Positions 1 through 64,000 of a DNA stretch of 64,000 nucleotides are shown here, piece by piece. Location: positions 51,762-115,761 of the forward strand of contig JARLIC010000137.1 of assembly GCA_031291905.1 (NCBI GenBank), given 5' to 3'. The notes below the pieces were generated by a model. The model ran no database searches. It was not told the origin of the DNA and saw nothing but the letters and a program-made list of their open reading frames with translations. The first letter of the stretch is position 1, and every line of letters begins with the position of its first letter. The stretch comes from Minisyncoccota bacterium (GTDB lineage: Bacteria > Patescibacteriota > Minisyncoccia > UBA6257 > 2-01-FULL-56-20). Both the position numbers and the translations under genes were made by a program.

Positions 1-534
1 GGCGCCGCATGCCCATGGAGTAAGGCTTCGACTCGTAAGCCGGAAGCTTGCTCTTGATGGCGAGGCGCGTCTTGACATCGGTCGTGTATCCATTCTGGTC
101 CACGACGGGCTCGAAGATGATTTCCACCGTGACGGTTCGGGCTTTGGCGTCTCCGGGCCGCTCCTGGCAGTCCTTGGAAACCAAGCTCAGCCGGCTCTTG
201 AGTTCAGCATTGACGCTCCCCGCGTCCAGGATTGCAAGCGACCCGAAGTCGACCTCATGCAGCGAACTTGCCACGCTTCACCTCTTTCGCCTGATTCTTT
301 GAAGGACTTAATGCCAGACAACCCGACGATTTTCGGAAATCTTGTCAAATTTTCGCCGCTTCCACTTGCAGTACAGCCTATGTATCTTGTATGGTCGACT
401 GTGACGACGGTGCGAACTTTGGTACGCAGAGCGAACGAGGCCGGTTTGAGAGCCGGCTTCGCAAGGACTTTGGAAAGTTTCTGGCTCGACCCGATGCTTC
501 GTCGCCCCGTTGGCCGAATGCTAGCTGAAAATCT

Positions 535-574
535 TGACAGTTGGAAAGATACAAGTTTCCAGTGTGATTGTCAA
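535..574 (+). promoter_or_regulatory. candidate promoter/operator (TTGACA with nested inverted repeats TTGACA..TGTCAA and TGGAAA..TTTCCA) upstream of the gene starting at 641
   Basis: Read directly from the lower-GC stretch 300-650. Motif CTTGTA/TACAAG recurs at ~341, ~388 and ~550. Confidence 0.3.
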
Positions 575-640
575 GGCTAAACCTTCTTCTTGCTTTTCGC
601 CTTGCTTTTCACGGAATTGACTAGAGGTTACCGAACGGAG

Positions 641-1132
641 ATGCCTTTCATGACTACGCCTGACAAGAATTCCAAACCTGCGGCGATTCCCGGCCGCACG
701 TCTCCAGATTACGGAGGCAAGTCGTCGCGAGAAAAACAGATCACCGTCCAGGCGACGCCCGAGATGGTCGAGCTGTTCGACGATGTGATTCATTATCTGA
801 ATCAGCATCGCAAATTCGGCACCAAGAAATATGACAAGAAGAGGTTCTATAACAGTCTTCTTTTGGGGGTGCTGGACTTCCACTACGCCGGCGACTTTGA
901 CATCGAGGAGTTCAAGAAGAAGGGCCTCGTGCTGACCCTGATCGACCGGGGGGCGCTGCTGCATTCGCGGAAGGAGGCGATCGATACAGCGCCTTATGGC
1001 AAGAAGGGGCGAGATTTGGAGGCGGGAGGGAAAGCCAATGCAACCGAGCCCTCGAAGGATGCGAAGGCCCAGCCGCATCGCAAGCTTCCAGGTTTACGCA
1101 TCCCGAAGGATTACCTTTTCGGCGACAATTGA
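641..1132 (+). CDS. hypothetical Lys-rich protein
   Basis: ORF 590..1132. ATG at 641 is preceded by GGAG. Composition looks coding, unlike the Arg-rich antisense ORFs. Confidence 0.4.
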   Translation: MPFMTTPDKNSKPAAIPGRTSPDYGGKSSREKQITVQATPEMVELFDDVIHYLNQHRKFGTKKYDKKRFYNSLLLGVLDFHYAGDFDIEEFKKKGLVLTLIDRGALLHSRKEAIDTAPYGKKGRDLEAGGKANATEPSKDAKAQPHRKLPGLRIPKDYLFGDN

Positions 1133-1432
1133 CGTCGTGGCGTCTTCGGGGCTGAGGGCGATCAGGATGGGGCCGAATACGAACTGATGCCATGATTCCA
1201 ATTCGGGCATCTTGGATTTGGCCCTGTCCAATAGGTTGGCCGGAATCTTCAGTAGGTCGCGATCCCACATCGTGTCGCCGCGTATACCACGAAATCGGAA
1301 CTGCTCGGGGGCCAGCATCGCCCTCCTTTCTTCTTGCAGTTCCTCCACGATACGCCGATAACGCTCGGCTTCGCACCTCCAGAAGTCCGGGCCGGCTTCG
1401 TCGCCACGCTCTCGCGCATCCTCGGGCGCCAT
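1094..1432 (-). CDS. hypothetical protein
   Basis: 112-aa ORF with balanced composition. Confidence 0.3.
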   Translation of the reverse strand: MAPEDARERGDEAGPDFWRCEAERYRRIVEELQEERRAMLAPEQFRFRGIRGDTMWDRDLLKIPANLLDRAKSKMPELESWHQFVFGPILIALSPEDATTSIVAEKVILRDA

Positions 1433-1693
1433 GCGTCATCCTCCGTCGCTGTCATCACACCGGGGGTGGGTTGTTTGCCTCTCCACGAGATCCTAATAAA
1501 TCATGGGCCGCAATGCAAGCAATTCGCTCTTGACGATCGGCTTCGGAGTATGAATCGGACGCGTCAGCATTGTTCGATGTCGACGCATTTCGTTTCGCAG
1601 TACAGCCTTGCGCCGAAGGTGCATTTGAAAGAAATATCCTAGAAAACCGGATGATTCATGCCTTGGCATCTAGAGTGCATCATCGCGTCAAGC

Positions 1694-2008
1694 TCATTCT
1701 GGCTTGCCATCCGGCCCCGATGCAGCTTTATTTTGCCTATTGACCTCTCTTTCTATGGCAAGATTTAGATAGTGCTCGCACTTCTTTAGATCCTTTAACG
1801 TTGGCTCGCCGATCTTGCTTCCCGCTCGGATGGCGTATTTGCAGATGTTGTACGTCAGGCCGTCGAGACTCTGAAGCAGATGAACGGGCTGGATCGGATG
1901 TCCGCATTTCTTGCATTCAGCGTCCGGGATGCGGTAGTGGGCGGGGCAGCGGTCGTCAGTTTCGGGCGATCGTGTTGTAGTTGGCGACAAAGCCAGCCTC
2001 CTTGTCAT
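1694..2008 (-). CDS. DUF3310-like phage protein
   Basis: C-terminal HY..ECKKCG...LQSLDGLTYNICKYAIRAGSK....DLKKCEHYLNLAIE matches the DUF3310 pattern. Start is uncertain (ATG at 2008 or TTG at 1990); both overlap the 3' end of the upstream gene. Confidence 0.5.
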   Translation of the reverse strand: MTRRLALSPTTTRSPETDDRCPAHYRIPDAECKKCGHPIQPVHLLQSLDGLTYNICKYAIRAGSKIGEPTLKDLKKCEHYLNLAIEREVNRQNKAASGPDGKPE

Positions 2009-3293
2009 AGATGAACGCCTCGGCGGCGCGAATATTGCCGACGTACCCGTTCTCGCTGTGCCAGGCGTCGGTGGCGCACAGGGACGGAATCCCCCGCACG
2101 CGGACGCCCGCGAACTCGTCACTCTTGAAGCCGTGAAAGTGCCCCGTCTTGAACTCACGCCACGTCGTCTCGGCCCAGTCCTGCTTCCGCTCCTGGGCCA
2201 TGATCAAGGGGAGCTTCTCGCGTTTGATCTTGTCGCCGTGCGTGTAGCCCAGCAGGTTGACGCCGTACCGGACGTACTTGCGGGATTTCAGGTCGCAGTC
2301 GACCTCCACCCGTGCGTCGTGGCGGAAATGGGCCGCGATCGTCCGTGCCAGGTGGTACGACGTGTGCCAGTCGTGGTTGCCGGGGACCAGGACGACCTTG
2401 ACCTTCGGGCAGCGGTCGGCGAACAGCTCGATCGCACCGACGTTACAGTCCATGCCGATTCCAACCATCTTGGGATACCGACCGTCCAGCTCCAGTTGCG
2501 TGCCGGCGGTGGTCGTGTTGCGGGTCGCATCGACGTGGAAGTGGTCGCTCCCGATCAGGAAGACGACCTCTTCGACGTCGTACTTGTCGAGACGACCCCA
2601 GAGTTCCTCCACCGCTTCACCGAAGACGCGTTCGGCGATCCGCAAGTCGTAGTTCTCGCCCGTCTCGGGCGCCCAGCACAGCTTCCCGAGGTGCAGGTCG
2701 GGGATGTTGATCTCGGCCAGGACGCCGCTGTTGGTTTTGCGTGGGGGCAGGGGAGGGCGGCTGAAGAAAGGAGCCTTCTCCGCCATCCGTGCGAAGAACG
2801 CTTCGGATGCGTCGGTCAACTGCTTGGGGATCAGCCGTTCCAGTTTCAACGAGACCCGCCAGAGGCCGTGGCGCTCGGCCTCGTCCGCACCGTTCCCCTT
2901 CATCTTCATGACGACTTCCCAGGCCGTGCATCCCCAGGTCTTGACGCGCCACGTCGCCAGGTCGACTTCGGCGTAGGCGACGGCGTCTTCCAGGGTGCGG
3001 ATGCGGCGGGGGCTGGCGAGTTCCAAACTCTGTTCGTCGCCGGTTTCCACGATCTTGGATCGCATCCCGTCCGCCGTCGGCTCGTCGATCGCGGCGTCGC
3101 GGTCCAGCTTGTGAAAATAGGCAAGAGCGGCGCTAGCCGAACAGTTGGCTTGCGAGCCGCCGACCCGGCACGAGCCGCCGGACTCGCGGACCTGACGAAG
3201 AATCCTCTTCTGATCGGGCGTCAACTTGGCCAAGGTGCAATTCCTTTTGGTGGGACCAAAAGCAAGGCGGATTGCAAGAAATAAGTATTGCAA
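1956..3293 (-). CDS. calcineurin-like metallophosphoesterase with ~200-aa N-terminal extension
   Basis: Metallophosphoesterase motifs are present in order: DLHLG, GSDHFH, VPGNHDW, GYTHGDK, GHFH. The start is more likely the TTG at ~3230 (MAKLTPDQKRIL, preceded by AAAGGAA). Confidence 0.75.
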   Translation of the reverse strand: MQYLFLAIRLAFGPTKRNCTLAKLTPDQKRILRQVRESGGSCRVGGSQANCSASAALAYFHKLDRDAAIDEPTADGMRSKIVETGDEQSLELASPRRIRTLEDAVAYAEVDLATWRVKTWGCTAWEVVMKMKGNGADEAERHGLWRVSLKLERLIPKQLTDASEAFFARMAEKAPFFSRPPLPPRKTNSGVLAEINIPDLHLGKLCWAPETGENYDLRIAERVFGEAVEELWGRLDKYDVEEVVFLIGSDHFHVDATRNTTTAGTQLELDGRYPKMVGIGMDCNVGAIELFADRCPKVKVVLVPGNHDWHTSYHLARTIAAHFRHDARVEVDCDLKSRKYVRYGVNLLGYTHGDKIKREKLPLIMAQERKQDWAETTWREFKTGHFHGFKSDEFAGVRVRGIPSLCATDAWHSENGYVGNIRAAEAFIYDKEAGFVANYNTIARN

Positions 3294-3308
3294 ATCGACG
3301 CCGACGAG

Positions 3309-3626
3309 TCAAGCGTCGTCCGCGTCGGGATCGTCGAAGACGTCGACGGGCTCCAGGTCGGATCGGAAGATCCGGGCCGCGCGTTCGCAGGCGGCGATCG
3401 TCATCTCCCACGACGCGTACTTCAGGCGCCCCCTGGTGTCGTGGGGAAGCTCGATCGGCATCTTGCCGCCGGCCGCGAGCTGGACGAACGGCAGGATCGC
3501 TTTCAGCCACAGCCGGTCGCTCGACTGGACCGCCAGGTATTCCGGGTCGACGTCGATGCACTCGTGGGAACAATCGAAACCATCGTCTTCGCCGTCGTCG
3601 ATCGGCGATTCGTCCAGTTCGTTCAT
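3309..3626 (-). CDS. hypothetical acidic protein
   Basis: ORF 3309..3674; internal Met MNELDESP starts at 3626. Confidence 0.4.
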   Translation of the reverse strand: MNELDESPIDDGEDDGFDCSHECIDVDPEYLAVQSSDRLWLKAILPFVQLAAGGKMPIELPHDTRGRLKYASWEMTIAACERAARIFRSDLEPVDVFDDPDADDA

Positions 3627-3910
3627 GATGCCTTCCTCTCCCGCGAAAGGGATTGGTCCGCTTTCTGGTGGCACTCTTTACACAAAAATTGCACGCAAAT
3701 CGGATCGGAATGGTCTGGATGATGGCGATCCAAGATCCTAGAATGAAAACAGGCTTGACAGACCGCAGGGCGGTCGATCAAGCCAAGTCGTTCCGCCAAT
3801 GCGGCGGCGCGACGGGCGGCGTGGTGCCGGTTCCGTCGCGACGTTCTATAGTTTTGAGAAGCTGCGATCGCACGGTTGAGCCTGCTGGCGAGTCGGGCTC
3901 GTTCGGTCAT
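3623..3910 (-). CDS. HNH endonuclease-like small protein
   Basis: CQACFHSRILDRHHPDHSDPICVQFLCKECH matches the HNH His/Asn and Cys4 zinc pattern. Confidence 0.55.
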   Translation of the reverse strand: MTERARLASRLNRAIAASQNYRTSRRNRHHAARRAAALAERLGLIDRPAVCQACFHSRILDRHHPDHSDPICVQFLCKECHQKADQSLSRERKAS

Positions 3911-3942
3911 GGCGTTTACACCCTGGGGAGGATGGTAAATCG

Positions 3943-4578
3943 ATGATGACGATGGTAGTTTGTGCGGCGGCCTTGGTAGGGCAGGCGCCCAAGGCTGAAA
4001 AACCGATGGCGTTGGACCCGGTCACTCAGGGTCGCGTCTACGCGGCATACACCGGTGCCAGGGAATGGTCGTTCGGCTTGGCCAACAAGCTCTGTTACCG
4101 GAACCCAATGGTCCCCCTTCTTAACAGGGCTCGCCAGAAATCCGACGCTGTTTACAGCTACACGCTTTACCACCTAGAGGAAGGCGCCGCCAAACAGATC
4201 TGCGAGGCGTACGGGATATCGCGGATGACGCTCGCCAAGGTGATCGCGGACCCTCGCAGCCAGGACGTCGACTTCATTCCCGAGACGAACGGGGATGGAG
4301 GGATCGCGATGGCGACCGCCACCAATTTCAGCAGAGGGACGCGGTTTAACCCAAGGAAGGTCGTCTTGCCAGCGTCGATAGCCAGGCGGATCGGGTACAA
4401 GAATCCAGACCCGAACGCGCCGCCACCGCCACCGCCCTGGCGTCCTGAGTCGTACACGAGCGATGGTCGTCGGATACCGGGAAGGGCGGCGGATCCAGAG
4501 ATCGAACAAAGAAAGAAGGAGATCAAGGAAAGAGCAAAAAACACCGTGATCAAAGACCCGATTCCCGCATCGCCGTGA
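3943..4578 (+). CDS. hypothetical protein (possible HTH segment GISRMTLAKVI)
   Basis: Only plus-strand ORF of coding-like composition in this block. GGGGAGGA lies upstream of the ATG. It is divergent from the HNH gene. Confidence 0.45.
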   Translation: MMTMVVCAAALVGQAPKAEKPMALDPVTQGRVYAAYTGAREWSFGLANKLCYRNPMVPLLNRARQKSDAVYSYTLYHLEEGAAKQICEAYGISRMTLAKVIADPRSQDVDFIPETNGDGGIAMATATNFSRGTRFNPRKVVLPASIARRIGYKNPDPNAPPPPPPWRPESYTSDGRRIPGRAADPEIEQRKKEIKERAKNTVIKDPIPASP

Positions 4579-4580
4579 TC

Positions 4581-5087
4581 CTAAGACCTGGACAATCCGC
4601 CATAACTCTTGAGAACGGCCGTGTACGTCATTACGCCGTCGATGATCATCTTGGCGAAAAAATTCGTGACCAAGAAGTAGCCCTGCCAGTATTGATCGGT
4701 GGCACTGATTCCAAGTTGCGCGTAGGCGATGACCGAGCCGTCGAACAGGGCCGTCATGAGCGTATACGGGACCACGCCGACGTTGAAAACGCCCTCGATC
4801 CGAACATCCGTCTGAATGGCCACTGGCAGCGAGGCCGCGAACACCAGGTCCATCGAACTGTCGTAGTGGACCGACGATGTTACGTCCGACGTCTGAACGT
4901 CCGTGCGGGCCTCCCATGATCGGATAGGGACGAACGTCGGAGCAAGCGGCTTCGTCCTGTCGCGACCGGGCGGCTTGGTGAGGAACACGAACTTGGTCCC
5001 CGCACCCGCATCGTTAGTGTAGCCTAAATAGAGATAGCCTTGGGTTCCCGCACGTTTCCCGTCGTCGCCGTCATCAAATCCCGCCAT
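4581..5087 (-). CDS. hypothetical tail-associated protein
   Basis: Last ORF of the distal-tail gene run. Confidence 0.4.
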   Translation of the reverse strand: MAGFDDGDDGKRAGTQGYLYLGYTNDAGAGTKFVFLTKPPGRDRTKPLAPTFVPIRSWEARTDVQTSDVTSSVHYDSSMDLVFAASLPVAIQTDVRIEGVFNVGVVPYTLMTALFDGSVIAYAQLGISATDQYWQGYFLVTNFFAKMIIDGVMTYTAVLKSYGGLSRS

Positions 5088-5448
5088 CGTCGCTCCATTT
5101 GCCCAGCGGGCATTCCATGTCGCGGCCCCACGGCTTCACGGCCATCGAACATCTGCACTCTCGGCACTTGTTCCGCTTGGCGTCGAAGGACTCGCACGTC
5201 TCGCATATCGCGTGGCGGCGGTCGAATTCGGCCTGATCGACGGTCGCGCAGCCGGACTTGATGAACGTCCCGACCGCCACGGCAAGACTTCCGACTTGCT
5301 CAAGCAGCGGCGGATATTCGGGCTCGACTCCGTTGTGCCGGTCGATCACGCGTCGCCATTTCTCCGGGCTCTTGGCGTGGTTATTGCACAAAACCGCGTA
5401 CGAATCGCACTCGCCCGTGATCGGGCAGCCGGAGCACTTCGGGTCCAT
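5074..5448 (-). CDS. Cys-rich (11 Cys) small protein
   Basis: Start MDPKCSGC at 5448 overlaps the stop of the upstream gene (ATGA). Motifs CSGCPITGEC and CETCES..KCRECRC are present. Confidence 0.45.
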   Translation of the reverse strand: MDPKCSGCPITGECDSYAVLCNNHAKSPEKWRRVIDRHNGVEPEYPPLLEQVGSLAVAVGTFIKSGCATVDQAEFDRRHAICETCESFDAKRNKCRECRCSMAVKPWGRDMECPLGKWSDDGGI

Positions 5449-6941
5449 CAAGCGACCTCGTCGATGAAAATGCGCGTGACGACGTCCCCGGCGCCGATCG
5501 GCAGCGGGGCCGAGTAGTGCACAGGGCCGGACGTGTAATCGAGGTGAAGTGGACCGCACGACGATCCGCTTCCAAAGGTCACGGCAAGTCCGGACGTCGG
5601 CCAGTTTCCCGCTCCGGTTCCATCGATGGAGCCATAAGGGTAAGACGGACTGCTTCCGCCGTACACGATATTGATTCCATCGATTGCAAACGGGGCGTAG
5701 AGCGATGTGCAGTCGAAATAGATCGCCACCTTGAATGGAGCCGACGGCCTGGGAAAAAAAGGGTCCGACCTCCAGTGGCCGAGTTTCGTGGAGCCGGGCC
5801 GCAGCGACCCGTTAGGCATCTCCCAGGGCGCATCGGAGTACTTCATAGTCACCGAGTAGAGCGTGGTCGTCGTCGGCGGCCCGGCGGGGAAGGTGGGCGT
5901 CCGCACTTCGATGTACGTAAGCACCAGGTCTTTCTTGGGGAGGTCGCAGGGCCAGCAACATCGCCCCTTGAGCACCGCGTCGGGAGCGTCCTTGGTGTTG
6001 ACGCTTCCGTTCTTGGAGCCGTCCGCCGCAATTAGGTTGAACGTCTGGGCGCCGATGCCGCCGCTGGAAGCATAGTAAGTACGGGGGCCGGCGACGATTC
6101 CGTACCCCCATTTCAGAAACGCCAGTCCGCCGCATTCCAACTGGACGTTGTGGCCGCCCGGTGCGTTGGTCGGGTTCGTGTAGGAGGGTTGGTTCCACCA
6201 GTCGACGTTGCCGATCCACCGATAATTCTGTGTGCCGTCGTTATTGAAGATCGGGGTCTTCGTTAAACGCACCGACCCCACTCTATTTTCCTCGGCGATC
6301 GACTCGTCCTTGATATTATACGACAAGACCACGTCGCCGTCGGGATAGAAGCCCTGGGCGACGCCGCTTGACCCGGCCGCACCCCCGCAGTTTCGACATG
6401 GGCACCGTAACGTCGCCGCTGCATCCACGTCGAACGCAATGACTGGGTTCAGCCAGGGGGCCGGGAGGCCGAATTGCTGGACGATCGCGAACGTCGCCGT
6501 GATCGGGTCGCATGCTATTGAGTCGTGAGGGATGGACCTGGCGTCAATAGAGCCGCTTGAATCGCCCGGCTGGCTCGCGTTGAACAACCGCACGCCGGCT
6601 GGACACGTGGAGACGGAGTATCGCACGGTGAGCTGCATGCCCCCCCGGCTGGGATCGGTAAGCAGGACGTCGTCGATGCACGTCAGCTCATATCGATAGT
6701 ACGCAACGCCCGTCTTTCTGACGCAATCGCCGCTGGTCCAATCGTCGGTCGTCCACGCAATCCAATCCGTCTGCCACGGACGTCCTCCGGAAGCCATTGG
6801 GGTCGGCTGTTTAAGCGCATACACGCCGAGGTCGTCCGTGACGACGCCGTTCTTGAGGTATTGACCGTCGCACGCCTTGCAGCCGTTGAGGCACTGAGGC
6901 GAGCTTCCGCAGCAGCAGCCTTGGCGGTTCTTGGCACCCAA
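5448..6941 (-). CDS. distal tail / receptor-binding candidate (497 aa, Cys-cluster N-terminus)
   Basis: Large Gly/Ser/Thr-rich protein downstream of the tape-measure protein. N-terminus reads GCCCGSSPQCLNGCKAC. Confidence 0.5.
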   Translation of the reverse strand: MGAKNRQGCCCGSSPQCLNGCKACDGQYLKNGVVTDDLGVYALKQPTPMASGGRPWQTDWIAWTTDDWTSGDCVRKTGVAYYRYELTCIDDVLLTDPSRGGMQLTVRYSVSTCPAGVRLFNASQPGDSSGSIDARSIPHDSIACDPITATFAIVQQFGLPAPWLNPVIAFDVDAAATLRCPCRNCGGAAGSSGVAQGFYPDGDVVLSYNIKDESIAEENRVGSVRLTKTPIFNNDGTQNYRWIGNVDWWNQPSYTNPTNAPGGHNVQLECGGLAFLKWGYGIVAGPRTYYASSGGIGAQTFNLIAADGSKNGSVNTKDAPDAVLKGRCCWPCDLPKKDLVLTYIEVRTPTFPAGPPTTTTLYSVTMKYSDAPWEMPNGSLRPGSTKLGHWRSDPFFPRPSAPFKVAIYFDCTSLYAPFAIDGINIVYGGSSPSYPYGSIDGTGAGNWPTSGLAVTFGSGSSCGPLHLDYTSGPVHYSAPLPIGAGDVVTRIFIDEVA

Positions 6942-6954
6942 TGGGTCGTCCTCG

Positions 6955-7386
6955 TCAAGATGATCCGTCGCACTCTTCCCAGATCACTTGCCAGACGTTG
7001 AGGATCTTGGCGAGCACTAGATACTGACTACCGCCGACACTGGAAAGCCCCATGTTGTAAGCCTTGATCGGGTTTTCCTGGTCCACCTTAAGCACGCAAT
7101 CCCCGCTGTCGTCGCGAGCCAGTCGGACGGCGTAAACATCCGCTTTCCCGAGCATGCGATTGCCGTCGGCGTCATCTTCGGACGCCGGGATTCCATCTGT
7201 CCCCGATTTGGCGTACATCAGGGTCGGTGCGTTAAGATATACCTGCCTCCCGCTTGGACCCGTCATCATGCCGAGCCCAGGGCCGGGACTTGTTCCAGCC
7301 TGATCCGACACCGCCCGGTTCAACTGGCTGATCGCCTTGGCGAACGGATTCGACGACGCGAATTTGGTGAGCTTTGGGCGAAACAT
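6955..7386 (-). CDS. hypothetical tail protein
   Basis: ORF within the tail operon. Confidence 0.45.
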   Translation of the reverse strand: MFRPKLTKFASSNPFAKAISQLNRAVSDQAGTSPGPGLGMMTGPSGRQVYLNAPTLMYAKSGTDGIPASEDDADGNRMLGKADVYAVRLARDDSGDCVLKVDQENPIKAYNMGLSSVGGSQYLVLAKILNVWQVIWEECDGSS

Positions 7387-8384
7387 CAGTCGGCGTACTC
7401 CGGCCAGATGTCGAATTGCAATTCCGCCGTGGAGTAGGGGGCTTCTCCACCTTTAACCTGGATCACTTGGTCCCATTTCCCATCTGGAGAAACGAAATAG
7501 TTCCAGCTCGATTGATTGCTTCCGTTTACATCTTCGACGAGGCCGTTCGCAAGAATATGGTGCGTAATGTCGTACGTCAGGCCGCCGGTCGCGACGTCCG
7601 GCCTGGCTTCATACTCGTAGCTGAGATAAAGCATGCTTTCGGCCTTGAACGCCGTATTGCCAAAACCGAGAGGGATGTCGTTTGTTTTGCCAACGAGGTT
7701 ATTGAGTTTTTCCGAATCAACGAACGGCATGTTGTGGCGGGTGATTGTGATCTCAAGTTTGGGCCGAACGAGGCCCACCTTGGAGTCGTCGATGTTTTCG
7801 CCGCTGGTCGCGAATTTGTACCCTGAAGCGTAAGGCGAATACGCCTCTCCGGCCGCCTTGATCCGCGTCGTCGTGAACGGATATCCGCTGAGATCCGCAC
7901 CGGGGAAGTTGGGATCGAACTCCTTGTCGTCGACAATGTACGTCGGAACGCCCCACGTCGTGGGGATGACGACCATGGCGTACATGCCCCATCCGACCAT
8001 GCCCGTGGCCGACCCGTCGCCGTCAGTGCGAAATTTTACGGGGCGGAATTCCCCCGTCCCCATGCAGATCATGCGGTCCCATAGGTAGCCGCTTTGTTGG
8101 CCTGGCAGCCCCGGCGATTTATCACCGCTGATCACAGGGAGTTTCGTTGGAAGTTTGCGATAGTATTTGCCGCCCGAATATGAAGACGAGCCGGCGAGCA
8201 ACTGAAGAAACTTGATGTAGTCCTTCCATGCGATCAAGAAATCAATTTGGACGACAAGCCCCTGGTCGGTCCAGGACGGACGGATTCCGCCCTGAGATCC
8301 ATTCTCGCCCACGAAGATCGCGGCTTGAACGCCGTCGTCTCCCCCGAATTGAATGGGATCGCTGGAATACGGATTATTGGCCAC
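7386..8384 (-). CDS. distal tail protein candidate
   Basis: 332-aa ORF immediately downstream of the tape-measure protein. Confidence 0.5.
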   Translation of the reverse strand: MANNPYSSDPIQFGGDDGVQAAIFVGENGSQGGIRPSWTDQGLVVQIDFLIAWKDYIKFLQLLAGSSSYSGGKYYRKLPTKLPVISGDKSPGLPGQQSGYLWDRMICMGTGEFRPVKFRTDGDGSATGMVGWGMYAMVVIPTTWGVPTYIVDDKEFDPNFPGADLSGYPFTTTRIKAAGEAYSPYASGYKFATSGENIDDSKVGLVRPKLEITITRHNMPFVDSEKLNNLVGKTNDIPLGFGNTAFKAESMLYLSYEYEARPDVATGGLTYDITHHILANGLVEDVNGSNQSSWNYFVSPDGKWDQVIQVKGGEAPYSTAELQFDIWPEYAD

Positions 8385-8396
8385 GCGATATCATCC

Positions 8397-9746
8397 TCAG
8401 AAGGGGACGGCCCCGAGTTGGGGCTGTTTGGCCATCTTCTCGATCGCAACCGTCATGCGCTGTTGCTGTTCGAGCGATTTCTTGGCGATCTCGGTTTGAT
8501 TGCGAAGTTCATTGTGCTTGCCGCCGGTGATGGCATCCTGGATCTGACGACTCAAGCCCTGGATATCCGTGTAGGCGGCCCCGCGATGGCCGCCGCCTTT
8601 CTTGAGAGCGGCTTCCTCGGCGCTGAGCGTCAACTGGTCCTGGATCAAAGCCTTGTTTCGCTTGTCGACCTCGATGTCGGCATTCATTGCGTCTGCATCA
8701 CGCTGGGCGAGTTCCAGTTGAGATTTGCCGGACACGGCGTCCCAGAATCGACCCAAGAAGCTGGACCCCGAACTGAGGCCCTGGACCATGCTCGTCGTCG
8801 CCGAAACCACCGCGTTGAGCATCTGAAGCAGCTTCGTGAAGACAGGAAGTACCGTTTCCCCAATCGCGGCCGACAGGTTCTCCCAGTTCCCCTTGAGCAT
8901 GCGGAGCTGCATCGAATAGCGATCCTGAGATCGAACGATGTCTCCTTCGGCCCTCGCCAGTCCACCCGTGATCAAGGCGTATCGCGCCAACACCTTGGCC
9001 GAGTCCGTGACCACGCCGTCCGTGCCCACTAGCCCCATCTCGAACGCCTTGGCTTTAACCTTGGCTTCGGTCAGAAGCACGCCGAATTCACGGAGCGGGC
9101 GCGACATGCCCGAAAGGCCTGACTGAATCTTCCGCATCGCATCTTCGACGGGCACGTTGAAGAACGACGACGCTTCGGCGGCGAGTTTGGATAGGTTGGC
9201 ACCCATCTTCGCCGAGTCCTTCTCACTGGCCCCCGCGCCTTGCAGGAGGAGACCGGAAGAGGAGGAAAGTTCGTGGGTCTCCCGTTTGGATACTCCGTAC
9301 TTCGCCGCGAGTTCGTCGGCTTGATTTCCGACGATGCCTTTGTGCGAACCGAACACCTGTTGCGACTTGGCTTCAGCTTCCTGGAGTTCGCTGGCCGATT
9401 CGGCCGCCGCCTTGAGGCTGGTCGTCAACAACTCCAGGGAGCCGACGACCGCCGCAATCGCGATCGCCGCAGTGCCGCCGGGGATGGCGGCTCCGGCCGC
9501 AGGATTCGCATTTTGCGGACGGGGCGTCAAATTGGCTACTGCGCCAAGACCTCCTCCTCCTCTATGGAGAAGCGCCCCGTAAATACTCCCGACTGCACCT
9601 CCGAAATTTCCGCCAAGCTTATTGGCGATCGTCAGGAACCCGCTCATCTGCCGCTTGGTCTGAGCCAGGGCGTGGTCAAGCCCCTGTGTGTTCGCCCCGA
9701 TGTTGATCACGGCTGAGCCGAGAACATGGGCGTTCATAAAATTCAT
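8397..9746 (-). CDS. tail tape measure protein (short, 449 aa)
   Basis: Gly/Ala-rich N-terminus, long coiled-coil-like middle, and position right after the G/GT chaperone pair. Confidence 0.6.
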   Translation of the reverse strand: MNFMNAHVLGSAVINIGANTQGLDHALAQTKRQMSGFLTIANKLGGNFGGAVGSIYGALLHRGGGGLGAVANLTPRPQNANPAAGAAIPGGTAAIAIAAVVGSLELLTTSLKAAAESASELQEAEAKSQQVFGSHKGIVGNQADELAAKYGVSKRETHELSSSSGLLLQGAGASEKDSAKMGANLSKLAAEASSFFNVPVEDAMRKIQSGLSGMSRPLREFGVLLTEAKVKAKAFEMGLVGTDGVVTDSAKVLARYALITGGLARAEGDIVRSQDRYSMQLRMLKGNWENLSAAIGETVLPVFTKLLQMLNAVVSATTSMVQGLSSGSSFLGRFWDAVSGKSQLELAQRDADAMNADIEVDKRNKALIQDQLTLSAEEAALKKGGGHRGAAYTDIQGLSRQIQDAITGGKHNELRNQTEIAKKSLEQQQRMTVAIEKMAKQPQLGAVPF

Positions 9747-10240
9747 GGCGACTCATTCCACGCCTTCTCGGCGTTCTGGCGTTCTTCGAGATAGACTTTG
9801 TATTCGGCGGCGGACCCTATGGCTTTCGCACCGGGCGGTTCCTCGTTCGCGAGACAGACGAGTTGCGGGATCGTGAACCGCGCCAGTTCCCATGGCTTGA
9901 ATTTGCCTTCCTTCATCGCACTGTGGTAGATTTCCCACCAGTTGATTTTCGGCTCGCTCGCCGTTGCCGCCGGGACGCCTGTGAGCCACTCGTTGCGCTG
10001 GGCGGCGTCATGCTCAGCTCGTCGGGTTTTGGGTCGGTGGCCACCATGTCGATGTTCGTCGCCTGGCCGACCATCGCGGCGTCCACCAAGCTCATTTCGG
10101 TGAACAGGGCCTCCGCGTCGGCCTCCGTGAACGTCGGATCGCCCTTGCGGATCGATAGGAACAACGTCTGCTTGACGCCTTCGATCGAGAGCAAGAGCTT
10201 GTCGGCCTCGGGGGTGCCGATCAGGTGTCGCGGCTGGCAC
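9743..10240 (-). CDS. gpT-like extension reached by -1 frameshift from the gpG-like ORF
   Basis: This ORF lies in the -1 frame relative to 9913..10467. The fused product would read ...ATDPK/TRRAEHDAAQRNEWLTGV... Confidence 0.45.
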   Translation of the reverse strand: MPAATPDRHPRGRQALALDRRRQADVVPIDPQGRSDVHGGRRGGPVHRNELGGRRDGRPGDEHRHGGHRPKTRRAEHDAAQRNEWLTGVPAATASEPKINWWEIYHSAMKEGKFKPWELARFTIPQLVCLANEEPPGAKAIGSAAEYKVYLEERQNAEKAWNESP

Positions 10241-10467
10241 GCCGTAGACAGGGCCTCTTTAAGCAGGAACTCCTGCTGCTTCCAATTCCACGACCCGCTC
10301 GCGATAGCCTTTTCGACTTCCTTGAACGGATCAGGGAACTGACGATCGATCCACTCCTGGAGGCAACCGAAGTCTCCAATGTCGAGCGGGTGAACCTTAT
10401 ATTCCTTGCCCTTGACCGTCATCGTCTTGGGCTGCGCCGTGAGTGCGGAAAGGTTATTCATGAGCAC
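9913..10467 (-). CDS. tail assembly chaperone (gpG-like)
   Basis: Acidic 184-aa protein between the tube protein and the tape-measure protein. Its 3' end is overlapped by a -1-frame ORF. Confidence 0.55.
   Translation of the reverse strand: MLMNNLSALTAQPKTMTVKGKEYKVHPLDIGDFGCLQEWIDRQFPDPFKEVEKAIASGSWNWKQQEFLLKEALSTACQPRHLIGTPEADKLLLSIEGVKQTLFLSIRKGDPTFTEADAEALFTEMSLVDAAMVGQATNIDMVATDPKPDELSMTPPSATSGSQASRRQRRASRKSTGGKSTTVR
10027..10033 (-). promoter_or_regulatory. candidate slippery heptamer C_CCA_AAA for the G/GT -1 frameshift
   Basis: Zero-frame codons are gac cca aaa ccc. The heptamer fits the X_XXY_YYZ form inside the overlap of the two frames. Confidence 0.35.
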
Positions 10468-10468
10468 C

Positions 10469-10882
10469 TTAACTGTAGGGGAAGAACTTGCTGTTGGATA
10501 CTAACGTGCAGGTGTATTTCACGACGTCCTTGATATCGATATTGGAGGCGAAGTTCGAGATGTCGAACAGCCCGTGTCCCATCACGGCTCCCGCATCGAG
10601 CCCGAGCACGGTCGGGCACGCCCTGATTCCCGAATAGAGGTTGAACATGAGGGCGCTGGGAATGCTGTCGACGTGGAACATTCCTTCGACGTTGACCGTG
10701 GTATTCGCCATCACCGGGATCTGGGTGTTGAACAGGATGTTCGCATCCCCGTCGTAGTTCGTGTTGTCAGTACTGTCCACCAGCGTGCGGGCGACGTCGA
10801 ATGTGTACTTCGTAATCGGGATGTTCGTCCCGTTGAAGGTAATATACGACTGCATGCCGACTCTTTTTCCATCTTCGCCCAT
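10469..10882 (-). CDS. major tail (tube) protein candidate
   Basis: 137-aa ORF directly upstream of the chaperone pair. Assigned by gene order only. Confidence 0.4.
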   Translation of the reverse strand: MGEDGKRVGMQSYITFNGTNIPITKYTFDVARTLVDSTDNTNYDGDANILFNTQIPVMANTTVNVEGMFHVDSIPSALMFNLYSGIRACPTVLGLDAGAVMGHGLFDISNFASNIDIKDVVKYTCTLVSNSKFFPYS

Positions 10883-10900
10883 CTCGACCCTCCCCCTTCG

Positions 10901-12454
10901 TCAGAAATACCGCTCGATGAAATACTCGAATTCGATGATGCGTTTGTAGAGGGTCACGTTTCCGCCGGGGCCGGTCGCCTTGAACTTCGGGAACTGGCGT
11001 TCGGTGCGGCGCAGATAGAGAAGGACGCCGTCGGAGAACACCAACGGGGCGTCCTGGAGCGAGGCGGCCACGGCGTCGGCCATCTGGCGGGCGAGCAATT
11101 TCTCGGTCGCGACGACTTCGATCAGGAAGACGCCGTTGATGATCGACCCATGTGCACCGCGTGAACTCCTGGATTCGTAGTCCTCGAACTCCCTCGGCTC
11201 GCTGAACACGACGTACGGCGGGTCGGTCTTGGGCAACTCGACGTCGGAGACGAACTTCTCGCCCGTCGGTGCCCCCTTGACGTCGCCGAACGCGGCGACG
11301 ATCGCCGGCTTGGTCCTCAGCCATGCGATACACGCGGCGATCAGATCCCACGGCTTGTCGTACCGCTGGTCGTCTGGCTGGAGGATCGACGTCTTGACCT
11401 GCGGAGCGGGCCACATCAGTGGAACGCGTCGCTTGGGGACGACCACGAACAGCGGATGCGGCCGGGGGTCGTGTCGCGGCGGCGGGACGACGAACTGAAG
11501 GAACTGGCTCGTGAAGACCCACGGCGCAGCCTTGCGGCCGCGAAGGCGGGGGACGACGATCGGATCGAAGACCGGGATGCTGCGGTAGGCGATCGGCGGT
11601 CGGGTCGCGACGACGATCGGAACGCGGAGAGCTTTCGATCCCTTGAGGCGGGATGGAACGACGGTCGGCTGGGTCGACCACTGGGGGGCCAGCTCGAATG
11701 CGTCGCCGGGCAGGATCGTGACGATCCCCTTGAGCCGGGGGCCTCGCGCTGGGCGGGCGACCACGATCGGGCTTGCCCCGCGAGGGCGGATCTGTCGCGT
11801 CGCGTCGAACGAAGAGTGCAGGACGATCGGCGATCGAAATCGGCGCCTTGAGGCCGCCGGAGTGGTTACTATCTGGGGCGAGGGAGGCGGGGCTTCGGCG
11901 ATGCCTCCGGGCAGGATCGTGACGATCCCCTTGAGCCGAGGGCCTCGCGTTGGACGGCGGACGACGACCGGAGGATGGGGGCTGGCCCCCTGATTAATCC
12001 CCCACTTGTACGCCGGATGGACGATGATCGCGGGGGCCGCACGACGCAACCGAGGCGGATCAACGACGACGATCTGGTTCGGCAGGCCGTCCTTCGGCGG
12101 CTGCGTGTACCGCGTGCGGACGATGATCGCACGGGGAAGCGGCTTGGGCCTGCGAGCGACGTTGACGCCGAGCCACGTCGGCTGAAGGGGCTTGGGAGAA
12201 CCACCTCCACCGCTTGGAGGAGGGGGCGTGGGGACGCCCGTGACGACCCGAGTCGACGTGATTTGGATCAGGTCGAACGGCGACGGGCGGCGCCGCGTGA
12301 CGTAGTTGACGCCGAACCAAGTCGGCTGGAGCGGCTTCGGCGAACCACCCGCACCGATCGGCGGCGGCGGGACGACCACCGTGGACGCCGGCGGACTGGG
12401 CGTGACGACCAGGATGCGGCGGCGTCGACTTCCGTACTGGTAGCGGATTCCCAT
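10901..12454 (-). CDS. Pro/Arg-rich repetitive N-terminal region fused to a tail-completion-like C-terminal domain
   Basis: GC3 is strongly biased in this frame. Internal repeats: GGSPKPLQPTW occurs twice and RGPRLKGIVTILPG twice. The C-terminal 150 aa are globular (VVFSEPREFEDYE...KRIIEFEYFIERYF). Confidence 0.5.
   Translation of the reverse strand: MGIRYQYGSRRRRILVVTPSPPASTVVVPPPPIGAGGSPKPLQPTWFGVNYVTRRRPSPFDLIQITSTRVVTGVPTPPPPSGGGGSPKPLQPTWLGVNVARRPKPLPRAIIVRTRYTQPPKDGLPNQIVVVDPPRLRRAAPAIIVHPAYKWGINQGASPHPPVVVRRPTRGPRLKGIVTILPGGIAEAPPPSPQIVTTPAASRRRFRSPIVLHSSFDATRQIRPRGASPIVVARPARGPRLKGIVTILPGDAFELAPQWSTQPTVVPSRLKGSKALRVPIVVATRPPIAYRSIPVFDPIVVPRLRGRKAAPWVFTSQFLQFVVPPPRHDPRPHPLFVVVPKRRVPLMWPAPQVKTSILQPDDQRYDKPWDLIAACIAWLRTKPAIVAAFGDVKGAPTGEKFVSDVELPKTDPPYVVFSEPREFEDYESRSSRGAHGSIINGVFLIEVVATEKLLARQMADAVAASLQDAPLVFSDGVLLYLRRTERQFPKFKATGPGGNVTLYKRIIEFEYFIERYF
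11708..11949 (-). repeat. near-identical 41-bp direct repeat (11708-11748 and 11909-11949) inside the CDS
   Basis: gggcaggatcgtgacgatccccttgagccg(g/a)gggcctcgcg occurs twice. Confidence 0.7.
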
Positions 12455-12561
12455 GTTCTACAGGCCCACCGCCATACGGGGAGGTTGTCATGGATGTGAA
12501 GAAAGCGGGGAGGAGATGCGGGGGCGGCTGAAGCCGGAGCCCCGCTGAACGAACGCGGGCG

Positions 12562-13020
12562 TCACTCCTCGTAGCGGACGCCGCCGATGCAGTTGACCTG
12601 CGCCGTGGTCGTCACCTTGAGGCCGAGGATCGTGCCGCCGGGGACCATGTCTTCCTGGCCCGGGGGCAACGGGTAGATGACCAGGCCGCCGAAGACCGGG
12701 ATCGGATAGACGTGCAGCACGTCGCCCGAGGTGGGAGCCCCGGTCTGCGTGTTCTTGCTGACGGCCTGGAGCACCTCGCCGACGCTCGAAGGGTCGTTGA
12801 CCTTCTTGGGGGGGACGCTAGTGTTGGTGAACGAGCCGCCGGCCTGACGCTCGACGACCAGCGTGCCCGGCGCGTTGGCACTGTTGGTGCCGTCGAAGCC
12901 GACCTCGTAGCCGAGGATGCGGAGCCTCTGATTGGGGGGAGCGACGAGCTGCATCACCGTCAGGGTATTGGCGTTGATGTTCGCCGTGGTCCAGGTCGCG
13001 TAGCCGATCAAACCAGCCAT
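12562..13020 (-). CDS. hypothetical neck/tail structural protein
   Basis: ORF 12562..13086 with internal start MAGLIGYATW at 13020. Confidence 0.45.
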   Translation of the reverse strand: MAGLIGYATWTTANINANTLTVMQLVAPPNQRLRILGYEVGFDGTNSANAPGTLVVERQAGGSFTNTSVPPKKVNDPSSVGEVLQAVSKNTQTGAPTSGDVLHVYPIPVFGGLVIYPLPPGQEDMVPGGTILGLKVTTTAQVNCIGGVRYEE

Positions 13021-13165
13021 GATGTGGAACCTCTTGATATGCGGAGGGATGGGAAAAGGCGGGGAACGAACGGGCCGAGGCTCCACGTTGGAACTGGCCG
13101 CCCGGCACGCCCGTCGAAGACGGGGTGTTTTGGAAGTGGGAAGGGGAAGTGGAGGCGAAGCCGCC

Positions 13166-13912
13166 TCAGTCGGGATGGTAGTACTGAAAAGGGATGGGCA
13201 CGACGACGGGCCGGCGTGGGGGGAGGACGATGGCTCCGCTGGCGTTGACCAGGAGGTCGTCCATGAACACGCGGCTCGACGTGTTGTTCGCCTGTGCGGC
13301 GAACCCGTAGTAGCCGCCCGACGTGATGTCCGAGGCGGTGAGCGACGAGATCACGTTCACGGAAGTCGGCTGAAACGCACCGCTCGAATCCATCGTGTAG
13401 CCGTCGCTCATCCGAGTGAGAGTGACGTTGAAGATGTTCAGGCCGTACGTGACGACGCGGATCGCGTACCAACTGCCCTGGATGAGCGAACTGTCAGAGT
13501 TGGTGACGGACGCCAGGGTTGTGACCGTGCCGTTGACGATCTTGTCGAACTGGAGGTGAGCCCCCGTGAACGCGTTGTTGTACGCCAGATTCACCCAGTA
13601 GGCCGACGTGGTCGAGTTGTCCATCGTCGCGGCCGAGCACCGCATCGTCGGCCCGACCTTGTACAAGCCGACCGTCGCCGAGGAAGTGACGTAGACCATG
13701 CCCGTCAGGTCGAACGTGGCGCCGGCGCCGGGGTCGGCGATGCCGCTGGTCGCGTAATATTTGGTTCCCGCCGTGCCACTCGACAGCACCAAGCTGTTCG
13801 GCGACGAAAAGAATTGAGCGGCCGACGTGACCATCCCCGCGTCGTTGTTCCAGTTCGCCGGGATCGCGGGCGGCGTGACCGAGTCCCAATTTCCAACCAG
13901 AGAAAACGCCAT
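13166..13912 (-). CDS. Ser/Thr-rich structural protein
   Basis: 248 aa, very S/T/N-rich and beta-rich in composition. Confidence 0.5.
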   Translation of the reverse strand: MAFSLVGNWDSVTPPAIPANWNNDAGMVTSAAQFFSSPNSLVLSSGTAGTKYYATSGIADPGAGATFDLTGMVYVTSSATVGLYKVGPTMRCSAATMDNSTTSAYWVNLAYNNAFTGAHLQFDKIVNGTVTTLASVTNSDSSLIQGSWYAIRVVTYGLNIFNVTLTRMSDGYTMDSSGAFQPTSVNVISSLTASDITSGGYYGFAAQANNTSSRVFMDDLLVNASGAIVLPPRRPVVVPIPFQYYHPD

Positions 13913-13915
13913 GGA

Positions 13916-14257
13916 TCAAGTCTTCTCCTGACACGAAGCCCACCATTGGGCGGCGGGGACGGCCGGGGCGGTGTAGCCGACGACCTGATAGATCCGCGTA
14001 CGTCCCGCGCCGTCGACCCAAACAAGCACGTCTTTTGAACTCAGATCCGCGTCGTCAAGGAAGTAGATTTTCGTCGGATTGAACTCGATAGTCCGATTCA
14101 TTCCAGTTTCATCGCTGGTGTCGACGATCGTCCGGGCCTCTCCGGGCTGAACGAAGCAACGGAGCGATTGCGAGGACGTGGACGACGCGACTCTCGCCCC
14201 GCCGTCCTGATCGGCACCGAACGCATTGTGTTGCACCGTGACCGTATGAGGAGCCAT
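13916..14257 (-). CDS. hypothetical head-tail joining protein
   Basis: ORF 13916..14278 with Met MAPHTVTV at 14257. Small protein between connector-like and neck genes. Confidence 0.4.
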   Translation of the reverse strand: MAPHTVTVQHNAFGADQDGGARVASSTSSQSLRCFVQPGEARTIVDTSDETGMNRTIEFNPTKIYFLDDADLSSKDVLVWVDGAGRTRIYQVVGYTAPAVPAAQWWASCQEKT

Positions 14258-14281
14258 GCGGGCGGAAGGTCGTCTCATGGG

Positions 14282-15529
14282 TTACGCTCGATGGGAAACG
14301 TAGAGGGCGAGATCCTGACGGACGGGGTCCGGGATCGCCAGGTTCATAAGGTCGTTGATCTCGTACGAGTAATAGCCCGTCGACTCTTTCTTGACCGCGT
14401 AATCGAGGTTGATCCGCGAATACACGGTCTTGACGAGGTCGATCGCCGCCGTCTGGATGACCGTCGGGATCGTGGTGAACCCCGCGTCGTAGATCACGCG
14501 GACCACGTCGTTGGAGTGGTCGATGCTGGAGTCGAGACCCTGCATCCAGCCCGGCCCCCACATCGAGCCGAAGCCGTCGCTGAAGCCCACGCCGGGCGTG
14601 ACCAGCAGTCCGGTTCGTCGGTCCAGCCGCGACGTCGACACGTCCTCGCTGAACACCTGGAGCTGGACGCCGTCCGACAAGGCTCCCTGGGAGGTTCCGT
14701 CGCAATAAATTTCCGACACCGGCCAGCGTCCGTAGCCCATGGGGTCGACTGTGGCTTTCCACCCCGAGACCGCGTTGACGGCTGCGGCGAGGTCGTTGAT
14801 CGTCGCGAGGCCGGCGAACAGGATCGGGGTCGACGACGCGATCCCATAGGACGCACCGGCGAGGTTGAGACCCGTGTACGAAACGCTGAATGGGTTGGGG
14901 AGAACCACGTCCACGGTGCTGAAGTCGACGTAGGCCACCTGATAGGCCGAAGGGTCGGCGGTGATCGTGATCGCCGTTCGCGGGCTCCGCGACACGCGGA
15001 CGGCCCGATGCACGGGCATCTCCGAAAGCATCACTTCGCCGTCAAGCGTCGGGCTCAGGTATTCGGTGTACTCGCGTCGTGAAAACGTCCGGTTGCAGTA
15101 GCGGCGGATCTTCTCGGTGACGCCCTGGAGGATCAGCGGCAGCATCGCCACCTTGGCGGGATCGGCCGCGATGTCGGGGTTGAGAGCGAGGGCCGAAGCG
15201 GCCGAAACCAGCACGTCGTATTGCGGCTGATTGCCTGGTGCGGCGACGACTTCCAGAAGCCCGAAGGCGAGTTCGCCGTTGTTCGACGCGAGCCGGACGT
15301 GGACGGCATAGCCGCCGGGGGCGAGTGAAGCCGTTTGAGCGGCCGTCAGCGACAGCAGGATGTTCGGAGGACCGGCCGCCGCGAACGTGGGCGTGAACGT
15401 GATCAACGCCGCGTCGGTCAGCCCAGTGGAGACCGTCGCCGCCAGGATCGCGGTGGACGCGAGCGGGCACGCCGTAACGACGATCGGCGTCTTCGCCGCC
15501 TGACCTTGGACCACCTGCCACGTAAACAT
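14282..15529 (-). CDS. Ig-like N-domain fused to gp6-like head-tail connector domain
   Basis: Middle segment LILQGVTEKIRRYCNRTF resembles the gp6-like connector signature. N-terminal ~100 aa are Ala/Thr-rich and beta-rich. Confidence 0.45.
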   Translation of the reverse strand: MFTWQVVQGQAAKTPIVVTACPLASTAILAATVSTGLTDAALITFTPTFAAAGPPNILLSLTAAQTASLAPGGYAVHVRLASNNGELAFGLLEVVAAPGNQPQYDVLVSAASALALNPDIAADPAKVAMLPLILQGVTEKIRRYCNRTFSRREYTEYLSPTLDGEVMLSEMPVHRAVRVSRSPRTAITITADPSAYQVAYVDFSTVDVVLPNPFSVSYTGLNLAGASYGIASSTPILFAGLATINDLAAAVNAVSGWKATVDPMGYGRWPVSEIYCDGTSQGALSDGVQLQVFSEDVSTSRLDRRTGLLVTPGVGFSDGFGSMWGPGWMQGLDSSIDHSNDVVRVIYDAGFTTIPTVIQTAAIDLVKTVYSRINLDYAVKKESTGYYSYEINDLMNLAIPDPVRQDLALYVSHRA

Positions 15530-15701
15530 GCGTAATCCTCAATCCAGGCGGTCGAAGTCAACTGCAATTACACGGGGCGGTGGGGCTCGTCGGCGTCGGA
15601 ATATACGCGGCGAACGGCAGCGAACACGGAATGGGATCGACGACCCCGCCGGCGCCCATGCCGAGGTTCGACAGAAAGTAGATGATCATGACGAAGCCTC
15701 C

Positions 15702-17057
15702 TCAGACGAGGACGTATGCGACCTCGCCGGACACCGAGACGGCGCCAGAGAGGTTGATGTTCAAGGCCGCACTACTCGCCGTCCTGAAACGGCCGATCGG
15801 AGAGTATGAGCCGCCCGCCGAAGCGTACTGAATCATGTAGCGAAGACCCGAGATGTCGGTCGTGGCCGACTGCCACTTGACGTTGACGGTTCCGTTCGCG
15901 GTCGCCGACCATTGGAGGACGACGATCTGCTTGCCGGCCGACGACGCGACGACCTGCGTGTTGCCCGATGAGCTGGCGGTGAAGGTCGCGTATAGCGGCG
16001 CCGTCGGGACCGCCCCGCTATAGAGCGTGCTGACGTCGTCGGCGTTGGCGATCTTGCCGATCAGGTTCGTCCCGGCCGCGACGCCTACCGGGTTCGTGAT
16101 CGTGCCGACCGTCGTGACGTTGGTCACGGTGCCGACCGTGGTCACGGTCGCCAACGTCTGGGCGGAAGCAATGCTGACCGTCGCTAGCAGGTTCGCGGCG
16201 TTGGATTGAGCCACCGTCACCGGGTTAGTGATCCCCGTGACCGCCGTGACGGTCGAGACCGTGGCGAGCGTCTGGGCGGCGGCCAGAGAGACGGTCGCAT
16301 TCAGGTTGGAAGCGGTCGGCTGAGCCACGGTGACCGGGTTCGTGACGCTGGTGACGGCCCCGACGGTCCCCACGTTCGTGACGGTCGCTAGGGTCTGGGC
16401 CGCCGCGATGGACACGGTCGCGTTGAGGTTGGACGCCGTGGGCTGCGAGACCGTCACGGCGTTGGTGATCGTGCCGACCGTGCCGACGTTGGTGACCGTA
16501 GCAAGGGTTTGCGCCGAAGCGATCGAGACCGTGGCGTTGAGATTGGCTGCGGTGGGCTGTGCGACAGTAACGGGATTGGTGATCCCCGTCACGGCGGTCA
16601 CGGTCGACACCGTGCCGACGGTCGTCACTGTCCCGAGCGTCTGCCCTGATGCGATGTTCGCCGTGCAAAGCAGACTGGAGGCCGTCGGCTGCACGACCGT
16701 CACCGGATTGGTGATCGACGTGATCGAGGAGATCGCCCCGACGCTGACGGTCCCGCTGATCGCGGCGAGCACCGTCAGTTGGCCGCTGCTGTTGACGACC
16801 GCCGTGTTGCCCCCCTGCTTGATCGACATGACCCAGGGGTTGGTGTTCGGCGTATCGCCGGGGTTGACGACCCACGTCCCATCCTGCACCACGGGCATGC
16901 CGTTTCCGACCTGGACTGGCTGGGCGACAGCCGCATTGTCGGTGACGCTCGTCATGAAGACCATGGCGGCGGGCGCGTAAGCCTCGCCCGCCGCCGTCTT
17001 GTAGGTGACGAGCTTGGCGCCGCCTGCCCCGGCATTGAGTTCAATGTTCGTGGACAA
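15702..17057 (-). CDS. fibrous protein with 7-8 tandem ~37-aa repeats (NPVTVAQPTASNLNATVSIAAAQTLATVTNVGTVG)
   Basis: Repeats are visible in the translation and as ~111-bp DNA tandem repeats. Confidence 0.7.
   Translation of the reverse strand: MSTNIELNAGAGGAKLVTYKTAAGEAYAPAAMVFMTSVTDNAAVAQPVQVGNGMPVVQDGTWVVNPGDTPNTNPWVMSIKQGGNTAVVNSSGQLTVLAAISGTVSVGAISSITSITNPVTVVQPTASSLLCTANIASGQTLGTVTTVGTVSTVTAVTGITNPVTVAQPTAANLNATVSIASAQTLATVTNVGTVGTITNAVTVSQPTASNLNATVSIAAAQTLATVTNVGTVGAVTSVTNPVTVAQPTASNLNATVSLAAAQTLATVSTVTAVTGITNPVTVAQSNAANLLATVSIASAQTLATVTTVGTVTNVTTVGTITNPVGVAAGTNLIGKIANADDVSTLYSGAVPTAPLYATFTASSSGNTQVVASSAGKQIVVLQWSATANGTVNVKWQSATTDISGLRYMIQYASAGGSYSPIGRFRTASSAALNINLSGAVSVSGEVAYVLV
16030..16800 (-). 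repeat. ~111-bp tandem DNA repeats encoding the 37-aa protein repeats
   Basis: Recurring gtgaccg..gtgacggtcg..accgtggc..gtctgggc.. blocks. Confidence 0.7.
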
Positions 17058-17060
17058 CGC

Positions 17061-18656
17061 TCAGCACTCCGAATTGAAAATATAATTGTTCGTCACATTG
17101 GTGGTGAGCGAGGCCACGAACTTGGGGACGACCCCTCCCCGCAGTGCGGTCGCCAACGCGGACGGGTCGCCGGTCGCACCGCCGAAGGTGTCGATGTAGC
17201 AGACGCCATTCGCGGCGGCGGGTCTCGCCGTGACGCGGACCGTCACCCAGCCGGCGGCGGACGGCGTGAACGTCGTGAGCGACAGTTGGTTCCAGGTCCC
17301 CGTGTTGGCGGGCGCCGTGGTTGAGGCCGCCGAAACGCCGATGGCCGGCTCGGCGAGCACCTCGAAGACGGGAGGCGTCGCCGTGCCGTAGTTCGCGTCA
17401 GCGTTGGTGTAGATCGTCAGCGTGGTTGCGGACGCCGCGACCGGAACGCGCCACTCTTGCGTTCCGGGTCCGGGGCCGAGCTTCTCGGCCGCCGATCCCG
17501 CCTGGACTGTTCCGGTCTGGACCGTCGCCGTATCCTGTCGGCCGAAGCAGCCGACTTGCATCAAGAGCGATCCGCTGCCGGCCGGGACCATGCGGCCGCT
17601 GATGTCGACCGCAGGAGGGGTCCCCCCGTTGCCGAATCCAAGCTGCGGACTGCCGTCGAGCGGCTCCATGAACGGCCGAGGCGAAAGGCCAACCAGACGC
17701 TCGCCGCCGAAGTTCAGTCGCGGGTTGGCCGCGATCCGGGAGTGGGCTCCGATGGACACCGCCGTCCGGGGAGTGGTGACGTAGAAATCGTTGTAATCCT
17801 CGTCGATCACCGACGTGTTGTTGGCTGAAACGCTGCCGTTGAAGAAATAGCAGCCGTAGATCCCTATCTTCGTGGTCAAGGTGACGGCCGAACTGGTGTA
17901 GGCGGAAGCGCCCCCGCCGAAGACGAAACTGCAATTCTGGATCGTCTGGCCGGTTGCGAGGAATGAGCCGGAGCCCGTCTGCGTAAGGCGGGCGCCGGAG
18001 CCGCCGCCATAGAACAGGCTGTTTTGGATGAGGTTGCCCAGGCTATATTCAGCGGTGTGGAGCGGCGGCCGAATTTCCACGCCAATCCCGCCGGTAGGCG
18101 AGACGACCGTGTTTTGTGTGAACGTCAAGTTCATCGCCGCGCCAGCCGTGCCGTCGAACCAGCAGGTGACCGTTTTGAGTTGATGGGGGATGAGAATGCA
18201 ATTCGCAACCGTCCAGTTGGACCACACCCCCGTGACATACAGGGCGCACGCCGCCTGAGACGTGTTCGATCCTGTGATCTGGAAACCTTGGATCGTGACG
18301 TAACTCTTTCCGGTCGCGTAGAGCGTCGCCGTGGCCGTGAGCGCCGTCGTGTCGTTCGACCAGCCGAGCCACTCCACCTGGCCGGTGGCCGGCGTGGCGT
18401 AACCGCCGGCGAGAAACCCTGTCCCGTCGCAGTCGCCGATGATCGAGAGCGGCCCGGCGAGCGTCGGCGACAGGCTGAGCGTCACGATCTCGCGATACGG
18501 AGTACCCGGCTCTACGTAGACGACGTCGCCCGTGCCCGACAGGGTGATTTTGGGAGTAGGCCCGATCGCGGCGCCAATGGTTTGCCATGGGTTCGTTGCG
18601 GAACCTGTGCCTGTACTGTCGCTGCCCCTGGAACTGCTGACGTAGTACAAAGCCAT
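17061..18656 (-). CDS. right-handed beta-helix (pectate-lyase-like) fibre/spike protein
   Basis: N-terminus SSRGSDSTGTGSATNPWQTIGAAIG is the hallmark start of beta-helix spike proteins. The sequence is Gly/Thr/Asn-rich. Real start is probably MALYYV at 18656. Confidence 0.6.
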   Translation of the reverse strand: MALYYVSSSRGSDSTGTGSATNPWQTIGAAIGPTPKITLSGTGDVVYVEPGTPYREIVTLSLSPTLAGPLSIIGDCDGTGFLAGGYATPATGQVEWLGWSNDTTALTATATLYATGKSYVTIQGFQITGSNTSQAACALYVTGVWSNWTVANCILIPHQLKTVTCWFDGTAGAAMNLTFTQNTVVSPTGGIGVEIRPPLHTAEYSLGNLIQNSLFYGGGSGARLTQTGSGSFLATGQTIQNCSFVFGGGASAYTSSAVTLTTKIGIYGCYFFNGSVSANNTSVIDEDYNDFYVTTPRTAVSIGAHSRIAANPRLNFGGERLVGLSPRPFMEPLDGSPQLGFGNGGTPPAVDISGRMVPAGSGSLLMQVGCFGRQDTATVQTGTVQAGSAAEKLGPGPGTQEWRVPVAASATTLTIYTNADANYGTATPPVFEVLAEPAIGVSAASTTAPANTGTWNQLSLTTFTPSAAGWVTVRVTARPAAANGVCYIDTFGGATGDPSALATALRGGVVPKFVASLTTNVTNNYIFNSEC

Positions 18657-18907
18657 CAGGCAACCCCTTTCGCTAGAGCCGCCATGCGAGGGGCGACTTC
18701 GGAGAGAAGTGCGGCGAGGGCTTCCGAAGGTAGGTTTTCCAGGAGATCCGAAACGAGAACGGCCGAATTCCCGGTGCAATCAACGAGCATTTCGCCGGTA
18801 ACAGAGTCGCAGAAGCCGATTTCGATCTTGTAGTCGTTTTTCAAAACGATCGACTTTGGACCCGGTATCGACGAAAGCACGTATGGATTAAGATCCATGC
18901 TGATCAA
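18656..18907 (-). CDS. small hypothetical protein
   Basis: 83-aa ORF. Its stop overlaps the next gene's start. Confidence 0.4.
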   Translation of the reverse strand: MISMDLNPYVLSSIPGPKSIVLKNDYKIEIGFCDSVTGEMLVDCTGNSAVLVSDLLENLPSEALAALLSEVAPRMAALAKGVA

Positions 18908-18970
18908 CCTCGCGATATGATTCGCCGAACGGCGGGGTGGGGCGGGCCTTGCTGAATTGCAAGAGATTTG

Positions 18971-18989
18971 GTAGGATCACCGATCCTAC
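18971..18989. promoter_or_regulatory. perfect palindrome GTAGGATC-acc-GATCCTAC in divergent intergenic region
   Basis: Read directly between divergent gene starts at 18907 and 19020. Confidence 0.35.
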
Positions 18990-19019
18990 TTCTAAACTGC
19001 AAGGCTTGGAGCAAGACAA

Positions 19020-20669
19020 ATGGCTTGGGATTCAGCGTACTATTCGTCGGTCAACGAAGATCTCTTGCGATTCATCCCGCCGGATAGTAACCGCGTGCTT
19101 GAGGTGGGATGCGGAACCGGGGCGTTGGCCTCGCGGTTCAAGCGGATCAATCCGAAGTGCGTGTACTGGGGAGTGGAGGCTGACCAAGATGCGGGCGAAG
19201 CAGCTCACAATAATCCTGATCTCGATATCATGTTTTCAGAAACAATCGAGCACTTCCTAGGTCGATATCCCACGGAGTGCGAGAATCCCGATTGCGTCGT
19301 ATTCGGCGACTGCCTCGAACACCTTGTCGATCCACACGCCGTTCTCAAGAAATGCGTTGAATGGCTTAAGCCCAACGGCTCCGTCGTCGCCTGCGTTCCC
19401 AATGTTCAGCATTGGAGCGTGATTCAAACACTGATCCAGGGCCAATGGCCTCGAATGGGATCAGGATTGTTTGATGCGACGCATCTCAGTTGGTTCACCA
19501 AGCAAAGCCTGATTGAGATGTTCGAGGCGGCGGGGCTAACTATCGCGAAGATCGTCCCTCGCAATATCGCGCCAGGCGGCGAGCGTCTCATCGACGCCGT
19601 GAAGGAGTTTGGGCTTACCGAGGACGTCGGACGGTTTAGGGAGGGATGCCAGGCGTATCAATGGCTGATCCACGCCGTCAAGGGCGACGTCCCAAGCCGT
19701 AAAGTTCTCATCCGTGGCTTCACCGCCGAAGGATGCTGCGCCCGACCGCGTCTCACGGAGCCGGGCGGAATGATCAATACGATTCCCGGCTTCCGCTACT
19801 CCGAGGTCACGACACAGGTCGAGCCGGGGGAATCCGTGGTCGTTGTACGTCAGCGATTCAACATCACCGAAGCCGCCATCCGCGAACACCTGAAGCACGG
19901 GCAGTTGATTATCGGCGAATGGGACGACGACCCGTGGTACGAAGGGTTCAACGGCAAGCTCAAGACGCCATCCGTCGAATGGGCTCTCAAGGCTTGCCAC
20001 GCGATCCAGGTCAGCACCGAAGCCATCGCCGAACTCGTGCGACCGATCAACCCGAACGTCGCAGTGTTCCCGAATCAGATCGCAGCCGTGGGACCAGAAC
20101 GAGAGTACGTCGAGTCCGACGTAATCCGGGTCTATTTGGGAGGCCAGAGGAATAAAGGCGACTGGGACAAAGTGATCCCCTTCGTCAACGGCATGTCCGC
20201 CGCGAGCCCGGATGTTTTTCACTTCGTCGTCGTGCACGATAGGGATCTCTACCAGGCCCTTGAAACGCATAGGAAGACATTTTACGCCTTCCAGCCTTAC
20301 GAAAAGTATCGGGCCATACTGAGGACGTGCGATGTGACGATTGCTTCTCTAGCCAACACGCGGTTCAATCGGTGCAAGAGCGATATAACCGTAATCGAAT
20401 GCGCGGTGGAAGGCGTGGCCGTGATTCCGTGCAATCCAGAGTCCAGCATGTACACTGAGCTAAGGTCTTGGAAATACAACAAGAAACCAAGCGAGTTCGC
20501 TGAATCCCTTCGCAGCCAGGGACGAAGAGATCGCAGTTGGTCCATCAGCAACCGCATGCTCTGCGACCACTACAAGAAGCGAGCCGCATGGTACGACGGC
20601 TTGCTCGACGACAAGGCTGAATTGGATCGCCAGTTGTTCGAGCGGCTGCCGGAACTTCGTCCTACTTGA
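19020..20669 (+). CDS. class I SAM-dependent methyltransferase fused to GT-B-like glycosyltransferase domain
   Basis: MTase motif I VLEVGCGTGALA and post-I, II and III motifs are present. The C-terminal half has an ..ECAVEGVAVI.. GT-B-like region. GC is lower than in neighbours and the strand is opposite. Confidence 0.65.
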   Translation: MAWDSAYYSSVNEDLLRFIPPDSNRVLEVGCGTGALASRFKRINPKCVYWGVEADQDAGEAAHNNPDLDIMFSETIEHFLGRYPTECENPDCVVFGDCLEHLVDPHAVLKKCVEWLKPNGSVVACVPNVQHWSVIQTLIQGQWPRMGSGLFDATHLSWFTKQSLIEMFEAAGLTIAKIVPRNIAPGGERLIDAVKEFGLTEDVGRFREGCQAYQWLIHAVKGDVPSRKVLIRGFTAEGCCARPRLTEPGGMINTIPGFRYSEVTTQVEPGESVVVVRQRFNITEAAIREHLKHGQLIIGEWDDDPWYEGFNGKLKTPSVEWALKACHAIQVSTEAIAELVRPINPNVAVFPNQIAAVGPEREYVESDVIRVYLGGQRNKGDWDKVIPFVNGMSAASPDVFHFVVVHDRDLYQALETHRKTFYAFQPYEKYRAILRTCDVTIASLANTRFNRCKSDITVIECAVEGVAVIPCNPESSMYTELRSWKYNKKPSEFAESLRSQGRRDRSWSISNRMLCDHYKKRAAWYDGLLDDKAELDRQLFERLPELRPT

Positions 20670-20955
20670 TGATCGCCAGGACGTTCTCTTCTTTCACCAG
20701 AAGCAGCTTCTTGCCGTCGACCTTGAATTCCTCGCCCGCGTACTTCGTGAACAAGACCGTGCGGCCGGGCGAGAAACCGACTTCGATCCGCTCGCCGTTC
20801 GATGCGATCCGACCCGGACCGACCGCCAAAACTGTGCCCTTGTTCGGCCTGTCCTTGGCGACGTCCGGGAGGACGATGCCGCCCTGCGAAACGTCTTCGG
20901 TCGCGTCACGTTCGATGATGCACCAGTCAAGCGTCGGAACGAGAGTCATCAACAA
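20662..20955 (-). CDS. groES: co-chaperonin GroES (Cpn10)
   Basis: GGIVLPDVAKDRPNKGTVLAVGPGR..NGERI...KYAG.E.K.DGK..L..EENVLAII aligns along the full length with the GroES pattern. Confidence 0.85.
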   Translation of the reverse strand: MLMTLVPTLDWCIIERDATEDVSQGGIVLPDVAKDRPNKGTVLAVGPGRIASNGERIEVGFSPGRTVLFTKYAGEEFKVDGKKLLLVKEENVLAIIK

Positions 20956-20965
20956 AACTCCAGGG

Positions 20966-21196
20966 GCCTATGAAATGAGCGATCAGCGATGCGGGACGTG
21001 CGAGCACTTTGGACATGAACCGCATGCCAAAGCAGAGGGATCCCCAGGATACTGCTATCGAATCCAGGAGTATTATTGCCCAGGCCCAGAATTCAAAGAC
21101 CTGGCGTGCGTGTCGGCCGACGTCGGCGGCATCTTTTATTGCCGCCCCGAATTCGGCTGCATTCTCTGGGAAAAGAAGGAGAAGAATGATGAGTGA
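20966..21196 (+). CDS. small Cys-rich protein, paralog A (MSDQRCGTCEH...FGCILWEKK)
   Basis: ATG at 20966. Shares conserved N- and C-termini with two downstream paralogs. Confidence 0.55.
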   Translation, partial: AYEMSDQRCGTCEHFGHEPHAKAEGSPGYCYRIQEYYCPGPEFKDLACVSADVGGIFYCRPEFGCILWEKKEKNDE

Positions 21197-21410
21197 CCAG
21201 CGATGCGGGACGTGTGAGCACTATTGTAGAAGTGATCTACAGGCTGAAGAGAACACGTACGGCACGTGTGATCGAATAGGAACAGAAGGTGGCCCTTGGC
21301 CAAGCGAAGACAATCTGGCGTGCGCTGTCGACAGGCAGGACGGGGCGGATCTTCGCTGCATGCCAACCTTCGGCTGCGTACTCTGGGAATCAAAGGAGTC
21401 AGCGAAATGA
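21186..21410 (+). CDS. small Cys-rich protein, paralog B
   Basis: Start ATGATGAGTGA overlaps paralog A's stop. Sequence MMSDQRCGTCEHY...FGCVLWESK. Confidence 0.55.
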   Translation: MMSDQRCGTCEHYCRSDLQAEENTYGTCDRIGTEGGPWPSEDNLACAVDRQDGADLRCMPTFGCVLWESKESAK

Positions 21411-21691
21411 GTGACCAGCGATGCGGGGCGTGCAATCGATTCGGCGGTCTTCTCAGAAAGGATTACATGAGAGAAGACTATCCAGAGCCTTCTGAGAGAT
21501 TCAGCTTTGGGTACTGCCGAGCGATCAAACTCAATCGAATTCCCAATAGCAATGAACCCAGCGGCGAGCCGGATTGCCTCGCGTTCACAACCGACGTAGA
21601 AGACTATTCAGCAGCATTGATGGTTCGCCCCAATTTCGGCTGCGTCCTCTGGGAGCCTAAACGAACACCGGATCTTCCGGCTGCGGATTGA
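21407..21691 (+). CDS. small Cys-rich protein, paralog C
   Basis: ATGA overlap with paralog B. Sequence MSDQRCGACNRF...FGCVLWEPK. Confidence 0.55.
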   Translation: MSDQRCGACNRFGGLLRKDYMREDYPEPSERFSFGYCRAIKLNRIPNSNEPSGEPDCLAFTTDVEDYSAALMVRPNFGCVLWEPKRTPDLPAAD

Positions 21692-22622
21692 GTTGGCGGC
21701 GTAAATCGTCGTACAAAACCTCTTCCCGCATACTCCGCGTCAGCACGTCCTTCACCGCGTGAACGTATCGCGAGTCCATGCCGTCGAGCCCGGCGGCGTG
21801 GCCGCGAAGGTGGGCGTTGGGCATGATCTCCGCCCATAAGCCGAATTGATCGGCCCAGTTCGGCAGATCGTCCATCATGCCGTCGAGCCACTTCAGGAAC
21901 GACTTCTGCTGCTCGGGCTTCTCGACGAGGTTCTGGCGGTAGGATTCGTTCTTGCCGTGGTGTCGCCAGTAACCGATGCGGACGGGGTCGCAGACGACCT
22001 TGCCCTTGCGGCCCATCGCGGCGAGGATCGTTCGTTCGGTGAACAGGTCGCAGTGCTCGGGCACTTCCGCCATCGCGTCGCGGAAGTCCTGGCCGCACCG
22101 GAAGGCGACGGCGGGCGACAACGCCCAGCTTGTGACGTACGCGAACGGCGTCAGCATGTCGCCGTCGATGACCATCGGCCTGTTCCTGAGAAGGTTCATC
22201 GGCACCAGAGGGCCGACACCGGTGAACCACATCGCAAGGTCTTCGTCTTCGGAGATAGCGAGGATCGCGGTCCACGTCTGTGCATCCGCGAACGTGTCGA
22301 AAGCGATGGTGATCCGCTCGCTGTACCGCTCATGGACGATGTCGTCGTCCTGGCACCACGCGAAGTATTCGGCCCCGTCGTCCATCGCCATCTCGGCGGC
22401 TTCACGCCAGTTCTCCCAGAGGCACGTCGCGTCGGTGCGTCGATGGGAGACGAGCGGGTTGTCTTTGTATTGGTGCATCAACTCGGCGGTCGCGTCCGTC
22501 ATGCCCTGATCGGCGACGAGTATCCGGCATGGCGAGATCTGCCCCAAGAGGCATTCGATCGTCTTGCCGAGGAATTCCGTGCGATCCAGGTGCGGGACGC
22601 CGACCGTGAGCTTGGGATGCAT
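21657..22622 (-). CDS. family-2 (GT-A) glycosyltransferase
   Basis: N-terminus LTVGVPHLDRTEFLGKTIECLLGQ...ILVADQG fits the GT2 start pattern. A DxD-like WCQDDD follows. Confidence 0.6.
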   Translation of the reverse strand: MHPKLTVGVPHLDRTEFLGKTIECLLGQISPCRILVADQGMTDATAELMHQYKDNPLVSHRRTDATCLWENWREAAEMAMDDGAEYFAWCQDDDIVHERYSERITIAFDTFADAQTWTAILAISEDEDLAMWFTGVGPLVPMNLLRNRPMVIDGDMLTPFAYVTSWALSPAVAFRCGQDFRDAMAEVPEHCDLFTERTILAAMGRKGKVVCDPVRIGYWRHHGKNESYRQNLVEKPEQQKSFLKWLDGMMDDLPNWADQFGLWAEIMPNAHLRGHAAGLDGMDSRYVHAVKDVLTRSMREEVLYDDLRRQLNPQPEDPVFV

Positions 22623-22709
22623 GGAGGATTCCGAAGAATGAGGAGCCGCCGCCCCGATCGTTTACAAGGCGAAGGGGGCGACGGCGATTAACACATCAGC
22701 AATCGCTGA

Positions 22710-23168
22710 TCAAAAGAACGTGTTTTCAAGCTGCACATACGCGGCCGTGTCGTTGTACGACGCGGGGGCGTAGTGCTCGACGAAGCCGTTGGCGTGAACG
22801 CCCGCGACTACCGACGCACCGGACACCGACAGGACCGGGAAAAGCCAAGGTCCCGTGCTCTGGTTGCCGAGGAACTCGCCCCGGATCTCCGCGACGAGGG
22901 TTCCGCCCGACGCCGAGGTGGCGGAGGCGAACAACAGGCCCGTGGATGCGACCAGGGTCGACCCAGTGCCGGTCGAAGCCGACGCGGCGTAGAACAGCAT
23001 CCTGGCCGAAGCCGCTCCACCCGAACCGGCGTCCAGGTGGAAAACCATCTTGTTGCGGCCGGTCATGGTCAACGCCGAGCCGATGGACGAGCCGGCGGCG
23101 TAGACGGCGGGGGGCAGTCCGGCGTTCAGCTCGCTGAACACGTCCCGGAACTTGCGACTTGCAAACAT
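22710..23168 (-). CDS. Ala/Ser/Gly-rich structural protein (decoration candidate)
   Basis: 152-aa ORF directly downstream of the capsid genes. Confidence 0.45.
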   Translation of the reverse strand: MFASRKFRDVFSELNAGLPPAVYAAGSSIGSALTMTGRNKMVFHLDAGSGGAASARMLFYAASASTGTGSTLVASTGLLFASATSASGGTLVAEIRGEFLGNQSTGPWLFPVLSVSGASVVAGVHANGFVEHYAPASYNDTAAYVQLENTFF

Positions 23169-23190
23169 GGGGATTACCTCCGGGAAGTGA

Positions 23191-24690
23191 TTAGGAGCCG
23201 AGCGAAAGCTGGACGAAGGGGGACGTCTTGTAGATCACGCCCGAGGGGGACGTCGACTGACGCGGCCCCATCCACAAGGACTTGCCGTCGTGGCGCTGCT
23301 TCCAGCGATACGCGATCTGGTCGGTGTCGAAGAGGAACTGTTCGCTGATCGCGACTTCGATGCCCGAGCGGTTCGCCACGCCGTACTGCGTGGGGTCGAT
23401 GAGCATGATGTCGCCGGTGCCCGAGACCTCAAGCTTTTCGGTCGTGAAGCGGATCGGCAGGCCGAGCAGGGTGCCCGCAGCCTGATACCGCATGCCGGCC
23501 GACTTGGTCCCGGCGATACTGGAAAGCATCGCGGCCTGGGTGATCTGTGAGTTGGGCTGGAACGCAAGGGTGGTGCCGTCGCGGACGTTAAGAAGTTGAC
23601 TGTAGGTCGCCTGGTGGGCGATGAACATCGCGTTCTTAAGACATGACATATCGAACAAGGCCAACATCGCCTGGAGGTCGGCGAGCTGGATCTTGTTCTG
23701 CAACAGGCGGGTCGCCGTGAGCAACGCCGGGCTCTGGCGGATTCCGGTCGGCTTGCCGGCTCCGTCGCCGTTCAGGAACACGAAGTCCGTCTTGTACGCC
23801 ATCGCCTTCAAAAAGAGGCTCTGAAGGACGGTGGCAGCCGAGATGTAGTTGTCGGCGACGAGGTCGCGGGAGATCTGCGTGTAAGCAGTCTGGTCGACGA
23901 TTTTGTACGTGATCTCGCGAAGCTTCGCGTCGGAAGCCTGGCGTTGGGTCGACTCGCCCTTGTAGAAGACCTGGATGCCGGCGGTCGCCGACGTCTGGCC
24001 GATGCCGGGGGCGAAGTACTGGTCCAGGGCGGGCCAGTGGACTTCGTTGGTCGCCCCGACCGGGATGTTGAAGGCGTACGGCTCGATCAGCGACTCTTCC
24101 ATCGCGATCTCGTTGTAGCCTCCGAGAATCTCCGGCTTCACGAAGTAGCCATAGGCGGAGCCGCCGGAAAGCGATTCACTGCCGGCGCGAGCGACGGCGG
24201 GCGACGCGGTCGACATGGAGCCGTCCCATGTCCGCTCCAGCTTGAAGTGCTCGACGAGCCGCTGGTCGGCGTGGTCGCGTTCGCCCTGAGACGCCGACGG
24301 GCGGGTTCGATAGAGCAGCCCGAGGATTTCGCCAAGGCCGCGACCGATCGCCTTGCCGTCCACGCCGCGATCGGCGGGGGATTCGGTGTGCTCGATCGTC
24401 CCGTTGAACGGAACGCCGTCGTCATCGAACTCCATGCCCTTGGACGGAGGGCCTTTACTGGGCTTATTGCCGCCGCTCTGGAGCGAACGCTTGAGGTCTT
24501 CAAGCTCCTTCGTGATCCCGGCGGTGGCGTCACTGAGTTGGCTGCGGACCATCGCGCTGACGTGGGCCTGAGCGTCGGATTCCTCGGCGAATCCGTACTC
24601 GATGTACCCTCGTGCGACCTTCTCGTCCGCGATATCGATCACATCGCCGGCCTTGTGCTCGTCGATGTTCTTCTTGAGCTTCACAAACAT
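23191..24690 (-). CDS. HK97-fold capsid protein paralog with N-terminal coiled-coil (delta-like) segment
   Basis: DLVADNYISAATVLQSLFLKAMAYKTDFVFLNGDGAGKPTGI matches the HK97 major-capsid signature. Start MFVKLKK at 24690. Confidence 0.7.
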   Translation of the reverse strand: MFVKLKKNIDEHKAGDVIDIADEKVARGYIEYGFAEESDAQAHVSAMVRSQLSDATAGITKELEDLKRSLQSGGNKPSKGPPSKGMEFDDDGVPFNGTIEHTESPADRGVDGKAIGRGLGEILGLLYRTRPSASQGERDHADQRLVEHFKLERTWDGSMSTASPAVARAGSESLSGGSAYGYFVKPEILGGYNEIAMEESLIEPYAFNIPVGATNEVHWPALDQYFAPGIGQTSATAGIQVFYKGESTQRQASDAKLREITYKIVDQTAYTQISRDLVADNYISAATVLQSLFLKAMAYKTDFVFLNGDGAGKPTGIRQSPALLTATRLLQNKIQLADLQAMLALFDMSCLKNAMFIAHQATYSQLLNVRDGTTLAFQPNSQITQAAMLSSIAGTKSAGMRYQAAGTLLGLPIRFTTEKLEVSGTGDIMLIDPTQYGVANRSGIEVAISEQFLFDTDQIAYRWKQRHDGKSLWMGPRQSTSPSGVIYKTSPFVQLSLGS

Positions 24691-24843
24691 GGGGTTCTCC
24701 CGATGTTGTCGTGGGTGTTGACAACGCTCGGCGCGGCGAATCTCCAGTCCGCCGGGGAGTCCGCCGCATCTCGAAGACGGGTCGGGCCGGGAACCTGATT
24801 GCTCGTGCGCTGACACGAAACAAAAACGTGTATTAAGATGTCG

Positions 24844-25884
24844 TTACTTGAGAACGACGAAGGGGCCGGCGGTCTGCGAGCCGTCGGCGATCGTGACGGG
24901 CTGCCTCCAGAGCGGCGAGCCGTCGACCCGGAACTTGAACCGAAAGACCGTACTGTCGGTGTCGAACATGAACTCGTCGGCCGACCGCGTCTCGACGAAC
25001 TCGCCGAGTGACCCACAGGTCACGCTCATGTCGGGGTCGCCGTTATTGTCCACGGTGCGGGCCACGAGGGCGTACTGGCTCCAGTCGCCGACGATCAAAT
25101 CGCCTTGCGTCCCGAGTGCGGGGCACTGTTCGACGGGCAGGAGCGGGCGGCCCTTGAGCAACGGGTACGGGTTGCCGTACATCCCCATCGGCATGTACAG
25201 ATTCGCGGGCCAGCCGGTCGTCGTGGCCACGGCGTCGAGCTTCAGCAGCGTGTCGTCGTTGCACATCCACGCCGCGTTGCGACGGCAGTACGGCCAGAGC
25301 CGGCTCCACATCGTGTCGACGTCGGCCTGTGCGATGTTGTTGGAGCCGTTCCGCGTGACCTGGATGCTGGAGTTGGCCGCGATCACGCCGAGCGGGTGAG
25401 TGATCCCCTTGCCGTTGATCATCGACTCGACGACGGCGTACTGGATTTCCTGGCTTGCGGCGTAGTCCAACATTCGTTCGACGAGCGGGGCGTCGGCGAG
25501 CAGGTCGTTGCTGAACGGCGTGGAAAAGACCATGGCTCGCTTGGGGACGAACTTGATCATCGCCGCCGCCGGCTGGCTGGCGTCCGGCGTGGCCGACTTG
25601 TCGTCGGTCGTTCCCTGCCATCGAACCTTGATGCCGCCGAAGCGAGAACCGGCGACGCGGCTGGTTTCGTCCAGTGCGGGCCACTCGGCTTCGTGCTTGT
25701 TGGTCGTCAGGAAGAGGCATCGCGCCAATGGGCCGTCGATCGCACGAGCCTTGTCCCACACCGACTGGAACAGCTCGGTGTCGAGCAGGAAGCCGCCGTT
25801 GGCCCCGCCGCCGTACGTATTCAGTGCGCGGGTGACGTCCGCAAAGTAACGGACGATCGGATTTCCGCTCTGTGCGGTCGTCAT
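24844..25884 (-). CDS. HK97-fold capsid protein paralog (no delta domain)
   Basis: NDLLADAPLVERMLDYAASQEIQYAVVESMINGKGITHPLGVI carries the same HK97 signature in a second, different sequence. Confidence 0.7.
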   Translation of the reverse strand: MTTAQSGNPIVRYFADVTRALNTYGGGANGGFLLDTELFQSVWDKARAIDGPLARCLFLTTNKHEAEWPALDETSRVAGSRFGGIKVRWQGTTDDKSATPDASQPAAAMIKFVPKRAMVFSTPFSNDLLADAPLVERMLDYAASQEIQYAVVESMINGKGITHPLGVIAANSSIQVTRNGSNNIAQADVDTMWSRLWPYCRRNAAWMCNDDTLLKLDAVATTTGWPANLYMPMGMYGNPYPLLKGRPLLPVEQCPALGTQGDLIVGDWSQYALVARTVDNNGDPDMSVTCGSLGEFVETRSADEFMFDTDSTVFRFKFRVDGSPLWRQPVTIADGSQTAGPFVVLK

Positions 25885-25925
25885 GCGATGCCTCGAAATG
25901 TCAAAGAACTTGCAGAGCGGTGGGA

Positions 25926-27071
25926 TTAAGCTTCGCCGCGAAACCAGCCCTTGAGATCCTGGATGCGTTGCGTGTTGGCCTTCTCGAAGTCGTCGATCGA
26001 CCTGAGAGCTTCCTTCAAGATGTCGTCAAGCGGACGGCCGACGAGCGGGGGAAGGTCGGGCCTGGCATCGACGACGGACTCGACTTCCTTGGCGGCCTCG
26101 ATGAATTCGTCGATGGCGGTTTCGACGGCCGACGCGGTTCGCTCGATCGTTTCGGGCTCAACGGCGGCTTGCGTCGCTTCAGGCTCGGGCTCGGGCGTGG
26201 TTCGTTCGACGGCTTCAGGCTTAACGACAGGGACGGCCTCTTCATCGAGGGACCGCTTCTCTTCGTCCTTCATGCACATCTCGACGTCGTCGCCCGCATC
26301 GTCGTCGGCGGATCGCTTCTTCTTTTTCTTCTTCTTGGTCTCGTCGTCTTCGTCGTCGTCCGGCTCATCGGCCTCATCTTCGTCGTCGTCGACCAAGGCG
26401 CCGCCGTCGGCAAGCGTCGATTCGTTCATGCGTTCGACGGGATCGACGCCGGTCAGTGTTCGCCTGACTTCTTCGGGCTCGTTCATCTGTTCAATGATGG
26501 GGTCCACTAGCGGTTTCACATCCTCGTTAGGGGACCAGAAACCACGCACGACGAGCCTTGCAATTGACCTAAGTTCTTGCTGGCTAAGTGCTTCGGGATT
26601 CCCTGGGACGGCCGTGACACTGTACTCCAGAAGCTCGGACGACCGATAAACCAGGTCGCAATTAGCGAGTTCGGGACGCGATCGAATCTCTTCGCGGGTC
26701 GGGACGCTCGCGTCTTTCGGGAGGATCGAGACCGACCAGCCTCGCATCGTGCCATCGCAATACATGTCGAAAAGCTGGGCCGAAAAATCGTCCTTGCCGA
26801 AAATCGTCTTGGCGAGCAGTCGTTCCGTGTTGTCCTTCTCGACCCGAACCCACTGGTTGCGACCAATCGGAAGCGATCCTCGCAGGGGGTCTTTGCCGTG
26901 CTCGAACAGCACAACGGGGTTGGTCCTGTACGCGACAAGGTCGATGCCTCGCGGCTCGATCACGGTCTTGTAGCGATCGACGGCGCGAGTCCCGATCTTG
27001 GCGACGACGGACCTCTCGGCGGGCTTGACGTCGTCAACGACGGCGGCAAAGGAGCGGATGATTTGATTCAT
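25926..27071 (-). CDS. prohead protease (S78/HK97-type) fused to acidic/Lys-rich scaffold-like C-terminus
   Basis: GTMRGWSVSI matches the GxxxGWSxGF-type S78 motif. The C-terminal half is D/E-rich with a KKKKKKK run and coiled-coil character. Confidence 0.7.
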   Translation of the reverse strand: MNQIIRSFAAVVDDVKPAERSVVAKIGTRAVDRYKTVIEPRGIDLVAYRTNPVVLFEHGKDPLRGSLPIGRNQWVRVEKDNTERLLAKTIFGKDDFSAQLFDMYCDGTMRGWSVSILPKDASVPTREEIRSRPELANCDLVYRSSELLEYSVTAVPGNPEALSQQELRSIARLVVRGFWSPNEDVKPLVDPIIEQMNEPEEVRRTLTGVDPVERMNESTLADGGALVDDDEDEADEPDDDEDDETKKKKKKKRSADDDAGDDVEMCMKDEEKRSLDEEAVPVVKPEAVERTTPEPEPEATQAAVEPETIERTASAVETAIDEFIEAAKEVESVVDARPDLPPLVGRPLDDILKEALRSIDDFEKANTQRIQDLKGWFRGEA

Positions 27072-27109
27072 ATCGGGGCTCGCAAGATGGGGCGTGGCCC
27101 CGAACAGGA

Positions 27110-27400
27110 TCAGTCGTTGTCGACGACGAACTGGGGCGGGACGTAGCTCGACTCGACCACGTCCTTCACGGCTTCGGTGCCAGTCGCCGGTGCGTGAAAC
27201 GCACCGAGGTCCGACACCGGGAGCCAGATGCCGTCGATGCGGTGATACATCGCGACCGGGAAAGTGCAGGTGATCACGTCGCCCGGCTTGGCCCTAGCGA
27301 TCTCCGTGACGTTATCCTGGAACTTAGCCCGGTCTTCTGCGGTGAGATGGTCGACCGGCGAGACGAGAAGGGGAGGGGGGAGGGGCATGATCAGTTCCAA
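27110..27400 (-). CDS. hypothetical protein
   Basis: 96-aa ORF. Confidence 0.35.
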   Translation of the reverse strand: MELIMPLPPPLLVSPVDHLTAEDRAKFQDNVTEIARAKPGDVITCTFPVAMYHRIDGIWLPVSDLGAFHAPATGTEAVKDVVESSYVPPQFVVDND

Positions 27401-27945
27401 GCCTTGCGGATTCGGTTGAGTTTCGTGAGGCTGGAGAGCATGACTTTGCTCTTTTGTTCAAGGCCGACGTTGTGACGACGTGGGGTTCCGGCTCGGTCGG
27501 TGTGAACTGCTGTCAGGCTGGTTCGCTTCGTGACGCCGACGTTATGCATCGCGTTAGCGGCCGAGATGTGCGGCCGGATATTGGCCTTGATCTTTCGCGG
27601 AGTGTGATTGGGGTTTATGCTGGTTCCAGCCGAGATGTTCGTGCTGACTCCGGCCATCTTGCCCGTGAGAAATGCAGGACCGGCGGCGTTCATCGCAGGC
27701 CGCAAGAAGGGGTGGGGGCGCATTTTCCAGGTGCCGAATTCCTGCGGGATCGCGTGGTTTGTTCCGGCGTAGAGCGTCAGAGTCTTCGTTGCTCTGTCGT
27801 AACGGTAGCCGATCGACTTTTGCAGATCCCCGGAGTCGACGGCTACCATGGTTTCCGCAATCGCCACCATCGCTTGGCCGGCGGCGTGCATTCGTTTTTC
27901 AACGAGGTCGTCAATCCACTTCGTGGGGTTCCACTGGATGCCCAT
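27391..27945 (-). CDS. HK97 gp10-family phage protein
   Basis: SGDLQKSIGY...LYAGTNHAIPQEFGT....PHPFLRPA matches the gp10-family pattern. Confidence 0.5.
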   Translation of the reverse strand: MGIQWNPTKWIDDLVEKRMHAAGQAMVAIAETMVAVDSGDLQKSIGYRYDRATKTLTLYAGTNHAIPQEFGTWKMRPHPFLRPAMNAAGPAFLTGKMAGVSTNISAGTSINPNHTPRKIKANIRPHISAANAMHNVGVTKRTSLTAVHTDRAGTPRRHNVGLEQKSKVMLSSLTKLNRIRKAWN

Positions 27946-27960
27946 CGATCACTCCGCCGC

Positions 27961-28506
27961 CTACGTATGAAGCACATGGAACGGCTTGCGGACGCCGGCG
28001 CTATGGGCTTCGGCCGCTTCCAGCGACAACAGGATCGCCTTCTCTGGAGACTTGAACCCGTCCGACCGCTTCACTGCGTAGAGGCAACCGAGTGCGATGT
28101 CTTGCCCGCAACCCACGGCGTCATATCGATCCAGCGATTCGCCTACCTGGAAATCCGAATCGATCCTGAACAGCCTTCCTTGGAATCCGACGAGGAAGGT
28201 TCCCGCCGATTCCTGGCCCCTGTCGACGCTGAGATGGCCGGCGGATCGAAACCGTTCCCTTACGGCGTCAACGAATCGAGTCACCATGTACTCGTAAACG
28301 TCGTCGCCTTGATGTAGCTTCGGTGGCGTGAATCCGTAGCGAAGGATCTGGCCCATCCGAAACGATGATGTGAAACCGAACAGCATATCGCCGTTCAGGA
28401 ACACTTTCTCGTCGGACCTGACGGTCAGAGACAAGCCGCCGACTGCGGCACTGTCTCCACCGACATAGACGTCTTTGCCGTAAACCAGTCCGGCTATACA
28501 GGTCAA
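27961..28506 (-). CDS. HslV/proteasome-beta-like Ntn hydrolase
   Basis: N-terminus M-TCIAG..GKDVYVGGDSAAVGG....KVF...D.LFGFTSS and later AVGCGQDIALG parallel HslV (TTIVSV...GDGQ..GN..KVR..GFAGG; AIGSGG). Confidence 0.5.
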   Translation of the reverse strand: MTCIAGLVYGKDVYVGGDSAAVGGLSLTVRSDEKVFLNGDMLFGFTSSFRMGQILRYGFTPPKLHQGDDVYEYMVTRFVDAVRERFRSAGHLSVDRGQESAGTFLVGFQGRLFRIDSDFQVGESLDRYDAVGCGQDIALGCLYAVKRSDGFKSPEKAILLSLEAAEAHSAGVRKPFHVLHT

Positions 28507-28528
28507 ACGCGACTCCTGATTGGCATAG

Positions 28529-28762
28529 TTAGACCAGCGGCTTCCGGTCCTCGGACCTCTTGACGAGATAAAAGTCTTCAGTCAAGAGTTCCAACAACTT
28601 GTCGCCGTGCTCGTTTCTTGGGATCGACTCGACCGTGACATGAACGACGTCGTCGTGTTTAGAATCGATGGTGATACGCCGGACAGGAACAGTGATCCCG
28701 AGTGCTTGGGCAAGTTCCTTAAGAAACAAGGCCGGTGCGAATAAACTGGTGACGTTGCTCAT
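28529..28762 (-). CDS. hypothetical protein
   Basis: 77-aa ORF. Confidence 0.35.
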   Translation of the reverse strand: MSNVTSLFAPALFLKELAQALGITVPVRRITIDSKHDDVVHVTVESIPRNEHGDKLLELLTEDFYLVKRSEDRKPLV

Positions 28763-28780
28763 TCAGTCCCTTTTGAGAAA

Positions 28781-29587
28781 TCAAGGAGCGACAATGAACT
28801 CTTCGCCGTCATCGCCAAGACGATACGTCAGGTGACAATGGCAATTTTGTCGGCACTGGCGATCGCCAATACTCCTGAGACTTCCGATCGGAACGAAGCC
28901 TCTCGCGGAGTCTTCCAGGCAGTCCCCGCAGTGTTCGGCTTCTCCAAGGACCAAGCGTTCCTGATCGAACACCATGTTCCTGGCGTACGTCGCTCGGGCG
29001 ATCTCTTGCGAGCAGCCCCAGGCGCAGGCACCGTAGGATTCGGCTCGGGCGATGAATTGATTAGCCGTGATCGGTGCGGGGAAGATGAAGACTTCCAGCG
29101 TCTTGTCCGGATTGAAGGGCTGGGGCCGAAGCATGTCGGCCTGGAAGCGATCGAGGTAGGCGTCTTGCGTTACGGCCTGGCGTTCGGCCTGCTGGAGTTC
29201 ATCACTGGTCAAGGCTCGCGGGCCGAGCAAGCCCATCGCACCGGCGACGATCGATTCGCGGACGAAGCCTTTTATCCGTTTGAAGAACCGGCCCGCTTGT
29301 TCACGTAGAGACCGCCCAACTTGCTCATCTTCGGCTGGGCCGAGAAGACTCCGGCCTTCGTTCCAGTCGAGCTGGCTCCTTGCGAACTGCTGGGCTTCAT
29401 GCTTAATCCACGCTTTGGAAAAAGCACGAATGGCTTCGAGAAGGCGAAGACGCTCATGCCCATCGAGTTGCCCCTTGTTGTAGCGTGCGGTCCAGCCGAG
29501 CTTTTTGAGGACGTGTGCGAGGATCGCTTCGGCCGAAGCCGGCTTGTTCGTCAGCCGCTTGCTTCCGAGGGAAGGTCCACGGACCAC
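28781..29587 (-). CDS. Mu F-like head morphogenesis protein
   Basis: Located directly after the portal gene. C-terminal H...CRQNCHCHL resembles the Mu F domain His/Cys motif. Confidence 0.55.
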   Translation of the reverse strand: MVRGPSLGSKRLTNKPASAEAILAHVLKKLGWTARYNKGQLDGHERLRLLEAIRAFSKAWIKHEAQQFARSQLDWNEGRSLLGPAEDEQVGRSLREQAGRFFKRIKGFVRESIVAGAMGLLGPRALTSDELQQAERQAVTQDAYLDRFQADMLRPQPFNPDKTLEVFIFPAPITANQFIARAESYGACAWGCSQEIARATYARNMVFDQERLVLGEAEHCGDCLEDSARGFVPIGSLRSIGDRQCRQNCHCHLTYRLGDDGEEFIVAP

Positions 29588-31209
29588 GGCAGGTGATCGA
29601 AAGGGTCGCGATCCTCACCCTCCGCTAATCCTTCGACTCCATGAAGCTCCGCATCCTCTTGATCGAGGCCGCCATAAGCACCGCGAAGGCCGTCAGTCCC
29701 GCCATGCTCAAGACTTCGATTGCGGCTTGCATTGGGCTTCTTCTTCTTGTCGTCGCCGCCCTTGGCTTTCGGCTTCTTCTTCACGTCCTTGTTGTTGACG
29801 GCCGGGTTCCCGCCGCCTTCGGCCATTCCGATCGCACCGGCGGTGGCCATCTTGATTGTAGCTTCATTCATCTTAACAATCATCGACAGCGGCGACATGG
29901 TGTTCGGAAGAATCGGCTCGTCCCCCCACGGCACCGGAGGGAGGCCGGTTTCGGCGTTCCTCTGGTTGATCGTGATGCTTCCGTTCCTCAGATCCATGTC
30001 GAATATCTTGGTTTCTTGCTCGCGATCGACCTTGAGCGGGTTGTCGAAAGCGAAGAACAGCCGCCGGTCCCATTGCTGGATCACCCGCGTCAACTTGCTT
30101 GCGATCGACATGCACCGGGGGCTGATCGCCTGCTCGGCGTGCATCTCCTTGGCGGCCTGGAGGTTCGCCAGGTTCGTGTCGGTGGAGAAGAACTCTATCG
30201 GCGTGCCCATCGCGGCGCACATCGCCTGCCAGTCGTACTCGGCGATCTTCAGGCCCGAGAGGTCGGTCGGCGCATAGGTCGTCGGCTGGAAGTTCCACAT
30301 CCCGGTCGTGACCAGGATGCCGCCCTGGCGAGAGCGGGCGTGCTTCATGTTCAGTTCTTGCTCGAACTTCAGCCGCTCGGCGTCGCCGGGCATCGCGTTC
30401 GCGTCGGCGGGCGATGCGATCAGGTTGGGACGAGGCCCTTGCGCCAGGAGTTGCTCCTGGACCGACACGAACTTGTCTTCGAGCTTGGCGTACTCGTAAG
30501 CGGCGTAGAGCGGCGGGTACGACGCTCCGTAAGGGTCTTTCAGGCTCACGCCGTGACCGAAGTAGACGATCTCGTCGGGCTCCAGTCGACTGGCGAAATA
30601 CTGGTAGTGCGACGGAATCGGGGTTCCGGCTGCGCGGACCGGGAGGACGTACTGGCTGAACAGCGGCCAGAATTCCGTGTACGGCCTGCCTTCCGGCCCC
30701 TTGGGGGCGAAGTAAGCACGGCCGATGATGTCGCTGTAGAGCGAGATCATTTTGAGGATGTAGACGAGATCGAACATCCCGTACGGATCGGGATTGTTGA
30801 GCGTGTGGAGAAACGGATGCTCGCGAATCTCTCGAATATTCGCGACGTTCGTTCCATTGCTGGGGACGTACCCCGCGTTCCGCATGTGGCAGAACTGCCG
30901 AAGCGAAACCTCTCGCGGGTCGGAGATGTCCTTCGGCTTCTTGCCGTTCGTCGAGTCCATGTACAACTTGAGCGGAACGGAACTGACGGCGTTCGCGTTG
31001 ATGACGGCACAACTGTAGGCGATCGACTTGAAGTGCTCGATCAACTCGACCGGCGAAGGGGCCGGCTTGGACCGCCACGCGTCCGTGGTCGACGGGCCGC
31101 CGATCCACCCGGTGCCGAGAGAGAATCCCCCAGGGGGTCCAGAGGAGCCTTTACGCTCGACACTGAACGCCGATGCGTCGGCCTGGAGTCTTTCGAGGAA
31201 GCTTGCCAA
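29551..31209 (-). CDS. portal protein
   Basis: 552 aa, located downstream of terminase. Acidic/basic C-terminal tail. Central HPFLHTLNNPDPYGMFDLVYILK segment. Confidence 0.7.
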   Translation of the reverse strand: MASFLERLQADASAFSVERKGSSGPPGGFSLGTGWIGGPSTTDAWRSKPAPSPVELIEHFKSIAYSCAVINANAVSSVPLKLYMDSTNGKKPKDISDPREVSLRQFCHMRNAGYVPSNGTNVANIREIREHPFLHTLNNPDPYGMFDLVYILKMISLYSDIIGRAYFAPKGPEGRPYTEFWPLFSQYVLPVRAAGTPIPSHYQYFASRLEPDEIVYFGHGVSLKDPYGASYPPLYAAYEYAKLEDKFVSVQEQLLAQGPRPNLIASPADANAMPGDAERLKFEQELNMKHARSRQGGILVTTGMWNFQPTTYAPTDLSGLKIAEYDWQAMCAAMGTPIEFFSTDTNLANLQAAKEMHAEQAISPRCMSIASKLTRVIQQWDRRLFFAFDNPLKVDREQETKIFDMDLRNGSITINQRNAETGLPPVPWGDEPILPNTMSPLSMIVKMNEATIKMATAGAIGMAEGGGNPAVNNKDVKKKPKAKGGDDKKKKPNASRNRSLEHGGTDGLRGAYGGLDQEDAELHGVEGLAEGEDRDPFDHLPWSVDLPSEASG

Positions 31210-31224
31210 GTTTGATTGTCGCCG

Positions 31225-31494
31225 CTAAAGAACCCGGTCAAGGAACCAGGCTGGATAAACGTCTTCGAGTTCCGATCGCCACAAGAGGCCGTCTCGGATG
31301 TCCTGTTTCCACATCTTGACGGTGACGTTCATCCACCGAGCACCGACCGCGAATCCGTTGGGCCTTCGGTCGGCGAACAAGCCGAACTGGAGGTCGCCCT
31401 TGCCCGTAGTCTCAAACAAGTACATCTCTTCAGCGGCTTCGCCGGAGAAATCCAGGCCGTCCTCTTTGGCGAACATCCTGTAAATCTCAGACAT
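31225..31494 (-). CDS. hypothetical protein
   Basis: 89-aa ORF. Confidence 0.35.
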   Translation of the reverse strand: MSEIYRMFAKEDGLDFSGEAAEEMYLFETTGKGDLQFGLFADRRPNGFAVGARWMNVTVKMWKQDIRDGLLWRSELEDVYPAWFLDRVL

Positions 31495-31584
31495 GGCGAG
31501 CCACTTCTTGCTGATCTTCAGCCTGCTTTTCGCACTGACATAGACAACCTCGCAATTTGATTAGCCGACCGAGAGGGGAGTGGT

Positions 31585-31827
31585 TCAGGCAGGCCCAACA
31601 GGTCCGCCCAACGGCGGCGGCGGGTAGACGATCGGCGGGTTTGGCCCGGGGAAAGGTCCGGGGCTCGGCTCTGGTGCCGGAGTTGGTTCGCTCGGCGGAT
31701 TGCTCGGTGGCCGTGGAACGGTCGGGTCCGACACGATCACGGGCGGCATCACAACGCGTCCGGGGCTGATTCGCGGTTCAAGCGGCATTGCACCGCAGCA
31801 GCCGCACAGGCTGGGTATGAATCGCAT
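31585..31827 (-). CDS. Pro-rich small protein (uncertain)
   Basis: ORF could be a GC-rich artefact. N-terminus MRFIPSLCGCCG is followed by PxP repeats. Confidence 0.25.
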   Translation of the reverse strand: MRFIPSLCGCCGAMPLEPRISPGRVVMPPVIVSDPTVPRPPSNPPSEPTPAPEPSPGPFPGPNPPIVYPPPPLGGPVGPA

Positions 31828-31866
31828 ATGGTTGATCCGTGGGAGTGGATCGGAGGGAGAGATGAA

Positions 31867-31970
31867 GTGACGCGCCTTGGAATCGAACCAAGGTGGGCCA
31901 TCTACTGACGACCCCAGCCGCCAACAGCCCCGCTAAAAGGAGCGAAGCCTAACGTTGGTTGTCCGCGTCA
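31867..31970 (-). tRNA. non-canonical tRNA-like gene (~104 nt), candidate anticodon UUA
   Basis: On the minus strand TGACGCG...CCTTGGTTCGATTCCAAGGCGCGTCA-C shows a canonical T-arm (GGTTCGATTCC) and perfect 7-bp acceptor pairing (TGACGCG/CGCGTCA) 96 nt apart. Hairpin GCTCC-TTTTAGC-GGGGC gives a 7-nt loop with anticodon positions UUA. The D-arm and long variable region do not fold cleanly by hand. Confidence 0.4.
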
Positions 31971-32295
31971 ACTGATTCACGATTATCGTGATACAAGAAA
32001 GATCAGCATGGCGGTAATGTTGGTGACAAGGCATACCGCCCCGATCGAGATCCTGAACTTTCGTGCTTCGGTGATGCCATCTTGTTTAATGAAATTCAAG
32101 GCGAACAAGTTGATAACAAGCCACGCCAGCCACGCTCAAGCCAAGTGGATCGCCATCTAGTTCCTTTGTTCTACAATAAGGCTGTGAATCAGATTTCCTT
32201 AATACAGCAATTCCCGATTTTGAATAATAAGTTTCTAGGGACACCGTACGCTTTGGTCGATAGATCCACGGCGTATTCCTCTGCGCGAATTCCTT

Positions 32296-32559
32296 TCAGA
32301 TCTTCGGGCGAGTGCTCGATCGGCGTGAAGTGCCAAGCGGCGTCTCCCGCACGTCCATCAGCACCGACGTATCGGCCAGCCTGTCCCGGTTCCGACTCAT
32401 CGATTCGCCGTTCCAACGCCTATCCCCCTGGAAAATGCCGTAGCGACGCCTGACATCGACGACCTCGGCCATGCATCGCGGGCACACTTCGTCGTCAGCC
32501 GCGCAACCGCAGTCGCTGCAATAATCTTCACAGACATCGGCGTCGTCGTTGATCATCAA
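32296..32559 (-). CDS. small protein with N-terminal Cys cluster (CEDYCSDCGC....CPRC)
   Basis: ATGA-coupled to the upstream membrane-protein gene. Confidence 0.35.
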   Translation of the reverse strand: MMINDDADVCEDYCSDCGCAADDEVCPRCMAEVVDVRRRYGIFQGDRRWNGESMSRNRDRLADTSVLMDVRETPLGTSRRSSTRPKI

Positions 32560-32822
32560 TCACGTCGTCCATAAAAACGCTGGTTCAGGGCGGCGATCGT
32601 TTCCTCGCCGCTCCAGTGCAGCCAGAGCAGAGCCCGATAGAGCCTGAGGCCGACCCAACTGGCGCCCATGATGGGAATCGAAAGCACGCCCATGAAAACC
32701 TTGAAGAGAAAATCGGACCACCCCATGACGGCGGGTCCGGCAAGCCTCTCCAGCATGACTTCCGTCTTCGTCGGGCGATCGATCACGGCTTGCCCCTCGG
32801 TTTCGTTCTCGTCTTGCAGCAC
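32556..32822 (-). CDS. small membrane protein
   Basis: Hydrophobic stretch FLFKVFMGVLSIPIMGASWVGLRLYRALLWL. Confidence 0.45.
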   Translation of the reverse strand: MLQDENETEGQAVIDRPTKTEVMLERLAGPAVMGWSDFLFKVFMGVLSIPIMGASWVGLRLYRALLWLHWSGEETIAALNQRFYGRRD

Positions 32823-32886
32823 AGCAAGATAAATTCATTGCTACGATGGCAAGACTATCATCTTGCGAAGCAGAACGCAAGTCAGA

Positions 32887-33318
32887 TTAGGCGCCGACTT
32901 CGGTCCAGCGTTCGTCGTCCCAATCGCTCGTCATCGCCTCGTAGGTTCCGTCGTGCTGGGCCGGCGGCGGCGGCTGGATATTGTGCTTGGCCCCGTAGAT
33001 CGCCATCGCACGAACGACGAGCGGCGGCGGATTGCCGGTGGTCGCGGTCAGCGTGTCCCACCACTGGTGCGGGCCGTCTCCCTCGATCGCGACCTGGCGG
33101 CAGAAGTCGCACCGGAGGGCGGCCAGATCGTAGCGTCGCAGGAGTCGGGTTGATCGCTGTGTCGACCGGGTGCAGCGAGGGCAGGGGGGGCCGTCGTGCT
33201 TGATCACGACCTGGACTTCATCGTCCGGCACGTCGGCTTCGACGGCTTCAATAATGGCGTCTTCGGCATCGCGGGGCTTCGGGGGACGGCCGCGACGTTT
33301 GGTCTCGATCGTGCTCAT
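32887..33318 (-). CDS. basic zinc-ribbon protein (KRRGRPPKP; CPRC...CDFC)
   Basis: Overlaps the TerL stop by 4 nt. Confidence 0.45.
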   Translation of the reverse strand: MSTIETKRRGRPPKPRDAEDAIIEAVEADVPDDEVQVVIKHDGPPCPRCTRSTQRSTRLLRRYDLAALRCDFCRQVAIEGDGPHQWWDTLTATTGNPPPLVVRAMAIYGAKHNIQPPPPAQHDGTYEAMTSDWDDERWTEVGA

Positions 33319-35864
33319 GCTACCTCTATGTCCGTGTCATGCCACGAGTCGGGCCACCAGCGGGGGTCTTGCCAATCTTGCTGGGCGGCTCGATCTTTTT
33401 CGATCTTCTCCAGCCACGCCCGCTCCAGCCGTTCGCGTTCCATGCGTTCGCGTTCTTCGGGGGGGATGGCGGCTGGGCCACGCTTCTGGACTTCAAGAGA
33501 GGCGTAGGCGAGCACGTCGACTGTGTCGTCGTGGGCACCGTTAGGAAAGGTCATCAACTCGGTTTCGAGGTTGTCGAGTTCCGGGTGATGCTTGGGAAAC
33601 CAAATCTGACCGGCTTCCATGCGTATCTGGGCGTCTACGCTTCGGGCTATTTTATCGACGTTCCCGGTCTTGAGCGACTGGATCGTCAAGCCTTGCTTTC
33701 GAGCCGCTTTAATGACTAGGTTTTGCGCTGCAACATCTTCGATTCCACAATACGACGCCTTGTGCTTGTCCATCATCGCACGAATAGACGGGACGAGCTT
33801 ATCGCCGGTCATCTGTTCGCGATGCATGTCAAGAAGAATCAGGTCGCTGTCCGGCGTCACAGCCCACGCGCCGATGCATGTGTAGTCCGCACTGGTTCTT
33901 GTAGAAAATGCGAGGTCTACCGCCAGGAAAATTCGGCAGTGATCGAGGCTGAATGATCGTGTTTCAAGCCTGATGTAGTTTTCGTGCCGATCATAGTATT
34001 TGAAATCTGATCGCCGAAATAATCCACCACCCTCGGGGGAGGGGCGTTGCTGATACACAGAATTAAAAAGATGTTTTTGGGTTGCTTTGACACGAAGCAG
34101 GTATTCTTCGTTGAAGTGCTCGGGCCAGAGGGCTTCGCCTCGCTTGCGTCCCATCGGATCGTTATCTTCGGCCAAAGCCGGAAGATTATAGACGACCCAT
34201 TCCTCGCCCGTCTCTTTCGCTCGATCCAGGATCTTGCCGACCATGTCGGCTTCATGCCACCTCTGCATGACGACGACGATCGACCCACCGGGCTCAAGCC
34301 GCGTGTACGCGGTTCCGACGTACCAGTTCCAAGCCTTCTCGCGAAGCGTCTCGCTGAACGCATCCTCTTGCTTCTGGACGTCGTCAAGCACAAGTAGGTG
34401 CGCTCCCTTCCCGAGCAACGCGCCCCCCATGCCGACGGTCTGCATTCCGCCGCTGTGGCCCTTGAGCATCCAGCGATCGGCGGCCTTGCTATCCTGGCGG
34501 ATCTTGACTCCGAAGTATTTCTCGCCGTCCTCTTCGATCAGGTCGCGTACCTTGCGTCCCCACTCGGAAGCGAACTCAGCCTCATACGACGCCAGGATCA
34601 CTTTCTTGTCCGGGTTCCTCCCCAGATACCACGCCGGGAAGTACATCGACGTCATTGTGCTATTGCACGTCGGAATCATCGAGCGGCCACACAAAAACAT
34701 GTGGCTCGGTGAGTCGACTTCGATGCAAACAGTGTCGCCGGTTCCGACGTACGTGGCGCCGATGTATCGGTTCGGCTGCTTAACGCCGTCGCGACATCGC
34801 GGCGACTTCCGAGGCGACTTGCAGGCCCCTGCTTTATAGAACATGACGCGGAATTTGGGTCCGCAATCTTTTCCATAAAGCGTAGCTCTTCCAAGTATCA
34901 GGCTCGCCTTGGTTCCGAGTGAACGAACGAGTTCAAGGCAGCCTTCAGCCAATGCTAGGTCTGTCGAGCAAAACTCGACCTGGCCATCCGGAGCGACATG
35001 GCCATCCGTGTCGCAAAGCCCACGAAGCAACTCAAACCTTTGGCTCTCGCTCGCTCGCAGGTATTGGTTCGGGACATGCTTGTTCTTCAGCAGGCCGAGT
35101 TCGCGAAGCTTTCCGCCAAGGCCCATGACCCCAAATACGTTTTCGACCGACCGATCTCTCGTCTCGTAGCCGAGCCGCGAAAGTTCTTCCTTGAACCACT
35201 CAGTATCCAGGCCGTTGCACGTGATGCCGCAGTTCTCGGAGCAGCCGTTTCCAAGCCAAACACCGAGGACGTACGGGTCGATCGGCAAGTCGGCATCGGG
35301 AAGCTGAAGTGCCCCCTGCTTGCGGACCATAAGCCTCTTGTTTCGAGGCTTCGAGAGATAGGCGGTGTCTTTGACGTGGAATATATCGCGAGTCTTCGCC
35401 TTGCTGACGACCCACTCGTGATTTTGGTCGGCGAAGATTTCATCGCCGTCGTCGGTTGTTACTCGGTAGATCGGGCGGTTCTTCCAGACGGGAGACTTTG
35501 CCACAACGTTACAGGGCTGACCGTCTTCATTAAAGACCTGATCGCCCGGCTTCAGTTCCCCTATCGTCGTCCAGCCGGAAGGCGTCGGGATCGGGGTGCT
35601 CAGGGCTAAGGCTTTCCCGTGCCTCGGTGGCACCGTCACAATTAATCGTTTGATCCGGCCCTCCGCCACATCCATCATCTTCTGCGTCAAGAAGAGAAGA
35701 TGTTTCGCCGGCTTCCACTGAAATTCGCTCGAAAGATGTGCATAGTGCGCGGGGCTCAGGTTCGCTATATGCTTCTCTAGGCTGAATCGCTCCTGCGAGT
35801 TGAGTGAGGCCGCCAAGGAGCGTAAGGACTCGATCTGTTGCGGCGTCTCCATTGAGGTGATCAA
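33315..35864 (-). CDS. terminase large subunit interrupted by an intein
   Basis: N-terminal ATPase region runs through the Walker A up to VTVPPRHGK. It resumes as STMTSMYFPAWYLG.. after ~317 inserted residues. C-terminal RNase-H-like nuclease (FLAVDLAFS...DSDLILLD). Confidence 0.85.
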   Translation of the reverse strand: MITSMETPQQIESLRSLAASLNSQERFSLEKHIANLSPAHYAHLSSEFQWKPAKHLLFLTQKMMDVAEGRIKRLIVTVPPRHGKALALSTPIPTPSGWTTIGELKPGDQVFNEDGQPCNVVAKSPVWKNRPIYRVTTDDGDEIFADQNHEWVVSKAKTRDIFHVKDTAYLSKPRNKRLMVRKQGALQLPDADLPIDPYVLGVWLGNGCSENCGITCNGLDTEWFKEELSRLGYETRDRSVENVFGVMGLGGKLRELGLLKNKHVPNQYLRASESQRFELLRGLCDTDGHVAPDGQVEFCSTDLALAEGCLELVRSLGTKASLILGRATLYGKDCGPKFRVMFYKAGACKSPRKSPRCRDGVKQPNRYIGATYVGTGDTVCIEVDSPSHMFLCGRSMIPTCNSTMTSMYFPAWYLGRNPDKKVILASYEAEFASEWGRKVRDLIEEDGEKYFGVKIRQDSKAADRWMLKGHSGGMQTVGMGGALLGKGAHLLVLDDVQKQEDAFSETLREKAWNWYVGTAYTRLEPGGSIVVVMQRWHEADMVGKILDRAKETGEEWVVYNLPALAEDNDPMGRKRGEALWPEHFNEEYLLRVKATQKHLFNSVYQQRPSPEGGGLFRRSDFKYYDRHENYIRLETRSFSLDHCRIFLAVDLAFSTRTSADYTCIGAWAVTPDSDLILLDMHREQMTGDKLVPSIRAMMDKHKASYCGIEDVAAQNLVIKAARKQGLTIQSLKTGNVDKIARSVDAQIRMEAGQIWFPKHHPELDNLETELMTFPNGAHDDTVDVLAYASLEVQKRGPAAIPPEERERMERERLERAWLEKIEKDRAAQQDWQDPRWWPDSWHDTDIEVA
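34662..35612 (-). mobile_element. intein with LAGLIDADG homing endonuclease inserted in the terminase P-loop
   Basis: Hint N-blocks ALALSTPIPTPSGWTTIGELKPGDQVFNEDG and ..IFADQNHEWVV. Two LAGLIDADG motifs: YVLGVWLGNGCS and LLRGLCDTDGHV. C-terminal block ..VCIEVDSPSHMFLCGRSMIPTCN followed by S. Confidence 0.7.
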
Positions 35865-36345
35865 TCTCGATCCTCTGCACGAACATCCCGTGGTACTTGG
35901 CGAGTTTGTCCATCGCCTCGGCCGCGTCGTGGAACTTGACCTCGATCGCGCCGCTCGGGTGGATCTTGAGATCCTTGATCAGGTTGCCCTTCTTGAGCTT
36001 CTTGACCTTCTTCAGGTCCAGCACAGGCTTCTCGATCGGCTCGCCGCTGGAGTCGAGCTTGACGTTGCCTCTGGCGTCCACGTCTTCAACGAACTCGACG
36101 AACTCCATCACGTCCAGTGAGGCGATCGTCGACAGTCGTGCCAGAACCTCGGCGACCGGCATCGCCCCGGATTCTTCGAGCTTCTGTTCGAGGTATCCGC
36201 TGATCACCCTGCTTTTGAGTAGTTGAAAGGCGGCCGACTCAGGATTCGCGTACCCCGCCATCTTCGCGGCTTTGACCGCGTTGTCTTTGGCGTCGCCAAG
36301 GTAGTAGTGGACGAACAGACGTTGGCGGTGGTTGAGCGTCGACAT
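35530..36345 (-). CDS. terminase small subunit
   Basis: N-terminus LNHRQRLFVHYYLGDAKDNAVKAAKMAGYANPESAAFQLLK fits the terminase small-subunit pattern. The 3' 335 nt overlap the TerL ORF in another frame. Confidence 0.65.
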   Translation of the reverse strand: MSTLNHRQRLFVHYYLGDAKDNAVKAAKMAGYANPESAAFQLLKSRVISGYLEQKLEESGAMPVAEVLARLSTIASLDVMEFVEFVEDVDARGNVKLDSSGEPIEKPVLDLKKVKKLKKGNLIKDLKIHPSGAIEVKFHDAAEAMDKLAKYHGMFVQRIEIDHLNGDAATDRVLTLLGGLTQLAGAIQPREAYSEPEPRALCTSFERISVEAGETSSLLDAEDDGCGGGPDQTINCDGATEARESLSPEHPDPDAFRLDDDRGTEAGRSGL

Positions 36346-36352
36346 GGGCGGT

Positions 36353-36577
36353 TCAGCGGGAGTGCGTGGGGAGCAGGATGTGGCCTACCAGGGTTCCCAA
36401 AGCGAAAACCGCCACGACGAACGTCACGGGGTAATCGGCGAACAGGCGAGCGGCGACCCGAGAATACGTGGCGTGAACGCCGAACGTCTTCATCAGCCAA
36501 ACGTCGGACGCGATGATGAACAACGCGACCGCGACCATCAGGGCCAACGTCAGCCATTGCCGTTGAACATCGTCCAT
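36353..36577 (-). CDS. two-TM small membrane protein (holin-like candidate)
   Basis: 74 aa with two hydrophobic helices, just upstream of TerS. Confidence 0.4.
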   Translation of the reverse strand: MDDVQRQWLTLALMVAVALFIIASDVWLMKTFGVHATYSRVAARLFADYPVTFVVAVFALGTLVGHILLPTHSR

Positions 36578-36593
36578 CGCGTCGCCCCGCGAA

Positions 36594-37064
36594 TCAAAGC
36601 GTGATATTGATGATGTCCGGCAGGTTGCATTTCTTACCGGGGTCGGCCGGAACGGGGCAGACGTGCATCGCCAGCCGCTTCTTGAGCAGTTCGTAATTTC
36701 CGGTGACTTCCGACAATCTCAGGTCCGTGGCGACGATCTTGTCATTGGCGAGTTTGAGCTTTCCAAGGCAGTCGTCGACTTCAGCCTCCGACTTGTCGAG
36801 CCGCTTAAGGATCGTCTCGAATCGCTGATCGTTCGCCGCACGGTAGATCGCCCACCCGAGGCCCACCACGCCCAACGCCGCGCCGATGGCGATCGGAAAG
36901 AAATCGTCCTGAGCCGCCGCCCATGACACGGACGCGATCGAGGCGAGTACGCCCGTAACCAATGCGTTTCCGCTCGAAACACCGTGCAACATGATCATCC
37001 CCTCGATCGACGCCAAATCACCCGTGCCGCCTTGTAGACGGCCGACGCGAGGAGACCGATCCAA
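36594..37064 (-). CDS. membrane-anchored coiled-coil protein (spanin-like candidate)
   Basis: One TM segment followed by a KLKLANDKIVATDLRLSEV coiled-coil region. Confidence 0.35.
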   Translation of the reverse strand: MDRSPRVGRLQGGTGDLASIEGMIMLHGVSSGNALVTGVLASIASVSWAAAQDDFFPIAIGAALGVVGLGWAIYRAANDQRFETILKRLDKSEAEVDDCLGKLKLANDKIVATDLRLSEVTGNYELLKKRLAMHVCPVPADPGKKCNLPDIINITL

Positions 37065-37510
37065 ACCGCCGCCCAGAACACGCGAGCATCAAGGAAGGGC
37101 CGATCCTCCATGTCGATCGCGGGCATGAACCAGGCGATGGCGAACATGGCGGCGACCCACAACAGGATGCCTAGTTGCCCCACTTTTCCGCTTCCGGCTT
37201 GGGGGCTTGCAGCGATGCACGATCGGCTCGCCACGCACTGGTCAGCGTGATCGCCGGATGGTCGCGGGGCAACTTGTCCTGAAGGCTCTGAAGGAAGGTC
37301 GTCACGACCGTTCCAAGCTTGGCCCAATCCGATGCGGGGATGTTGGACACCGCCATGACGGCGATCTTGAAGGCGAATTTCGCGAGCGTGAGCCACATTG
37401 CCGGGCCTCCTTGAATCCTTGGAGTGGAGCAAACGAAAGCAGCCGGGCCTGGCGTCTCACGACGGTTGGCCCGGCGCTGCCCGACGATCGAAATCGGCGG
37501 GGGATATGAA

Positions 37511-37813
37511 TCAGGGGGTCGGTGCGGAAGCCGGGGGATTGACGTCGAGCACGGCCGCGTCGATCTTGGCCTTCAGGGCGTCACCCTTGGCTTCGATGGC
37601 GGCGACTTCGGCGGGGTCGGCGACCTTGGACTTCAGATCGGCGATTTCGGTGACGAGGGTCGTCACGCTGGCCTGAAACTCGGCGAGCTTCGCGGTGAAC
37701 GAGGCGTCGAGAGCGTCGATCTTGCTGTCGATATTGCTGAACAAGGCCATGATCATATTCTCCAGGGCGGGACTAAGGGCAACGGTATGAACGATATTAA
37801 TTGTGAGCGGCAT
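37511..37813 (-). CDS. small coiled-coil protein
   Basis: 100 aa, Ala/Lys/Asp-rich. Confidence 0.35.
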   Translation of the reverse strand: MPLTINIVHTVALSPALENMIMALFSNIDSKIDALDASFTAKLAEFQASVTTLVTEIADLKSKVADPAEVAAIEAKGDALKAKIDAAVLDVNPPASAPTP

Positions 37814-37820
37814 GGCGTCC

Positions 37821-38639
37821 TCAGATTGCGAGGGCGATGGGCGGCGTGTCGGCGTCGGATGGATCTTCGATCACGGCCTTGATCGTGTAGGCTTCTTGGT
37901 AGCCGGTCGCGTTCCAGTGATCTTCCTTGTACCAGCCGAAGCCGTTCTGGCCCCACGCACGACTCCACGACCCGCAATGCCTCAACGCCGGCTTCCCGTT
38001 CCGCAGCGTCTTCTTGCCGCCCGCGATCAGGATGGCGTGATTTCCCGGACCGCGATCGACGCCCATGCAGCCTTCGGAATCGAGGTTGCTGTACGTGTTG
38101 CCGACCTGGATGGCCAGGATCACCGCACGACGACGGCCGCCGGCCTCACTCTGGACCTCTTCCCAGCTATTAAGCTGCTGGTCGATCTCGAAGCGGAATC
38201 GGAGGGCGTTCGCGACAGCTTTTGCCGAGAAGCTTCGCGGATTGGCAAGTGACGCGGGGATCTGGCCGACCTCGCAAATGCCGACCTTGGCGATCTGGGC
38301 CGCCGCGTCCAAGATGCTGGTCCCGACGTTCCAGCCGCCGGTCGCGACCGAGTAGGAGTACAACGGCTCAAGCTGGGCGTGCGGTTGCCCCGACTGGAGC
38401 CGGGCGAACATGAGACCCTGTGTCGAGCTGTAGTGCGTGCAGCCGTTGTAGCCGTTCTGGTCGAGCACCTTCAATTGGCTCGGCCAGTGATCCCAATCGG
38501 GGATCTCCGACGCTGGAATCACGCTGGACGCCATGCGCGGGATGGCGGATCGCAGGATCTCGGAACTGCGAGGCAGGCCAAGCAGAAACTTTTGTCCGCT
38601 GGGGGTGACGTGGCTACCGGAAGCGTATTGCGACATCAC
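37821..38639 (-). CDS. papain-like (C1 family) cysteine peptidase
   Basis: QNGYNGCTHYSS fits the Gln-Cys block. GPGNHAILIAGG fits the His block. SWSRAWGQNGFGWY fits the Asn-Trp block. Confidence 0.55.
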   Translation of the reverse strand: MMSQYASGSHVTPSGQKFLLGLPRSSEILRSAIPRMASSVIPASEIPDWDHWPSQLKVLDQNGYNGCTHYSSTQGLMFARLQSGQPHAQLEPLYSYSVATGGWNVGTSILDAAAQIAKVGICEVGQIPASLANPRSFSAKAVANALRFRFEIDQQLNSWEEVQSEAGGRRRAVILAIQVGNTYSNLDSEGCMGVDRGPGNHAILIAGGKKTLRNGKPALRHCGSWSRAWGQNGFGWYKEDHWNATGYQEAYTIKAVIEDPSDADTPPIALAI

Positions 38640-39271
38640 TGGCCCCTCAACGTCTTGATCTTGGCCATCACGTCGTCGAACGATTCGGGATTCGACACGT
38701 CGATCACCGGGGCCGGTGGCGCCGGCTCAGCGTCGTACTTCACGCCGGTCGCGGCCTCCTGAACGACTAAAACGGCCCGCGACGAAGCGTAACCGTCCAT
38801 TTTCCTGGCCTTCAGCTCCGGGCTGCTCGCCCCGTAAGCCCTCCAGTGGCAGTCCAGGCCCTTCCAGTCCGTGCCGACCGCCGCATCGCGGATCGCGGAC
38901 GACTTCACCGTCGCGTCGTCCGGCTCGATGAAGGACAGAGTCAACGTCCTGTCGTGCTTGACGGGAGCCGGGACTGGTGCGGGGGACGGATCGGGCTTGG
39001 GTGCGGGAGAGGGGGCAGGCCCTGGAATCGGTGCGGGAATCGGAACCGGCGCCGGAATGGGAGTAGGGGCCGGGCCGTGGCCGAACATGGCGGCGCCGAT
39101 CGCGATCCCCATGACCAGCGTCTTGACCTGATCGTACACCCACGCACCAGCGCCCATCGCCGCGCCTTCAACCTGAACCAACGCCTGATAGGCGGGAGTC
39201 TGGGCGGCTGCGGGGTCTGGCATGGGAAGCCCTTTGGAAAAGAAGGGACGTGGAGCAGGCAACGCCGACAT
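38636..39271 (-). CDS. membrane-anchored protein with PAPVPIPAP-type Pro-rich linker and C-terminal globular domain
   Basis: TM segment LVMGIAIGAAMF, then PAP repeats (DNA repeats at 38985-39065). Confidence 0.45.
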   Translation of the reverse strand: MSALPAPRPFFSKGLPMPDPAAAQTPAYQALVQVEGAAMGAGAWVYDQVKTLVMGIAIGAAMFGHGPAPTPIPAPVPIPAPIPGPAPSPAPKPDPSPAPVPAPVKHDRTLTLSFIEPDDATVKSSAIRDAAVGTDWKGLDCHWRAYGASSPELKARKMDGYASSRAVLVVQEAATGVKYDAEPAPPAPVIDVSNPESFDDVMAKIKTLRGQ

Positions 39272-39362
39272 TCGTTCGCCGGTTTTGGTTATCCCGGATC
39301 GGATTACGGATGCACGGGGCCTTTAGGGTTCAGCGTCGGAACGCCGGCGCTGCCTGCCCTGA

Positions 39363-39692
39363 TCAGGCGGATTGAGACGCACGCCGTTCGCGGCGGGTCT
39401 GATTCGACTTGGCGGGAGATGGGGCGGGAGTGGGCGATTCGGCTGACGCCGCCTTGGGCTCGGGTTTTGGGTCCGTAAGCGGGTCGCGTTGGAGAATTCC
39501 AAGATGGTCGACGCCCGATTTATGGCACACGGCACATGTGCAGAGCGATCCTCTTGGAATCTCAGAGACCCCGGTTCCCCGGCACCGTCCGCAAGTTGCG
39601 TGATCCACGAACCCCGTGGACCGACATGACTTACACGGATGCACATCTTTACATGTGAGTTGAGAGTAAGGCTTTGAGGATGCGCCGAACAT
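39363..39692 (-). CDS. DnaJ-type zinc-finger (CxxCxGxG x2) small protein
   Basis: CKSCRSTG and CGRCRGTG repeats. A further CTCAVCHKSG follows. Start taken at internal Met. Confidence 0.45.
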   Translation of the reverse strand: MFGASSKPYSQLTCKDVHPCKSCRSTGFVDHATCGRCRGTGVSEIPRGSLCTCAVCHKSGVDHLGILQRDPLTDPKPEPKAASAESPTPAPSPAKSNQTRRERRASQSA

Positions 39693-39978
39693 CAGGACGA
39701 GTTCCGGACCCTCGACTCGCGGCAACGGCGGAGTCCAGTCTGCCCAAATATTCTTCCGTGACATGCCGGTTCTTCACCTTTTCTGGCATCTGCTTGAGGT
39801 AGTCGGAAATAACCGTGAAATCAACCTCGAAGCATTCGGCGATATCCCTGAGAGGGATACCCGCCCGGTGCAGGTCGCTCCAGATCAGGACCGTGGCTCG
39901 AATCTCATTGAGTTTGCCGGCAGGTTCGTCTTTATGCGGAGGCTCTATCTGGATTCCGCGTTCGTCGACCCAACTCAT
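39649..39978 (-). CDS. HTH DNA-binding protein
   Basis: RATVLIWSDLHRAGIPLRDIAECFEVDFTVISDYL resembles a sigma region-4/resolvase-type HTH. Confidence 0.45.
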   Translation of the reverse strand: MSWVDERGIQIEPPHKDEPAGKLNEIRATVLIWSDLHRAGIPLRDIAECFEVDFTVISDYLKQMPEKVKNRHVTEEYLGRLDSAVAASRGSGTRPDVRRILKALLSTHM

Positions 39979-40032
39979 GCAGACGAGCCCTTTCGACAAT
40001 ACCTGTCTCTCTACTAATAGAAATTTGTCTTG

Positions 40033-40275
40033 CTATTTCTCTTGTTTGCCAAACATAATTTCGCATAACTCCTTTATTGTCTTCCACTTACGCATAGGAT
40101 AATCTTGTTGGGTGTTTGATTTTGGGTTATCGTTCGCTGCTATAAACAGTCGTGCGGCAGCGTTTATCGCGATACGGTAATCCGCCGAGTCGTTGTCTCC
40201 TTCTTTGGACAACTCTTCAACGCGAGCCATTGCTTCGGCATAGTTCTCGAACTTGGGTCTTTTCGGTTTCGCCAT
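40033..40275 (-). CDS. hypothetical protein
   Basis: Lower-GC ORF with start MAKPKRPKF. Confidence 0.35.
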   Translation of the reverse strand: MAKPKRPKFENYAEAMARVEELSKEGDNDSADYRIAINAAARLFIAANDNPKSNTQQDYPMRKWKTIKELCEIMFGKQEK

Positions 40276-40316
40276 TGCAACCTCATCGTTGTTAGTTATC
40301 TGGGATAACTTCGTGA

Positions 40317-40664
40317 TCACCGCGGTAATGCGTTCCAGTTACGGATCGCGATCCGCACTGAATCACCTTTGGAGCCTCGCATATAGCAGTTCGGGCAATG
40401 AACTTGCCAGAAACCAAAGTTCACGAAACAAGCTAGTCTGCCGTTGCCCCAAGTCCCATCGCAACCGCACCCAGGGCAAGGATCGATCGACGGCACTTCG
40501 GATTTGACAGCCTTAACATGGACGTTGATCGCTGCCATCCGTTCGTTGAACGCCCGGCCGTGCTTTTTCTTGCCCTCCGCATCGAGGGACTTGAACCACG
40601 CCTTGAGTTCCTTGGGCGAGTTAATGTCGGCGGGGATCATCTCAACCTCATTGTTGTCAGACAA
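40317..40664 (-). CDS. Lar-family-like restriction alleviation protein
   Basis: PCPGCGCDG....C......HCPNC.......DSVRIAIRNWNALPR fits the Lar pattern (CPFCG...C..CG....eAi.aWNrR). Confidence 0.55.
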   Translation of the reverse strand: MSDNNEVEMIPADINSPKELKAWFKSLDAEGKKKHGRAFNERMAAINVHVKAVKSEVPSIDPCPGCGCDGTWGNGRLACFVNFGFWQVHCPNCYMRGSKGDSVRIAIRNWNALPR

Positions 40665-41037
40665 GTCGACTCAAAAGCCTGTCGGCAACCGGAAACCCCC
40701 GCCTATCGACTATCGCATCGTACGCAACGTCATAGAATTTCGTTCGCCGCTCCAACTTTTCCTTTGCGGCGTAGGTTATGCACAAACACCCTCTGAGCAG
40801 ATACGAAGGCGTTTTAGAGACATCAAGATTGTCCAGGATCGAATCGATGATCTTGAACTCGCCTTCGTGGCACAATCGATCGATCGCATTGAAAACATGA
40901 TCGGTCGCCCCCTGACTATTGTCGATCGCCGTTAATGCGTATAGGTCTTCAAGGAACTCTGTAACATCGAAATCCATCATCCCTCCTAAATAGGATACGA
41001 CGCCGCGAACGAGTGCTCGCGACGCCGCTGTGATCAC
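40657..41037 (-). CDS. hypothetical protein
   Basis: ORF. Confidence 0.35.
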   Translation of the reverse strand: MITAASRALVRGVVSYLGGMMDFDVTEFLEDLYALTAIDNSQGATDHVFNAIDRLCHEGEFKIIDSILDNLDVSKTPSYLLRGCLCITYAAKEKLERRTKFYDVAYDAIVDRRGFPVADRLLSRLV

Positions 41038-41040
41038 TGC

Positions 41041-41349
41041 TTACTCAGTTCGCTCGATCGCCGCTATCGCCCACATCAGACATTGCTCAAGATTCGTCAG
41101 CGCCGATGACTGCTCACGCGACGCGGATGAGTGGTCGACGATGGACAAGGCGAGATTCTTGGCATCGTCCCGAAGTAACGCGAGAGGGATAACCTTGTCA
41201 GCCCGAACAGTGAGCTTTGCGGCGAACCGCTTCTCGACTTCTTCGCGGAATCGCTCGGCGCGAGTCTTTCCGTCATCGATATGAACAGCGTAGATGGGTG
41301 GCGGGTTATCTCTCACCGAACTTGGAGCCGGGTACACAGGGTTCATCAA
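41041..41349 (-). CDS. hypothetical protein
   Basis: ORF. Confidence 0.35.
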   Translation of the reverse strand: MMNPVYPAPSSVRDNPPPIYAVHIDDGKTRAERFREEVEKRFAAKLTVRADKVIPLALLRDDAKNLALSIVDHSSASREQSSALTNLEQCLMWAIAAIERTE

Positions 41350-41948
41350 AGCTCTCCTTCAAAAACCGATCCGCCGAAGTAGTCGATCACATCGAACTCA
41401 CGCGGGCGGGCGAACGGAATGTCGTCTTCCTGAAAAGCGTCCACCTCGGCCTGGCTGACAGGAACCGTTCGCCCCTGCCCACCCTGCCCGTTGTATCCGC
41501 CGCCGCCACGACCTTGCGGTGCGGGACCGCGACCCTGGGGAGGACCGCTGCGCGACTCGGCTTGCGGCTGGCGTTCGTTTCCGCCTTGGCTGCGCGGTCC
41601 GTCTTCGTCGCGAGCCTTAGCCTCAAGGTTCTGGACCCGGTCGGCGTTCACCTTGATTTTGCTCCGTTTCTCGCCGGTCGCCTTGTCGTCCCACTGGTCC
41701 ATCTTGAGCGAGCCTTCGACGAAGATCAGGTTGCCCTTGTGCAAGGTATTGCAGGCCCGCTCCGCCGCCGCACCCCAGACGGTCGCGTCGATATAGAGGA
41801 CTTCTTCCTTCCACTCGTCGTTCTTGTCCTTCCATGACCGATTGACGGCCATGCGGAGTTCGGTCACGGCCGATCCGCTTGGAATGCGGCGCAACTCGGG
41901 CTCGAAAGTCAGTCGGCCCATGAGTTGGACCTTATTTAAGTCAGCCAT
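41346..41948 (-). CDS. ssb: single-stranded DNA-binding protein
   Basis: N-terminal OB pattern MADLNKVQLMGRLTFEPELR..SGSAV..LRMAVNRSWKDK. Gly/Gln-rich tail ending EDDIPF plus ~20 extra residues. Confidence 0.8.
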   Translation of the reverse strand: MADLNKVQLMGRLTFEPELRRIPSGSAVTELRMAVNRSWKDKNDEWKEEVLYIDATVWGAAAERACNTLHKGNLIFVEGSLKMDQWDDKATGEKRSKIKVNADRVQNLEAKARDEDGPRSQGGNERQPQAESRSGPPQGRGPAPQGRGGGGYNGQGGQGRTVPVSQAEVDAFQEDDIPFARPREFDVIDYFGGSVFEGEL

Positions 41949-41964
41949 TCGTCGTCTCCTCTTC

Positions 41965-42306
41965 TTAGGAATATTGACCCGTCGGCAGGTCGTCGCCGTT
42001 GATCACGCATTCGTACGACGCTATGTTCGAGGACGTAATTTTCGCCGAAAAGTCGGCGATTCGAAATTTCCCCGACATACTGTACAACCGATTGCGAGAC
42101 GTGAGAATGCAATAGGCTGTAGCCTTCTGGCTCTGCAAGTACTCCAGGAGACCGTCGGGCAAATCGCTCAACCCGAAGACCCCCTTGACGCTGCCACCGA
42201 CGCCGCCGTTGGTAAGCCTCACGTCGATAGTATGAATCCCCAGTGCGACCGGCCCTACGCCATCGAACTCTATCCTCATCACCGCCGAACCACCATGACT
42301 ATCCAT
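41965..42306 (-). CDS. hypothetical protein
   Basis: Start MDSHGG is preceded by GGGAGGGTGAG. Confidence 0.4.
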   Translation of the reverse strand: MDSHGGSAVMRIEFDGVGPVALGIHTIDVRLTNGGVGGSVKGVFGLSDLPDGLLEYLQSQKATAYCILTSRNRLYSMSGKFRIADFSAKITSSNIASYECVINGDDLPTGQYS

Positions 42307-42307
42307 C

Positions 42308-42454
42308 TCACCCTCCCGCCATCTTAATAACGAACATTCCAACGACATAAACGAGCATCGCCGCAACCAGGCCGATCATCAAGAACCCGTTAGGCGCGGG
42401 CCGAAAAGGATCTATAACCGGCTGAGGTCGCTCAGGCTTCGGCGGAATCTCCAT
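42308..42454 (-). CDS. 48-aa hydrophobic peptide (MEIPPKPERP...LMIGLVAAMLVYVVGMFVIKMAGG)
   Basis: Not in the ORF track (<60 aa). Its ATG is preceded by the same GCGGGAGGGTGAGATGG element that also forms its stop (AGG-TGA). Confidence 0.35.
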   Translation of the reverse strand: MEIPPKPERPQPVIDPFRPAPNGFLMIGLVAAMLVYVVGMFVIKMAGG

Positions 42455-42544
42455 CTCACCCTCCCGCATACACCAGAAACCCCATTGCCACCACGAACAC
42501 CATCATCGCCACCGAGACGGCCGCCAGATGCCAGTTGAAGCGTC

Positions 42545-42931
42545 TCACAGCCCGTACCTCCCAGCCATCTCATGAACCCCTGAATCCGCCGCAACCTCGC
42601 AAACCGCCTGCTGCAACTCCTCCAGCGTCATCGCCCGACCCAGCGCGAGAATCGACTGATACGTCTCTTCCACCTGATCGCCGCAGTCTTCCGCCTTCAG
42701 CACCTTCTTGACGATGCGACGCAGCATGAACCGCTGGATGAAATTCGGATTGCGGCACTTGTCTAACGCGGTGCTCGATTTCCAGCACTCAAACAGCAGG
42801 ATCGCGATTTTCAAGATCGCGACGATGATCGCCACGGTTACGACGACGCTTCCTGGCTTGCTCTGAGCGTCGCGGGAGATGGTCGGCATGTTGGCGATGG
42901 TGCGTTCGGCGAGTCGGTCGATTTGGGTCAT
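42545..42931 (-). CDS. membrane protein
   Basis: TM segment VVVTVAIIVAILKIAILLF. Confidence 0.4.
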   Translation of the reverse strand: MTQIDRLAERTIANMPTISRDAQSKPGSVVVTVAIIVAILKIAILLFECWKSSTALDKCRNPNFIQRFMLRRIVKKVLKAEDCGDQVEETYQSILALGRAMTLEELQQAVCEVAADSGVHEMAGRYGL

Positions 42932-43305
42932 TGGGTCCCTTGCTTCTATTGTACGACGGCCTTGGTCGGCTATCGCATGAGGCTACTCCAGTTTACGGAA
43001 CGCTTGGATCGCTACTTGTTGCTTCGCCAATGCCGTCAATCAAGTATTTCCCCTTGCTGACCCAATTGACGCACGCTCCATTACTGGTTGCAAATCGAGA
43101 TAGACCTTTTGTGAGGCCGTTTGGCCCGCTCAGGTGAATCGACTCTATCACTGTGCCGTGCTCGAAAATCCTATGAGTGACCCCGAATGCATCAATCACA
43201 TCGAAGCACTGTTTTGTAGGGTGGATTCTGTTCATCGTATCTCCGATAGCCTTTGTCTTGTAATTGCAATGCGTACCAAACGGCCACGTGGCCATGCGGC
43301 GTACG

Positions 43306-43785
43306 TCACGCCGCGTTACTATCGGCCTCCAATGGGTAAAACTTGCCGCCCATTCTATAGCCGATAACTACCCCCAGGGTGTTCCGCGTCTCTTGTTTAA
43401 TGTGCTTGAACGCCTCCGGGGATCTCGCCATTACATGGCGTATGTTATACAGTCCTAACTTCTCTAGACGTTTGTGGGACAACAGCATCCCGCCGTTTGC
43501 GTCAGCCATGCCAGTGATAATGCGAACCCATTCTTGAATGGGCTTTGGTTTTTCCTGCTTCTTCTTTACAGAGATAGGATTCGGATCGCACTGATCCCGT
43601 GCAGGCTTCTGCTTCAGCCCTACGCCGCCGAATTCCGCTTTCGAGCACGACGGCCATGATGGGTACAAGAGAGCGACCCATCCTTTTCGACGACGAAATT
43701 CAGCCACGTCGTCCGGACGGCCGAACGGATCTTCCTTGATCCGATCGGCATAGGCCCTGGCTTCCCGATACTTCATAACAAGCAT
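43306..43785 (-). CDS. hypothetical protein
   Basis: ORF. Confidence 0.35.
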   Translation of the reverse strand: MLVMKYREARAYADRIKEDPFGRPDDVAEFRRRKGWVALLYPSWPSCSKAEFGGVGLKQKPARDQCDPNPISVKKKQEKPKPIQEWVRIITGMADANGGMLLSHKRLEKLGLYNIRHVMARSPEAFKHIKQETRNTLGVVIGYRMGGKFYPLEADSNAA

Positions 43786-43808
43786 GTACGCTTCTCGCCT
43801 CTTGCTGA

Positions 43809-44909
43809 TTACTTGATCTTGAAAGAGTATTCCTTGCGCTGGCCGTGATTAAGTTCGTCGAGCACCCCGCGCGCCGACGTCTTAACACCTTTATTCCTGT
43901 GGTACTCGCGCGCTTCTCGCGCCGCCTTGATGATGCCTGAAGCCTTGAGGTCAACGAGTTTGCTATGCCATTTCGTCCGGAGCAGCGACTCGCCTTCGCT
44001 GTTCTTCTGGATGTAGAACAGGGGGGCGACTACGCTCTCGTTGATGAACTCGCCGTCGTGCAATTCGACGAATAGAGGCCAGAGTTGCCTAAGGATTTCG
44101 CGGTCCTGGCTTGCGAGGTTCATCATCATCTTGATGCATCGAACACTGCGAGTGCCGCCCGGCTGGACTACGTAGCCATCCTGTGCAAACAAGTCGCGCA
44201 GGAAAACAGCGTTGGCCACACCGGCCTCGCATTTCGCCTTGAAGTCGTCATGCGGCGTGATGCGACGCCGTTCTTCGTTGGTTGCGATGTAAGCATTGGA
44301 CTCCTCGCGCTTATCCTGCATTTCATAGACCATGCAGGGGACGAACTCGATCGCATCGATCATATTTGCCGCAAGGAGCCGATGCCCTCCATCGTACACA
44401 AAGAAAGAACCGTCCGGACGACGTGCCACAAGCAGCGTGCCGAACGACGACCACCTGAATTTCCTCTTGATCGACTTGGCGAAATGAATGGCCGTCTCTC
44501 GCTGATAAGAGACGTCGATGAACAAACTCGACTTGTCGAGCATCATGAACTCGCCAGTTTCGTCCAGGATCGCACAGTCGCCGCCCGGCACCGCGAAGCC
44601 AAAGCCGTCGTCAACGTCGTCCTGATACGAAGTCTCAAAGTACACCGTGCACGGCACCGCCGCCCTGTCGACAGCCATTAGGATTTCGCGGCCCGATTTC
44701 AGCGTGCCGTCGGGATAGAATTGCACGACATGCCTACTGTTCCTCCATAGGCCGTTCCTGATGTCCTCTGTGAGCGCCATGACCAGACGCATGTCCCTTG
44801 GCCCGGTTGGTGCCCCAACCATGATCGCCCTGGCTCGCTCTGGAGTCACCATCTCAATGCTCGTGTCGCCACTATGCTCAACCATCGTTGCTTTCAAAAC
44901 CGTAGACAT
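43809..44909 (-). CDS. ParB-like nuclease domain protein
   Basis: LLVARRPDGSFFVYDGGHRLLAA fits the ParB N-domain GxxRxxA motif. Confidence 0.55.
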   Translation of the reverse strand: MSTVLKATMVEHSGDTSIEMVTPERARAIMVGAPTGPRDMRLVMALTEDIRNGLWRNSRHVVQFYPDGTLKSGREILMAVDRAAVPCTVYFETSYQDDVDDGFGFAVPGGDCAILDETGEFMMLDKSSLFIDVSYQRETAIHFAKSIKRKFRWSSFGTLLVARRPDGSFFVYDGGHRLLAANMIDAIEFVPCMVYEMQDKREESNAYIATNEERRRITPHDDFKAKCEAGVANAVFLRDLFAQDGYVVQPGGTRSVRCIKMMMNLASQDREILRQLWPLFVELHDGEFINESVVAPLFYIQKNSEGESLLRTKWHSKLVDLKASGIIKAAREAREYHRNKGVKTSARGVLDELNHGQRKEYSFKIK

Positions 44910-44970
44910 TCATGATCTCCTGTTATGAAGTTGCACTGAAACACCTGAACTGAAAACCCAACACCGACCC

Positions 44971-45255
44971 TCAGTCGTTGGCACTCTCGACGAGCGACAT
45001 TGACGCTTCGCCAGAAGACTCGTCTTCGGCTTGATCCTTGAATACGCCCTTCTTGCGTAAGTTGATAAGAGCGACGATGGCATCGTTCATTGTGCACGGA
45101 AAGTATTGGATCATATTGACCCAGAGAACTTCGTGCTCATAGGTACTGCCTATTTGGTCTGCCGACAAAGTGATTTCGCCTTCACTCTTTAAGCGCTTGT
45201 ACGTGGCCTCCAGAACTTCCTGGAAATCTTTTCTGTCACGGATTCTCACGATCAA
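44971..45255 (-). CDS. hypothetical protein
   Basis: ORF. Confidence 0.35.
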   Translation of the reverse strand: MIVRIRDRKDFQEVLEATYKRLKSEGEITLSADQIGSTYEHEVLWVNMIQYFPCTMNDAIVALINLRKKGVFKDQAEDESSGEASMSLVESAND

Positions 45256-46150
45256 CCTCCTCTAAGTAATCGATGCGCTGGCCGATCCACCGCATCATGG
45301 GAACTGGGAAAGAATTGCCGAGCACCGTCGTTCGCTGCTTGTCGCTCGCGGGGCGACCCTTATAAGTGACGCTCGTCCACTCATCCGGAAATCCCTGAAG
45401 CCTCTCCCACTCGATCGGCGTGAGCCGCCTTGTGATGCCGTCCCTGGCCACAAGCACTCCTTCGCCACCCTGACTTGCCCGAAGCGTCGGCGTCATTCCG
45501 ACGCAAGCTTTAGGGGTAGGGTCTCCGGTCCAACCGACGGGCTCCTTCCGAGTGCTTCCAGGAATTCGGGCGGCGCCGTCTTTCCGTATCGCGGAAACCT
45601 TGCCAGCATCTTGTCGATGGCCTCTGGCGTCAAAAAGTACCGCTGCGGCACGCTGCCATCGTCCTCCAGAATGTCCGACAACGAAGACGCGACGGCGTCG
45701 CTGGGGGACTCCGAAAGACTGGCAGTCCAGCACACGCCAGCACACGCCAAACCCGCACTCGGCCAGGATTTCAAGGAAGTTTCCGAAAGCCCTTCCGTTG
45801 TCGATGGACAGGATGCCAGGGACGTTTTCCCAGACGAACCATCGCGGGCGAAGAACCTCAAGAAGTCTTGCATAGTGCAGCGTGAGTCCGCCGCGATCGT
45901 CAGCCATGCCTTGTCGGCTTCCGACAATGGACCAACTTTGGCAAGGCGGTCCGCCAACGAGGACGTCGATCGGCCCATGTTCATCTCCGATGGTCGTCAT
46001 GTCGCCAAGGTTAGGAACGCTCGGATGCCGTTCAGCCAGCAACGCTGAAGCGAATGGGTCGATTTCAGAGAAAAAAGACGGCTTCCATCCCAGCGGTTCC
46101 CACGCCACCGTGGCGGCTTCTATCCCGCTGCACACACTGCCATAGATCAT
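45236..46150 (-). CDS. dcm: DNA (cytosine-5)-methyltransferase
   Basis: Motif I GSVCSGIEAA, motif IV GGPPCQSWS, ENV, QRRRRVFVVG and LGNSFPV are all present. Start MIYGSVC at 46150. Confidence 0.8.
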   Translation of the reverse strand: MIYGSVCSGIEAATVAWEPLGWKPSFFSEIDPFASALLAERHPSVPNLGDMTTIGDEHGPIDVLVGGPPCQSWSIVGSRQGMADDRGGLTLHYARLLEVLRPRWFVWENVPGILSIDNGRAFGNFLEILAECGFGVCWRVLDCQSFGVPQRRRRVFVVGHSGGRWQRAAAVLFDARGHRQDAGKVSAIRKDGAARIPGSTRKEPVGWTGDPTPKACVGMTPTLRASQGGEGVLVARDGITRRLTPIEWERLQGFPDEWTSVTYKGRPASDKQRTTVLGNSFPVPMMRWIGQRIDYLEEVDRENP

Positions 46151-46217
46151 CGTCGCTATCCCAATCCTGAATCGCCACGCAAGGTTCACGCGACTCGACG
46201 ATGTTGCTTTGCCATAA

Positions 46218-47329
46218 TTACTTATTGATCGGCATAACAACATACGTATAATTTTCGCCCGACCTGAACACCACCGCGTTCTTCGGGTCCAGCAAATCCA
46301 CCGTCAGGACCGTATCCATCTCCAGTGACCGCAACGCTTCGACGACGTACTGCGGGTCCATCGTCAGCGACATTCCATCCCCATCGAAGCCGCCCAGCAA
46401 AGGCAACTCGATGCACGATTGGCCGACGTCTGAGGCGTTGCTGGTCAACTCCACGCCATCGGACGAGAACTTGAACGTGACGCCCCGGCTTTCCTCGCTG
46501 GTCACGATCGAAGCCTGTTGCGTGGCCGACAAGAACGACGCCACGTCCAGCGGGATCGTGTACGTCGAGCTTTTGGGAAACACATCCTGATATCGCGGGA
46601 ACCGGCCTTCCACCAGCCGACTGTAGATCACGCTGTTCGACGACCGAACCACGACCGCAACGCCCTTAAGGAAGGCGACGTGAATCTGATCGCCGTCGCC
46701 GGACAGAGCCTTGTCGATCAGCTTCAGAGCTTTGACCGGAAGAACGCATTGCGAATCGTCCACGTCGCCGACCCGCTCAGCAGGAACCGTGGCTCGTGCC
46801 AGACGGCGGCCGTCGGTTCCGACGAACGAGACGCTGTCGTCCGCCCGTTCGACCAGGACGCCGCCGAGAGCGTATCGAGCCGAGTTCAGGTCGGTCGCAA
46901 AAGCCGTCCTCTTGATCAGCTTCTTCAAGTCCGAGTCGATCAGGACCATGTACGATTCGCTGTCAAACCCGGCTGGCTCGGGGAACAAACTTGGTTCTTC
47001 GTTCGGCAGGTTGAACCGTGACCGCTTGCCCCGGATCAGCAACTTGTCATCATCGGCTTCGATGCTGATCTCGTCGTCGATCGACGTCCGCAGGATTTGA
47101 CTGACGCGGTCGGTCGGCAGGATAACATGGCCGTCTCGATCGAACTTCACGCCAAGCAGCGTCCGCCGCACCCCGACTTCCAGATCCGTCGCGATCAATG
47201 TGCATTCGTCGTTGTCGATGACAAGTTTCACGTTTTGCAGGATCGGCTTGGGTGATCGAGCCGGCACGACGCTGGCGACCGTTGTAAACGCTTCGAGCAA
47301 GGCTTTTCGGTTGAACGTCGCTTTCAAGG
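46218..47329 (-). CDS. dnaN: DNA polymerase III beta subunit (sliding clamp)
   Basis: N-terminus KATFNRKALLEAFTTVASVVPARSPKPILQNVKL....LIATDLEV and C-terminal YTYVVMPINK are present. Likely TTG start at 47329 with GAGGTGG upstream. Confidence 0.8.
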
Positions 47330-47815
47330 TTCCACCTCGTGTGTCGGGCCATCTGATAGAAAGGTAGCCATCTGGTAATAGAACTTCTCTCGCCCCTCGA
47401 AGTCGTCTTCGACGGCGCATGCTTCGACCTTGCCGGCGTCCAAAAACATCGCCGCCGCACAGCCAGCCTGATCGATTTCGAGGTATACAGTGCGGTACTT
47501 ATGGGATTCGGTGTGTTTGAACATCATGCCGATTCCACCCTGGACGCAAGGTGACAGCCGCGTCAGGAATTGCATTCCTGGGTATTCAGCGAACAAGAAG
47601 TACTGAGCGACATCCAAAGCTTCCAGCGTCGGCGTCGGTGCGTCATATCCGTCCCACCCTGGCTTGAGCATCGTCAGCTTCACGAGCTTGGATTTCCAGT
47701 CGATCACGCTTCCCCTGACTCCCTCTGATCTCGATCCGCAAAAAACGTCTCGTAATCTGCTTTCGTCAACGACAGCAACTCGTCGTCCGGCATGCTGGCG
47801 AGGTAGGTGTTCCAC
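47324..47815 (-). CDS. hypothetical protein
   Basis: ORF. Confidence 0.35.
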   Translation of the reverse strand: MEHLPRQHAGRRVAVVDESRLRDVFCGSRSEGVRGSVIDWKSKLVKLTMLKPGWDGYDAPTPTLEALDVAQYFLFAEYPGMQFLTRLSPCVQGGIGMMFKHTESHKYRTVYLEIDQAGCAAAMFLDAGKVEACAVEDDFEGREKFYYQMATFLSDGPTHEVEP

Positions 47816-48126
47816 TTTTCCCAGAAGTCGACTTTAGGCTTAGCCTCTTCTTGATCTCTCTCGAACTCGATCCTGTACCTACACCACCAATCACAGAACA
47901 CAACGTCTAATGCTTCGGGTTTCGTCCTATCTCCAAGCATTTCGTCAAGGGATGCTATGTTCGCCTTGACTATCGCGAGTTTGGCACTACACGACTTAAA
48001 CTGGTATCCGACCTCATCCTTGACCACCTTCGCCGGCACCTTGATCGCCCACGATTCGACGCCGACCGCGTCCATCCCGGTGGGGAACCAGACTCCGGGA
48101 GTGGATTGAAGGTCCCGCATGTTCAT
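47704..48126 (-). CDS. hypothetical protein
   Basis: ORF. Confidence 0.35.
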   Translation of the reverse strand: MNMRDLQSTPGVWFPTGMDAVGVESWAIKVPAKVVKDEVGYQFKSCSAKLAIVKANIASLDEMLGDRTKPEALDVVFCDWWCRYRIEFERDQEEAKPKVDFWEKWNTYLASMPDDELLSLTKADYETFFADRDQRESGEA

Positions 48127-48512
48127 GATTCAGGCTCCCTTGGTTTGCCGACGCCTCGATAGAAGAACCGGTAGTCGTCGATCGTAAATCTCAGTTTCAC
48201 TGTCGGCTCGATCGTCAGAAGGAAGTCGTGCCAGGTTTCCCAGTACTGAATCTGGCTGACAGCCCTATCGCGGAGAGACGTCCCTTCGAGGCGTATTTTC
48301 ATGTCGCTTTCCCAATACGCGACGTGCTTCTTTATCACAAAGTCGGCGACGTCCCCCGCCTCAATCTCGCACGTCCAGTTGTCGCGGCCGACAGCAGTCT
48401 GTACGTATTTCATTCCGTCTTCCATGGTCCCAATTCTCCCGATCGTCGTCCACTTGACCGTAATCGGGGGATACGGCGATCCGTCGGGCTGTAGACTAGG
48501 CATGTTCATCAC
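48123..48512 (-). CDS. hypothetical protein
   Basis: ORF. Confidence 0.4.
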   Translation of the reverse strand: MMNMPSLQPDGSPYPPITVKWTTIGRIGTMEDGMKYVQTAVGRDNWTCEIEAGDVADFVIKKHVAYWESDMKIRLEGTSLRDRAVSQIQYWETWHDFLLTIEPTVKLRFTIDDYRFFYRGVGKPREPES

Positions 48513-48796
48513 GCCGCCTCCTGGTGAATCAAATGCTCCGCGTCACACACCTTGAGGATGCTCAACGCGAGCTGGACCGCCTGATCCCTGGGTAGCTTCA
48601 TGAACCCCCACAGGCCAGGGCTTTTGAACGACACGTCGATCAAATCGCCTTCGCCGTCCTGGACCGCGATTTTGGCTACGGACTGGGCCTCAACGCGAAC
48701 GGTGTCGATCGGCCTTCCGGAGAGCGACCGATTGACCGTCAGCATCCGCATGGCCGTCTCTCGAAGCGAAACACTCATCTTCGCTCGCATTCTCAT
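48509..48796 (-). CDS. hypothetical protein (first gene of the minus-strand block)
   Basis: ORF. Confidence 0.35.
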   Translation of the reverse strand: MRMRAKMSVSLRETAMRMLTVNRSLSGRPIDTVRVEAQSVAKIAVQDGEGDLIDVSFKSPGLWGFMKLPRDQAVQLALSILKVCDAEHLIHQEAA

Positions 48797-48930
48797 GGGC
48801 TCCTCGATTGTCTTGCTTTCAAGCGTCCATCCTCAGCGAGCCCAATCCTACCGGGCGAACATTTGCATGTCAATGGAGAAAGCAAGAAATTTCACTTGCC
48901 ACTAAACAGGGCTTCATGAAGTGAAATCCG

Positions 48931-49304
48931 AGCCGTCGAGACCTTTCGACGGGGAGGGTTTCGCAAGACTCCTCCGCGTTCGGCTGGTCCCGGCCCCATC
49001 GCGAATAGTTGGAGCCCACACGCAGAAATGGCCCAGGATGCCCCAGGAGCGATCCGTGATGTCAAACTGATGGAATCTACCAACCTGGTCCCGGCGATCG
49101 CGTGGTGAGCCCAGGAGAGGCCTCCGAACGCAGGGGGTTGCGAGCCGGGCGACGGCGTCCCCCGCGAACCGATTTTCGGCCTCGCGTGATATACAAGAAA
49201 AACCGTCGGCCTCGTGCGAATTCGGAATTAGCTTGCGCAGTACAAGAACAAGCGTCGCTCAATCTGGATTGCGAGCCGTTCGCCGTCGAAAGGTCTCGAC
49301 GGCT
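48931..49304. promoter_or_regulatory. 22-bp perfect inverted repeat pair (48931-48952 / 49283-49304) bracketing ~330 bp of the divergent control region
   Basis: agccgtcgagacctttcgacgg versus its exact reverse complement. Confidence 0.5.
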
Positions 49305-49574
49305 CACGTCTCCCCTTAGAATTTGCATTCAGGTAAGAAGATTAGATATGGCTAAACCAAATACTAAAACCTAATCCTTCGGAGTCAAAAAGACAATACT
49401 TCGCACGGCCAGCGTGCCCGAACCTTCTTTATATAGGGAATCCATCAAAGATCGTGAATGCAAGCGGCCGATTGTCTTGCTTTGCTAAAAATCTTGCAAT
49501 CTGTCTTGACGTTCGGAATAAACGGCGGTAGGATCTGGCTCGGGCGACAAGAACGTTGGAATGGCAAGGAGAAC

Positions 49575-50741
49575 ATGCGAATGAGTGAGCTGATCGTGGA
49601 GGTGTGCGAAGTACTGGAAGTCCTGCCGCATGGGAATGCGGATCGGCTTGAGATCGTCACGGTGAAAAATTGGCCCGTGGTTGTCCAGAAGGGCCTTCTC
49701 AAGCAAGGCGATCCCGTCGTTTTCTTTCCGCCGGACAGCGTCTTGACCGAAGAACTGGCCGATCGGCTCGGCATCCGGAAGTACCTCGCCCCGGTCAAGA
49801 CCGGCGAATCCGTCACCGGCTATCGGGTCCGGGCCACTCGGCTTCGCGGTGTCGCCAGTTTCGGGACGATCGACCATGAGATCCCGGAAGGCTTCGCGGT
49901 CGGGGCCGACGTGGCGGAGCACTACGGCGTAACGAAGTGGGAGCCGCCGGCACGGGGTGGCGACAATTGGGCTGGCGGAGGGCTCAAGGGCAGCCAGTAT
50001 CGCGTCACCAATGCGGCGTTCCACCGATACAAGAGCATCAGCAATATTCGGCACAATCGCAATGCGTTCAAGGACGGCGAGATGGTCGTCCTCACGGAGA
50101 AGGTCCACGGCTCCAATATGAGGTCCGGCCTCATCAAGACGCCGTACGACCCCGGAACCGGCTTTATTGGTTTCTTGCGGCGGATTTACTGCCGGGTGTT
50201 CGGTTCGCCGGAGCCGACCTACGAGTTGATGGCCGGGAGCCACAACCTTCCTCGCGACGTCTATAGCGAAGACGGCAGCCTCACAGAGTACGCCCTCCCG
50301 ATCGGCGAACCGAACGTCGTCGGCCTGCTCAAGTACCTGAGCAACGGCGAGCACGACGTCATCCTGTTCAGCGAACTGTTCGGCAGCGGCGTCCAAGATA
50401 TGACGTATGGCCACAAGGACGGCAGTCGTGGCTTCCTGGCCTTCGACATCACGATCGACGGACGATATCTGGACGCGGTTGAGAAGTACGACCTGCTGTC
50501 CCGCTATCAGGTACCGACCGTCCCCGTGCTTTACACGGGACCCTTCTCATGGGATGTCGTCGAAGCCTATACCGATGGCCCGACCACGATCTGTGATCCC
50601 AAGGATGCCGGCCCGTTCAAGGGTCGCGAGGGCGTCGTCGTGACGTGCTTGACGGAGCCTCGGGACTATCCAGGCCGGAAGATTTACAAGTCGATTTCGG
50701 CGGATTATTTGGCCCGGAAGAATGCCACGGATTCCCACTGA
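49575..50741 (+). CDS. ATP-dependent RNA ligase (Rnl family) with N-terminal tRNA-binding-like OB domain
   Basis: N-terminus EVLEVLPHGNADRLEIV...GDPVVFFPPDSVL resembles the HPNADkL tRNA-binding domain. Ligase motif I LTEKVHGSN matches Rnl EKIHGTN. Later EGVVV and KIYK fit motifs IV and V. AAGGAGAAC upstream of the ATG. Confidence 0.65.
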   Translation: MRMSELIVEVCEVLEVLPHGNADRLEIVTVKNWPVVVQKGLLKQGDPVVFFPPDSVLTEELADRLGIRKYLAPVKTGESVTGYRVRATRLRGVASFGTIDHEIPEGFAVGADVAEHYGVTKWEPPARGGDNWAGGGLKGSQYRVTNAAFHRYKSISNIRHNRNAFKDGEMVVLTEKVHGSNMRSGLIKTPYDPGTGFIGFLRRIYCRVFGSPEPTYELMAGSHNLPRDVYSEDGSLTEYALPIGEPNVVGLLKYLSNGEHDVILFSELFGSGVQDMTYGHKDGSRGFLAFDITIDGRYLDAVEKYDLLSRYQVPTVPVLYTGPFSWDVVEAYTDGPTTICDPKDAGPFKGREGVVVTCLTEPRDYPGRKIYKSISADYLARKNATDSH

Positions 50742-50752
50742 GGAGGATCAAG

Positions 50753-51142
50753 ATGAGCGATAAGGCGAACGGCGGCTACGTGATCCCGGAGAATATCTTG
50801 AACATGATGGAATTCGGATTCTCCGGAGTCCACGAGAAGAAGCCCGTGGCCATGAGGCATGCTGAGGTCGACAAGGCTTTCCTCGCGGCCAAGAAGGCTT
50901 GTGCAGAACTGATCGAGGCCGAGAACGCCTATCTCGTGTCGCGGGGCTTCGTGATGGAGCTTGATCACGAGAAGGAGGTCGTCCGGTGGCGCGAACCCAA
51001 GGAGCATGGCGGCTCGCTTTGGGGGCGGCAGCAAGCCCTCGGGGTCGCATGCAGGAAAGAGCAGATGGCTAAATACGCAGCCGAGCAGGATATCGCGAAA
51101 CTCAAGGCTGAGCATGGGATTGAGGACGGGGGTGCGAAGTGA
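50753..51142 (+). CDS. hypothetical protein
   Basis: GGAGGA upstream of ATG at 50753. Confidence 0.4.
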   Translation: MSDKANGGYVIPENILNMMEFGFSGVHEKKPVAMRHAEVDKAFLAAKKACAELIEAENAYLVSRGFVMELDHEKEVVRWREPKEHGGSLWGRQQALGVACRKEQMAKYAAEQDIAKLKAEHGIEDGGAK

Positions 51143-51750
51143 GCGAACAAGCCAAAAGCAGCGACGCGCGATCCCCGCACACTGACGCCCTCGATACGCT
51201 CGGAAGCATCATTACAGAGAACGAAAAGCGAGACGCGATCCACCTGGCGGTTGAAAATGTCGTGGCGGCCCACGTTCTTCGGCCTGGAGAGCATGTCGGT
51301 TTCTGGGCTGTTGGGATAGTCGGGAGCAGTTCTAAGCCAGTTGGGATCGTCGATCCTTTCCTGAAGACGGCCGTCAATGAAGGCGAGCACTTCTGGCTGA
51401 TCGTCTACCCTCGCCAGATCACGTCGCTTCGTCACGTCTGGACGCACCCGGCGTTTCCTGACGCATCGGAGCTGAAGACGCAGGAGGTCGCGATTCAACG
51501 CGAAGTCGATCCCGTTGCGGAGTCACGGCGGTGGATCGATAACTTCGCCGCGTCAATCGATCAAACGACCAATCGGCTGATGGAGGCGGCTGCCACTTGG
51601 ATCAATGACCGCGAGTTCACGTACGACAACAGCCGAGCCTATAGTGACTTTCAGCACAAGTTCCCGGAGTTCTGGGGCCACTATGAAGTCGTGACTGGGG
51701 CGAAGGTTGAAGAGGACGATCGCGAGAGGTTCTTTACGTGTGGCTGCTAA
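51139..51750 (+). CDS. hypothetical protein
   Basis: GTGA-coupled start. Confidence 0.4.
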   Translation: MSEQAKSSDARSPHTDALDTLGSIITENEKRDAIHLAVENVVAAHVLRPGEHVGFWAVGIVGSSSKPVGIVDPFLKTAVNEGEHFWLIVYPRQITSLRHVWTHPAFPDASELKTQEVAIQREVDPVAESRRWIDNFAASIDQTTNRLMEAAATWINDREFTYDNSRAYSDFQHKFPEFWGHYEVVTGAKVEEDDRERFFTCGC

Positions 51751-51763
51751 GGGAGGAAGCGAA

Positions 51764-52207
51764 ATGAATCGTCGTATCTTTGGAAAGAAATCAACAGGTT
51801 GGCTTGCGGCGTTCGGGGCTGTGCTTGGCGTGAAGACGGCACAGGCCCATGAGCCTTTCGGCCTGAAGGCGACGGGCCAACTAGAGACGATGGGCTACTG
51901 GAAAACCAAGCCGGATAATCCTGCCAGCACCGATCGGTATGGAATTTACATCAAGTTGGATAGTCCAGTTATCCAAGATGACGGAACCAAGTTGGATGAT
52001 TTCATCCTCCATATTTCAGAGTGCCGCAGGGCGTGGCATCTAAAATACAGAGTGACGAGTGCGGATGGAGTCATCTCGAAACAGTCAATCCATTGCGATC
52101 AACGCAATGCTATTCACGTCAATCGGAAGGGCTTGGATCAAATCCAGATTGGGACGGCTGCAATTTTCTTGCCGCCGAAGTACGAGGAGACGTCTTCATG
52201 TCCATGA
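51764..52207 (+). CDS. Tat-signal secreted protein, paralog 1
   Basis: MNRRIFGKKSTGWLAAFGAVLGVKTAQA signal. GGGAGGAAG upstream. Confidence 0.55.
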   Translation: MNRRIFGKKSTGWLAAFGAVLGVKTAQAHEPFGLKATGQLETMGYWKTKPDNPASTDRYGIYIKLDSPVIQDDGTKLDDFILHISECRRAWHLKYRVTSADGVISKQSIHCDQRNAIHVNRKGLDQIQIGTAAIFLPPKYEETSSCP

Positions 52208-52632
52208 ATCTGAATCGCCGCGCCTTCAGCAAGAAATCAGCCGGAGCATTCGGAGCCGTCCTCGCAGCCCTGGGCGTGAAGACGGCGACGGCGGAGAAGC
52301 TGTCGACGCCGATGGCTGGTGGTCGGCTGGAGACGGTGGGCTATTGGACCCACGAAACCTGCAAGCCCGATGTCGATCCATTGCCGGCCGTGCATCTCCA
52401 TGGTCAGGATTGGCCCGCTGGGTCCAAACGGCTCCACGTGCAATCCAGGGTGGCCAAGCTAAATCACAGCTATACGGCCGCATGGAAAGGCAAGCCACAA
52501 ATGAAGTGCACCAATTGGGCCGTCGTTCGCGTGTACCTGAACCGCGATGGAACAGAGACGTACGAGTTTGTCCCGGCCGATGGTCAGTCTGAATTGCTTC
52601 GCAAGAATGAGCCGATCGGCACCTTTTCCTGA
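52198..52632 (+). CDS. Tat-signal secreted protein, paralog 2
   Basis: MSMNLNRRAFSKKSAGAFGAVLAALGVKTATA signal. Shares the RLETVGYW motif with paralog 1. Confidence 0.55.
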   Translation: MSMNLNRRAFSKKSAGAFGAVLAALGVKTATAEKLSTPMAGGRLETVGYWTHETCKPDVDPLPAVHLHGQDWPAGSKRLHVQSRVAKLNHSYTAAWKGKPQMKCTNWAVVRVYLNRDGTETYEFVPADGQSELLRKNEPIGTFS

Positions 52633-52642
52633 AAGGACCACC

Positions 52643-52981
52643 ATGAACCGGCGTGACTTCGTTGGCAAGGCGGCTGGGGCTTCGGCCCTGGCTGCTACTG
52701 GCGGAATGGCAAAGGCTGACGTAGTCGAGCCGCCGGCAGAGGTTTGCAAACTTCGGCACACGGCCGAAGATGGGCCGCCGTGCGTGAGGATCAAGGTGCT
52801 CGGGGTCACGAAAATCTATGACATGAGCGCCACGAGCTGGAATAGCGATCACCCCGGCTCCAAATGGGAATGCGAGTACGAGTTGACTCGGATCGACGGC
52901 AGCACGGTAATCAGAACCGCGAACACGGTTCAACTGGGCAGCGACAAGCAGCCCAAATCCTTTGGATTCGACCTCTCTTGA
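52643..52981 (+). CDS. Tat-signal secreted protein 3
   Basis: MNRRDFVGKAAGASALAATGGMAKA signal. Confidence 0.5.
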   Translation: MNRRDFVGKAAGASALAATGGMAKADVVEPPAEVCKLRHTAEDGPPCVRIKVLGVTKIYDMSATSWNSDHPGSKWECEYELTRIDGSTVIRTANTVQLGSDKQPKSFGFDLS

Positions 52982-53001
52982 CAATCAGGAGTCCCCAGAG
53001 A

Positions 53002-53316
53002 ATGCATGATCGCACGGAGCACCTCGACTTGCTGGCCGACCACGTTGTTGAGATCATAGGCGGGCTTCAGCGTGAAGCCGTCCGGGAAGCCGTCAGCGAC
53101 GCGACCGCGATCAACATTTGCAAGATCAAACCTTCGGCTATTCATCCTAATGGCCAGCCGATGTTTGATGCCAAAACCTTGCAATACGCTGACGGCCTCA
53201 TGGAAGACGTGTTTAGCCACATCGCCAGCAAGTGGTCCGAGTTCCGCGAGATTCAGCGGCGGCTCTGTTCGGCGAGTGCGATGCATTACGATGAAAATGG
53301 GGACTTCGATCTATGA
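53002..53316 (+). CDS. hypothetical protein
   Basis: CAGGAG upstream. Confidence 0.35.
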   Translation: MHDRTEHLDLLADHVVEIIGGLQREAVREAVSDATAINICKIKPSAIHPNGQPMFDAKTLQYADGLMEDVFSHIASKWSEFREIQRRLCSASAMHYDENGDFDL

Positions 53317-53570
53317 GCAAGGCAAAACCAGAAACCAGGAGTTCAGAACCAATCAAGGAGATCAAGAGCGAAATGCAAGTCCGTAGAGAAGTTTACGAAG
53401 CGGCGAAGCGAGACATCATCCAGGTCGTCGTCGAACTGGCCACGGAGCACGAGTTGTTCCCTATCGAGATCGTCGCGATCCTTGGCGAGATCGGTGCGAA
53501 GTTCTCGGTGGAAGAACTCAACCGCCAGTACGAAGAGTTCTACGAACCGGCCGACGCGGACGCGAGGTGA
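53313..53570 (+). CDS. hypothetical protein
   Basis: ORF. Confidence 0.35.
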   Translation: MSKAKPETRSSEPIKEIKSEMQVRREVYEAAKRDIIQVVVELATEHELFPIEIVAILGEIGAKFSVEELNRQYEEFYEPADADAR

Positions 53571-53595
53571 CAACGATGCAACCGCCCGCTCGACG

Positions 53596-54225
53596 ATGAG
53601 TGGGCGGCCTTTTATCAGGAGTGCCATATTGAGGTATGTGAGCATCGATATCGAGACGACGGGATTGAATCCGGAGACGGATCAGATCCTTGAGTTCGGA
53701 GCCGTGATCGACGACACGCTGAGGCCAGATGTTCCGGTTGAGGAACTGCCGACGTTCCGCAAGGTAATCCGGAGCGACCGGCTATCCGGGACGCCAATGG
53801 CAATCGCCATCAACGCGAGCCTGATCAACTTCATTGCTTCCGTGGAAAAGCCGGAAGAGAACGAATTGTTCTGCCTTCCTAAAGATCTTGGCTTCGAGTT
53901 CTTCGTTTGGCTTCGAGGTCATGGATTCAAGATCAAGAACAACTCGAATGCGGCCTTTGTGCCAGCAGGAAAGAACTACGCCGGATTCGATTCCAGGTTC
54001 CTAAATAAGATCCCCCACTGGAATACGTATCTGACTCCATGCCATCGCACGCTCGACCCCGCCATCCTCTACTTCGATCCCCTGAAGGACGAGAAGCCGC
54101 CGAGCCTTTACGAATGCCTGGAGCGGGCTGGGTTCGACGCTACGGTGAAGCACACGGCCGTCGACGACGCACGTGATGTGGTGCGACTTCTTAGGCATAA
54201 GTTTGCGGAGGTGTCTGGTGGCTGA
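53596..54225 (+). CDS. DEDD-family 3'-5' exonuclease
   Basis: Exo I motif YVSIDIETTGL and Exo III motif HTAVDDARDVVRLL. Confidence 0.7.
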   Translation: MSGRPFIRSAILRYVSIDIETTGLNPETDQILEFGAVIDDTLRPDVPVEELPTFRKVIRSDRLSGTPMAIAINASLINFIASVEKPEENELFCLPKDLGFEFFVWLRGHGFKIKNNSNAAFVPAGKNYAGFDSRFLNKIPHWNTYLTPCHRTLDPAILYFDPLKDEKPPSLYECLERAGFDATVKHTAVDDARDVVRLLRHKFAEVSGG

Positions 54226-55180
54226 GAACACGAAGATTCAGTGGGCCACGCACACCTGGAGCCCACATCGTGGATGTGCGAAAATCAGCCCTGGGTGTGC
54301 TAATTGCTACGCGGAACGCGGCAGTCATCGCAACCCAGGACTATTCGGCGTATGGGGAGTGAACGGCAACCGAGTCATCAACGCTGACTGGGACAAGCCG
54401 CTGGCGTGGGACCGCAAGGCCGCCAAGCTCGGCGAACGGCACCGCGTGTTCCCGTCGCTGTGCGACCCGTTCGAGGATCGCGAGGATCTGGACGGGTCGC
54501 GGTCGCGGCTTCTGGAGTTGATCAGCAAAACGCCGAACCTCGATTGGCTGCTACTGACGAAACGTCCCGAGAACTGGCGTCCGCTGATGCAAAGATTGGC
54601 GAACGCCGGAGTCAGCGACGGCGACTGCTTGGCGGGCGACTGGCTCGCCGGAAATCCGCCCGCCAACGTCTGGCTCGGCGTGTCGGTCGAGAATCAGGAA
54701 TACGCGGACAAGCGTCTGCCTATCTTGCTTCAGATCCCAGCCGCGATCCGCTGGGTGAGCTATGAACCCGCGTTGGGGCTAGTCGATTTTAAACCTCATA
54801 TCTGGGACATCGACTGGATCGTATGCGGTGGCGAGAGCGGGCCAAGGGCCAGGCCCTTCGACCTTCGCTGGGCCGAAGCCGCACGCGATCAATGCAAGGA
54901 AACCGACGTGTTGTTCTTCATGAAGCAGGCCGGTTCTCGGCCGATCATGAGCAGCGACGAGGCCAATCCCATCAAGCGGGCCGTCTGCGAGAAATACAAC
55001 GCCGGCTGGATCGAGCGGCACATCACCGATCCCAAAGGCGGTGCGATCGAGGAATGGCCAGAGGATCTGAGGGTCCGCGAGATCCCAGTTGTCGGAGCGA
55101 CGCCAGCCGAGATCAAGAAGGCCGAGGCGAAGGGGATGCCGCTGTTTGATTCTACAGAGAAGGAGACTGGCCTTGAGTGA
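54218..55180 (+). CDS. phage Gp37/Gp68-family protein
   Basis: TKIQWATHTWSPHRGCAKISPGCANCYAERG fits the N-terminal hallmark of this family. Probable GTG start at 54218 after GGAG. Confidence 0.6.
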   Translation: MAENTKIQWATHTWSPHRGCAKISPGCANCYAERGSHRNPGLFGVWGVNGNRVINADWDKPLAWDRKAAKLGERHRVFPSLCDPFEDREDLDGSRSRLLELISKTPNLDWLLLTKRPENWRPLMQRLANAGVSDGDCLAGDWLAGNPPANVWLGVSVENQEYADKRLPILLQIPAAIRWVSYEPALGLVDFKPHIWDIDWIVCGGESGPRARPFDLRWAEAARDQCKETDVLFFMKQAGSRPIMSSDEANPIKRAVCEKYNAGWIERHITDPKGGAIEEWPEDLRVREIPVVGATPAEIKKAEAKGMPLFDSTEKETGLE

Positions 55181-55475
55181 CGCGAAAGAGATTATCGCCA
55201 AGCTGGAATTTATCGATGGTATTCATAGTCTGTATCAGGACGATCGAAAGACGATCGACGAGGCTATTGAGTTCATTGAGCGGCTAACGAAGCCGATGAC
55301 GCTGAAAGAGTGCCGCGACATCTTGAACGCGAACGAGTACAGCTTCGATCTCTGGGACGCACCTTGGGAAGTAGAGGGCGACGTGCTCTACAACGGGCTG
55401 GACGCACTGACATTGTTTGAGGCAAACGCACTGTCGCGTGCCTACATGGTCCAGAAGGAGGCTGGACGTGGCTGA
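55173..55475 (+). CDS. hypothetical protein (TTG start)
   Basis: AGGAG lies 7 nt upstream of TTG. Confidence 0.35.
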   Translation: MSDAKEIIAKLEFIDGIHSLYQDDRKTIDEAIEFIERLTKPMTLKECRDILNANEYSFDLWDAPWEVEGDVLYNGLDALTLFEANALSRAYMVQKEAGRG

Positions 55476-55842
55476 AACGAGCGAACTGCTAAAAGAGATC
55501 CGGCACGTCCTGGATAGCGAGAATACCGAGATAATAGATCTCTACGACGCCCTTGAGAAGGCGGCCGAGTTCATCGAGGGATGCGGCAAGCCAACCGAGA
55601 AGATCAAGGCGAAGTCGAATACGACGAAAGGGCTTCTCGAAGCCTGCCTGTGCGGCAAGTCTCCCGTCGTGCTCGACAACACGGCGAACGGCAAGTGGTC
55701 GATCGGATGCTATCAGGCGTTCTTCGGGCTGATGCCGGGCGAAACTGAATGCAAGGACAGGCCGGCGGTCGTTGAAGCGGAGTCGCGAGGGCATGCGGTC
55801 GAGACCTGGAATGAGCTGATCGTGCGGCGCAGGAATGCGTGA
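55468..55842 (+). CDS. Lar-like zinc-ribbon protein (weak)
   Basis: CLCGKS....C......ECKD......HAVETWNELIVRR. GTG start after AAGGAGG. Confidence 0.35.
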   Translation: MAETSELLKEIRHVLDSENTEIIDLYDALEKAAEFIEGCGKPTEKIKAKSNTTKGLLEACLCGKSPVVLDNTANGKWSIGCYQAFFGLMPGETECKDRPAVVEAESRGHAVETWNELIVRRRNA

Positions 55843-55896
55843 CGCCGCGAAGTCCGCCTTGCAATTCCATATTAGTAGACGAGAACAGGAGAGAAC

Positions 55897-56640
55897 ATGG
55901 GGATTCCGAGGGCGATCCTGTGTACGCCAAGATTTTCCGACGAGGTCAACGCTTTGTCGTTCATGTCCTCCCAGAATGCGACAAGAAATGAACTTCATCC
56001 ACCCGAAGATCATATCGAGATCGTGTACAACGTCGGCGCGAAAGGGTCGCTTTTGACCCTCTGCTTCAACCAGCTCCTCGTCGAAGCCCTGAATAAACGA
56101 GACGAAGGCGAAGTCGATTATATAGTCATGGCTCACGCGGACATAGCGGCCAGCCCAGGATGGCTCAACGTCTTATTCTCTCGCCTCCGCCAACGCGGAG
56201 ACGTGGTCGTGTCGGCGGTCGTGCCGATCAAGGAGCCGCAGAAATCCAAGACGAGCTGTGCCGTCGGCTCGCGCAGAGACCACTACGATATCCGCCGCTA
56301 TATCACGACAGAAGATCGCCTGTCGACGCCCGAGACGTTCGCCACCAAAGATGTCGCAAGGGACGACGACGAGGTTTTGCTGATAAATACAGGCATGTGG
56401 ATCGGAGATCTTTCATGGCCAGGATGGGACGCCTTCGCGTTCGACTTCGAGAACAAGATCATGGTGAACCCGGCCAGCGGGAAGCGCCAGGCGTTTTGTC
56501 TTCCTGAGGACTGGGCCATGTCTTTTGCCCTAGATGAGGCCACCGCTCCGTACAGTGCGTCGTGGGCCGTGCAAACCTACCATTTTGGCCCGAGCGTCTG
56601 GGATAGCCACGAGATTCCGGCTGCCGTGGGGGCGCAATGA
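55897..56640 (+). CDS. hypothetical protein, possible GT-A-like DxD (DYIVMAHAD)
   Basis: ORF. Confidence 0.35.
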   Translation: MGIPRAILCTPRFSDEVNALSFMSSQNATRNELHPPEDHIEIVYNVGAKGSLLTLCFNQLLVEALNKRDEGEVDYIVMAHADIAASPGWLNVLFSRLRQRGDVVVSAVVPIKEPQKSKTSCAVGSRRDHYDIRRYITTEDRLSTPETFATKDVARDDDEVLLINTGMWIGDLSWPGWDAFAFDFENKIMVNPASGKRQAFCLPEDWAMSFALDEATAPYSASWAVQTYHFGPSVWDSHEIPAAVGAQ

Positions 56641-57516
56641 GCAAGACGAACTCGGATCGCGACCGGCTCAACTTCATCGGCCAATCCTATGCCACCGTCA
56701 ACCATAACGGCCATGCGTGGGAAGTCAGGTTCATGAACGGCCAATGTGCCGTTCACAAGCAGCTACGCAAAGCCGTGGACGAGGCTATGCGATTCACCAA
56801 AGCGATAACCCGGGACGGAGATTGAATCCATGTCCACCACCGCATTTTTGATCTATGCTTCTTTCGTGGCCGGAGCCGCCTGTGCGGTCGCCTTCTCTTG
56901 GGTCGTCTCCAAGATCACCTTCCGTCCCAAAAAATAGACACCAACAGCAAGATATTTCGCTTGCTTTTTGGTCGGCGTCTTGCTAAAGTATAGAAAGGAG
57001 AAGATCAATCGTAACAGCAAGACGGAGGGACAGTTTGAGCGTTGTGAAAGAGGCTGTTTTCGTCACGGTTCTGATCGTGGCGTGGTACGCGGCGTGGCTG
57101 GCGATCGATTTCGTCAGACCCATGGATACGGCGGAAGCCAGGAAGTCGAATCCCGGGGCCGTAACGCCCGAGAACGCCCCGCTTCTTGGGCCTGGAATCG
57201 AGCGAACGATCGAAGCGTTGGGCGGATCAGTGGAGGAAGGGGTTGAGCCTTGAGTGAAGATTTCAAGTCGGTCATTGCGTTCGAAAAGGCTTGCGGCAAG
57301 GAATTGGACGCAGTGGAGGGAGAGTAAGATGGCAAAGATGCTGAGGATCGTGGTTCGGTCCTATATTTTCGACGAGGTCGACATCGCCGAAGACGAGTGG
57401 AATGCGATGAGCCGCAAAGACAGGGAAGACATGGCTCGCACGGTTTTGCGAGGCGCGGGCATCTGTGACATCGAGTTTAACGAAGAGTATCTGGACGAAG
57501 GGGAGGACGACTGAAC

Positions 57517-57963
57517 GTGGAATCAGCTTTCAGGCAAGTTTGCCGGTTTGAAGAGGCGTTCGGACATGAATTGTCCAGTAAGCCTCCGGCAGCACCAAGC
57601 AGGGATACGATCCGGCTTCGGCGGAAACTGATCCTTGAAGAAGCACGAGAGACGCTGGCTGCTCTCCGCGTCGTCCAGAAGGCCGTTGAGGCTGGAGACT
57701 CCGTGACTGGCGAGATGCTGGCCGAGGTGGCTGATGGATCGGCGGATTTGCAATTCGTCTGCAAGGGAACCGATGTCGCCTTTGGGGTCGACGGGCCTGC
57801 GGTCATGAACGAAGTGTGCCGAGCCAACCTCTCGAAATTCGGCCCTGGCCACTACTACGACGAGACGGGAAAGCTCAGAAAACCACCGGGATTCAAGCCT
57901 CCCGACATTCTCGGCGTGATCATGAATCAGAAGCCACTCGCTGAGTTGTACGGGAGCGAATGA
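57517..57963 (+). CDS. MazG/HisE-like nucleotide pyrophosphohydrolase
   Basis: FEEAFG......LRRKLILEEARE...A......E.ADGSADLQFVCKG..VAFGVDG...EVCRANLSKF. Confidence 0.5.
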   Translation: MESAFRQVCRFEEAFGHELSSKPPAAPSRDTIRLRRKLILEEARETLAALRVVQKAVEAGDSVTGEMLAEVADGSADLQFVCKGTDVAFGVDGPAVMNEVCRANLSKFGPGHYYDETGKLRKPPGFKPPDILGVIMNQKPLAELYGSE

Positions 57964-58098
57964 TGCATGAGTCCCGACGCCACAAGATCCTGGCCCGCAT
58001 CGAGAAGCGGAAGTGGCCTGAAGGCGACACTGCCTACATTCACCCTTTCTACTTTCCCGGCGTAAAGTCGAAGACAATAACGACGTGGGACGAGTTCT

Positions 58099-58530
58099 GT
58101 GTCGCGATGGGAATCGAATCGAAACTCAGGGAGCCAGAGATTGAGTATCCTGACCGGAATAAGTCCGTCCCAATGGGAGCGAGACCATATCATCGCCGTA
58201 AGGCAGGGCGTTAAGTACATCGCCGAGCACGATGCTGTGCCGGACACACCGATGTGGGACATGCTGGTTCATCGTCACGAGATCAATACCGCGAGGTTCG
58301 ACCACTACCATCACGTCGTCGGCAACGCTCTCGAAGAACTAGCCAGGCGACGCCTGACCGAATTCACCTGCCCGCCGCCCTACGACCACAAAGCCCCGTG
58401 CATCCCGTCGATCGAATGCCGGCCCGAAGTCCCGCTCCATCCCCAGGTCGTGCCTGAGCCGGGTTCGGTGATCAGCCTTGTTATCGGGCTCGTCCTATTG
58501 ATGGCTTTTGGCGTGAGGAGGATGCGATGA
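58099..58530 (+). CDS. hypothetical protein with C-terminal TM segment
   Basis: VISLVIGLVLLMAFGV. Start uncertain. Confidence 0.3.
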   Translation: MSRWESNRNSGSQRLSILTGISPSQWERDHIIAVRQGVKYIAEHDAVPDTPMWDMLVHRHEINTARFDHYHHVVGNALEELARRRLTEFTCPPPYDHKAPCIPSIECRPEVPLHPQVVPEPGSVISLVIGLVLLMAFGVRRMR

Positions 58531-58877
58531 GCACGTTCTACGCGAAATCCAGCAAGGTCGACGCGGTGCAGTGGTTCAAGGAAGGCGATCATCCCGACGT
58601 CTATATGCTCGGCGGCGACCCGTACTTCAAGACAGAAAACTCGGTCGTTCCTCAAGACGTGAATCCTGGGGATTGGATCGTCACGCCGCCGAACGGCAGG
58701 TCGATGCTTTGTTCGCACGAAGAGTTCAATGAGGCGTACGGCCAAGAAAGCGATTCCATCAAAGCCTTCGCCAACCACGTCCGCGACGTCAGCAGCGAGT
58801 TCTCGTCGGTCCACGGCAAGCGGTTGATCGTCGTCGATGAGAGCAAACTGAAAGCGTTCCTGCAAGCAACGGAGTAG
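58527..58877 (+). CDS. hypothetical protein
   Basis: ORF. Confidence 0.35.
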   Translation: MSTFYAKSSKVDAVQWFKEGDHPDVYMLGGDPYFKTENSVVPQDVNPGDWIVTPPNGRSMLCSHEEFNEAYGQESDSIKAFANHVRDVSSEFSSVHGKRLIVVDESKLKAFLQATE

Positions 58878-58881
58878 AGCG

Positions 58882-59496
58882 ATGGCCGCAAAGACCACCA
58901 GGATCAAGAGGCTGACCAAGAAGAAGAAGGATGAGGCTGCGAAGAACGTCCCGTTGGCCAAGCACATCGCGAAGAAAATGGGATGGCGAGATCTTCCGAT
59001 GGAGGATCAGATCCAAGAGGCGTCCGTCGGCCTGTGCAAAGCGGTGAACGGATTCGATCCATCCAGGGGAACGAAGCTGAGCACCATGATCGGCCGATGT
59101 GCGATGAACGAGATCTTGTCTGCGAGGCGGAAGTACGGTTTGATCCGGATACCAGACTACCTCCAAGAGAAAGCGAACGCCGAACACGGCCTCCAGAAGC
59201 ACGTCAAACAGGCCGGAAAGCGGCTCAGTATCGACGGGATATCGGAGGACTCGGAATTTCATCCAAGGTGCCCCGAAGACGACGACTCCGAGTTCGGCTG
59301 GAAGGCGATGCGGGCGGTTCGATGGGCCGTCCAGAAGCTTCCGCCGATCGAGCGGGACGTGATTCGCGGGCTGATGTTCCGCCAGGAAACAGCCCGCGAA
59401 CTGGGCAAGAAGCACGGCGTCCACGTCTCGGTGGTGCGTCACCTGAAAGACACAGCCTTGGCGAAGTTGCGAGCGAGTTTGGTTAAGCACGTGTAA
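58882..59496 (+). CDS. sigma-70 family sigma factor
   Basis: Region 2: PMEDQIQEASVGLCKAVNGFDPSRGTKLSTMIGRCAMNEI. Region 4: IERDVIRGLMFRQETARELG...VSVVRHLKDTALAKLR. Confidence 0.75.
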   Translation: MAAKTTRIKRLTKKKKDEAAKNVPLAKHIAKKMGWRDLPMEDQIQEASVGLCKAVNGFDPSRGTKLSTMIGRCAMNEILSARRKYGLIRIPDYLQEKANAEHGLQKHVKQAGKRLSIDGISEDSEFHPRCPEDDDSEFGWKAMRAVRWAVQKLPPIERDVIRGLMFRQETARELGKKHGVHVSVVRHLKDTALAKLRASLVKHV

Positions 59497-59511
59497 ATAA
59501 CTGGGGGCGAC

Positions 59512-60072
59512 ATGGCCAAAAAGAAGCCGACCGCGAAAGGATTGATTCCCTTTGACCTGCCATTGAATGAGGAACAAAAAGAACTGGCGGCGTCGTGCGA
59601 GAGGATGGTGGTGAACATAGCGAAGAAGTCGGCGAATCGGAACAACAACTTCGACGACCTGATCGACGCCGGGCAGATGGGCCTCATACGAGCCGCCCAG
59701 ACATACGACGAGGCGAAAGGTGCGTTTTCGACGCACGCGTATCGGTGGATTTTAGCGAAAGTGCTGAGAGCAAGACATGAGCTAAACAAGAACAACGCCA
59801 GAAAGGATTACGCATTCGACGTGCGGAATCTTCCGTCTCGCCCGGCCGAAGACACCTGGTTTGACCCAGATGTCGTATTGCAAGCCTTCGACTCCCTTCC
59901 CAGGCAACTTCAGGACGTTGTTCGACTCAGGGTCTGGGATGACGACGCCAAGAAGCTGGATAAGGTCGCCAGGCGGCTGGGCTGCGTAAAACAAACGGTC
60001 TTAACCCGCCAAGCCAAGGCGTTCGGAATCCTCCGCGACACGCTCTGGCGATACGCACGGGAGGCTTCATGA
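59512..60072 (+). CDS. sigma-70 family sigma factor (second, adjacent)
   Basis: Region 2: FDDLIDAGQMGLIRAAQTYDEAKGAFSTHAYRWI. Region 4: LQDVVRLRVWDDDAKKLDKVARRLGCVKQTVLTRQAKAFGILR. Confidence 0.75.
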   Translation: MAKKKPTAKGLIPFDLPLNEEQKELAASCERMVVNIAKKSANRNNNFDDLIDAGQMGLIRAAQTYDEAKGAFSTHAYRWILAKVLRARHELNKNNARKDYAFDVRNLPSRPAEDTWFDPDVVLQAFDSLPRQLQDVVRLRVWDDDAKKLDKVARRLGCVKQTVLTRQAKAFGILRDTLWRYAREAS

Positions 60073-60422
60073 CCAACTCGTGCCCCGGCTGCCGATCAAC
60101 CAAGGTCCAGCCCGTCTTGTCGCTACATGTCGGCTGGCGGGTCTTGTGCTCCGGGTGCTTGATGATGGGGCCGATCGGCGTGGATCAGACGGACGCGGAG
60201 AACAGGTGGAATAGGTTGCCACGAGTTTCCGATTTGGACGCCGAGATGAGGTATTTGTTCGATGTGATCAGTGCTGTCGCCAGGGGAGCCCATGACGACG
60301 AGCAGATGGAGTTCAGGACAAGTCTGAGCGGCTCTTGGATGACGGTAGGCGGCATCCGAAGGGCTGTTGCTCAGTGGAAGAATCTGCCTCGTGCGGAATA
60401 CGCTATTGAGGAGCTGCCATGA
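60069..60422 (+). CDS. Lar-family-like restriction alleviation protein
   Basis: SCPGCRS......(x12)...CSGC..MGP.....DAENRWNRLPR. Confidence 0.55.
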   Translation: MTNSCPGCRSTKVQPVLSLHVGWRVLCSGCLMMGPIGVDQTDAENRWNRLPRVSDLDAEMRYLFDVISAVARGAHDDEQMEFRTSLSGSWMTVGGIRRAVAQWKNLPRAEYAIEELP

Positions 60423-60703
60423 GTATGACCCTGCACCAGCTCGCCGACGAGCTTCTGGAGATCCGCCGCTACGTGCGGAGCCACCCAAAGCACGTCAAGG
60501 AGCGAATGGCTGTGATTAACGATCGCGACATTGTGAATGTCGGGCGGTATCACCCATTCCATAGAAAACTGAAACGAATGGCGACCAATGTCAACGCCGG
60601 TCTCGATCGCATCGTCGTCGACCCCGAGATCCTCGAAGGCTACCTCTACGGGGCCGCCGCCGAGATTCGTGAACTCGCTATAAAGCTGGAAACTACAGGA
60701 TGA
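60419..60703 (+). CDS. hypothetical protein
   Basis: ORF. Confidence 0.35.
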   Translation: MSMTLHQLADELLEIRRYVRSHPKHVKERMAVINDRDIVNVGRYHPFHRKLKRMATNVNAGLDRIVVDPEILEGYLYGAAAEIRELAIKLETTG

Positions 60704-60718
60704 TTCGGGGGCCTGGAG

Positions 60719-61018
60719 ATGGGCTGGAGAGAACGCAATCGGCCACCGGGCTTCAGGCATCTCAAGCGAGTCTGGTGCAAATACCTTGAGCGGCTTATCT
60801 GGCGGGAATCGGGCGCTTGGCGTGGCAACAACAGAAGCTATCGCGGCTGGGTCCGCCACATGAGAACAACGGCGGAAATTCGGGCCTACGACCCAGAGTT
60901 CTGCCGAGCGAAACGAAGCCCGCACCGACTGCCGGATGTTCGCGACGGCTACTGGCGGCGGAATCAGAGATGCTGGAAACGATTCCGGTCCTCGCAGTAC
61001 AAAATGAGGCCGATGTAA
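60719..61018 (+). CDS. basic Arg/Trp-rich small protein, paralog 1
   Basis: MGWRERNRP...DPEFCRAKRSP...WKRFR. Confidence 0.45.
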   Translation: MGWRERNRPPGFRHLKRVWCKYLERLIWRESGAWRGNNRSYRGWVRHMRTTAEIRAYDPEFCRAKRSPHRLPDVRDGYWRRNQRCWKRFRSSQYKMRPM

Positions 61019-61039
61019 CAATTAGGAGGTAGGCGATTC

Positions 61040-61246
61040 ATGGCAAAGGCAATGGATATCACGGGGCAGGTTTTTGGTAGGCTAACTGCCGTGAGCCGGC
61101 TTGTTGGCCCAAACATTTCCACCGTCAGCATGGACCACGCCGTCGAGGTCGCCCAGGCCGCACGGCTGAAATTCATTCGGGATAACGAAGGCAGGCTCAG
61201 CTACGATCCCGACTGGCACCTGAAGAATCGTTTCGCGGAGGAATAA
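61040..61246 (+). CDS. small protein with GQVFGRLTAV motif (resembles N-termini of phage HNH/AP2 endonucleases)
   Basis: 68-aa ORF. Confidence 0.35.
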   Translation: MAKAMDITGQVFGRLTAVSRLVGPNISTVSMDHAVEVAQAARLKFIRDNEGRLSYDPDWHLKNRFAEE

Positions 61247-61250
61247 TCCA

Positions 61251-61523
61251 ATGGGCTGGCGGGACAAGAATCAGCCCCAGAACGGCAGTCGTTGCTGGCA
61301 CGCCTACGGATGCCTCAACAAGTTCATGGGGCGAAAGTGGGCGAGCGGAAACTACTATCGCCATTTCCGCGTCATGCGAATCCTGAAGGCTTGCGATCCC
61401 GAGTTCAACAGGCCCGGCCGAAGCTATCGCCAGACGCCGCATCCTTGGGACGACGTCTACATAAAGTGCCAGAAGACGTGGAAGAAATTCCGCAGAACCA
61501 GATGGAAACCCAAACAAACATGA
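61251..61523 (+). CDS. basic Arg/Trp-rich small protein, paralog 2
   Basis: MGWRDKNQP...DPEFNRPGRSY...WKKFRR. Confidence 0.45.
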   Translation: MGWRDKNQPQNGSRCWHAYGCLNKFMGRKWASGNYYRHFRVMRILKACDPEFNRPGRSYRQTPHPWDDVYIKCQKTWKKFRRTRWKPKQT

Positions 61524-61774
61524 GCGAGAAACCAAAGTGTCCAGCGAAATGGACGCTACCTGAAATCATTTGGGCATTGCGTGATATTAAATATCTGGGA
61601 CACGACCAGTGGAAGATGGTCGCTGGCAAGAGCGGTCGAGCGAAGACGCATATCCAAGGTTCTCGCTACGACGCGCTTCTTGACATCGAGACAGCCAGGG
61701 CCGTCGTTGCGTGGGAGAAAGTCCGACGCGGAGACTGGCGGCTATCGGTAGCAGCAAACCCGGAGACATCATGA
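61520..61774 (+). CDS. hypothetical protein
   Basis: ATGA-coupled; start MSEKPKCPAKW. Confidence 0.4.
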   Translation: MSEKPKCPAKWTLPEIIWALRDIKYLGHDQWKMVAGKSGRAKTHIQGSRYDALLDIETARAVVAWEKVRRGDWRLSVAANPETS

Positions 61775-61965
61775 CCACCGGCATCACCAAGGCTGCCCTG
61801 GATCAACTGCCGCCCTTCGAGGCTTGGGTGATCAAACGCCGGCTTGTCGACAAAGAGAACTCGTGGAGGCGACTGGAATCTGAATGCGGTCTAGCCGTCT
61901 ACCGTTTAAAGCAGATCGAGCGTGAGGCTTTACTGAAGTTGTTTAATCCCGAGGGACAAGTATGA
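61771..61965 (+). CDS. small sigma-region-4-like HTH protein
   Basis: ECGLAVYRLKQIEREALLKL resembles a region 4.2 helix-turn-helix. Confidence 0.35.
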   Translation: MTTGITKAALDQLPPFEAWVIKRRLVDKENSWRRLESECGLAVYRLKQIEREALLKLFNPEGQV

Positions 61966-62909
61966 CCCGCCCCCCGATCCCGCTTCTTGCCCCGAACGTC
62001 ACTTGCGGCTTCCCGTATTTCGATCCCGACGTCTTCGAGACAGGCTTGGGCGTCCAGTATTTCAAGGAAGCCGGCGTCGCACTGATCTCGCGTCCTAACG
62101 TGAATATCGCGGCGGCTGCCGGGTTCCTGGACAGCTTTGACGACAGCCTTGGGTTTCGCGAGTACCTGTTCGACCCCGTGAATATCGACGACGGGGCGCA
62201 AGCGGCCAAGTACGCGGGACAGGGGTGCTATCAAAGCTATAGTGCGAAGAGGACCTGGAACAAGGACGCCGGAAGGTATCTCGACCACATCAAGGAGTTA
62301 GGTCACGGCTCCGTTCTTGAAGCGGCCAGTTATGGGTTCCAGTTCTGGGGAGTCGACCGAGCACTTACGCATGAGTTGGTCCGGCACCGGATGCTCAGTT
62401 TTTCACAGACATCGCAACGTTTCTGCGATGACAAAGCGTTGCGATTTGTTGAGAGGCCGGAGTATCAGCCCGAAAGATTGCCGGACGACGCGGGCGACGA
62501 ACTTAAGAGAGATGTCGCGTGGGCAGACACGAAGTTTCAGCAGATCATTAATAGTTTCGTGAGTCATTACGAATTATCCGCCGAGAATCTTGGCTCCGCT
62601 CGCGACCACGGCCATCCGCTGCTTCAAGGCGGCTCGGCGACCGAGAAGCGTAAGCATCTCAATCAGGTCGCGAGAGAATGCCTTCCCAATTGTTGCGAGG
62701 CCCCGATCGTCGTCACCGGCAACGCGAGGGCTTGGCGCGGATTCCTGGACCAGCGAGCCACGCCGCACGCCGACGTGCCGATCCGCGAGTTGGCCATCAA
62801 GGTTCTGAAAGCGTTATTGGTGACGAGTCCATTGTTGTTCGGCGACTATGAGATCGCGAAGCAGGATGATGGAACCGAGGCCGCTACGACCGCCTACCGC
62901 AAGGTCTGA
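61962..62909 (+). CDS. thyX: flavin-dependent thymidylate synthase
   Basis: ThyX signature RHRMLSFSQTSQR (RHRxxxxxxxSxR). Confidence 0.8.
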   Translation: MTRPPIPLLAPNVTCGFPYFDPDVFETGLGVQYFKEAGVALISRPNVNIAAAAGFLDSFDDSLGFREYLFDPVNIDDGAQAAKYAGQGCYQSYSAKRTWNKDAGRYLDHIKELGHGSVLEAASYGFQFWGVDRALTHELVRHRMLSFSQTSQRFCDDKALRFVERPEYQPERLPDDAGDELKRDVAWADTKFQQIINSFVSHYELSAENLGSARDHGHPLLQGGSATEKRKHLNQVARECLPNCCEAPIVVTGNARAWRGFLDQRATPHADVPIRELAIKVLKALLVTSPLLFGDYEIAKQDDGTEAATTAYRKV

Positions 62910-63066
62910 AAGCCATGCCAGAAACCGACCACGCCAGATACATCAGCCTTCTAACCAACCTGTACTCCGGTGCGACGTTGAGCGATAGTGAGCATATCGA
63001 GTTGACGAATTTGCATTTCGCGAATATAGCCAGGGTTGGAAAGATCACCACCGAGGGTGCGGCACC

Positions 63067-63363
63067 ATGAATATCCAAGATTGCAGTTTTCCGGTCAACG
63101 GAGACAGGTTTACTTTCGCACTCGTCAGCAAGGATGCTCACGATACCACTGTCGCCATCAAAGACGCCCGCATTAAGGAACTTGAAGCGTCTCTCTATGA
63201 AGCGCAGTTCGACCTAAAGTACGCCAAGTGGTCGACAGATAATGCGTACGCCGTCGTCGACAAGCTCGGAATTAGGATCGGCAAACTTCGGGTGCATCTC
63301 GCGGCCCGCGACGCCGAGATCGCTGAACTGAAGCTCAGAATCACCAGTGGAGACGCAGAATGA
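63067..63363 (+). CDS. hypothetical protein
   Basis: ORF. Confidence 0.35.
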   Translation: MNIQDCSFPVNGDRFTFALVSKDAHDTTVAIKDARIKELEASLYEAQFDLKYAKWSTDNAYAVVDKLGIRIGKLRVHLAARDAEIAELKLRITSGDAE

Positions 63364-64000
63364 TTCGCTACGGGAAGCGGTTGTCGAAGAAGACGATCTT
63401 CGATTACGTCCAGTGCCGTGACGAGAACAGTCATGCGGATTTCGTGTTCGCCGATCTAGTTCGGCAACTCGAAGAGAGAGAAGAAGAACTCGAAGCGAAA
63501 GACGCGGAACTGGCCGAGGCGGCCGAGCCGAAGGCTTGCGGTGCATACAGGATCGTCCACGAGGACGAGTACGCGGAGCTGAAGCGGCAGGCGAATATCG
63601 GCCGCGCCAAGGAAGAACTCTACTTTCGAGCGATGGACGCCAAGGACGCCGAGATCGATCGATATAAGGGCGCGACGGAACTCGCTGGCAAATTGATCGA
63701 CGACAGGAATTCGATCATCGAATCCAAGGACATGACGATCGCTGACCTTGAACGCGACATGGTCTGCCTTGAGCACGAACGTAAGGCTTCCCGACTGGCT
63801 TCCGGCAAGAACGGAGAAACGATCGGCAAACTTCGTGGGGAAGTTAAGACGAAGGACGCCGAGATCGCGTCCCTGAAGTCCGACCTCCAAGCCGTCGTTT
63901 TTGAGAGCGAATCGCAGGCGGCCGAGATCATCCGACAGCGAGACGAGGCCAGGGCCGAACTTCGCAAACTCCAGCGTCTCCAGAGCAGCGAGTCCACCTA
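63360..64000 (+). CDS. coiled-coil protein with repeated KDAEI(A/D) heptad-like units (3' partial)
   Basis: ATG at 63360 overlaps the previous stop. No stop before the window end. Confidence 0.4.
   Translation, partial: MIRYGKRLSKKTIFDYVQCRDENSHADFVFADLVRQLEEREEELEAKDAELAEAAEPKACGAYRIVHEDEYAELKRQANIGRAKEELYFRAMDAKDAEIDRYKGATELAGKLIDDRNSIIESKDMTIADLERDMVCLEHERKASRLASGKNGETIGKLRGEVKTKDAEIASLKSDLQAVVFESESQAAEIIRQRDEARAELRKLQRLQSSEST

Follow-up and report, generated by a model that had tools for sequence, protein, structure and literature searches.

A phage-borne RNA ligase of the Rnl5 family encoded as the first gene of a rightward block

The ligase gene analysed here encodes, to judge from its sequence, an ordinary and apparently intact RNA ligase of the Rnl5 (Deinococcus/Naegleria) type that is carried by a phage. 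The window, i.e., the whole stretch of 64,000 nucleotides that was analysed, belongs to a phage, even though its contig is publicly deposited as part of a 'Candidatus Pacebacteria' MAG. The predicted enzyme is very probably a catalytically intact, ATP-dependent Rnl5 ligase that seals nicks with a ribonucleotide 3'-OH and a 5'-PO4, and its gene is promoter-proximal and probably expressed early.

Family assignment and domain architecture

The preliminary description of this DNA had proposed an Rnl-type RNA ligase, and this proposal was borne out by Pfam (PF09414 and PF21189), by PHROG 968 and by NgrRnl as the top structural match. The protein matches PF21189 (PHA02142 OB-fold; aa 9-98) with 43 bits and PF09414 (RNA_ligase; aa 171-372) with 60 bits, both exceeding the gathering cut-off of 27 bits that applies to either model, and it matches PHROG 968 ('RNA ligase') from end to end (E 9e-40). 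These scores put its identity as a ligase far past chance. The best NCBIfam model was TIGR02306, which represents the family of Deinococcus DRB0094 (DraRnl); it was matched in two stretches (E 2e-36, 125.8 bits), and its equivalog cut-off of 151.15 bits was not reached. The shortfall and the split match are consistent with insertion and divergence, and the cut-off is a threshold of the model, not a property that defines the family. Relatives at ~50% identity bear JGI's TIGR02306 label.

A sequence search of the PDB returned the Naegleria gruberi ligase NgrRnl as the sole significant match (E 9e-13). With a profile of 68 homologues, the alignment to NgrRnl spanned both domains (E 6e-28), and T4 Rnl2 came second (3.5e-6). 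The AlphaFold model built on the alignment of the 68 homologues (pLDDT 92.5, pTM 0.89) consists of two domains and a linker, the only poorly defined part being the glycine-rich linker at aa 128-138. When this model was compared with the PDB using Foldseek, NgrRnl structures occupied ranks 1-13 (best E 2e-21), followed by T4 Rnl2 (1e-7), REL1 and Rnl3 enzymes, with DNA ligases only at an E-value of ~3e-3. This was the structural check set beforehand, in which NgrRnl came first and T4 Rnl2 next, and in which DNA ligases and capping enzymes ranked lower. Since NgrRnl and T4 Rnl2 are its closest solved relatives, the reading as an RNA ligase stands.

The domain order is that of Rnl5 enzymes, with an N-terminal OB domain, a C-terminal nucleotidyltransferase domain and nothing after it; the protein ends 36 aa past motif IV without a C-terminal appendage. 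Membership in the T4 Rnl2 family was not indicated, as the C-terminal domain is missing and TIGR02307 scored 15.6 bits against a cut-off of 197 bits.

A resemblance of the N-terminal domain to tRNA-binding OB folds had also been pointed out, and the domain does superpose on those of PheRS-beta B2, MetRS-C, CsaA and EMAP II. In the structural comparison with such folds, the match values were 10.3 for the putative tRNA-binding protein 3bu2, 10.0 for the PheRS beta subunit, 7.6 for MetRS-C, 7.4 for CsaA, and 6.5 each for the EMAP II-like domain and Arc1p-C, so that the fold is that of the Trbp111/CsaA/EMAP class. To our knowledge, tRNA binding has been demonstrated for no member of the Rnl5 family. 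Unlike the OB domains of Trbp111, CsaA, EMAP II, MetRS-C and PheRS-beta B2, that of the phage protein is fused to a ligase. This architecture had been regarded as special, but it is the defining layout of Rnl5 and no new fusion (PMC4408790). The likeness of the DraRnl OB domain to that of PheRS was already noted (PMC1807946), and the resemblance to tRNA-binding folds has been in the literature since 2004-2007. [quoted passage not shown]

Start codon, catalytic motifs and a clade-specific insertion

The open reading frame had been described as running on the plus strand from 49575 (MRMSELIV...) to 50741. Strand and end were retained; the ATG at 49575, though in frame, is the less likely start and probably lies 6 nt too early, the ATG at 49581 probably being the best start (Table 1). 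The gap between the Shine-Dalgarno sequence AAGGAG and the ATG at 49575 is only 2 nt. The N-terminus MSxLIVEVC is almost invariant among the 68 homologues, the identical public protein MDR3582625.1 and metagenomic gene calls have 386 aa, and a related phage contig (L002) contains no in-frame ATG upstream of its ligase start. The ATG at 49581 is therefore preferred on the basis of AAGGAG spacing, homologue N-termini, product length and L002. The two strings quoted earlier, PHGNADRLEIV (49626-49658, aa 16-26) and KVHGSN (50100-50117, aa 174-179), are both present in the product.

Table 1. Features of the ligase gene, its control region and the surrounding phage genome (positions in the window)
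Feature	Position	Strand	Basis or remark
Rnl5-family RNA ligase gene (386 aa + stop)	49581..50741	+	Profile, structure and alignment evidence
Shine-Dalgarno AAGGAG	49567..49572	+	Direct sequence reading; 8 nt before ATG 49581
N-terminal OB domain, aa 1-125	49581..49955	+	Rnl5 signature module
Gly-rich interdomain linker, aa ~126-145	49956..50015	+	Low model confidence; pLDDT <50 at aa 128-138
C-terminal nucleotidyltransferase (adenylyltransferase) domain	50016..50738	+	
Motif I TEKVHG, aa 172-177	50094..50111	+	Same pattern as DraRnl 163-TEKLHG-168 (PMC1807946)
Clade-specific insertion of ~20 aa, aa ~190-211	50148..50213	+	Only P0001-P0006 among aligned homologues
Candidate motif Ia, S220-H221...R225	50238..50255	+	Assigned by position only
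Motif III ILFSELFG (E265)	50361..50384	+	E265 invariant
Motif IIIa YTGPFSWD (F322)	50532..50555	+	Matches DraRnl 277-YEGPFDEAT (PMC1807946)
Motif IV REGVVV (R349-E350-G351-VVV)	50625..50642	+	Invariant; DraRnl EGVVV
Motif V IYKS (K370)	50682..50693	+	K370 invariant
Sigma-70-like promoter TTGACG-17 nt-TAGGAT	49506..49534	+	Ends ~47 nt before ligase ATG
Divergent partner promoter TTGACA-17-TAGGAT	48845..48873	-	Would drive leftward block
Tail-completion domain	10901-12454		
HK97-type capsid gene	23191-24816		One of two
HK97-type capsid gene	24844-25884		One of two
Portal	29551-31209		
Large terminase	33315-35864		
SSB	41346-41948		
C5 methylase	45236-46243		
Beta clamp	46218-47327		
RNase_T-type exonuclease	53629-54225		
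ThyX	61962-62909		

Residue conservation was scored over the 68 homologues, and NgrRnl equivalents were taken from the profile alignment. In motif I, K174 and H176 are conserved in 68/68 and G177 in 67/68, and K174 is the predicted AMP-accepting lysine; in DraRnl, T163, K165, H167 and G168 of this motif are essential (PMC1807946). An assignment of KVHG as Rnl2-like rather than Rnl5-like was rejected: since DraRnl itself has TEKLHG (PMC1807946), KVHG is not anomalous. In candidate motif Ia, S220 is invariant, the next residue is His in 46/68 and Asn in 17/68, and an Arg is found five residues past S220, at R225, in 64/68. Motif Ia of DraRnl reads S185-K186, whereas S220 of the phage protein is followed by His, with no obvious counterpart of K186 beside it. 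E265 of motif III aligns with NgrRnl E227 and has E230 as its counterpart in DraRnl. In motif IIIa, G320 does not vary, all 68 homologues have F or Y at position 322, and the counterpart of F322 in DraRnl is F281. The motif IV glutamate E350 aligns with NgrRnl E312, and the distance from it to the motif V lysine is 20 aa, compared with 21 in DraRnl (E305 to K326; PMC1807946).

[quoted passage not shown] R4 and R149 of NgrRnl have no counterpart in the clade of the phage protein; in NgrRnl itself, R4A is well tolerated and R149A is partly active, with 15% nick sealing (PMC7261155). At position 154, where Glu is otherwise conserved, the phage protein is alone among the homologues in having Ser. 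As aligned, most residues that are essential in DraRnl or NgrRnl are present in the phage protein.

The insertion between motifs I and Ia contains a helix at 194-207 in the AlphaFold model (GFIGFLRRIYCRVFG) and, among the aligned homologues, recurs only in the five nearest ones (65-72% identity). At ~aa 186-214 the match is interrupted in other members of the family, and their proteins are longer, which suggests that these members carry larger insertions at this site. We read the insertion as a variable loop, not as a new domain.

Genome context, promoters and neighbours of homologues

Up to 48796 most genes of the window are oriented leftward, and from 49581 onwards most are oriented rightward; the stretch of ~785 bp between them (48797-49580) has no called gene, and the ORFs in it have low GC3. 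The earlier placement of the ligase as the first plus-strand gene after a control region agrees with this gap and with a conserved promoter. The pattern TTGACN-N16-18-TAGGAT occurs at exactly 2 sites in the 64 kb compared with 0.01 expected, and the two form a divergent pair (Table 1); transcription towards the ligase would start near 49541. The same pair flanks the ligase gene of L002, whose product is 67% identical. On another contig (L007; ligase 65% identical), the divergent pair is found with 1-2 mismatches, the motif upstream of the ligase having one, and a small ORF precedes the ligase. The rightward block also includes two sigma-70-family genes (58882-59496 and 59512-60072). An early unit would be in keeping with a host-type promoter and the phage sigma factors that come after it, the timing being suggested by the promoter consensus. 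For the hairpin in the spacer, conservation was judged by sequence alignment only. Neither the window as a whole nor the control region by itself matched any Rfam family.

At least 1337 homologues were found by a word-indexed search. A scan of 1.84 billion cluster representatives returned 5581 family matches at E<=1e-3, each a 50%-identity cluster, with 2784 at E<=1e-10 and 548 at E<=1e-30. Homologues are present in 71 GenBank phage records, mostly annotated 'RNA ligase' and at most 31.5% identical, and on 326 IMG/VR contigs. The closest matches are found on uncultured contigs and in genomes of planctomycetes. Among cellular homologues with a named source, the nearest is that of the planctomycete Singulisphaera sp. 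PoT (51% identity); it is not part of a repair operon, its gene standing alone between peptidase and sigma-factor genes. From this homologue, a planctomycete might be guessed to be the host of the phage.

We analyzed the families that recur within 3 kb of the ligase gene in 84 viral loci. DNA ligase was the commonest neighbour (13/84), followed by an unannotated 157-aa family (12/84), a GT41-like family (11/84), and PD-(D/E)XK nuclease, an HTH protein and an unannotated 161-aa family (10/84 each). Thg1 and NT5C were each found at eight loci, NUDIX at seven, and AAA_33 kinase and ribonucleotide reductase at five each. These counts indicate that phage Rnl5 genes mostly lie amid genes of DNA and nucleotide metabolism and, in a minority, amid RNA-repair genes. 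Some relatives look like RNA-repair modules: in L008 and L009 a 235-aa AAA_33 P-loop kinase is encoded directly 5' of the ligase, and in L010 the genes for a Thg1-like enzyme, a NAPRTase-like protein and a second protein with an RNA_ligase domain come after that of the ligase. Phage repair modules have already been described in general terms (PMC7824862).

The presence of an end-healing partner was assessed in the window together with 9.4 kb to its right (L004) and 8.9 kb to its left (L091), i.e., in ~82 kb of the 119,133-bp contig, using Pfam on ~50 window and flanking ORFs, PHROGs on the neighbours and precomputed Pfam labels of the gene calls. No kinase-phosphatase partner was found in this span, and neither Pfam nor PHROGs gave a family match for a kinase, HAD, 2H phosphoesterase, RtcB, Thg1 or nucleotidyltransferase. 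A tRNA scan detected no tRNA gene, and a six-frame scan gave no Walker-A motif that fell in a plausible reading frame. When the partner proteins of the relatives, namely the kinase of L008 and, from L010, Thg1, the NAPRTase-like protein and the second ligase, were used as tblastn queries, no match was obtained in the phage. One ORF with metallophosphoesterase motifs (1956-3293) was considered as a healing phosphoesterase and rejected because it is SbcD/Mre11-like (PHROG 704, 'DNA repair exonuclease', E 4e-75) and lies 46 kb away.

Possible roles and comparison with known ligases

As an Rnl5 enzyme, the phage protein would act in three steps. K174 of motif I would attack ATP to form ligase-AMP, with D52 and K119 of the N-terminal OB domain helping to position the pyrophosphate leaving group. 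AMP would next be moved onto the 5'-phosphate at the nick, and attack by the ribonucleotide 3'-OH would then seal the nick in an RNA:RNA or RNA:DNA duplex. Because its gene opens the rightward block ~47 nt downstream of a host-type sigma-70-like promoter, the ligase is probably produced as soon as infection begins. Its most likely role, and the one we prefer, would be to seal, as a stand-alone enzyme, 3'-OH/5'-PO4 nicks that can be ligated directly, whether these occur in structured RNA or as ribo-nicks in replicating phage DNA. The nicks on which characterised Rnl5 enzymes act lie in duplexes and have a 3'-OH(RNA) and a 5'-PO4 (PMC4408790, PMC7261155). Sealing by this class of ligases goes through ligase-AMP, and Mn2+ is the preferred metal. 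The only physiological role demonstrated for Rnl5 is recovery from DNA breaks in Deinococcus (PMC5397189).

A role on the DNA side like that of DraRnl, in which ribo-terminated 3' nicks (ribo-patches, RNA-DNA junctions) are sealed during replication, recombination or repair, is possible, if doubtful. Loss of DraRnl slows genome reassembly after irradiation, and ribo-nick sealing was proposed by the authors of that work (PMC5397189). In the phage, the ligase gene is near those for the beta clamp, SSB and the RNase_T-type exonuclease, and those for YqaJ and DnaB lie just left of the window; DNA ligase leads the neighbour census, and the ~82 kb of the phage that were inspected revealed no DNA ligase. 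What speaks against this role is that some relatives adjoin RNA-repair genes instead. The preliminary description had favoured a tRNA or RNA nick-repair ligase directed against host anticodon nucleases, which would imply tRNA binding by the OB domain and the resealing of cleaved anticodon loops as by T4 Rnl1/Pnkp. We consider this unlikely. The 5'-kinase/3'-phosphatase that accompanies the ligase in a T4 Rnl1/Pnkp-type system was not found within ~82 kb, and since this span also yielded no RtcB, Thg1 or tRNA gene, T4-style repair of anticodon breaks is unsupported. On their own, ligases of the Rnl5 class are unable to join the 2',3'-cyclic-P/5'-OH ends left by PrrC- and colicin-type nucleases; the substrates of the characterised Rnl5 enzymes are nicks in duplexes, and the OB domain of these enzymes furthers adenylylation (PMC4408790, PMC7261155); and most viral loci place the ligase amid DNA and nucleotide metabolism. 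A variant that would need no kinase-phosphatase, as metal-dependent host nucleases would leave 3'-OH/5'-PO4 ends, has the ligase of this planctomycete-like clade, with its basic amphipathic inserted helix and its first place behind a host-type promoter, acting alone as an immediate counter-defence whose OB domain recognises tRNA or structured RNA and reseals the nuclease breaks. This proposal strikes us as decidedly improbable.

Two further readings concern the nature of the protein itself. That it is a decayed or inactive homologue with a non-catalytic role could be argued from the unique E154S, the His next to S220 in motif Ia, the sub-threshold TIGR02306 score and the extra insertion. This is very unlikely, since no change affects the nucleophile or the residues that bind metal and phosphate and the AlphaFold model is confident, and the conservation of the insertion in five relatives at 65-72% identity argues for selection. 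That it is a DNA ligase or an mRNA capping enzyme is hardly conceivable. Those enzymes have a nucleotidyltransferase domain followed by a C-terminal OB domain and a KxDG motif, whereas the phage protein has its OB domain at the N-terminus, no C-terminal OB or latch domain, and KVHG, which is of the KxHG type of Rnl2 and Rnl5 (PMC1807946). Every RNA ligase family ranked higher in the structure comparison, and the Pfam scan of the protein gave no DNA-ligase or capping match.

The literature already covers Rnl5 ligases and their occurrence in phages, as well as their N-terminal OB domain and the likeness of this domain to the OB domains of tRNA synthetases. What goes beyond the textbook is minor throughout, namely the clade-specific insertion, the promoter-proximal position kept in three phages and the partner missing from the ~82 kb covered. 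Our analysis corrects the annotation context of a contig deposited as a 'Candidatus Pacebacteria' MAG, which is a phage, and adds a case of an Rnl5 ligase as promoter-proximal first gene in three related phages. The recurrent Thg1 and kinase neighbours elsewhere could guide the choice of systems in which to study the function of phage Rnl5 enzymes.

Among known systems, NgrRnl is the structural prototype of Rnl5 (PDB 5COT/5COU) and is ~22% identical to the phage protein, which is 46 aa longer, carries a ~20-aa helix inserted after motif I and has KVHG in motif I where NgrRnl has KLDG. DraRnl (DRB0094) belongs to the same length class, has the same domain order and shares TEKxHG, EGVVV, GPF, the spacing of the motif V lysine and the OB arginine (PMC1807946); unlike DraRnl, the phage enzyme is encoded by a phage-borne gene with no known radiation-repair context. 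T4 Rnl2 and the kinetoplastid ligase REL1 lack an N-terminal OB domain, and in them a helical domain follows the nucleotidyltransferase domain at the C-terminus. An Rnl5 homologue from Aeromonas phage 44RR2.8t has been cited (PMC1807946), and the phage homologues of PHROG 968, such as the 'RNA ligase' genes of Caulobacter phage CcrColossus and Pseudomonas phage KIL, have the same architecture as the ligase described here.

Origin of the contig

The public record MDR3582625.1 files the 119,133-bp contig in a 'Candidatus Pacebacteria/Paceibacterota' MAG. On this contig, at 55-66% GC, lie genes for the capsid, the portal, the terminase and the tail (the table gives the coordinates of the capsid and terminase genes), and the closest named homologue of its Rnl5-family RNA ligase is that of a planctomycete (Singulisphaera). 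It is probably a phage contig that ended up in the wrong MAG on binning. Near its left end, the window encodes a protein with clear metallophosphoesterase motifs (SDHFH, GNHD and GHFHG), which matches PHROG 704 'DNA repair exonuclease' (E 4e-75) and is missed by Pfam at a threshold of 1e-3 (Metallophos, E 0.012).

Coordinates of the features in the window (unless a locus is named) and at related loci
Feature	Coordinates	Strand	Remarks
Metallophosphoesterase-motif protein	1956-3293	-	445 aa
SAM-methyltransferase	19020-20669	+	549 aa; within structural region
Family-2 glycosyltransferase	21657-22622	-	Within structural region
Phage_capsid-family paralogues	23191-24816, 24844-25884	-	541 and 346 aa; adjoining, structural region
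Large terminase	33315-35864	-	849 aa
Spacer region, no called gene	48797-49580		Holds both promoters
Predicted leftward promoter	48845-48873	-
Predicted rightward promoter	49506-49534	+
Second gene downstream of ligase	51139-51750	+	203 aa; C-terminus ...FFTCGC
Three tandem small ORFs	51764-52207, 52198-52632, 52643-52981	+	Ligase operon
Sigma-70-family genes (region 2/4)	58882-59496, 59512-60072	+	Adjoining; rightward block
1381-aa protein	L004 11370-15515		~1.4-5.5 kb past right end of window
AAA_33 P-loop kinase	L008 7273-7980		Beside Rnl5-type ligase; also in L009
Region with Thg1-like enzyme	L010 3093-6443		Rnl5-type ligase locus; also NAPRTase-like and second RNA_ligase-domain proteins

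The promoter spacer and the rightward block

The two divergent promoters flank a spacer of ~630 bp in which no gene was called and at which the cumulative GC skew reaches a local minimum. This spacer contains a 37-nt inverted repeat (arms at 48930-48966 and 49269-49305, 86% complementary), each arm of which is a hairpin by itself. The hairpin near 49282-49303 is preceded by TTGCGAGCC and is kept in the related phage contigs L002 and L007, where changes in the stem preserve pairing (GTCGA..TCGAC versus GTCGGG..CCCGAC). Rfam scans of the whole window and of the control region gave no match. This region could act as an origin or operator, or else encode a small RNA.

In the ligase operon, the product of the second gene downstream of the ligase matches PHROG 11912 (E 1e-70), an uncharacterised family that is widespread among phages; judged by size, no comparable ORF lies beside the L002 ligase. 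The three small ORFs that follow have no Pfam or PHROG match. Their products begin with MNRR-x-F-x-KK/GK...G-A-x-A, contain hydrophobic stretches and resemble twin-arginine signal peptides at their N-termini; they may be paralogous secreted proteins. Further along the rightward block lies the pair of sigma-70-family genes, which is also carried by L002 and suggests that the phage redirects the host RNA polymerase once the early phase is over.

The 1381-aa protein on L004, to the right of the window, lies in the rightward block, which otherwise looks early. It has no Pfam match, and its one PHROG match, to 'tail protein', is weak (E 3e-15).

A putative intein in a ligase relative and a possible intein or homing endonuclease in the terminase

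The metagenomic ligase homologue P0127 (747 aa, 65% identity to the query) carries an insertion of ~360 aa exactly within motif I (…TEKIHG / insert / SNDRVGLI…). Because this insertion ends in VHN before Ser and includes the LAGLIDADG-like LAFWFMDDG, it is, from its sequence, very likely an intein; several further members of the family, 680-720 aa long, may be built alike. In the large terminase, a LAGLIDADG_3 match (aa 275-322) precedes the Terminase_6N domain (402-622), which points to a possible intein or to a possible fusion with a homing endonuclease.

Rnl5-type ligases and their neighbours in other phages

Among 84 viral loci surveyed (L011-L090), an Rnl5-type ligase adjoins an AAA_33 P-loop kinase at five and lies beside a Thg1-like enzyme at eight. 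At L010 a NAPRTase-like protein is encoded as well, along with a second RNA_ligase-domain protein that stands alone. The kinase and Thg1 loci look like RNA-repair cassettes with the Rnl5-type ligase at their core.

Follow-up and report, generated by a model that had tools for sequence, protein, structure and literature searches.

What are the products of three small adjacent genes whose starts all read M..NRRxF, by which route might they leave the cytoplasm, and what might they do for the phage that carries them? The genes, here called A, B and C and together the cassette, are located in the 64-kb stretch of DNA that was analysed (the window). Terminase, portal, major head and tail proteins were all recognised in the window, which bears out the phage origin assumed in the initial annotation. 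The reading that we favour, with somewhat better than even confidence, is that A, B and C would be exported via RR-type signals and would act at the envelope as accessory proteins of a clade-restricted phage family.

Organization and reality of genes A, B and C

The three open reading frames were found on the + strand between 51764 and 52981, where they had been reported initially. Gene A (51764-52207, + strand) encodes 147 aa, of which the last 119 form a hydrophilic mature part behind an RR-type signal. Gene B (52198-52632, + strand; 144 aa) overlaps the 3′ end of gene A; an alternative ATG at 52204, giving a protein of 142 aa, forms an ATGA overlap with the gene A stop. Gene C (52643-52981, + strand; 112 aa) is the conserved member of the cassette. 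Packing is tight, with gaps or overlaps of -10 to +20 nt. A Shine-Dalgarno-like site, AGGGAGGA (51750..51757, + strand), is located 6 nt 5′ of the gene A ATG, the stop codon of the upstream gene occupying positions 51748-51750. Similar sites are also present 5′ of gene B (GAGGAG) and gene C (AAAGGA).

All ORFs in the six frames of the 64-kb window were scanned with a strict signal pattern (M, up to 5 residues, RRxF, 12 or more uncharged residues and AxA). Only A, B and C matched, three adjacent genes, and no match occurred in 400 shuffled windows (200 mononucleotide and 200 triplet shuffles). An independent pipeline gave identical calls for the three genes in other assemblies of the same phage. 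Differences between gene C and its orthologue in the related contig L020 were mostly synonymous in the + frame (dS 1.39, dN 0.23, dN/dS 0.17). When the two parts of the gene were taken separately, dN/dS was 0.17 for the signal part and 0.15 for the mature part; the signal part of C is thus under purifying selection equal to that on the mature part. We conclude that this tailed phage does encode A, B and C: selection on C and the absence of the pattern in shuffles rule out chance ORFs. An antisense 252-aa ORF (52226-52984) was also considered and rejected as a true gene, the + frame being the one that agrees with the orthologues and with the pattern of selection.

The same phage contig is present in a public record (119,133 bp), in which the proteins MDR3582628-31 are all named hypothetical. 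There, A is called 8 residues longer, and C is called as 91 aa from an internal Met, a position at which the orthologues have no Met; the signal of C is hidden in this annotation because of the wrong start. The record bins the contig as a ‘Candidatus Pacebacteria/Paceibacterota’ MAG, and nothing observed here supports that bin.

Genomic context of the cassette

The genes of the large and small terminase subunits (33315-35864 and 35530-36345, respectively), the portal (29551-31209) and the major head protein (23191-24816) are all carried by the - strand, as are those of tail, tape-measure-like and adaptor proteins, an SSB, a DNA methyltransferase, a ParB-like protein and the sliding clamp. A divergent gap of ~950 bp (48.5-49.46 kb) precedes the + strand block, with promoter-like sites on both strands between 48.8 and 49.5 kb. 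This rightward block begins with an RNA ligase gene (49458..50741, + strand; PF09414, 5e-16; phrog_968, 9e-40); after it come, in order, a gene for 130 aa, a phrog_11912 gene, the cassette (A, B, C) and genes for 104 and 85 aa. A strong terminator-like hairpin further 3′ (53582..53607, + strand), composed of 11 pairs including 8 G-C and followed by a T-rich tail, was retrieved by consensus scan only and would be the putative end of the transcription unit containing the cassette. Beyond it are located an RNase T-type exonuclease gene, a DUF5131 gene, a MazG-like gene, two sigma-70-family genes and ThyX.

The cassette therefore lies in a non-structural rightward block, among RNA ligase, exonuclease and sigma factor genes, and not among structural or lysis genes. 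Its assignment to an ‘early or middle region’ can reasonably be inferred from this gene layout. No lysis gene (endolysin or holin) was recognised among the window ORFs scanned, and the 64-kb window carries no tRNA, no TatA-like motif and no signal-peptide gene besides A, B and C.

Predicted signal peptides and export route

The predicted signal peptides of A (51764..51847, + strand; MNRRIFGKKSTGWLAAFGAVLGVKTAQA, with HE following the cleavage site) and B (52198..52293, + strand; MSMNLNRRAFSKKSAGAFGAVLAALGVKTATA, followed by EK) and the Tat-type predicted signal peptide of C (52643..52717, + strand; MNRRDFVGKAAGASALAATGGMAKA, followed by DV) share one anatomy. Each has a short basic n-region with RRxF, Gly coming next in A, then an uncharged core of 14 residues rich in Gly and Ala, and an AxA site, in agreement with the hydrophobic stretch and AxA first noted for these proteins. 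The c-regions read VKTAQA before H in A, VKTATA before E in B and MAKA before D in C, with small residues at -3 and -1; the signal peptidase site of A was placed solely by the -3/-1 rule. NRR is present in A, B, C and all 10 relatives. On these features the three proteins are very probably exported.

The initial annotation regarded each of these as a classic twin-arginine signal. This description fits C, whose signal scored 19.8 bits with TIGR01409, the curated Tat-signal model of NCBIfam (cutoff 16.7 bits), and whose RRDFV matches the default TatP pattern RR.[FGAVML][LITMVF], to which 97% of the TatP training set conforms. It does not fit A and B, which gave no match to TIGR01409 and which fail the TatP pattern at the last position (RRIFG and RRAFS, respectively) because Gly or Ser replaces the hydrophobic residue after Phe. 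The maximal Kyte-Doolittle mean over 10 residues was 1.27 for C, a Tat-like value for a very weakly hydrophobic core, and 2.34 for both A and B. Compared with reference signals on a scale that is only rough (1.48-2.22 for nine Tat and 1.92-2.83 for seven Sec signals), the A and B cores are more hydrophobic than all nine Tat references and fall inside the Sec range. Among the relatives, X3 (18.4 bits) and P0003 (16.8) scored above the TIGR01409 cutoff, P0004 (15.5) and the 104-aa protein of contig L022 (13.7) below it, and the others gave no match.

These results leave room for ordinary Sec signals, at least in A and B, in which the Arg pair would simply provide a positive n-region and the proteins would be exported unfolded via SecYEG. 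The failure of A and B with both Tat descriptors and the Sec-like hydrophobicity of their cores speak for this, as does the nature of the cargo, small and with no cofactor indication. Moreover, most RR-motif signals of Bacillus subtilis are Sec-dependent (PMC1182353), so that the export route is not fixed by sequence alone. Other features of the family are, however, less expected of Sec signals. RRxF is kept in 13/13 family proteins from six phage contigs, with Arg at 26/26 twin positions, while the other basic positions of the n-region favour Lys (16 K versus 3 R). Lys in the c-region, a typical feature of Tat signals (‘Sec-avoidance’), occurs in 9 of the 13 members. The h-regions are rich in Gly, Ser and Thr and measure 12-16 residues, less than a membrane anchor would need. 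The curated Tat model accepts C-type signals and, in the L021 phage, a C-family mature domain is found behind an A/B-type signal (MNRRIFGKKATGFLAAVGAMVGVKAKA, followed by DVV), from which it follows that both signal types deliver one kind of cargo. Invariant RRxF, c-region Lys, short cores and the L021 combination of signal and cargo favour a Tat route for the whole family, and we consider the Sec explanation unlikely, although it deserves to be kept in mind. Taken singly, C is probably a Tat substrate, whereas for A and B the prediction of Tat export is evenly balanced.

Mature domains

Over the whole family, the mature parts (49-119 residues) are hydrophilic, with GRAVY values of -0.3 to -0.8, and apparently beta-rich. 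They contain no membrane or hydrophobic segment and no lipobox Cys, the mature N-termini being HEP in A, EKL in B and DVV in C. One to three Cys are present, and the C family keeps only that of W-x-C-x-Y. Conserved features of the C family are the mature N-terminus DV(V/I), the motif W-x-C-x-Y-x(5)-D-G-[ST] and the C-terminal [FL]-D-[LI]-S. In 11 of the 13 proteins, the C-terminus consists of a hydrophobic residue or Cys followed by Ser.

The mature domains of A and B were first thought to be paralogous. BLASTP aligned the two proteins with 52% identity over 54 aa (E 1e-12), a region that covers the signal and ~20 residues (LETxGYW), and no similarity was detectable beyond it. Since the similarity is limited to this part, paralogy of the mature domains is only partly shown. 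In profile-profile comparisons of the mature parts, C matched A with an E value of 0.006 and the other pairs were not significant. The C-family HMM, run against 2,107 sequences including 2,100 shuffled decoys, placed A, Y1, X2 and the L022 104-aa protein in the top 7; B and its relative P0006 were not recovered. This suggests a W-x-x-x-[YF]…DG beta-hairpin module shared by A, Y1, X2, the L022 104-aa protein and the C family.

No match to the mature parts was obtained in Pfam, PHROG, NCBIfam or PADLOC, nor in the PDB by sequence profiles. Structure prediction, which had been proposed as a check, was of little help: AlphaFold gave models of poor quality for C (pLDDT 57.5) and B (41.9), with no significant fold match and no indication of function.

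Distribution and evolution of the family

A word-indexed search of 5.8 billion proteins returned only identical copies of A, a single relative of B, the orthologue P0006 (60% identical), and near relatives of C. Orthologues of C are P0003 (71%), P0004 (65%), X1, P0007 and P0008. Scanning all 1.84 billion representatives by HMMER with a C profile produced four matches: three true clusters, P0002 (C itself), P0007 and P0008, and a repetitive protein of 1037 aa that was judged spurious. In IMG/VR, queries for A, for the C and A/B families and for distant C members retrieved one contig only, L021/L024, which carries three tandem members: X1 (C-like), X2 and X3 (motif RRTFLAK). Metagenomes were scanned for the C family and the 104-aa gene downstream of C, and genomes for the C family and DnaN; neither gave a match, and the genome scans thus offered no clue to the host. 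GenBank phages yielded nothing at the DNA level and no protein resembling A or C, and the best cultured-phage match of the terminase was below 35% identity.

Six phage contigs are known to carry the cassette (the window, L020, a 1.7-kb JGI contig, L021, L022 and L023), with one to three RR-signal genes per contig and 13 proteins in all. Examination of 18 IMG/VR loci with a phrog_11912 neighbour revealed it in the closest one only, and 16 loci from more distant phages had no RR-signal genes nearby. The family is very small and confined to one phage clade.

A C-like gene is present in all six contigs. At every locus with readable DNA it is directly followed on its 3′ side by a homologue of the 104-aa gene (53002..53316, + strand), which has no signal peptide and no family match. 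From this position, the 104-aa gene is possibly a partner of C, or merely a syntenic core gene. In the JGI contig, for which there are protein data only, a 93-aa gene is found in its place. C has diverged about as much as core genes have, with 71% identity to its L020 counterpart versus 68% for DnaN; relative to L022, identity is 45% for C and 43% for the 104-aa gene. The A/B slot evolves faster, A or B being 31-36% identical to Y1, and is present in one to three copies. Y1 itself is a mosaic of an A/B-type signal, a B-type linker (EKLSNP) and an A-like distal part. Judged from these comparisons, the A/B slot is one of fast turnover and mosaic composition. Fast divergence together with changes in copy number is a tendency of arms-race genes.

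Proposed function and alternatives

Export, its route, signal cleavage, the timing of expression and, above all, function are what we infer here from sequence. In the scheme that we propose, A, B and C would be co-transcribed with the first rightward unit, after infection and before structural genes are needed, and translated with short cleavable N-terminal RR-type signals. Host machinery would carry the proteins across the cytoplasmic membrane, C by Tat and A and B by Tat or possibly Sec. Signal peptidase would then cut after AxA and release small soluble proteins to the periplasm or envelope. There, they might serve as binding or blocking factors, excluding other phages, masking a receptor or neutralising an envelope-located host factor.

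Such a role in envelope-level conflict is put forward tentatively. It draws on analogy and on the combination of a conserved member, a fast mosaic slot, variable copy number, restriction to a single clade and non-structural neighbours. Anti-phage defences that act in the periplasm are known, HXS (PMC13128918) being one. Searches of PHROG and PADLOC gave no sequence link from A, B or C to exclusion, antiholin or anti-defence proteins. Of the functions raised in the initial annotation (exclusion, receptor masking and cell-wall remodelling), neither sequence nor predicted fold favours any in particular. A bolder and rather doubtful proposal is that the family would represent diversifying, Tat-reliant effectors, the first such class to be described, in which a conserved C is accompanied by a recombining A/B slot that swaps signal and cargo. 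These would act in early exclusion or against periplasmic defence, possibly together with the 104-aa gene product.

Besides Sec export, a further explanation is that the three proteins control the time of lysis from within the periplasm, as does the T4 antiholin RI, which binds the periplasmic domain of the holin. Size and architecture are similar, a short signal followed by a small soluble periplasmic domain (PMC8385771), and no other gene of the window bears a signal. However, none matches RI or any lysis protein in PHROG or Pfam, the ORFs scanned include no endolysin or holin, the neighbours being RNA ligase, exonuclease and DUF5131 genes, and three diverging copies would be unexpected for an antiholin. 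We therefore regard this explanation as improbable.

The cargo could also be of minor importance, if abundant Tat-signal proteins saturated the translocase, blocked host Tat substrates such as cell-wall amidases and thereby weakened the envelope. Several tandem copies and signals more conserved than the cargo in the A/B slot would be consistent with this idea, for which we know of no precedent. The mature domain of C is nevertheless under purifying selection (dN/dS 0.15) and its W-x-C-x-Y...DG[ST] and C-terminal FDLS motifs are conserved, indicating that the cargo matters; saturation thus seems very improbable. The same holds for proteins that would not be exported in soluble form, either cytoplasmic with a chance RR motif or membrane-bound by an uncleaved N-terminal anchor: the internal Met start of C in the public annotation would exclude the signal, but orthologues without this Met keep the MNRR start, the uncharged stretch of just 12-16 residues is followed by AxA, the signal region is under purifying selection and the pattern is absent from all shuffles.

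Comparison with known export signals and phage envelope proteins

We return to the reading of A, B and C as envelope-acting proteins exported via RR-type signals. Relative to known Tat signals (S/T-R-R-x-F-L-K), the cassette proteins share the twin Arg, the x-Phe and a Lys one to three positions past Phe, together with a short Gly/Ala-rich h-region, frequent c-region Lys and AxA, and C scores above the curated cutoff. They differ in their minimal n-region (MNRR), in the Gly or Ser after Phe and the more hydrophobic cores of A and B, and in a cargo that is small, phage-encoded and without sign of a cofactor.

Known exclusion and receptor-masking proteins include T5 Llp, phi80/N15 Cor, T4 Imm and Sp, and Ltp of Streptococcus phage TP-J34. 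These are lipoproteins or membrane proteins that use the Sec and lipoprotein pathways. Like them, the cassette proteins are small, phage-encoded, fast-evolving, variable among related phages and, by prediction, non-virion and directed to the envelope. In contrast, A, B and C lack the lipobox Cys found at +1 in Llp, Cor and Ltp, their mature parts have none of the membrane-spanning segments of Imm, and they show no sequence or fold similarity to any of this group. Another parallel is the small RI protein of phage T4 (PMC8385771), whose signal is cleavable and whose periplasmic domain is soluble, as predicted for the cassette proteins, but there is no homology, no lysis genes are recognised near the cassette and the signals are of RR type and not of Sec type. 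As far as sequence comparison goes, none of A, B and C belongs to the described phage exclusion or antiholin families, and no Tat-dependent class of phage effectors was described in the full-text literature searched.

Phage-encoded exported accessory proteins are thus known as such; what is new is the association of an RR-type signal with an orphan mosaic cargo family. The phage envelope proteins studied so far, in rival exclusion or lysis timing, use Sec or lipoprotein routes. If A, B and C are exported by Tat, phages would also exploit the route for folded proteins, and the cassette would offer a compact, evolvable set of signal-plus-cargo modules for study.

Module exchange and a common ending in the cassette proteins

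Signal and cargo modules are shuffled among the genes of the cassette, the tandem array encoding proteins with RR-type signal peptides, as seen in the related phage loci L021 (3848-4177) and L020 (6210-6638). The C-like protein X1 of L021 carries its C-family domain behind a signal of the A/B type, one of the two RRxF signal variants found in this family. In Y1, which occupies the A/B slot in L020, the signal is also of the A/B type, the linker, EKLSNP, is of the B type and the distal part resembles A. In a third locus, L022, the cassette is closely preceded by a gene (547-783) for a 78-aa protein devoid of signal, in which a strand-turn-strand motif, CVRYKVVHLNGDVVEF, resembles the cassette module. 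This protein may be related to the module and stay in the cytoplasm.

Among A, B, C and the 10 relatives from L020-L023 and P0003-P0008, 11 of 13 proteins have a final serine preceded by a hydrophobic residue or a cysteine, with the endings FDLS, FDIS, GTFS, GTYS, NEIS and NCS. This ending is common even to members otherwise sharing no detectable similarity. It might serve as a recognition tail or might form the terminal strand of a fold common to these proteins.

In the public record, the three genes (window 51764-52981, proteins MDR3582628-30) are all named hypothetical, A and B being given as 155 and 142 aa, respectively. C is reduced there to 91 aa by a start at an internal methionine, with loss of the signal; this methionine is absent at that position in the C orthologues. 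The public contig, of 119,133 bp, is the same phage and is part of a 'Candidatus Pacebacteria/Paceibacterota' MAG.

Genes flanking the cassette

C is followed by a 104-aa gene without signal (window 53002-53316), and a homologue of this gene lies directly downstream of the C-like gene in all loci for which DNA is available (L020 6980-7234, L021 4762-5232, L022 1463-1771 and L023 554-862). Its product carries the conserved motif LDLLAD close to the N-terminus, is acidic at its C-terminal end, and gave no family match in Pfam, PHROG or PADLOC. It could be a partner, for example a cytoplasmic chaperone, or merely a syntenic core gene.

On the other side, the long ORFs just upstream of the cassette region are an RNA ligase in the window (49458-50741) and a 421-aa ORF in L021 (1549-2814). 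Since these proteins could not be aligned beyond about 19 residues, the upstream gene differs between these phages.

Putative transcription signals and other phage genes

Between the leftward and the rightward block lies an intergenic gap of about 950 bp (48513-49457), probably the main control region, with matches to sigma-70-like promoters on each strand (48873 and 49388, minus; 49506, plus). In a consensus scan, a strong terminator-like hairpin (53582-53607; 11 pairs, including 8 G-C pairs, followed by a T-rich tail) was detected after the gene at 53313-53570, and would end the first transcription unit of the rightward block. The same block contains two sigma-70-family genes side by side (Sigma70_r2/r4; 58882-59496 and 59512-60072), together with MazG-like and ThyX genes, which suggests transcription switching directed by the phage.

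A 549-aa plus-strand gene with methyltransferase-like and glycosyltransferase-like parts (19020-20669) is embedded in the minus-strand structural block, within a stretch whose G+C is lower (0.57-0.58) than that of the neighbouring DNA (0.63-0.66); it has the appearance of an inserted accessory gene. Finally, the large terminase ORF (33315-35864, 849 aa) matches the usual terminase profile at residues 402-823, and separate matches to terminase, primase and DnaC-like P-loop profiles were obtained for residues 49-301. The ORF thus has an extra ATPase-like part at the N-terminal side.

Follow-up and report, generated by a model that had tools for sequence, protein, structure and literature searches.

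The window, by which we mean the whole stretch of 64,000 nucleotides that was analysed, belongs to a tailed phage with a size of at least 119 kb. Exactly the same proteins are found on contigs of up to 119 kb. The NCBI record of the phage-bearing sequence is a Candidatus Pacebacteria MAG. The phage nature of the element, implied by an earlier sequence-only reading, is confirmed by genes for terminase, portal protein and HK97-type capsid, which are accompanied by a tail completion protein. Clamp, methylase, RNA ligase, exonuclease, DUF5131, MazG and ThyX genes are present as well, and the window appears to take in two arms of a large uncultured tailed phage, one for early/replication functions and one structural. 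A nucleotide search of 50,697 phage records gave no DNA match to the window. In IMG/VR, no relatives were retrieved with sigA, sigB, the domain-4 family or the portal protein as queries, and a metagenome scan with the sigA family returned generic cellular region-2 matches only and no related phage. tRNA and Rfam scans were without a match. Three ORFs of the plus strand are considered here, sigA, sigB and the gene of a 64-aa protein (Table 1), and each of them has a Shine-Dalgarno-like GGAG or GGGGG 6–12 nt 5′ of its ATG.

Table 1. Positions of the genes and promoter-like sites discussed in the text
Feature	Position	Strand	Description and basis
Sliding clamp	46218-47420		phage-encoded
Leftward early promoter-like site	48845..48873	-	TTGACA-N17-TAGGAT; consensus scan, 10/12 matches
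Rightward early promoter-like site	49506..49534	+	TTGACG-N17-TAGGAT; consensus scan
Housekeeping-type promoter-like site	56961..56989	+	TTGCTT-N17-TAAAGT; read from sequence, function putative
sigA	58882..59496	+	204 aa; sigma-70-family; Pfam r2 and r4, TIGR02937, phrog_351
sigB	59512..60072	+	186 aa; Pfam r2 above cutoff, TIGR02937, PDB, hhalign
Zinc-ribbon protein	60069..60422	+	117 aa; CxxC...CxxC; start overlaps sigB stop (ATGA)
Free-standing sigma domain 4 (regions 4.1 and 4.2)	61771..61965	+	64 aa; family profile, AlphaFold, Foldseek

On homology, both sigA and sigB are sigma-70-family proteins. In sigA, region 2 is followed by a region-3.0-like helix, an acidic linker and region 4. Both Pfam domains exceed their cutoffs, Sigma70_r2 (PF04542) with E=1.6e-11 and 44.2 bits (cutoff 24) and Sigma70_r4 (PF04545) with E=6.8e-7 and 29.1 bits (cutoff 24.1). 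TIGR02937 matches residues 21–198 with 62.1 bits (cutoff 42.9) and phrog_351 is matched with E=3e-29. PDB matches of sigA are sigma factors without exception, region 2 of RpoH, SigA and RpoD among them, and related contigs carry sigA homologues of 31–49% identity. The region 2 of sigB, which is nearest to that of primary sigmas, is recognised equally well (PF04542, E=1.3e-11, 44.5 bits) and has SigA region 2 as its best PDB match (E=4.8e-13); the linker is short (about 35 residues) and region 4 is divergent. The claim that both genes have a clear region 2 and region 4 holds fully for sigA; in sigB it holds for region 2, whereas region 4 reaches only 15.8 bits in Pfam (PF04545), under the cutoff of 24.1, though TIGR02937 (59.7 bits, above cutoff, residues 22–176) and hhalign span it. 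More specifically, the sigB and sigA families were aligned by hhalign over 164 columns including region 4 (probability 99%, E=8.8e-18). Homologues of sigB have 62% and 53% identity, and about 39 of the last 68 residues are invariant across three homologues. An AlphaFold model built from three sequences has four C-terminal helices, but at pLDDT 44 it is too poor for use.

The two genes were described in the sequence-only reading as divergent paralogs, and we indeed find homologues that align end to end with about 26–31% identity; BLASTP reports only 31% identity over 72 residues of region 2. Their tandem order is kept in two related metagenomic phage lineages. L004/L006 show this order, and so does L010, with a frameshifted sigA. 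Apart from these two and the 64-aa ORF, an hmmsearch with three family profiles revealed nothing sigma-like among the ORFs of the window or the next 5.5 kb. Protein matches in the collection of 50,697 phage records are sigmas at 24–32% identity over most of the protein and up to 48% over region 2 alone, with identity to Bacillus phage sigmas at only about 24–27%. Sigma factors are textbook material in phages and ordinary in large ones, and therefore the tandem pair contributes no more than one new lineage, a very divergent one, to phage sigmas.

The zinc-ribbon gene next to sigB is conserved and translationally coupled to it. The N-terminal 52 residues of its product are 65% identical in the proteins encoded directly 3′ of sigB in L004–L008. 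Pfam and PHROG searches with this 117-aa protein gave no significant match, and the HxxxCxxC anti-sigma motif is not seen in it. In a comparison with ECF (group 4) sigmas, the size of sigB and its short linker fit, yet its region 2 scores best against primary sigmas.

sigA and sigB lie inside a plus-strand run of overlapping or abutting genes that extends from about position 57035 to past 64000. The gap between them is 15 bp, without space for a promoter or terminator. Ahead of the run there is a housekeeping-type promoter-like site (Table 1), behind which MazG, sigA, sigB, small proteins, the free domain 4 and ThyX are encoded. The counterpart gap contains TTGACG-N18-TAGAAT in L004 and TTGACG-N18-TAAGAT in L010, i.e. 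such a site is conserved across three phages. It is most likely that sigA and sigB are made together from a host-type promoter, because they form one operon behind this shared site. The two early promoter-like sites are mirror images of each other in an inverted repeat, I2. No sigma-70-like promoter matches were found on the coding strand of the 20–40 kb region, whereas the early region has well-placed ones; the structural arm also holds housekeeping-like sites on the minus strand at 574-546 and 3312-3284.

An earlier proposal was a two-step takeover of host RNA polymerase in which middle transcription would depend on one sigma and late transcription on the other, and the small protein might act as a sigma mimic or appropriator, a role that is conceivable for it. 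There is a precedent in Bacillus phage SPO1, where gp28 is the middle sigma, gp34 the late sigma and gp33 a 101-aa inhibitor of the sigma-A holoenzyme, which is described as placing a helix between beta and sigma-A region 4 (PMC13401047). The window resembles SPO1 in being from a large lytic-type phage without an RNA polymerase of its own, in encoding two small, divergent sigma-70-family proteins and in having a small accessory protein, which in SPO1 acts at the interface of sigma region 4 and beta (PMC13401047). The predicted recognition helices of the two divergent sigmas differ, which would suit a cascade, as would the separable nature of the modules: sigA occurs without adjacent sigB in L002 and L003. 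The gene layout speaks against it. In SPO1, gp28 is assigned to the early genes and gp34 to the middle genes, whereas one operon with one housekeeping-type promoter-like site does not place sigA and sigB in different temporal classes, and sequential synthesis at the level of transcription is unlikely for the same reason. A further difference from SPO1 gp33 is that the small protein of the window is homologous to sigma domain 4.

Two promoter classes, as a cascade would have them, were not found either. A shared −35/−10-like motif in the late region had been named as a check on the takeover, and we searched 18–19 late-region upstream sequences from about half of the genome by k-mer, dyad and EM methods without recovering a convincing late promoter or a promoter class that could be assigned to sigA or sigB. 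No robust word emerged from the enrichment analysis, the 4+4 dyad search gave GC-rich noise and the EM search gave a weak TCTTGCAAT-like motif only. As candidates, TCTTTCAA and C-rich words failed on inspection, and the pairing TCTTGCAAT-N15/17-CCCACC has just two occurrences, too few for a judgement. Overall enrichment of TTGCAA and TCTTGCAA was not significant. A three-phage comparison of the DNA that precedes the 1381-aa tail-like gene showed no common element beyond a C-rich leader and the ribosome-binding site. The absence of a shared late promoter counts only weakly as negative evidence, given that the search covered about half of the genome. Taken with the layout of the operon, the two-step middle/late takeover is not borne out, and we regard an SPO1-like cascade as rather unlikely.

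The 64-aa gene is joined by ATGA overlaps to an 84-aa gene upstream and to ThyX downstream. Alone, its product is sub-threshold against Pfam Sigma70_r4 (15.7 bits, E=0.011). With a profile made from seven relatives, nearly all PDB matches are sigma region-4 chains (best E 5.3e-6). The AlphaFold model has a pLDDT of 81 and four helices (residues 7–11, 15–26, 32–39 and 43–58), and in Foldseek each of the best 50 PDB matches listed is a sigma domain 4, with TM 0.62–0.78. The suggestion that the protein resembles region 4.2 alone was right about its origin in sigma region 4 and too narrow in extent: the alignment takes in regions 4.1 and 4.2, so it is a whole domain 4. It aligns to region 4 alone. 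This domain content shows that the protein cannot itself be a sigma factor, because a complete domain 4 is present without region 2. Among full-length proteins it is closest to P0009, a sigma of 359 aa encoded on metagenomic contig L011, with whose region 4 it has 58% identity over the matched stretch. The ORF is not a recent copy of region 4 of sigA or sigB, as it is only 35% identical to sigA and has no match to sigB. A GTG start at 61711, which would give an 84-aa form, was rejected: it overlaps the upstream gene, and the homologues and a database entry fit the 64-aa ATG form.

The protein and its relatives make up six stand-alone clusters of 64–79 aa, throughout on phage-like contigs. Eleven residues are invariant (L13, F16, E17, W19, R23, R24, L35, G40, E50, A53 and K56). 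A scan of 185,579 reference genomes with the family gave no match and therefore no clue to the host. Phages that carry relatives share SSB, clamp and a ParB-like protein with the window at 51–60% identity. In them, the domain-4 gene is located near SSB, and in L012 it is amid Acb2/Tad1-type anti-defence genes; in the window, such gene types adjoin SSB and not the 64-aa gene. A gene context near SSB and anti-defence genes fits an early takeover role. The free domain 4 of the window is one of a small, previously undescribed phage family that may interfere with promoter recognition.

Since its similarity to a sigma is limited to the C-terminal domain and its score by itself falls below the Pfam threshold, the ORF could be seen as a functionless, decaying remnant of a third sigma gene. 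This is very improbable. The six stand-alone clusters occur in varied neighbourhoods and keep their invariant residues, and dN/dS between two homologues is 0.35. A GGAG ribosome-binding site of its own precedes the ORF, which is coupled through ATGA at both ends, and the 84-aa gene upstream is not sigma-like and is conserved where the 64-aa gene is absent.

A second alternative is that the protein is an ordinary sequence-specific helix-turn-helix regulator which descends from sigma domain 4 and does not touch the flap, acting for example on TCTTGC/GCAAGA. Positions of the recognition helix are conserved family-wide as Y-(R/K)-(L/I)-K-(Q/H), which would suit such a regulator. The hexamer is over-represented between genes, with 21 of its 73 copies in the intergenic 13% of the sequence. 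Copies in inverted orientation, separated by 6 bp, are paired at 32810-32870, and its repeats surround promoter-like sites at 18.9, 48.8, 49.5 and 56.9 kb. However, nothing links the 64-aa protein to this motif, which is found in a window whose close relatives L004 and L005 have no 64-aa gene at the locus, and in a protein of only 64 aa a dimerisation segment is not evident. A plain regulator is thus a possibility that we hold to be unlikely. If it were one, the protein would be an example of sigma domains recycled into phage transcription factors.

The explanation that we find on balance probable for the locus as a whole combines an operon with a host-type promoter, two sigmas and a domain-4 decoy. 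After infection, the host housekeeping holoenzyme would read TTGAC-N17/18-TAnnAT promoters. One of these would head the long, translationally coupled operon, and MazG, sigA, sigB, the small proteins, the 64-aa protein and ThyX would be made together. sigA and sigB would bind host core RNA polymerase via region 2. Because neither has the same predicted recognition helices (regions 2.4 and 4.2) as the other or as sigma-70, the two sigmas might send the polymerase to two phage promoter sets, most probably in the minus-strand structural module. The 64-aa protein would meanwhile, judging by homology, be a trans-acting decoy that occupies the beta-flap tip, a cognate −35-type DNA element, or both, and damps transcription dependent on the resident sigma while the phage sigmas take over.

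For the 64-aa protein itself, the trans-acting decoy is the mechanism that we prefer, tentatively and at less than even likelihood. In alignments read against E. coli numbering, the protein presumably keeps equivalents of sigma-70 R562, R586, R588 (as K), Q589, E555, E591 and K597, and R554, R584 and E585 are presumably replaced. It is important to note that the region-2 and region-3.2 anchors are absent, so the protein may bind core polymerase with low affinity. The 64-aa gene is also dispensable for the sigma pair, because L004 and L005, the closest relatives in synteny, encode both sigmas and have neither the 64-aa gene nor ThyX at this position. As a route of takeover, a decoy would differ from AsiA, gp33 and gp79, which are not known to be sigma homologues. 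If the protein competes with resident sigmas, it would represent a new class of transcription inhibitors that copy the target's own domain, and a compact tool to probe or block −35-dependent initiation. It can be regarded as a natural, minimal form of the part of a sigma that interacts with the beta-flap, with −35 DNA and with numerous activators and anti-sigmas. For the phage family in general we can only tentatively suggest decoys that strip −35-dependent recognition from the resident host or phage sigma, or a detachable −35 module of a split phage sigma.

In the window, the latter would mean that the free domain 4 gives −35 recognition in trans to a partner without a working domain 4, as in SigO–RsoA. 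A two-polypeptide sigma of this kind is described from Bacillus subtilis (PMC10141391), the Pfam score of sigB region 4 is weak, and the same domain is fused within full-length P0009. The C-terminus of sigB is, however, highly conserved and aligns to sigA region 4, and relatives have sigB without the 64-aa gene at this position. Moreover, an hmmsearch of all ORFs of 35 aa or more in the window and the next 5.5 kb (contig L001), about half of the genome, revealed no region-2-only ORF; only sigA and sigB were found, both with C-terminal domains. We consider a split sigma at this locus to be quite improbable. What is common to SigO–RsoA and the window is that sigma domains are on separate polypeptides (PMC10141391); SigO–RsoA is cellular and stress-regulated, and a partner without domain 4 was not found in the window and the next 5.5 kb.

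Two other phages offer points of comparison for the decoy. In the late and middle transcription of T4, the region-2-like sigma gp55 works with gp33 and the gp45 clamp, and AsiA and MotA carry out sigma appropriation (PMC2988020, PMC2988021, PMC6755090). Sigma functions are spread across several small phage proteins in both phages, and the targeted step is sigma region 4 and the flap, which for the window would follow from the decoy proposal. Like T4, the phage of the window encodes a sliding clamp. Unlike in T4, both sigmas appear to retain a region 4 of their own (a divergent one in sigB), and no clamp-binding tail is evident on the 64-aa protein by sequence inspection. AsiA, MotA, gp33 and gp55 families had no Pfam or PHROG match on the ten ORFs of 58527-62909. 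phiEco32 has the sigma gp36 and the small gp79, which displaces the host sigma to the benefit of gp36 (PMC12276001, PMC8948821). The combination of phage sigma and small protein is similar, with displacement in the window being a proposal; phiEco32 is described with a single sigma and the window has two. The abstracts of these papers do not describe gp79 as a homologue of sigma domain 4.

The nearest sequence parallel is region 4 of P0009, which has L-P-x-F-E-A-W in region 4.1 and the recognition helix R-L-K-Q-I-E in common with the 64-aa protein. Unlike the bare domain, P0009 spans regions 1.2 to 4 and has an insertion of about 50 residues within region 4. Contig L011 has two further small proteins in common with the window.

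The two adjacent genes recognised from the sequence as sigma-70-family factors are borne out by the family searches. sigA, sigB and the 64-aa ORF all lie where they had been placed (see table), each preceded by a Shine-Dalgarno-like sequence. More specifically, sigA exceeds the Pfam cutoffs for Sigma70_r2 and Sigma70_r4 and also the TIGR02937 cutoff. sigB exceeds the Pfam cutoff for region 2, passes TIGR02937 over residues 22–176 and has a sub-threshold Sigma70_r4 score in Pfam (15.8 bits). Profile–profile comparison aligns the two families over 164 columns including region 4 (99% probability), and pairwise identity is 31%, over region 2 only; the description of the pair as divergent homologues is therefore correct. 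From inspection against E. coli sigma-70 we take sigA to lack the region 2.3 aromatic residues and to keep an IRIP motif and a region 3.0-like helix. Region 2 of sigB is closest to primary sigmas, judging from the same inspection and PDB searches, and its linker of about 35 residues gives it an ECF-like architecture. No usable AlphaFold model of sigB was obtained. Family-profile searches detected no further sigma-like ORFs in the window or the following 5.5 kb.

The sigA–sigB tandem recurs in the metagenomic contigs L004 and L006, with 33% (sigA) and 62% (sigB) identity to the window proteins. L010 has the tandem too, with a sigB of 53% identity and a sigA-like gene split by a frameshift; the split could reflect a true frameshift, a pseudogene or a fault of assembly. 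sigA homologues without an adjoining sigB occur in L002 (49% identity) and L003 (43–47%), and the gene after sigA in these contigs is, as we read its sequence, presumably a ribonucleotide reductase N-terminus. The start of a 117-aa zinc-ribbon protein overlaps the end of sigB, and its position after sigB is conserved; an anti-sigma function is conceivable, if unsupported. Two very basic W/R-rich paralogues sit within the sigma operon, are duplicated in L004 too (5842–6419) and have a counterpart in L010 (5526–5762). They have no family match in Pfam or PHROGs, and such proteins could bind nucleic acid or polymerase.

The 64-aa protein had been read as region 4.2 alone. Its origin in region 4 holds; its extent was underestimated. 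By itself the ORF gives only a suggestive Pfam match to Sigma70_r4 (E=0.011), and PHROGs contain no match. Three relatives emerged from an exhaustive HMMER search of 1.84 billion representatives: two stand-alone proteins and the C-terminal domain of P0009, a 359-aa full-length sigma (58% identity). Profile search added three stand-alone clusters, and one family member carries the automatic JGI name "sigma subunit". Matches of the family profile in PDB are nearly all sigma region-4 chains (best E=5.3e-6), aligned across regions 4.1 and 4.2. The AlphaFold model (pLDDT 81) has four helices as in sigma domain 4, and all of its best 50 Foldseek matches are sigma domain 4. The alignment, the model and the structural matches thus identify a whole domain 4. 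Sequence comparisons ruled out a recent copy of this domain from sigA or sigB. In the literature found, no free sigma-4 phage protein is described, which does not prove absence.

The evidence indicates that the 64-aa ORF is a genuine gene. Eleven invariant residues are common to the six stand-alone clusters (64–79 aa), dN/dS between two homologues is 0.35, and the window gene comes with a GGAG site of its own and overlaps both neighbours through ATGA. That it is a dead remnant is very improbable. In the contigs carrying free domain-4 homologues (L012–L016), SSB, clamp and ParB-like protein are 51–60% identical to those of the window, and these contigs belong to related phages. Their domain-4 gene lies at SSB or a few genes past it. 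In L012 it stands among Acb2/Tad1-type genes, two of which precede it, and the window SSB has neighbours of the same kinds: a match to the Acb2/Tad1 hairpin domain (Pfam's name, an anti-defence family; E=2.6e-9) and a Lar match slightly under cutoff. The domain-4 gene thus changes place inside the early/accessory region from one phage of this group to another. Neither the 64-aa gene nor ThyX is present at this spot in L004 and L005, the closest synteny relatives with both sigmas.

Since the 64-aa protein has no region 2, it cannot initiate transcription. In our alignments the family keeps what we take to be the equivalents of sigma-70 R562, R586, R588 (as K) and Q589, and likewise of E555, E591 and K597 (E. 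coli numbering). R554 is presumably replaced by an invariant F, and R584 and E585 by V/I and Y/H. The recognition helix R-L-K-Q-I-E is common to P0009 region 4 and the free proteins, which are therefore expected to fit the targets of that sigma class. We tentatively favour a free domain 4 that would act as a decoy or competitor, with the −35 element or the beta-flap as its site of action. A plain DNA-binding regulator ranks second and is rather unlikely; its sites might be the TCTTGC/GCAAGA elements, which are enriched around promoters. A split-sigma partner is improbable. The contig of P0009 (L011) carries an uncalled ORF (1898–2191, +) with about 70% identity across 53 residues to the 80-aa proline-rich ORF of the window, and a homologue of window ORF 3309–3626, so it may derive from a related phage or prophage.

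TCTTGC/GCAAGA is concentrated between genes (21 of 73 copies within 13% of the sequence). Inverted pairs have 6-bp spacers, GCAAGACAA recurs in 5' leaders, and the 15-mer CGATTGTCTTGCTTT has exact copies at 48805 and 49469. The element is probably an operator for some regulator. The 784-bp divergent region separating the arms carries mirrored TTGAC-N17-TAGGAT sites and a 37-nt inverted repeat (48930–48966 and 49269–49305), which encloses 302 bp and has a hairpin in each arm. This region might serve as a regulatory switch or as an origin of replication.

From about 57035 past 64000 the (+) genes abut or overlap, with 15 bp between sigA and sigB. The single sizeable gap upstream of this operon (56826–57034) contains TTGCTT-N17-TAAAGT at 56961–56989; the counterpart gaps contain TTGACG-N18-TAGAAT (L004) and TTGACG-N18-TAAGAT (L010). 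We infer that the sigma genes are read together by the host housekeeping holoenzyme as early or middle genes. That the pair is co-operonic counts against an SPO1-like transcriptional cascade (PMC13401047). The sequence-only reading had proposed a takeover of host polymerase for middle and then late transcription, to be checked by a search for a promoter motif shared in the late region. With no shared alternative promoter found, this middle-then-late model has no support. The search covered few intergenic regions, about half of the genome and a late arm without close relatives for footprinting, so its outcome does not refute sigma-dependent late transcription. On the coding strand at 20–40 kb there is no sigma-70-type promoter match, which fits weakly with dependence on phage sigmas. 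T(T/C)TCTTGCAAT paired with CCCACC occurs at just two sites and so hints only weakly at a non-housekeeping promoter.

Phage sigmas paired with small accessory proteins are already well known, as in SPO1 gp28 and gp34 with gp33 (PMC13401047). Further reported cases are T4 gp55 with gp33 and AsiA/MotA (PMC2988020, PMC2988021, PMC6755090), and phiEco32 gp36 with gp79 (PMC12276001, PMC8948821). The pair described here is a very divergent addition to these systems. SPO1 uses a transcriptional sigma cascade (PMC13401047), whereas the present sigma genes share one operon. New are the divergent lineage of the pair and a stand-alone domain 4 that is sub-threshold in Pfam and without PHROG match.

In the first 48.8 kb or so, nearly all ORFs of gene size that show the expected GC pattern across codon positions are on the (−) strand; beyond about 49.5 kb nearly all are on the (+) strand. 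The (−) arm encodes a T4-type large terminase, portal protein, HK97-type capsid protein, tail-completion domain, DNA polymerase III beta clamp, C5 cytosine methylase, SSB and ParB-like protein. The (+) arm encodes RNA ligase, RNase T-type exonuclease, DUF5131, MazG, sigA, sigB and ThyX. Such gene content points to a large tailed phage (G+C about 58%). No relatives were found at the DNA level in the phage collection, nor in IMG/VR. An identical sigA protein is found on publicly available contigs that reach 119 kb, and NCBI labels its source as a Candidatus Pacebacteria MAG. That record is probably a mis-binned viral contig, so its label is a poor guide to the host. The LAGLIDADG_3 match in the terminase points to an intein or to fusion with a homing endonuclease. 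Upstream of the 1381-aa tail-like gene there is a hairpin and a C-rich leader, the latter partly common to L004.

Table. Coordinates of the features discussed (window positions unless a contig is named)
Feature	Position	Strand	Remarks
sigA, 204 aa	58882–59496	+	
sigB, 186 aa	59512–60072	+	
64-aa ORF, free domain 4	61771–61965	+	
W/R-rich basic paralogues, 90–99 aa	60719–61018, 61251–61523	+	MGWR(E/D)(R/K)N start, shared DPEF motif
Split sigA-like gene upstream of sigB	L010 4246–4865		two reading frames
Divergent control region, mirror symmetry	48791–49574		two TTGAC-N17-TAGGAT sites are inverted copies including downstream flanks (I2)
GCAAGA/TCTTGC, intergenic examples	32810–32870, 18950–19020, 48805–48890, 49465–49510, 56947–57022		
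T(T/C)TCTTGCAAT, then CCCACC 15–17 nt on	3250–3290, 18937–18975	−	upstream of two structural-arm genes
Acb2/Tad1 hairpin-domain protein; Lar restriction-alleviation match	41041–41349; 40317–40664	−	just downstream of SSB
Uncalled 80-aa proline-rich ORF ending PIVYPPPPLGGPVGPA	31585–31827	−	inside 819-bp 'gap'
Large terminase, 849 aa	33315–35864	−	LAGLIDADG_3 match at residues 275–322, before Terminase_6N and 6C domains
1381-aa protein	L001 (contig extending past the window) 15555–19700, about 5.5 kb past window end	+	weak tail-protein match phrog_1101; after early genes
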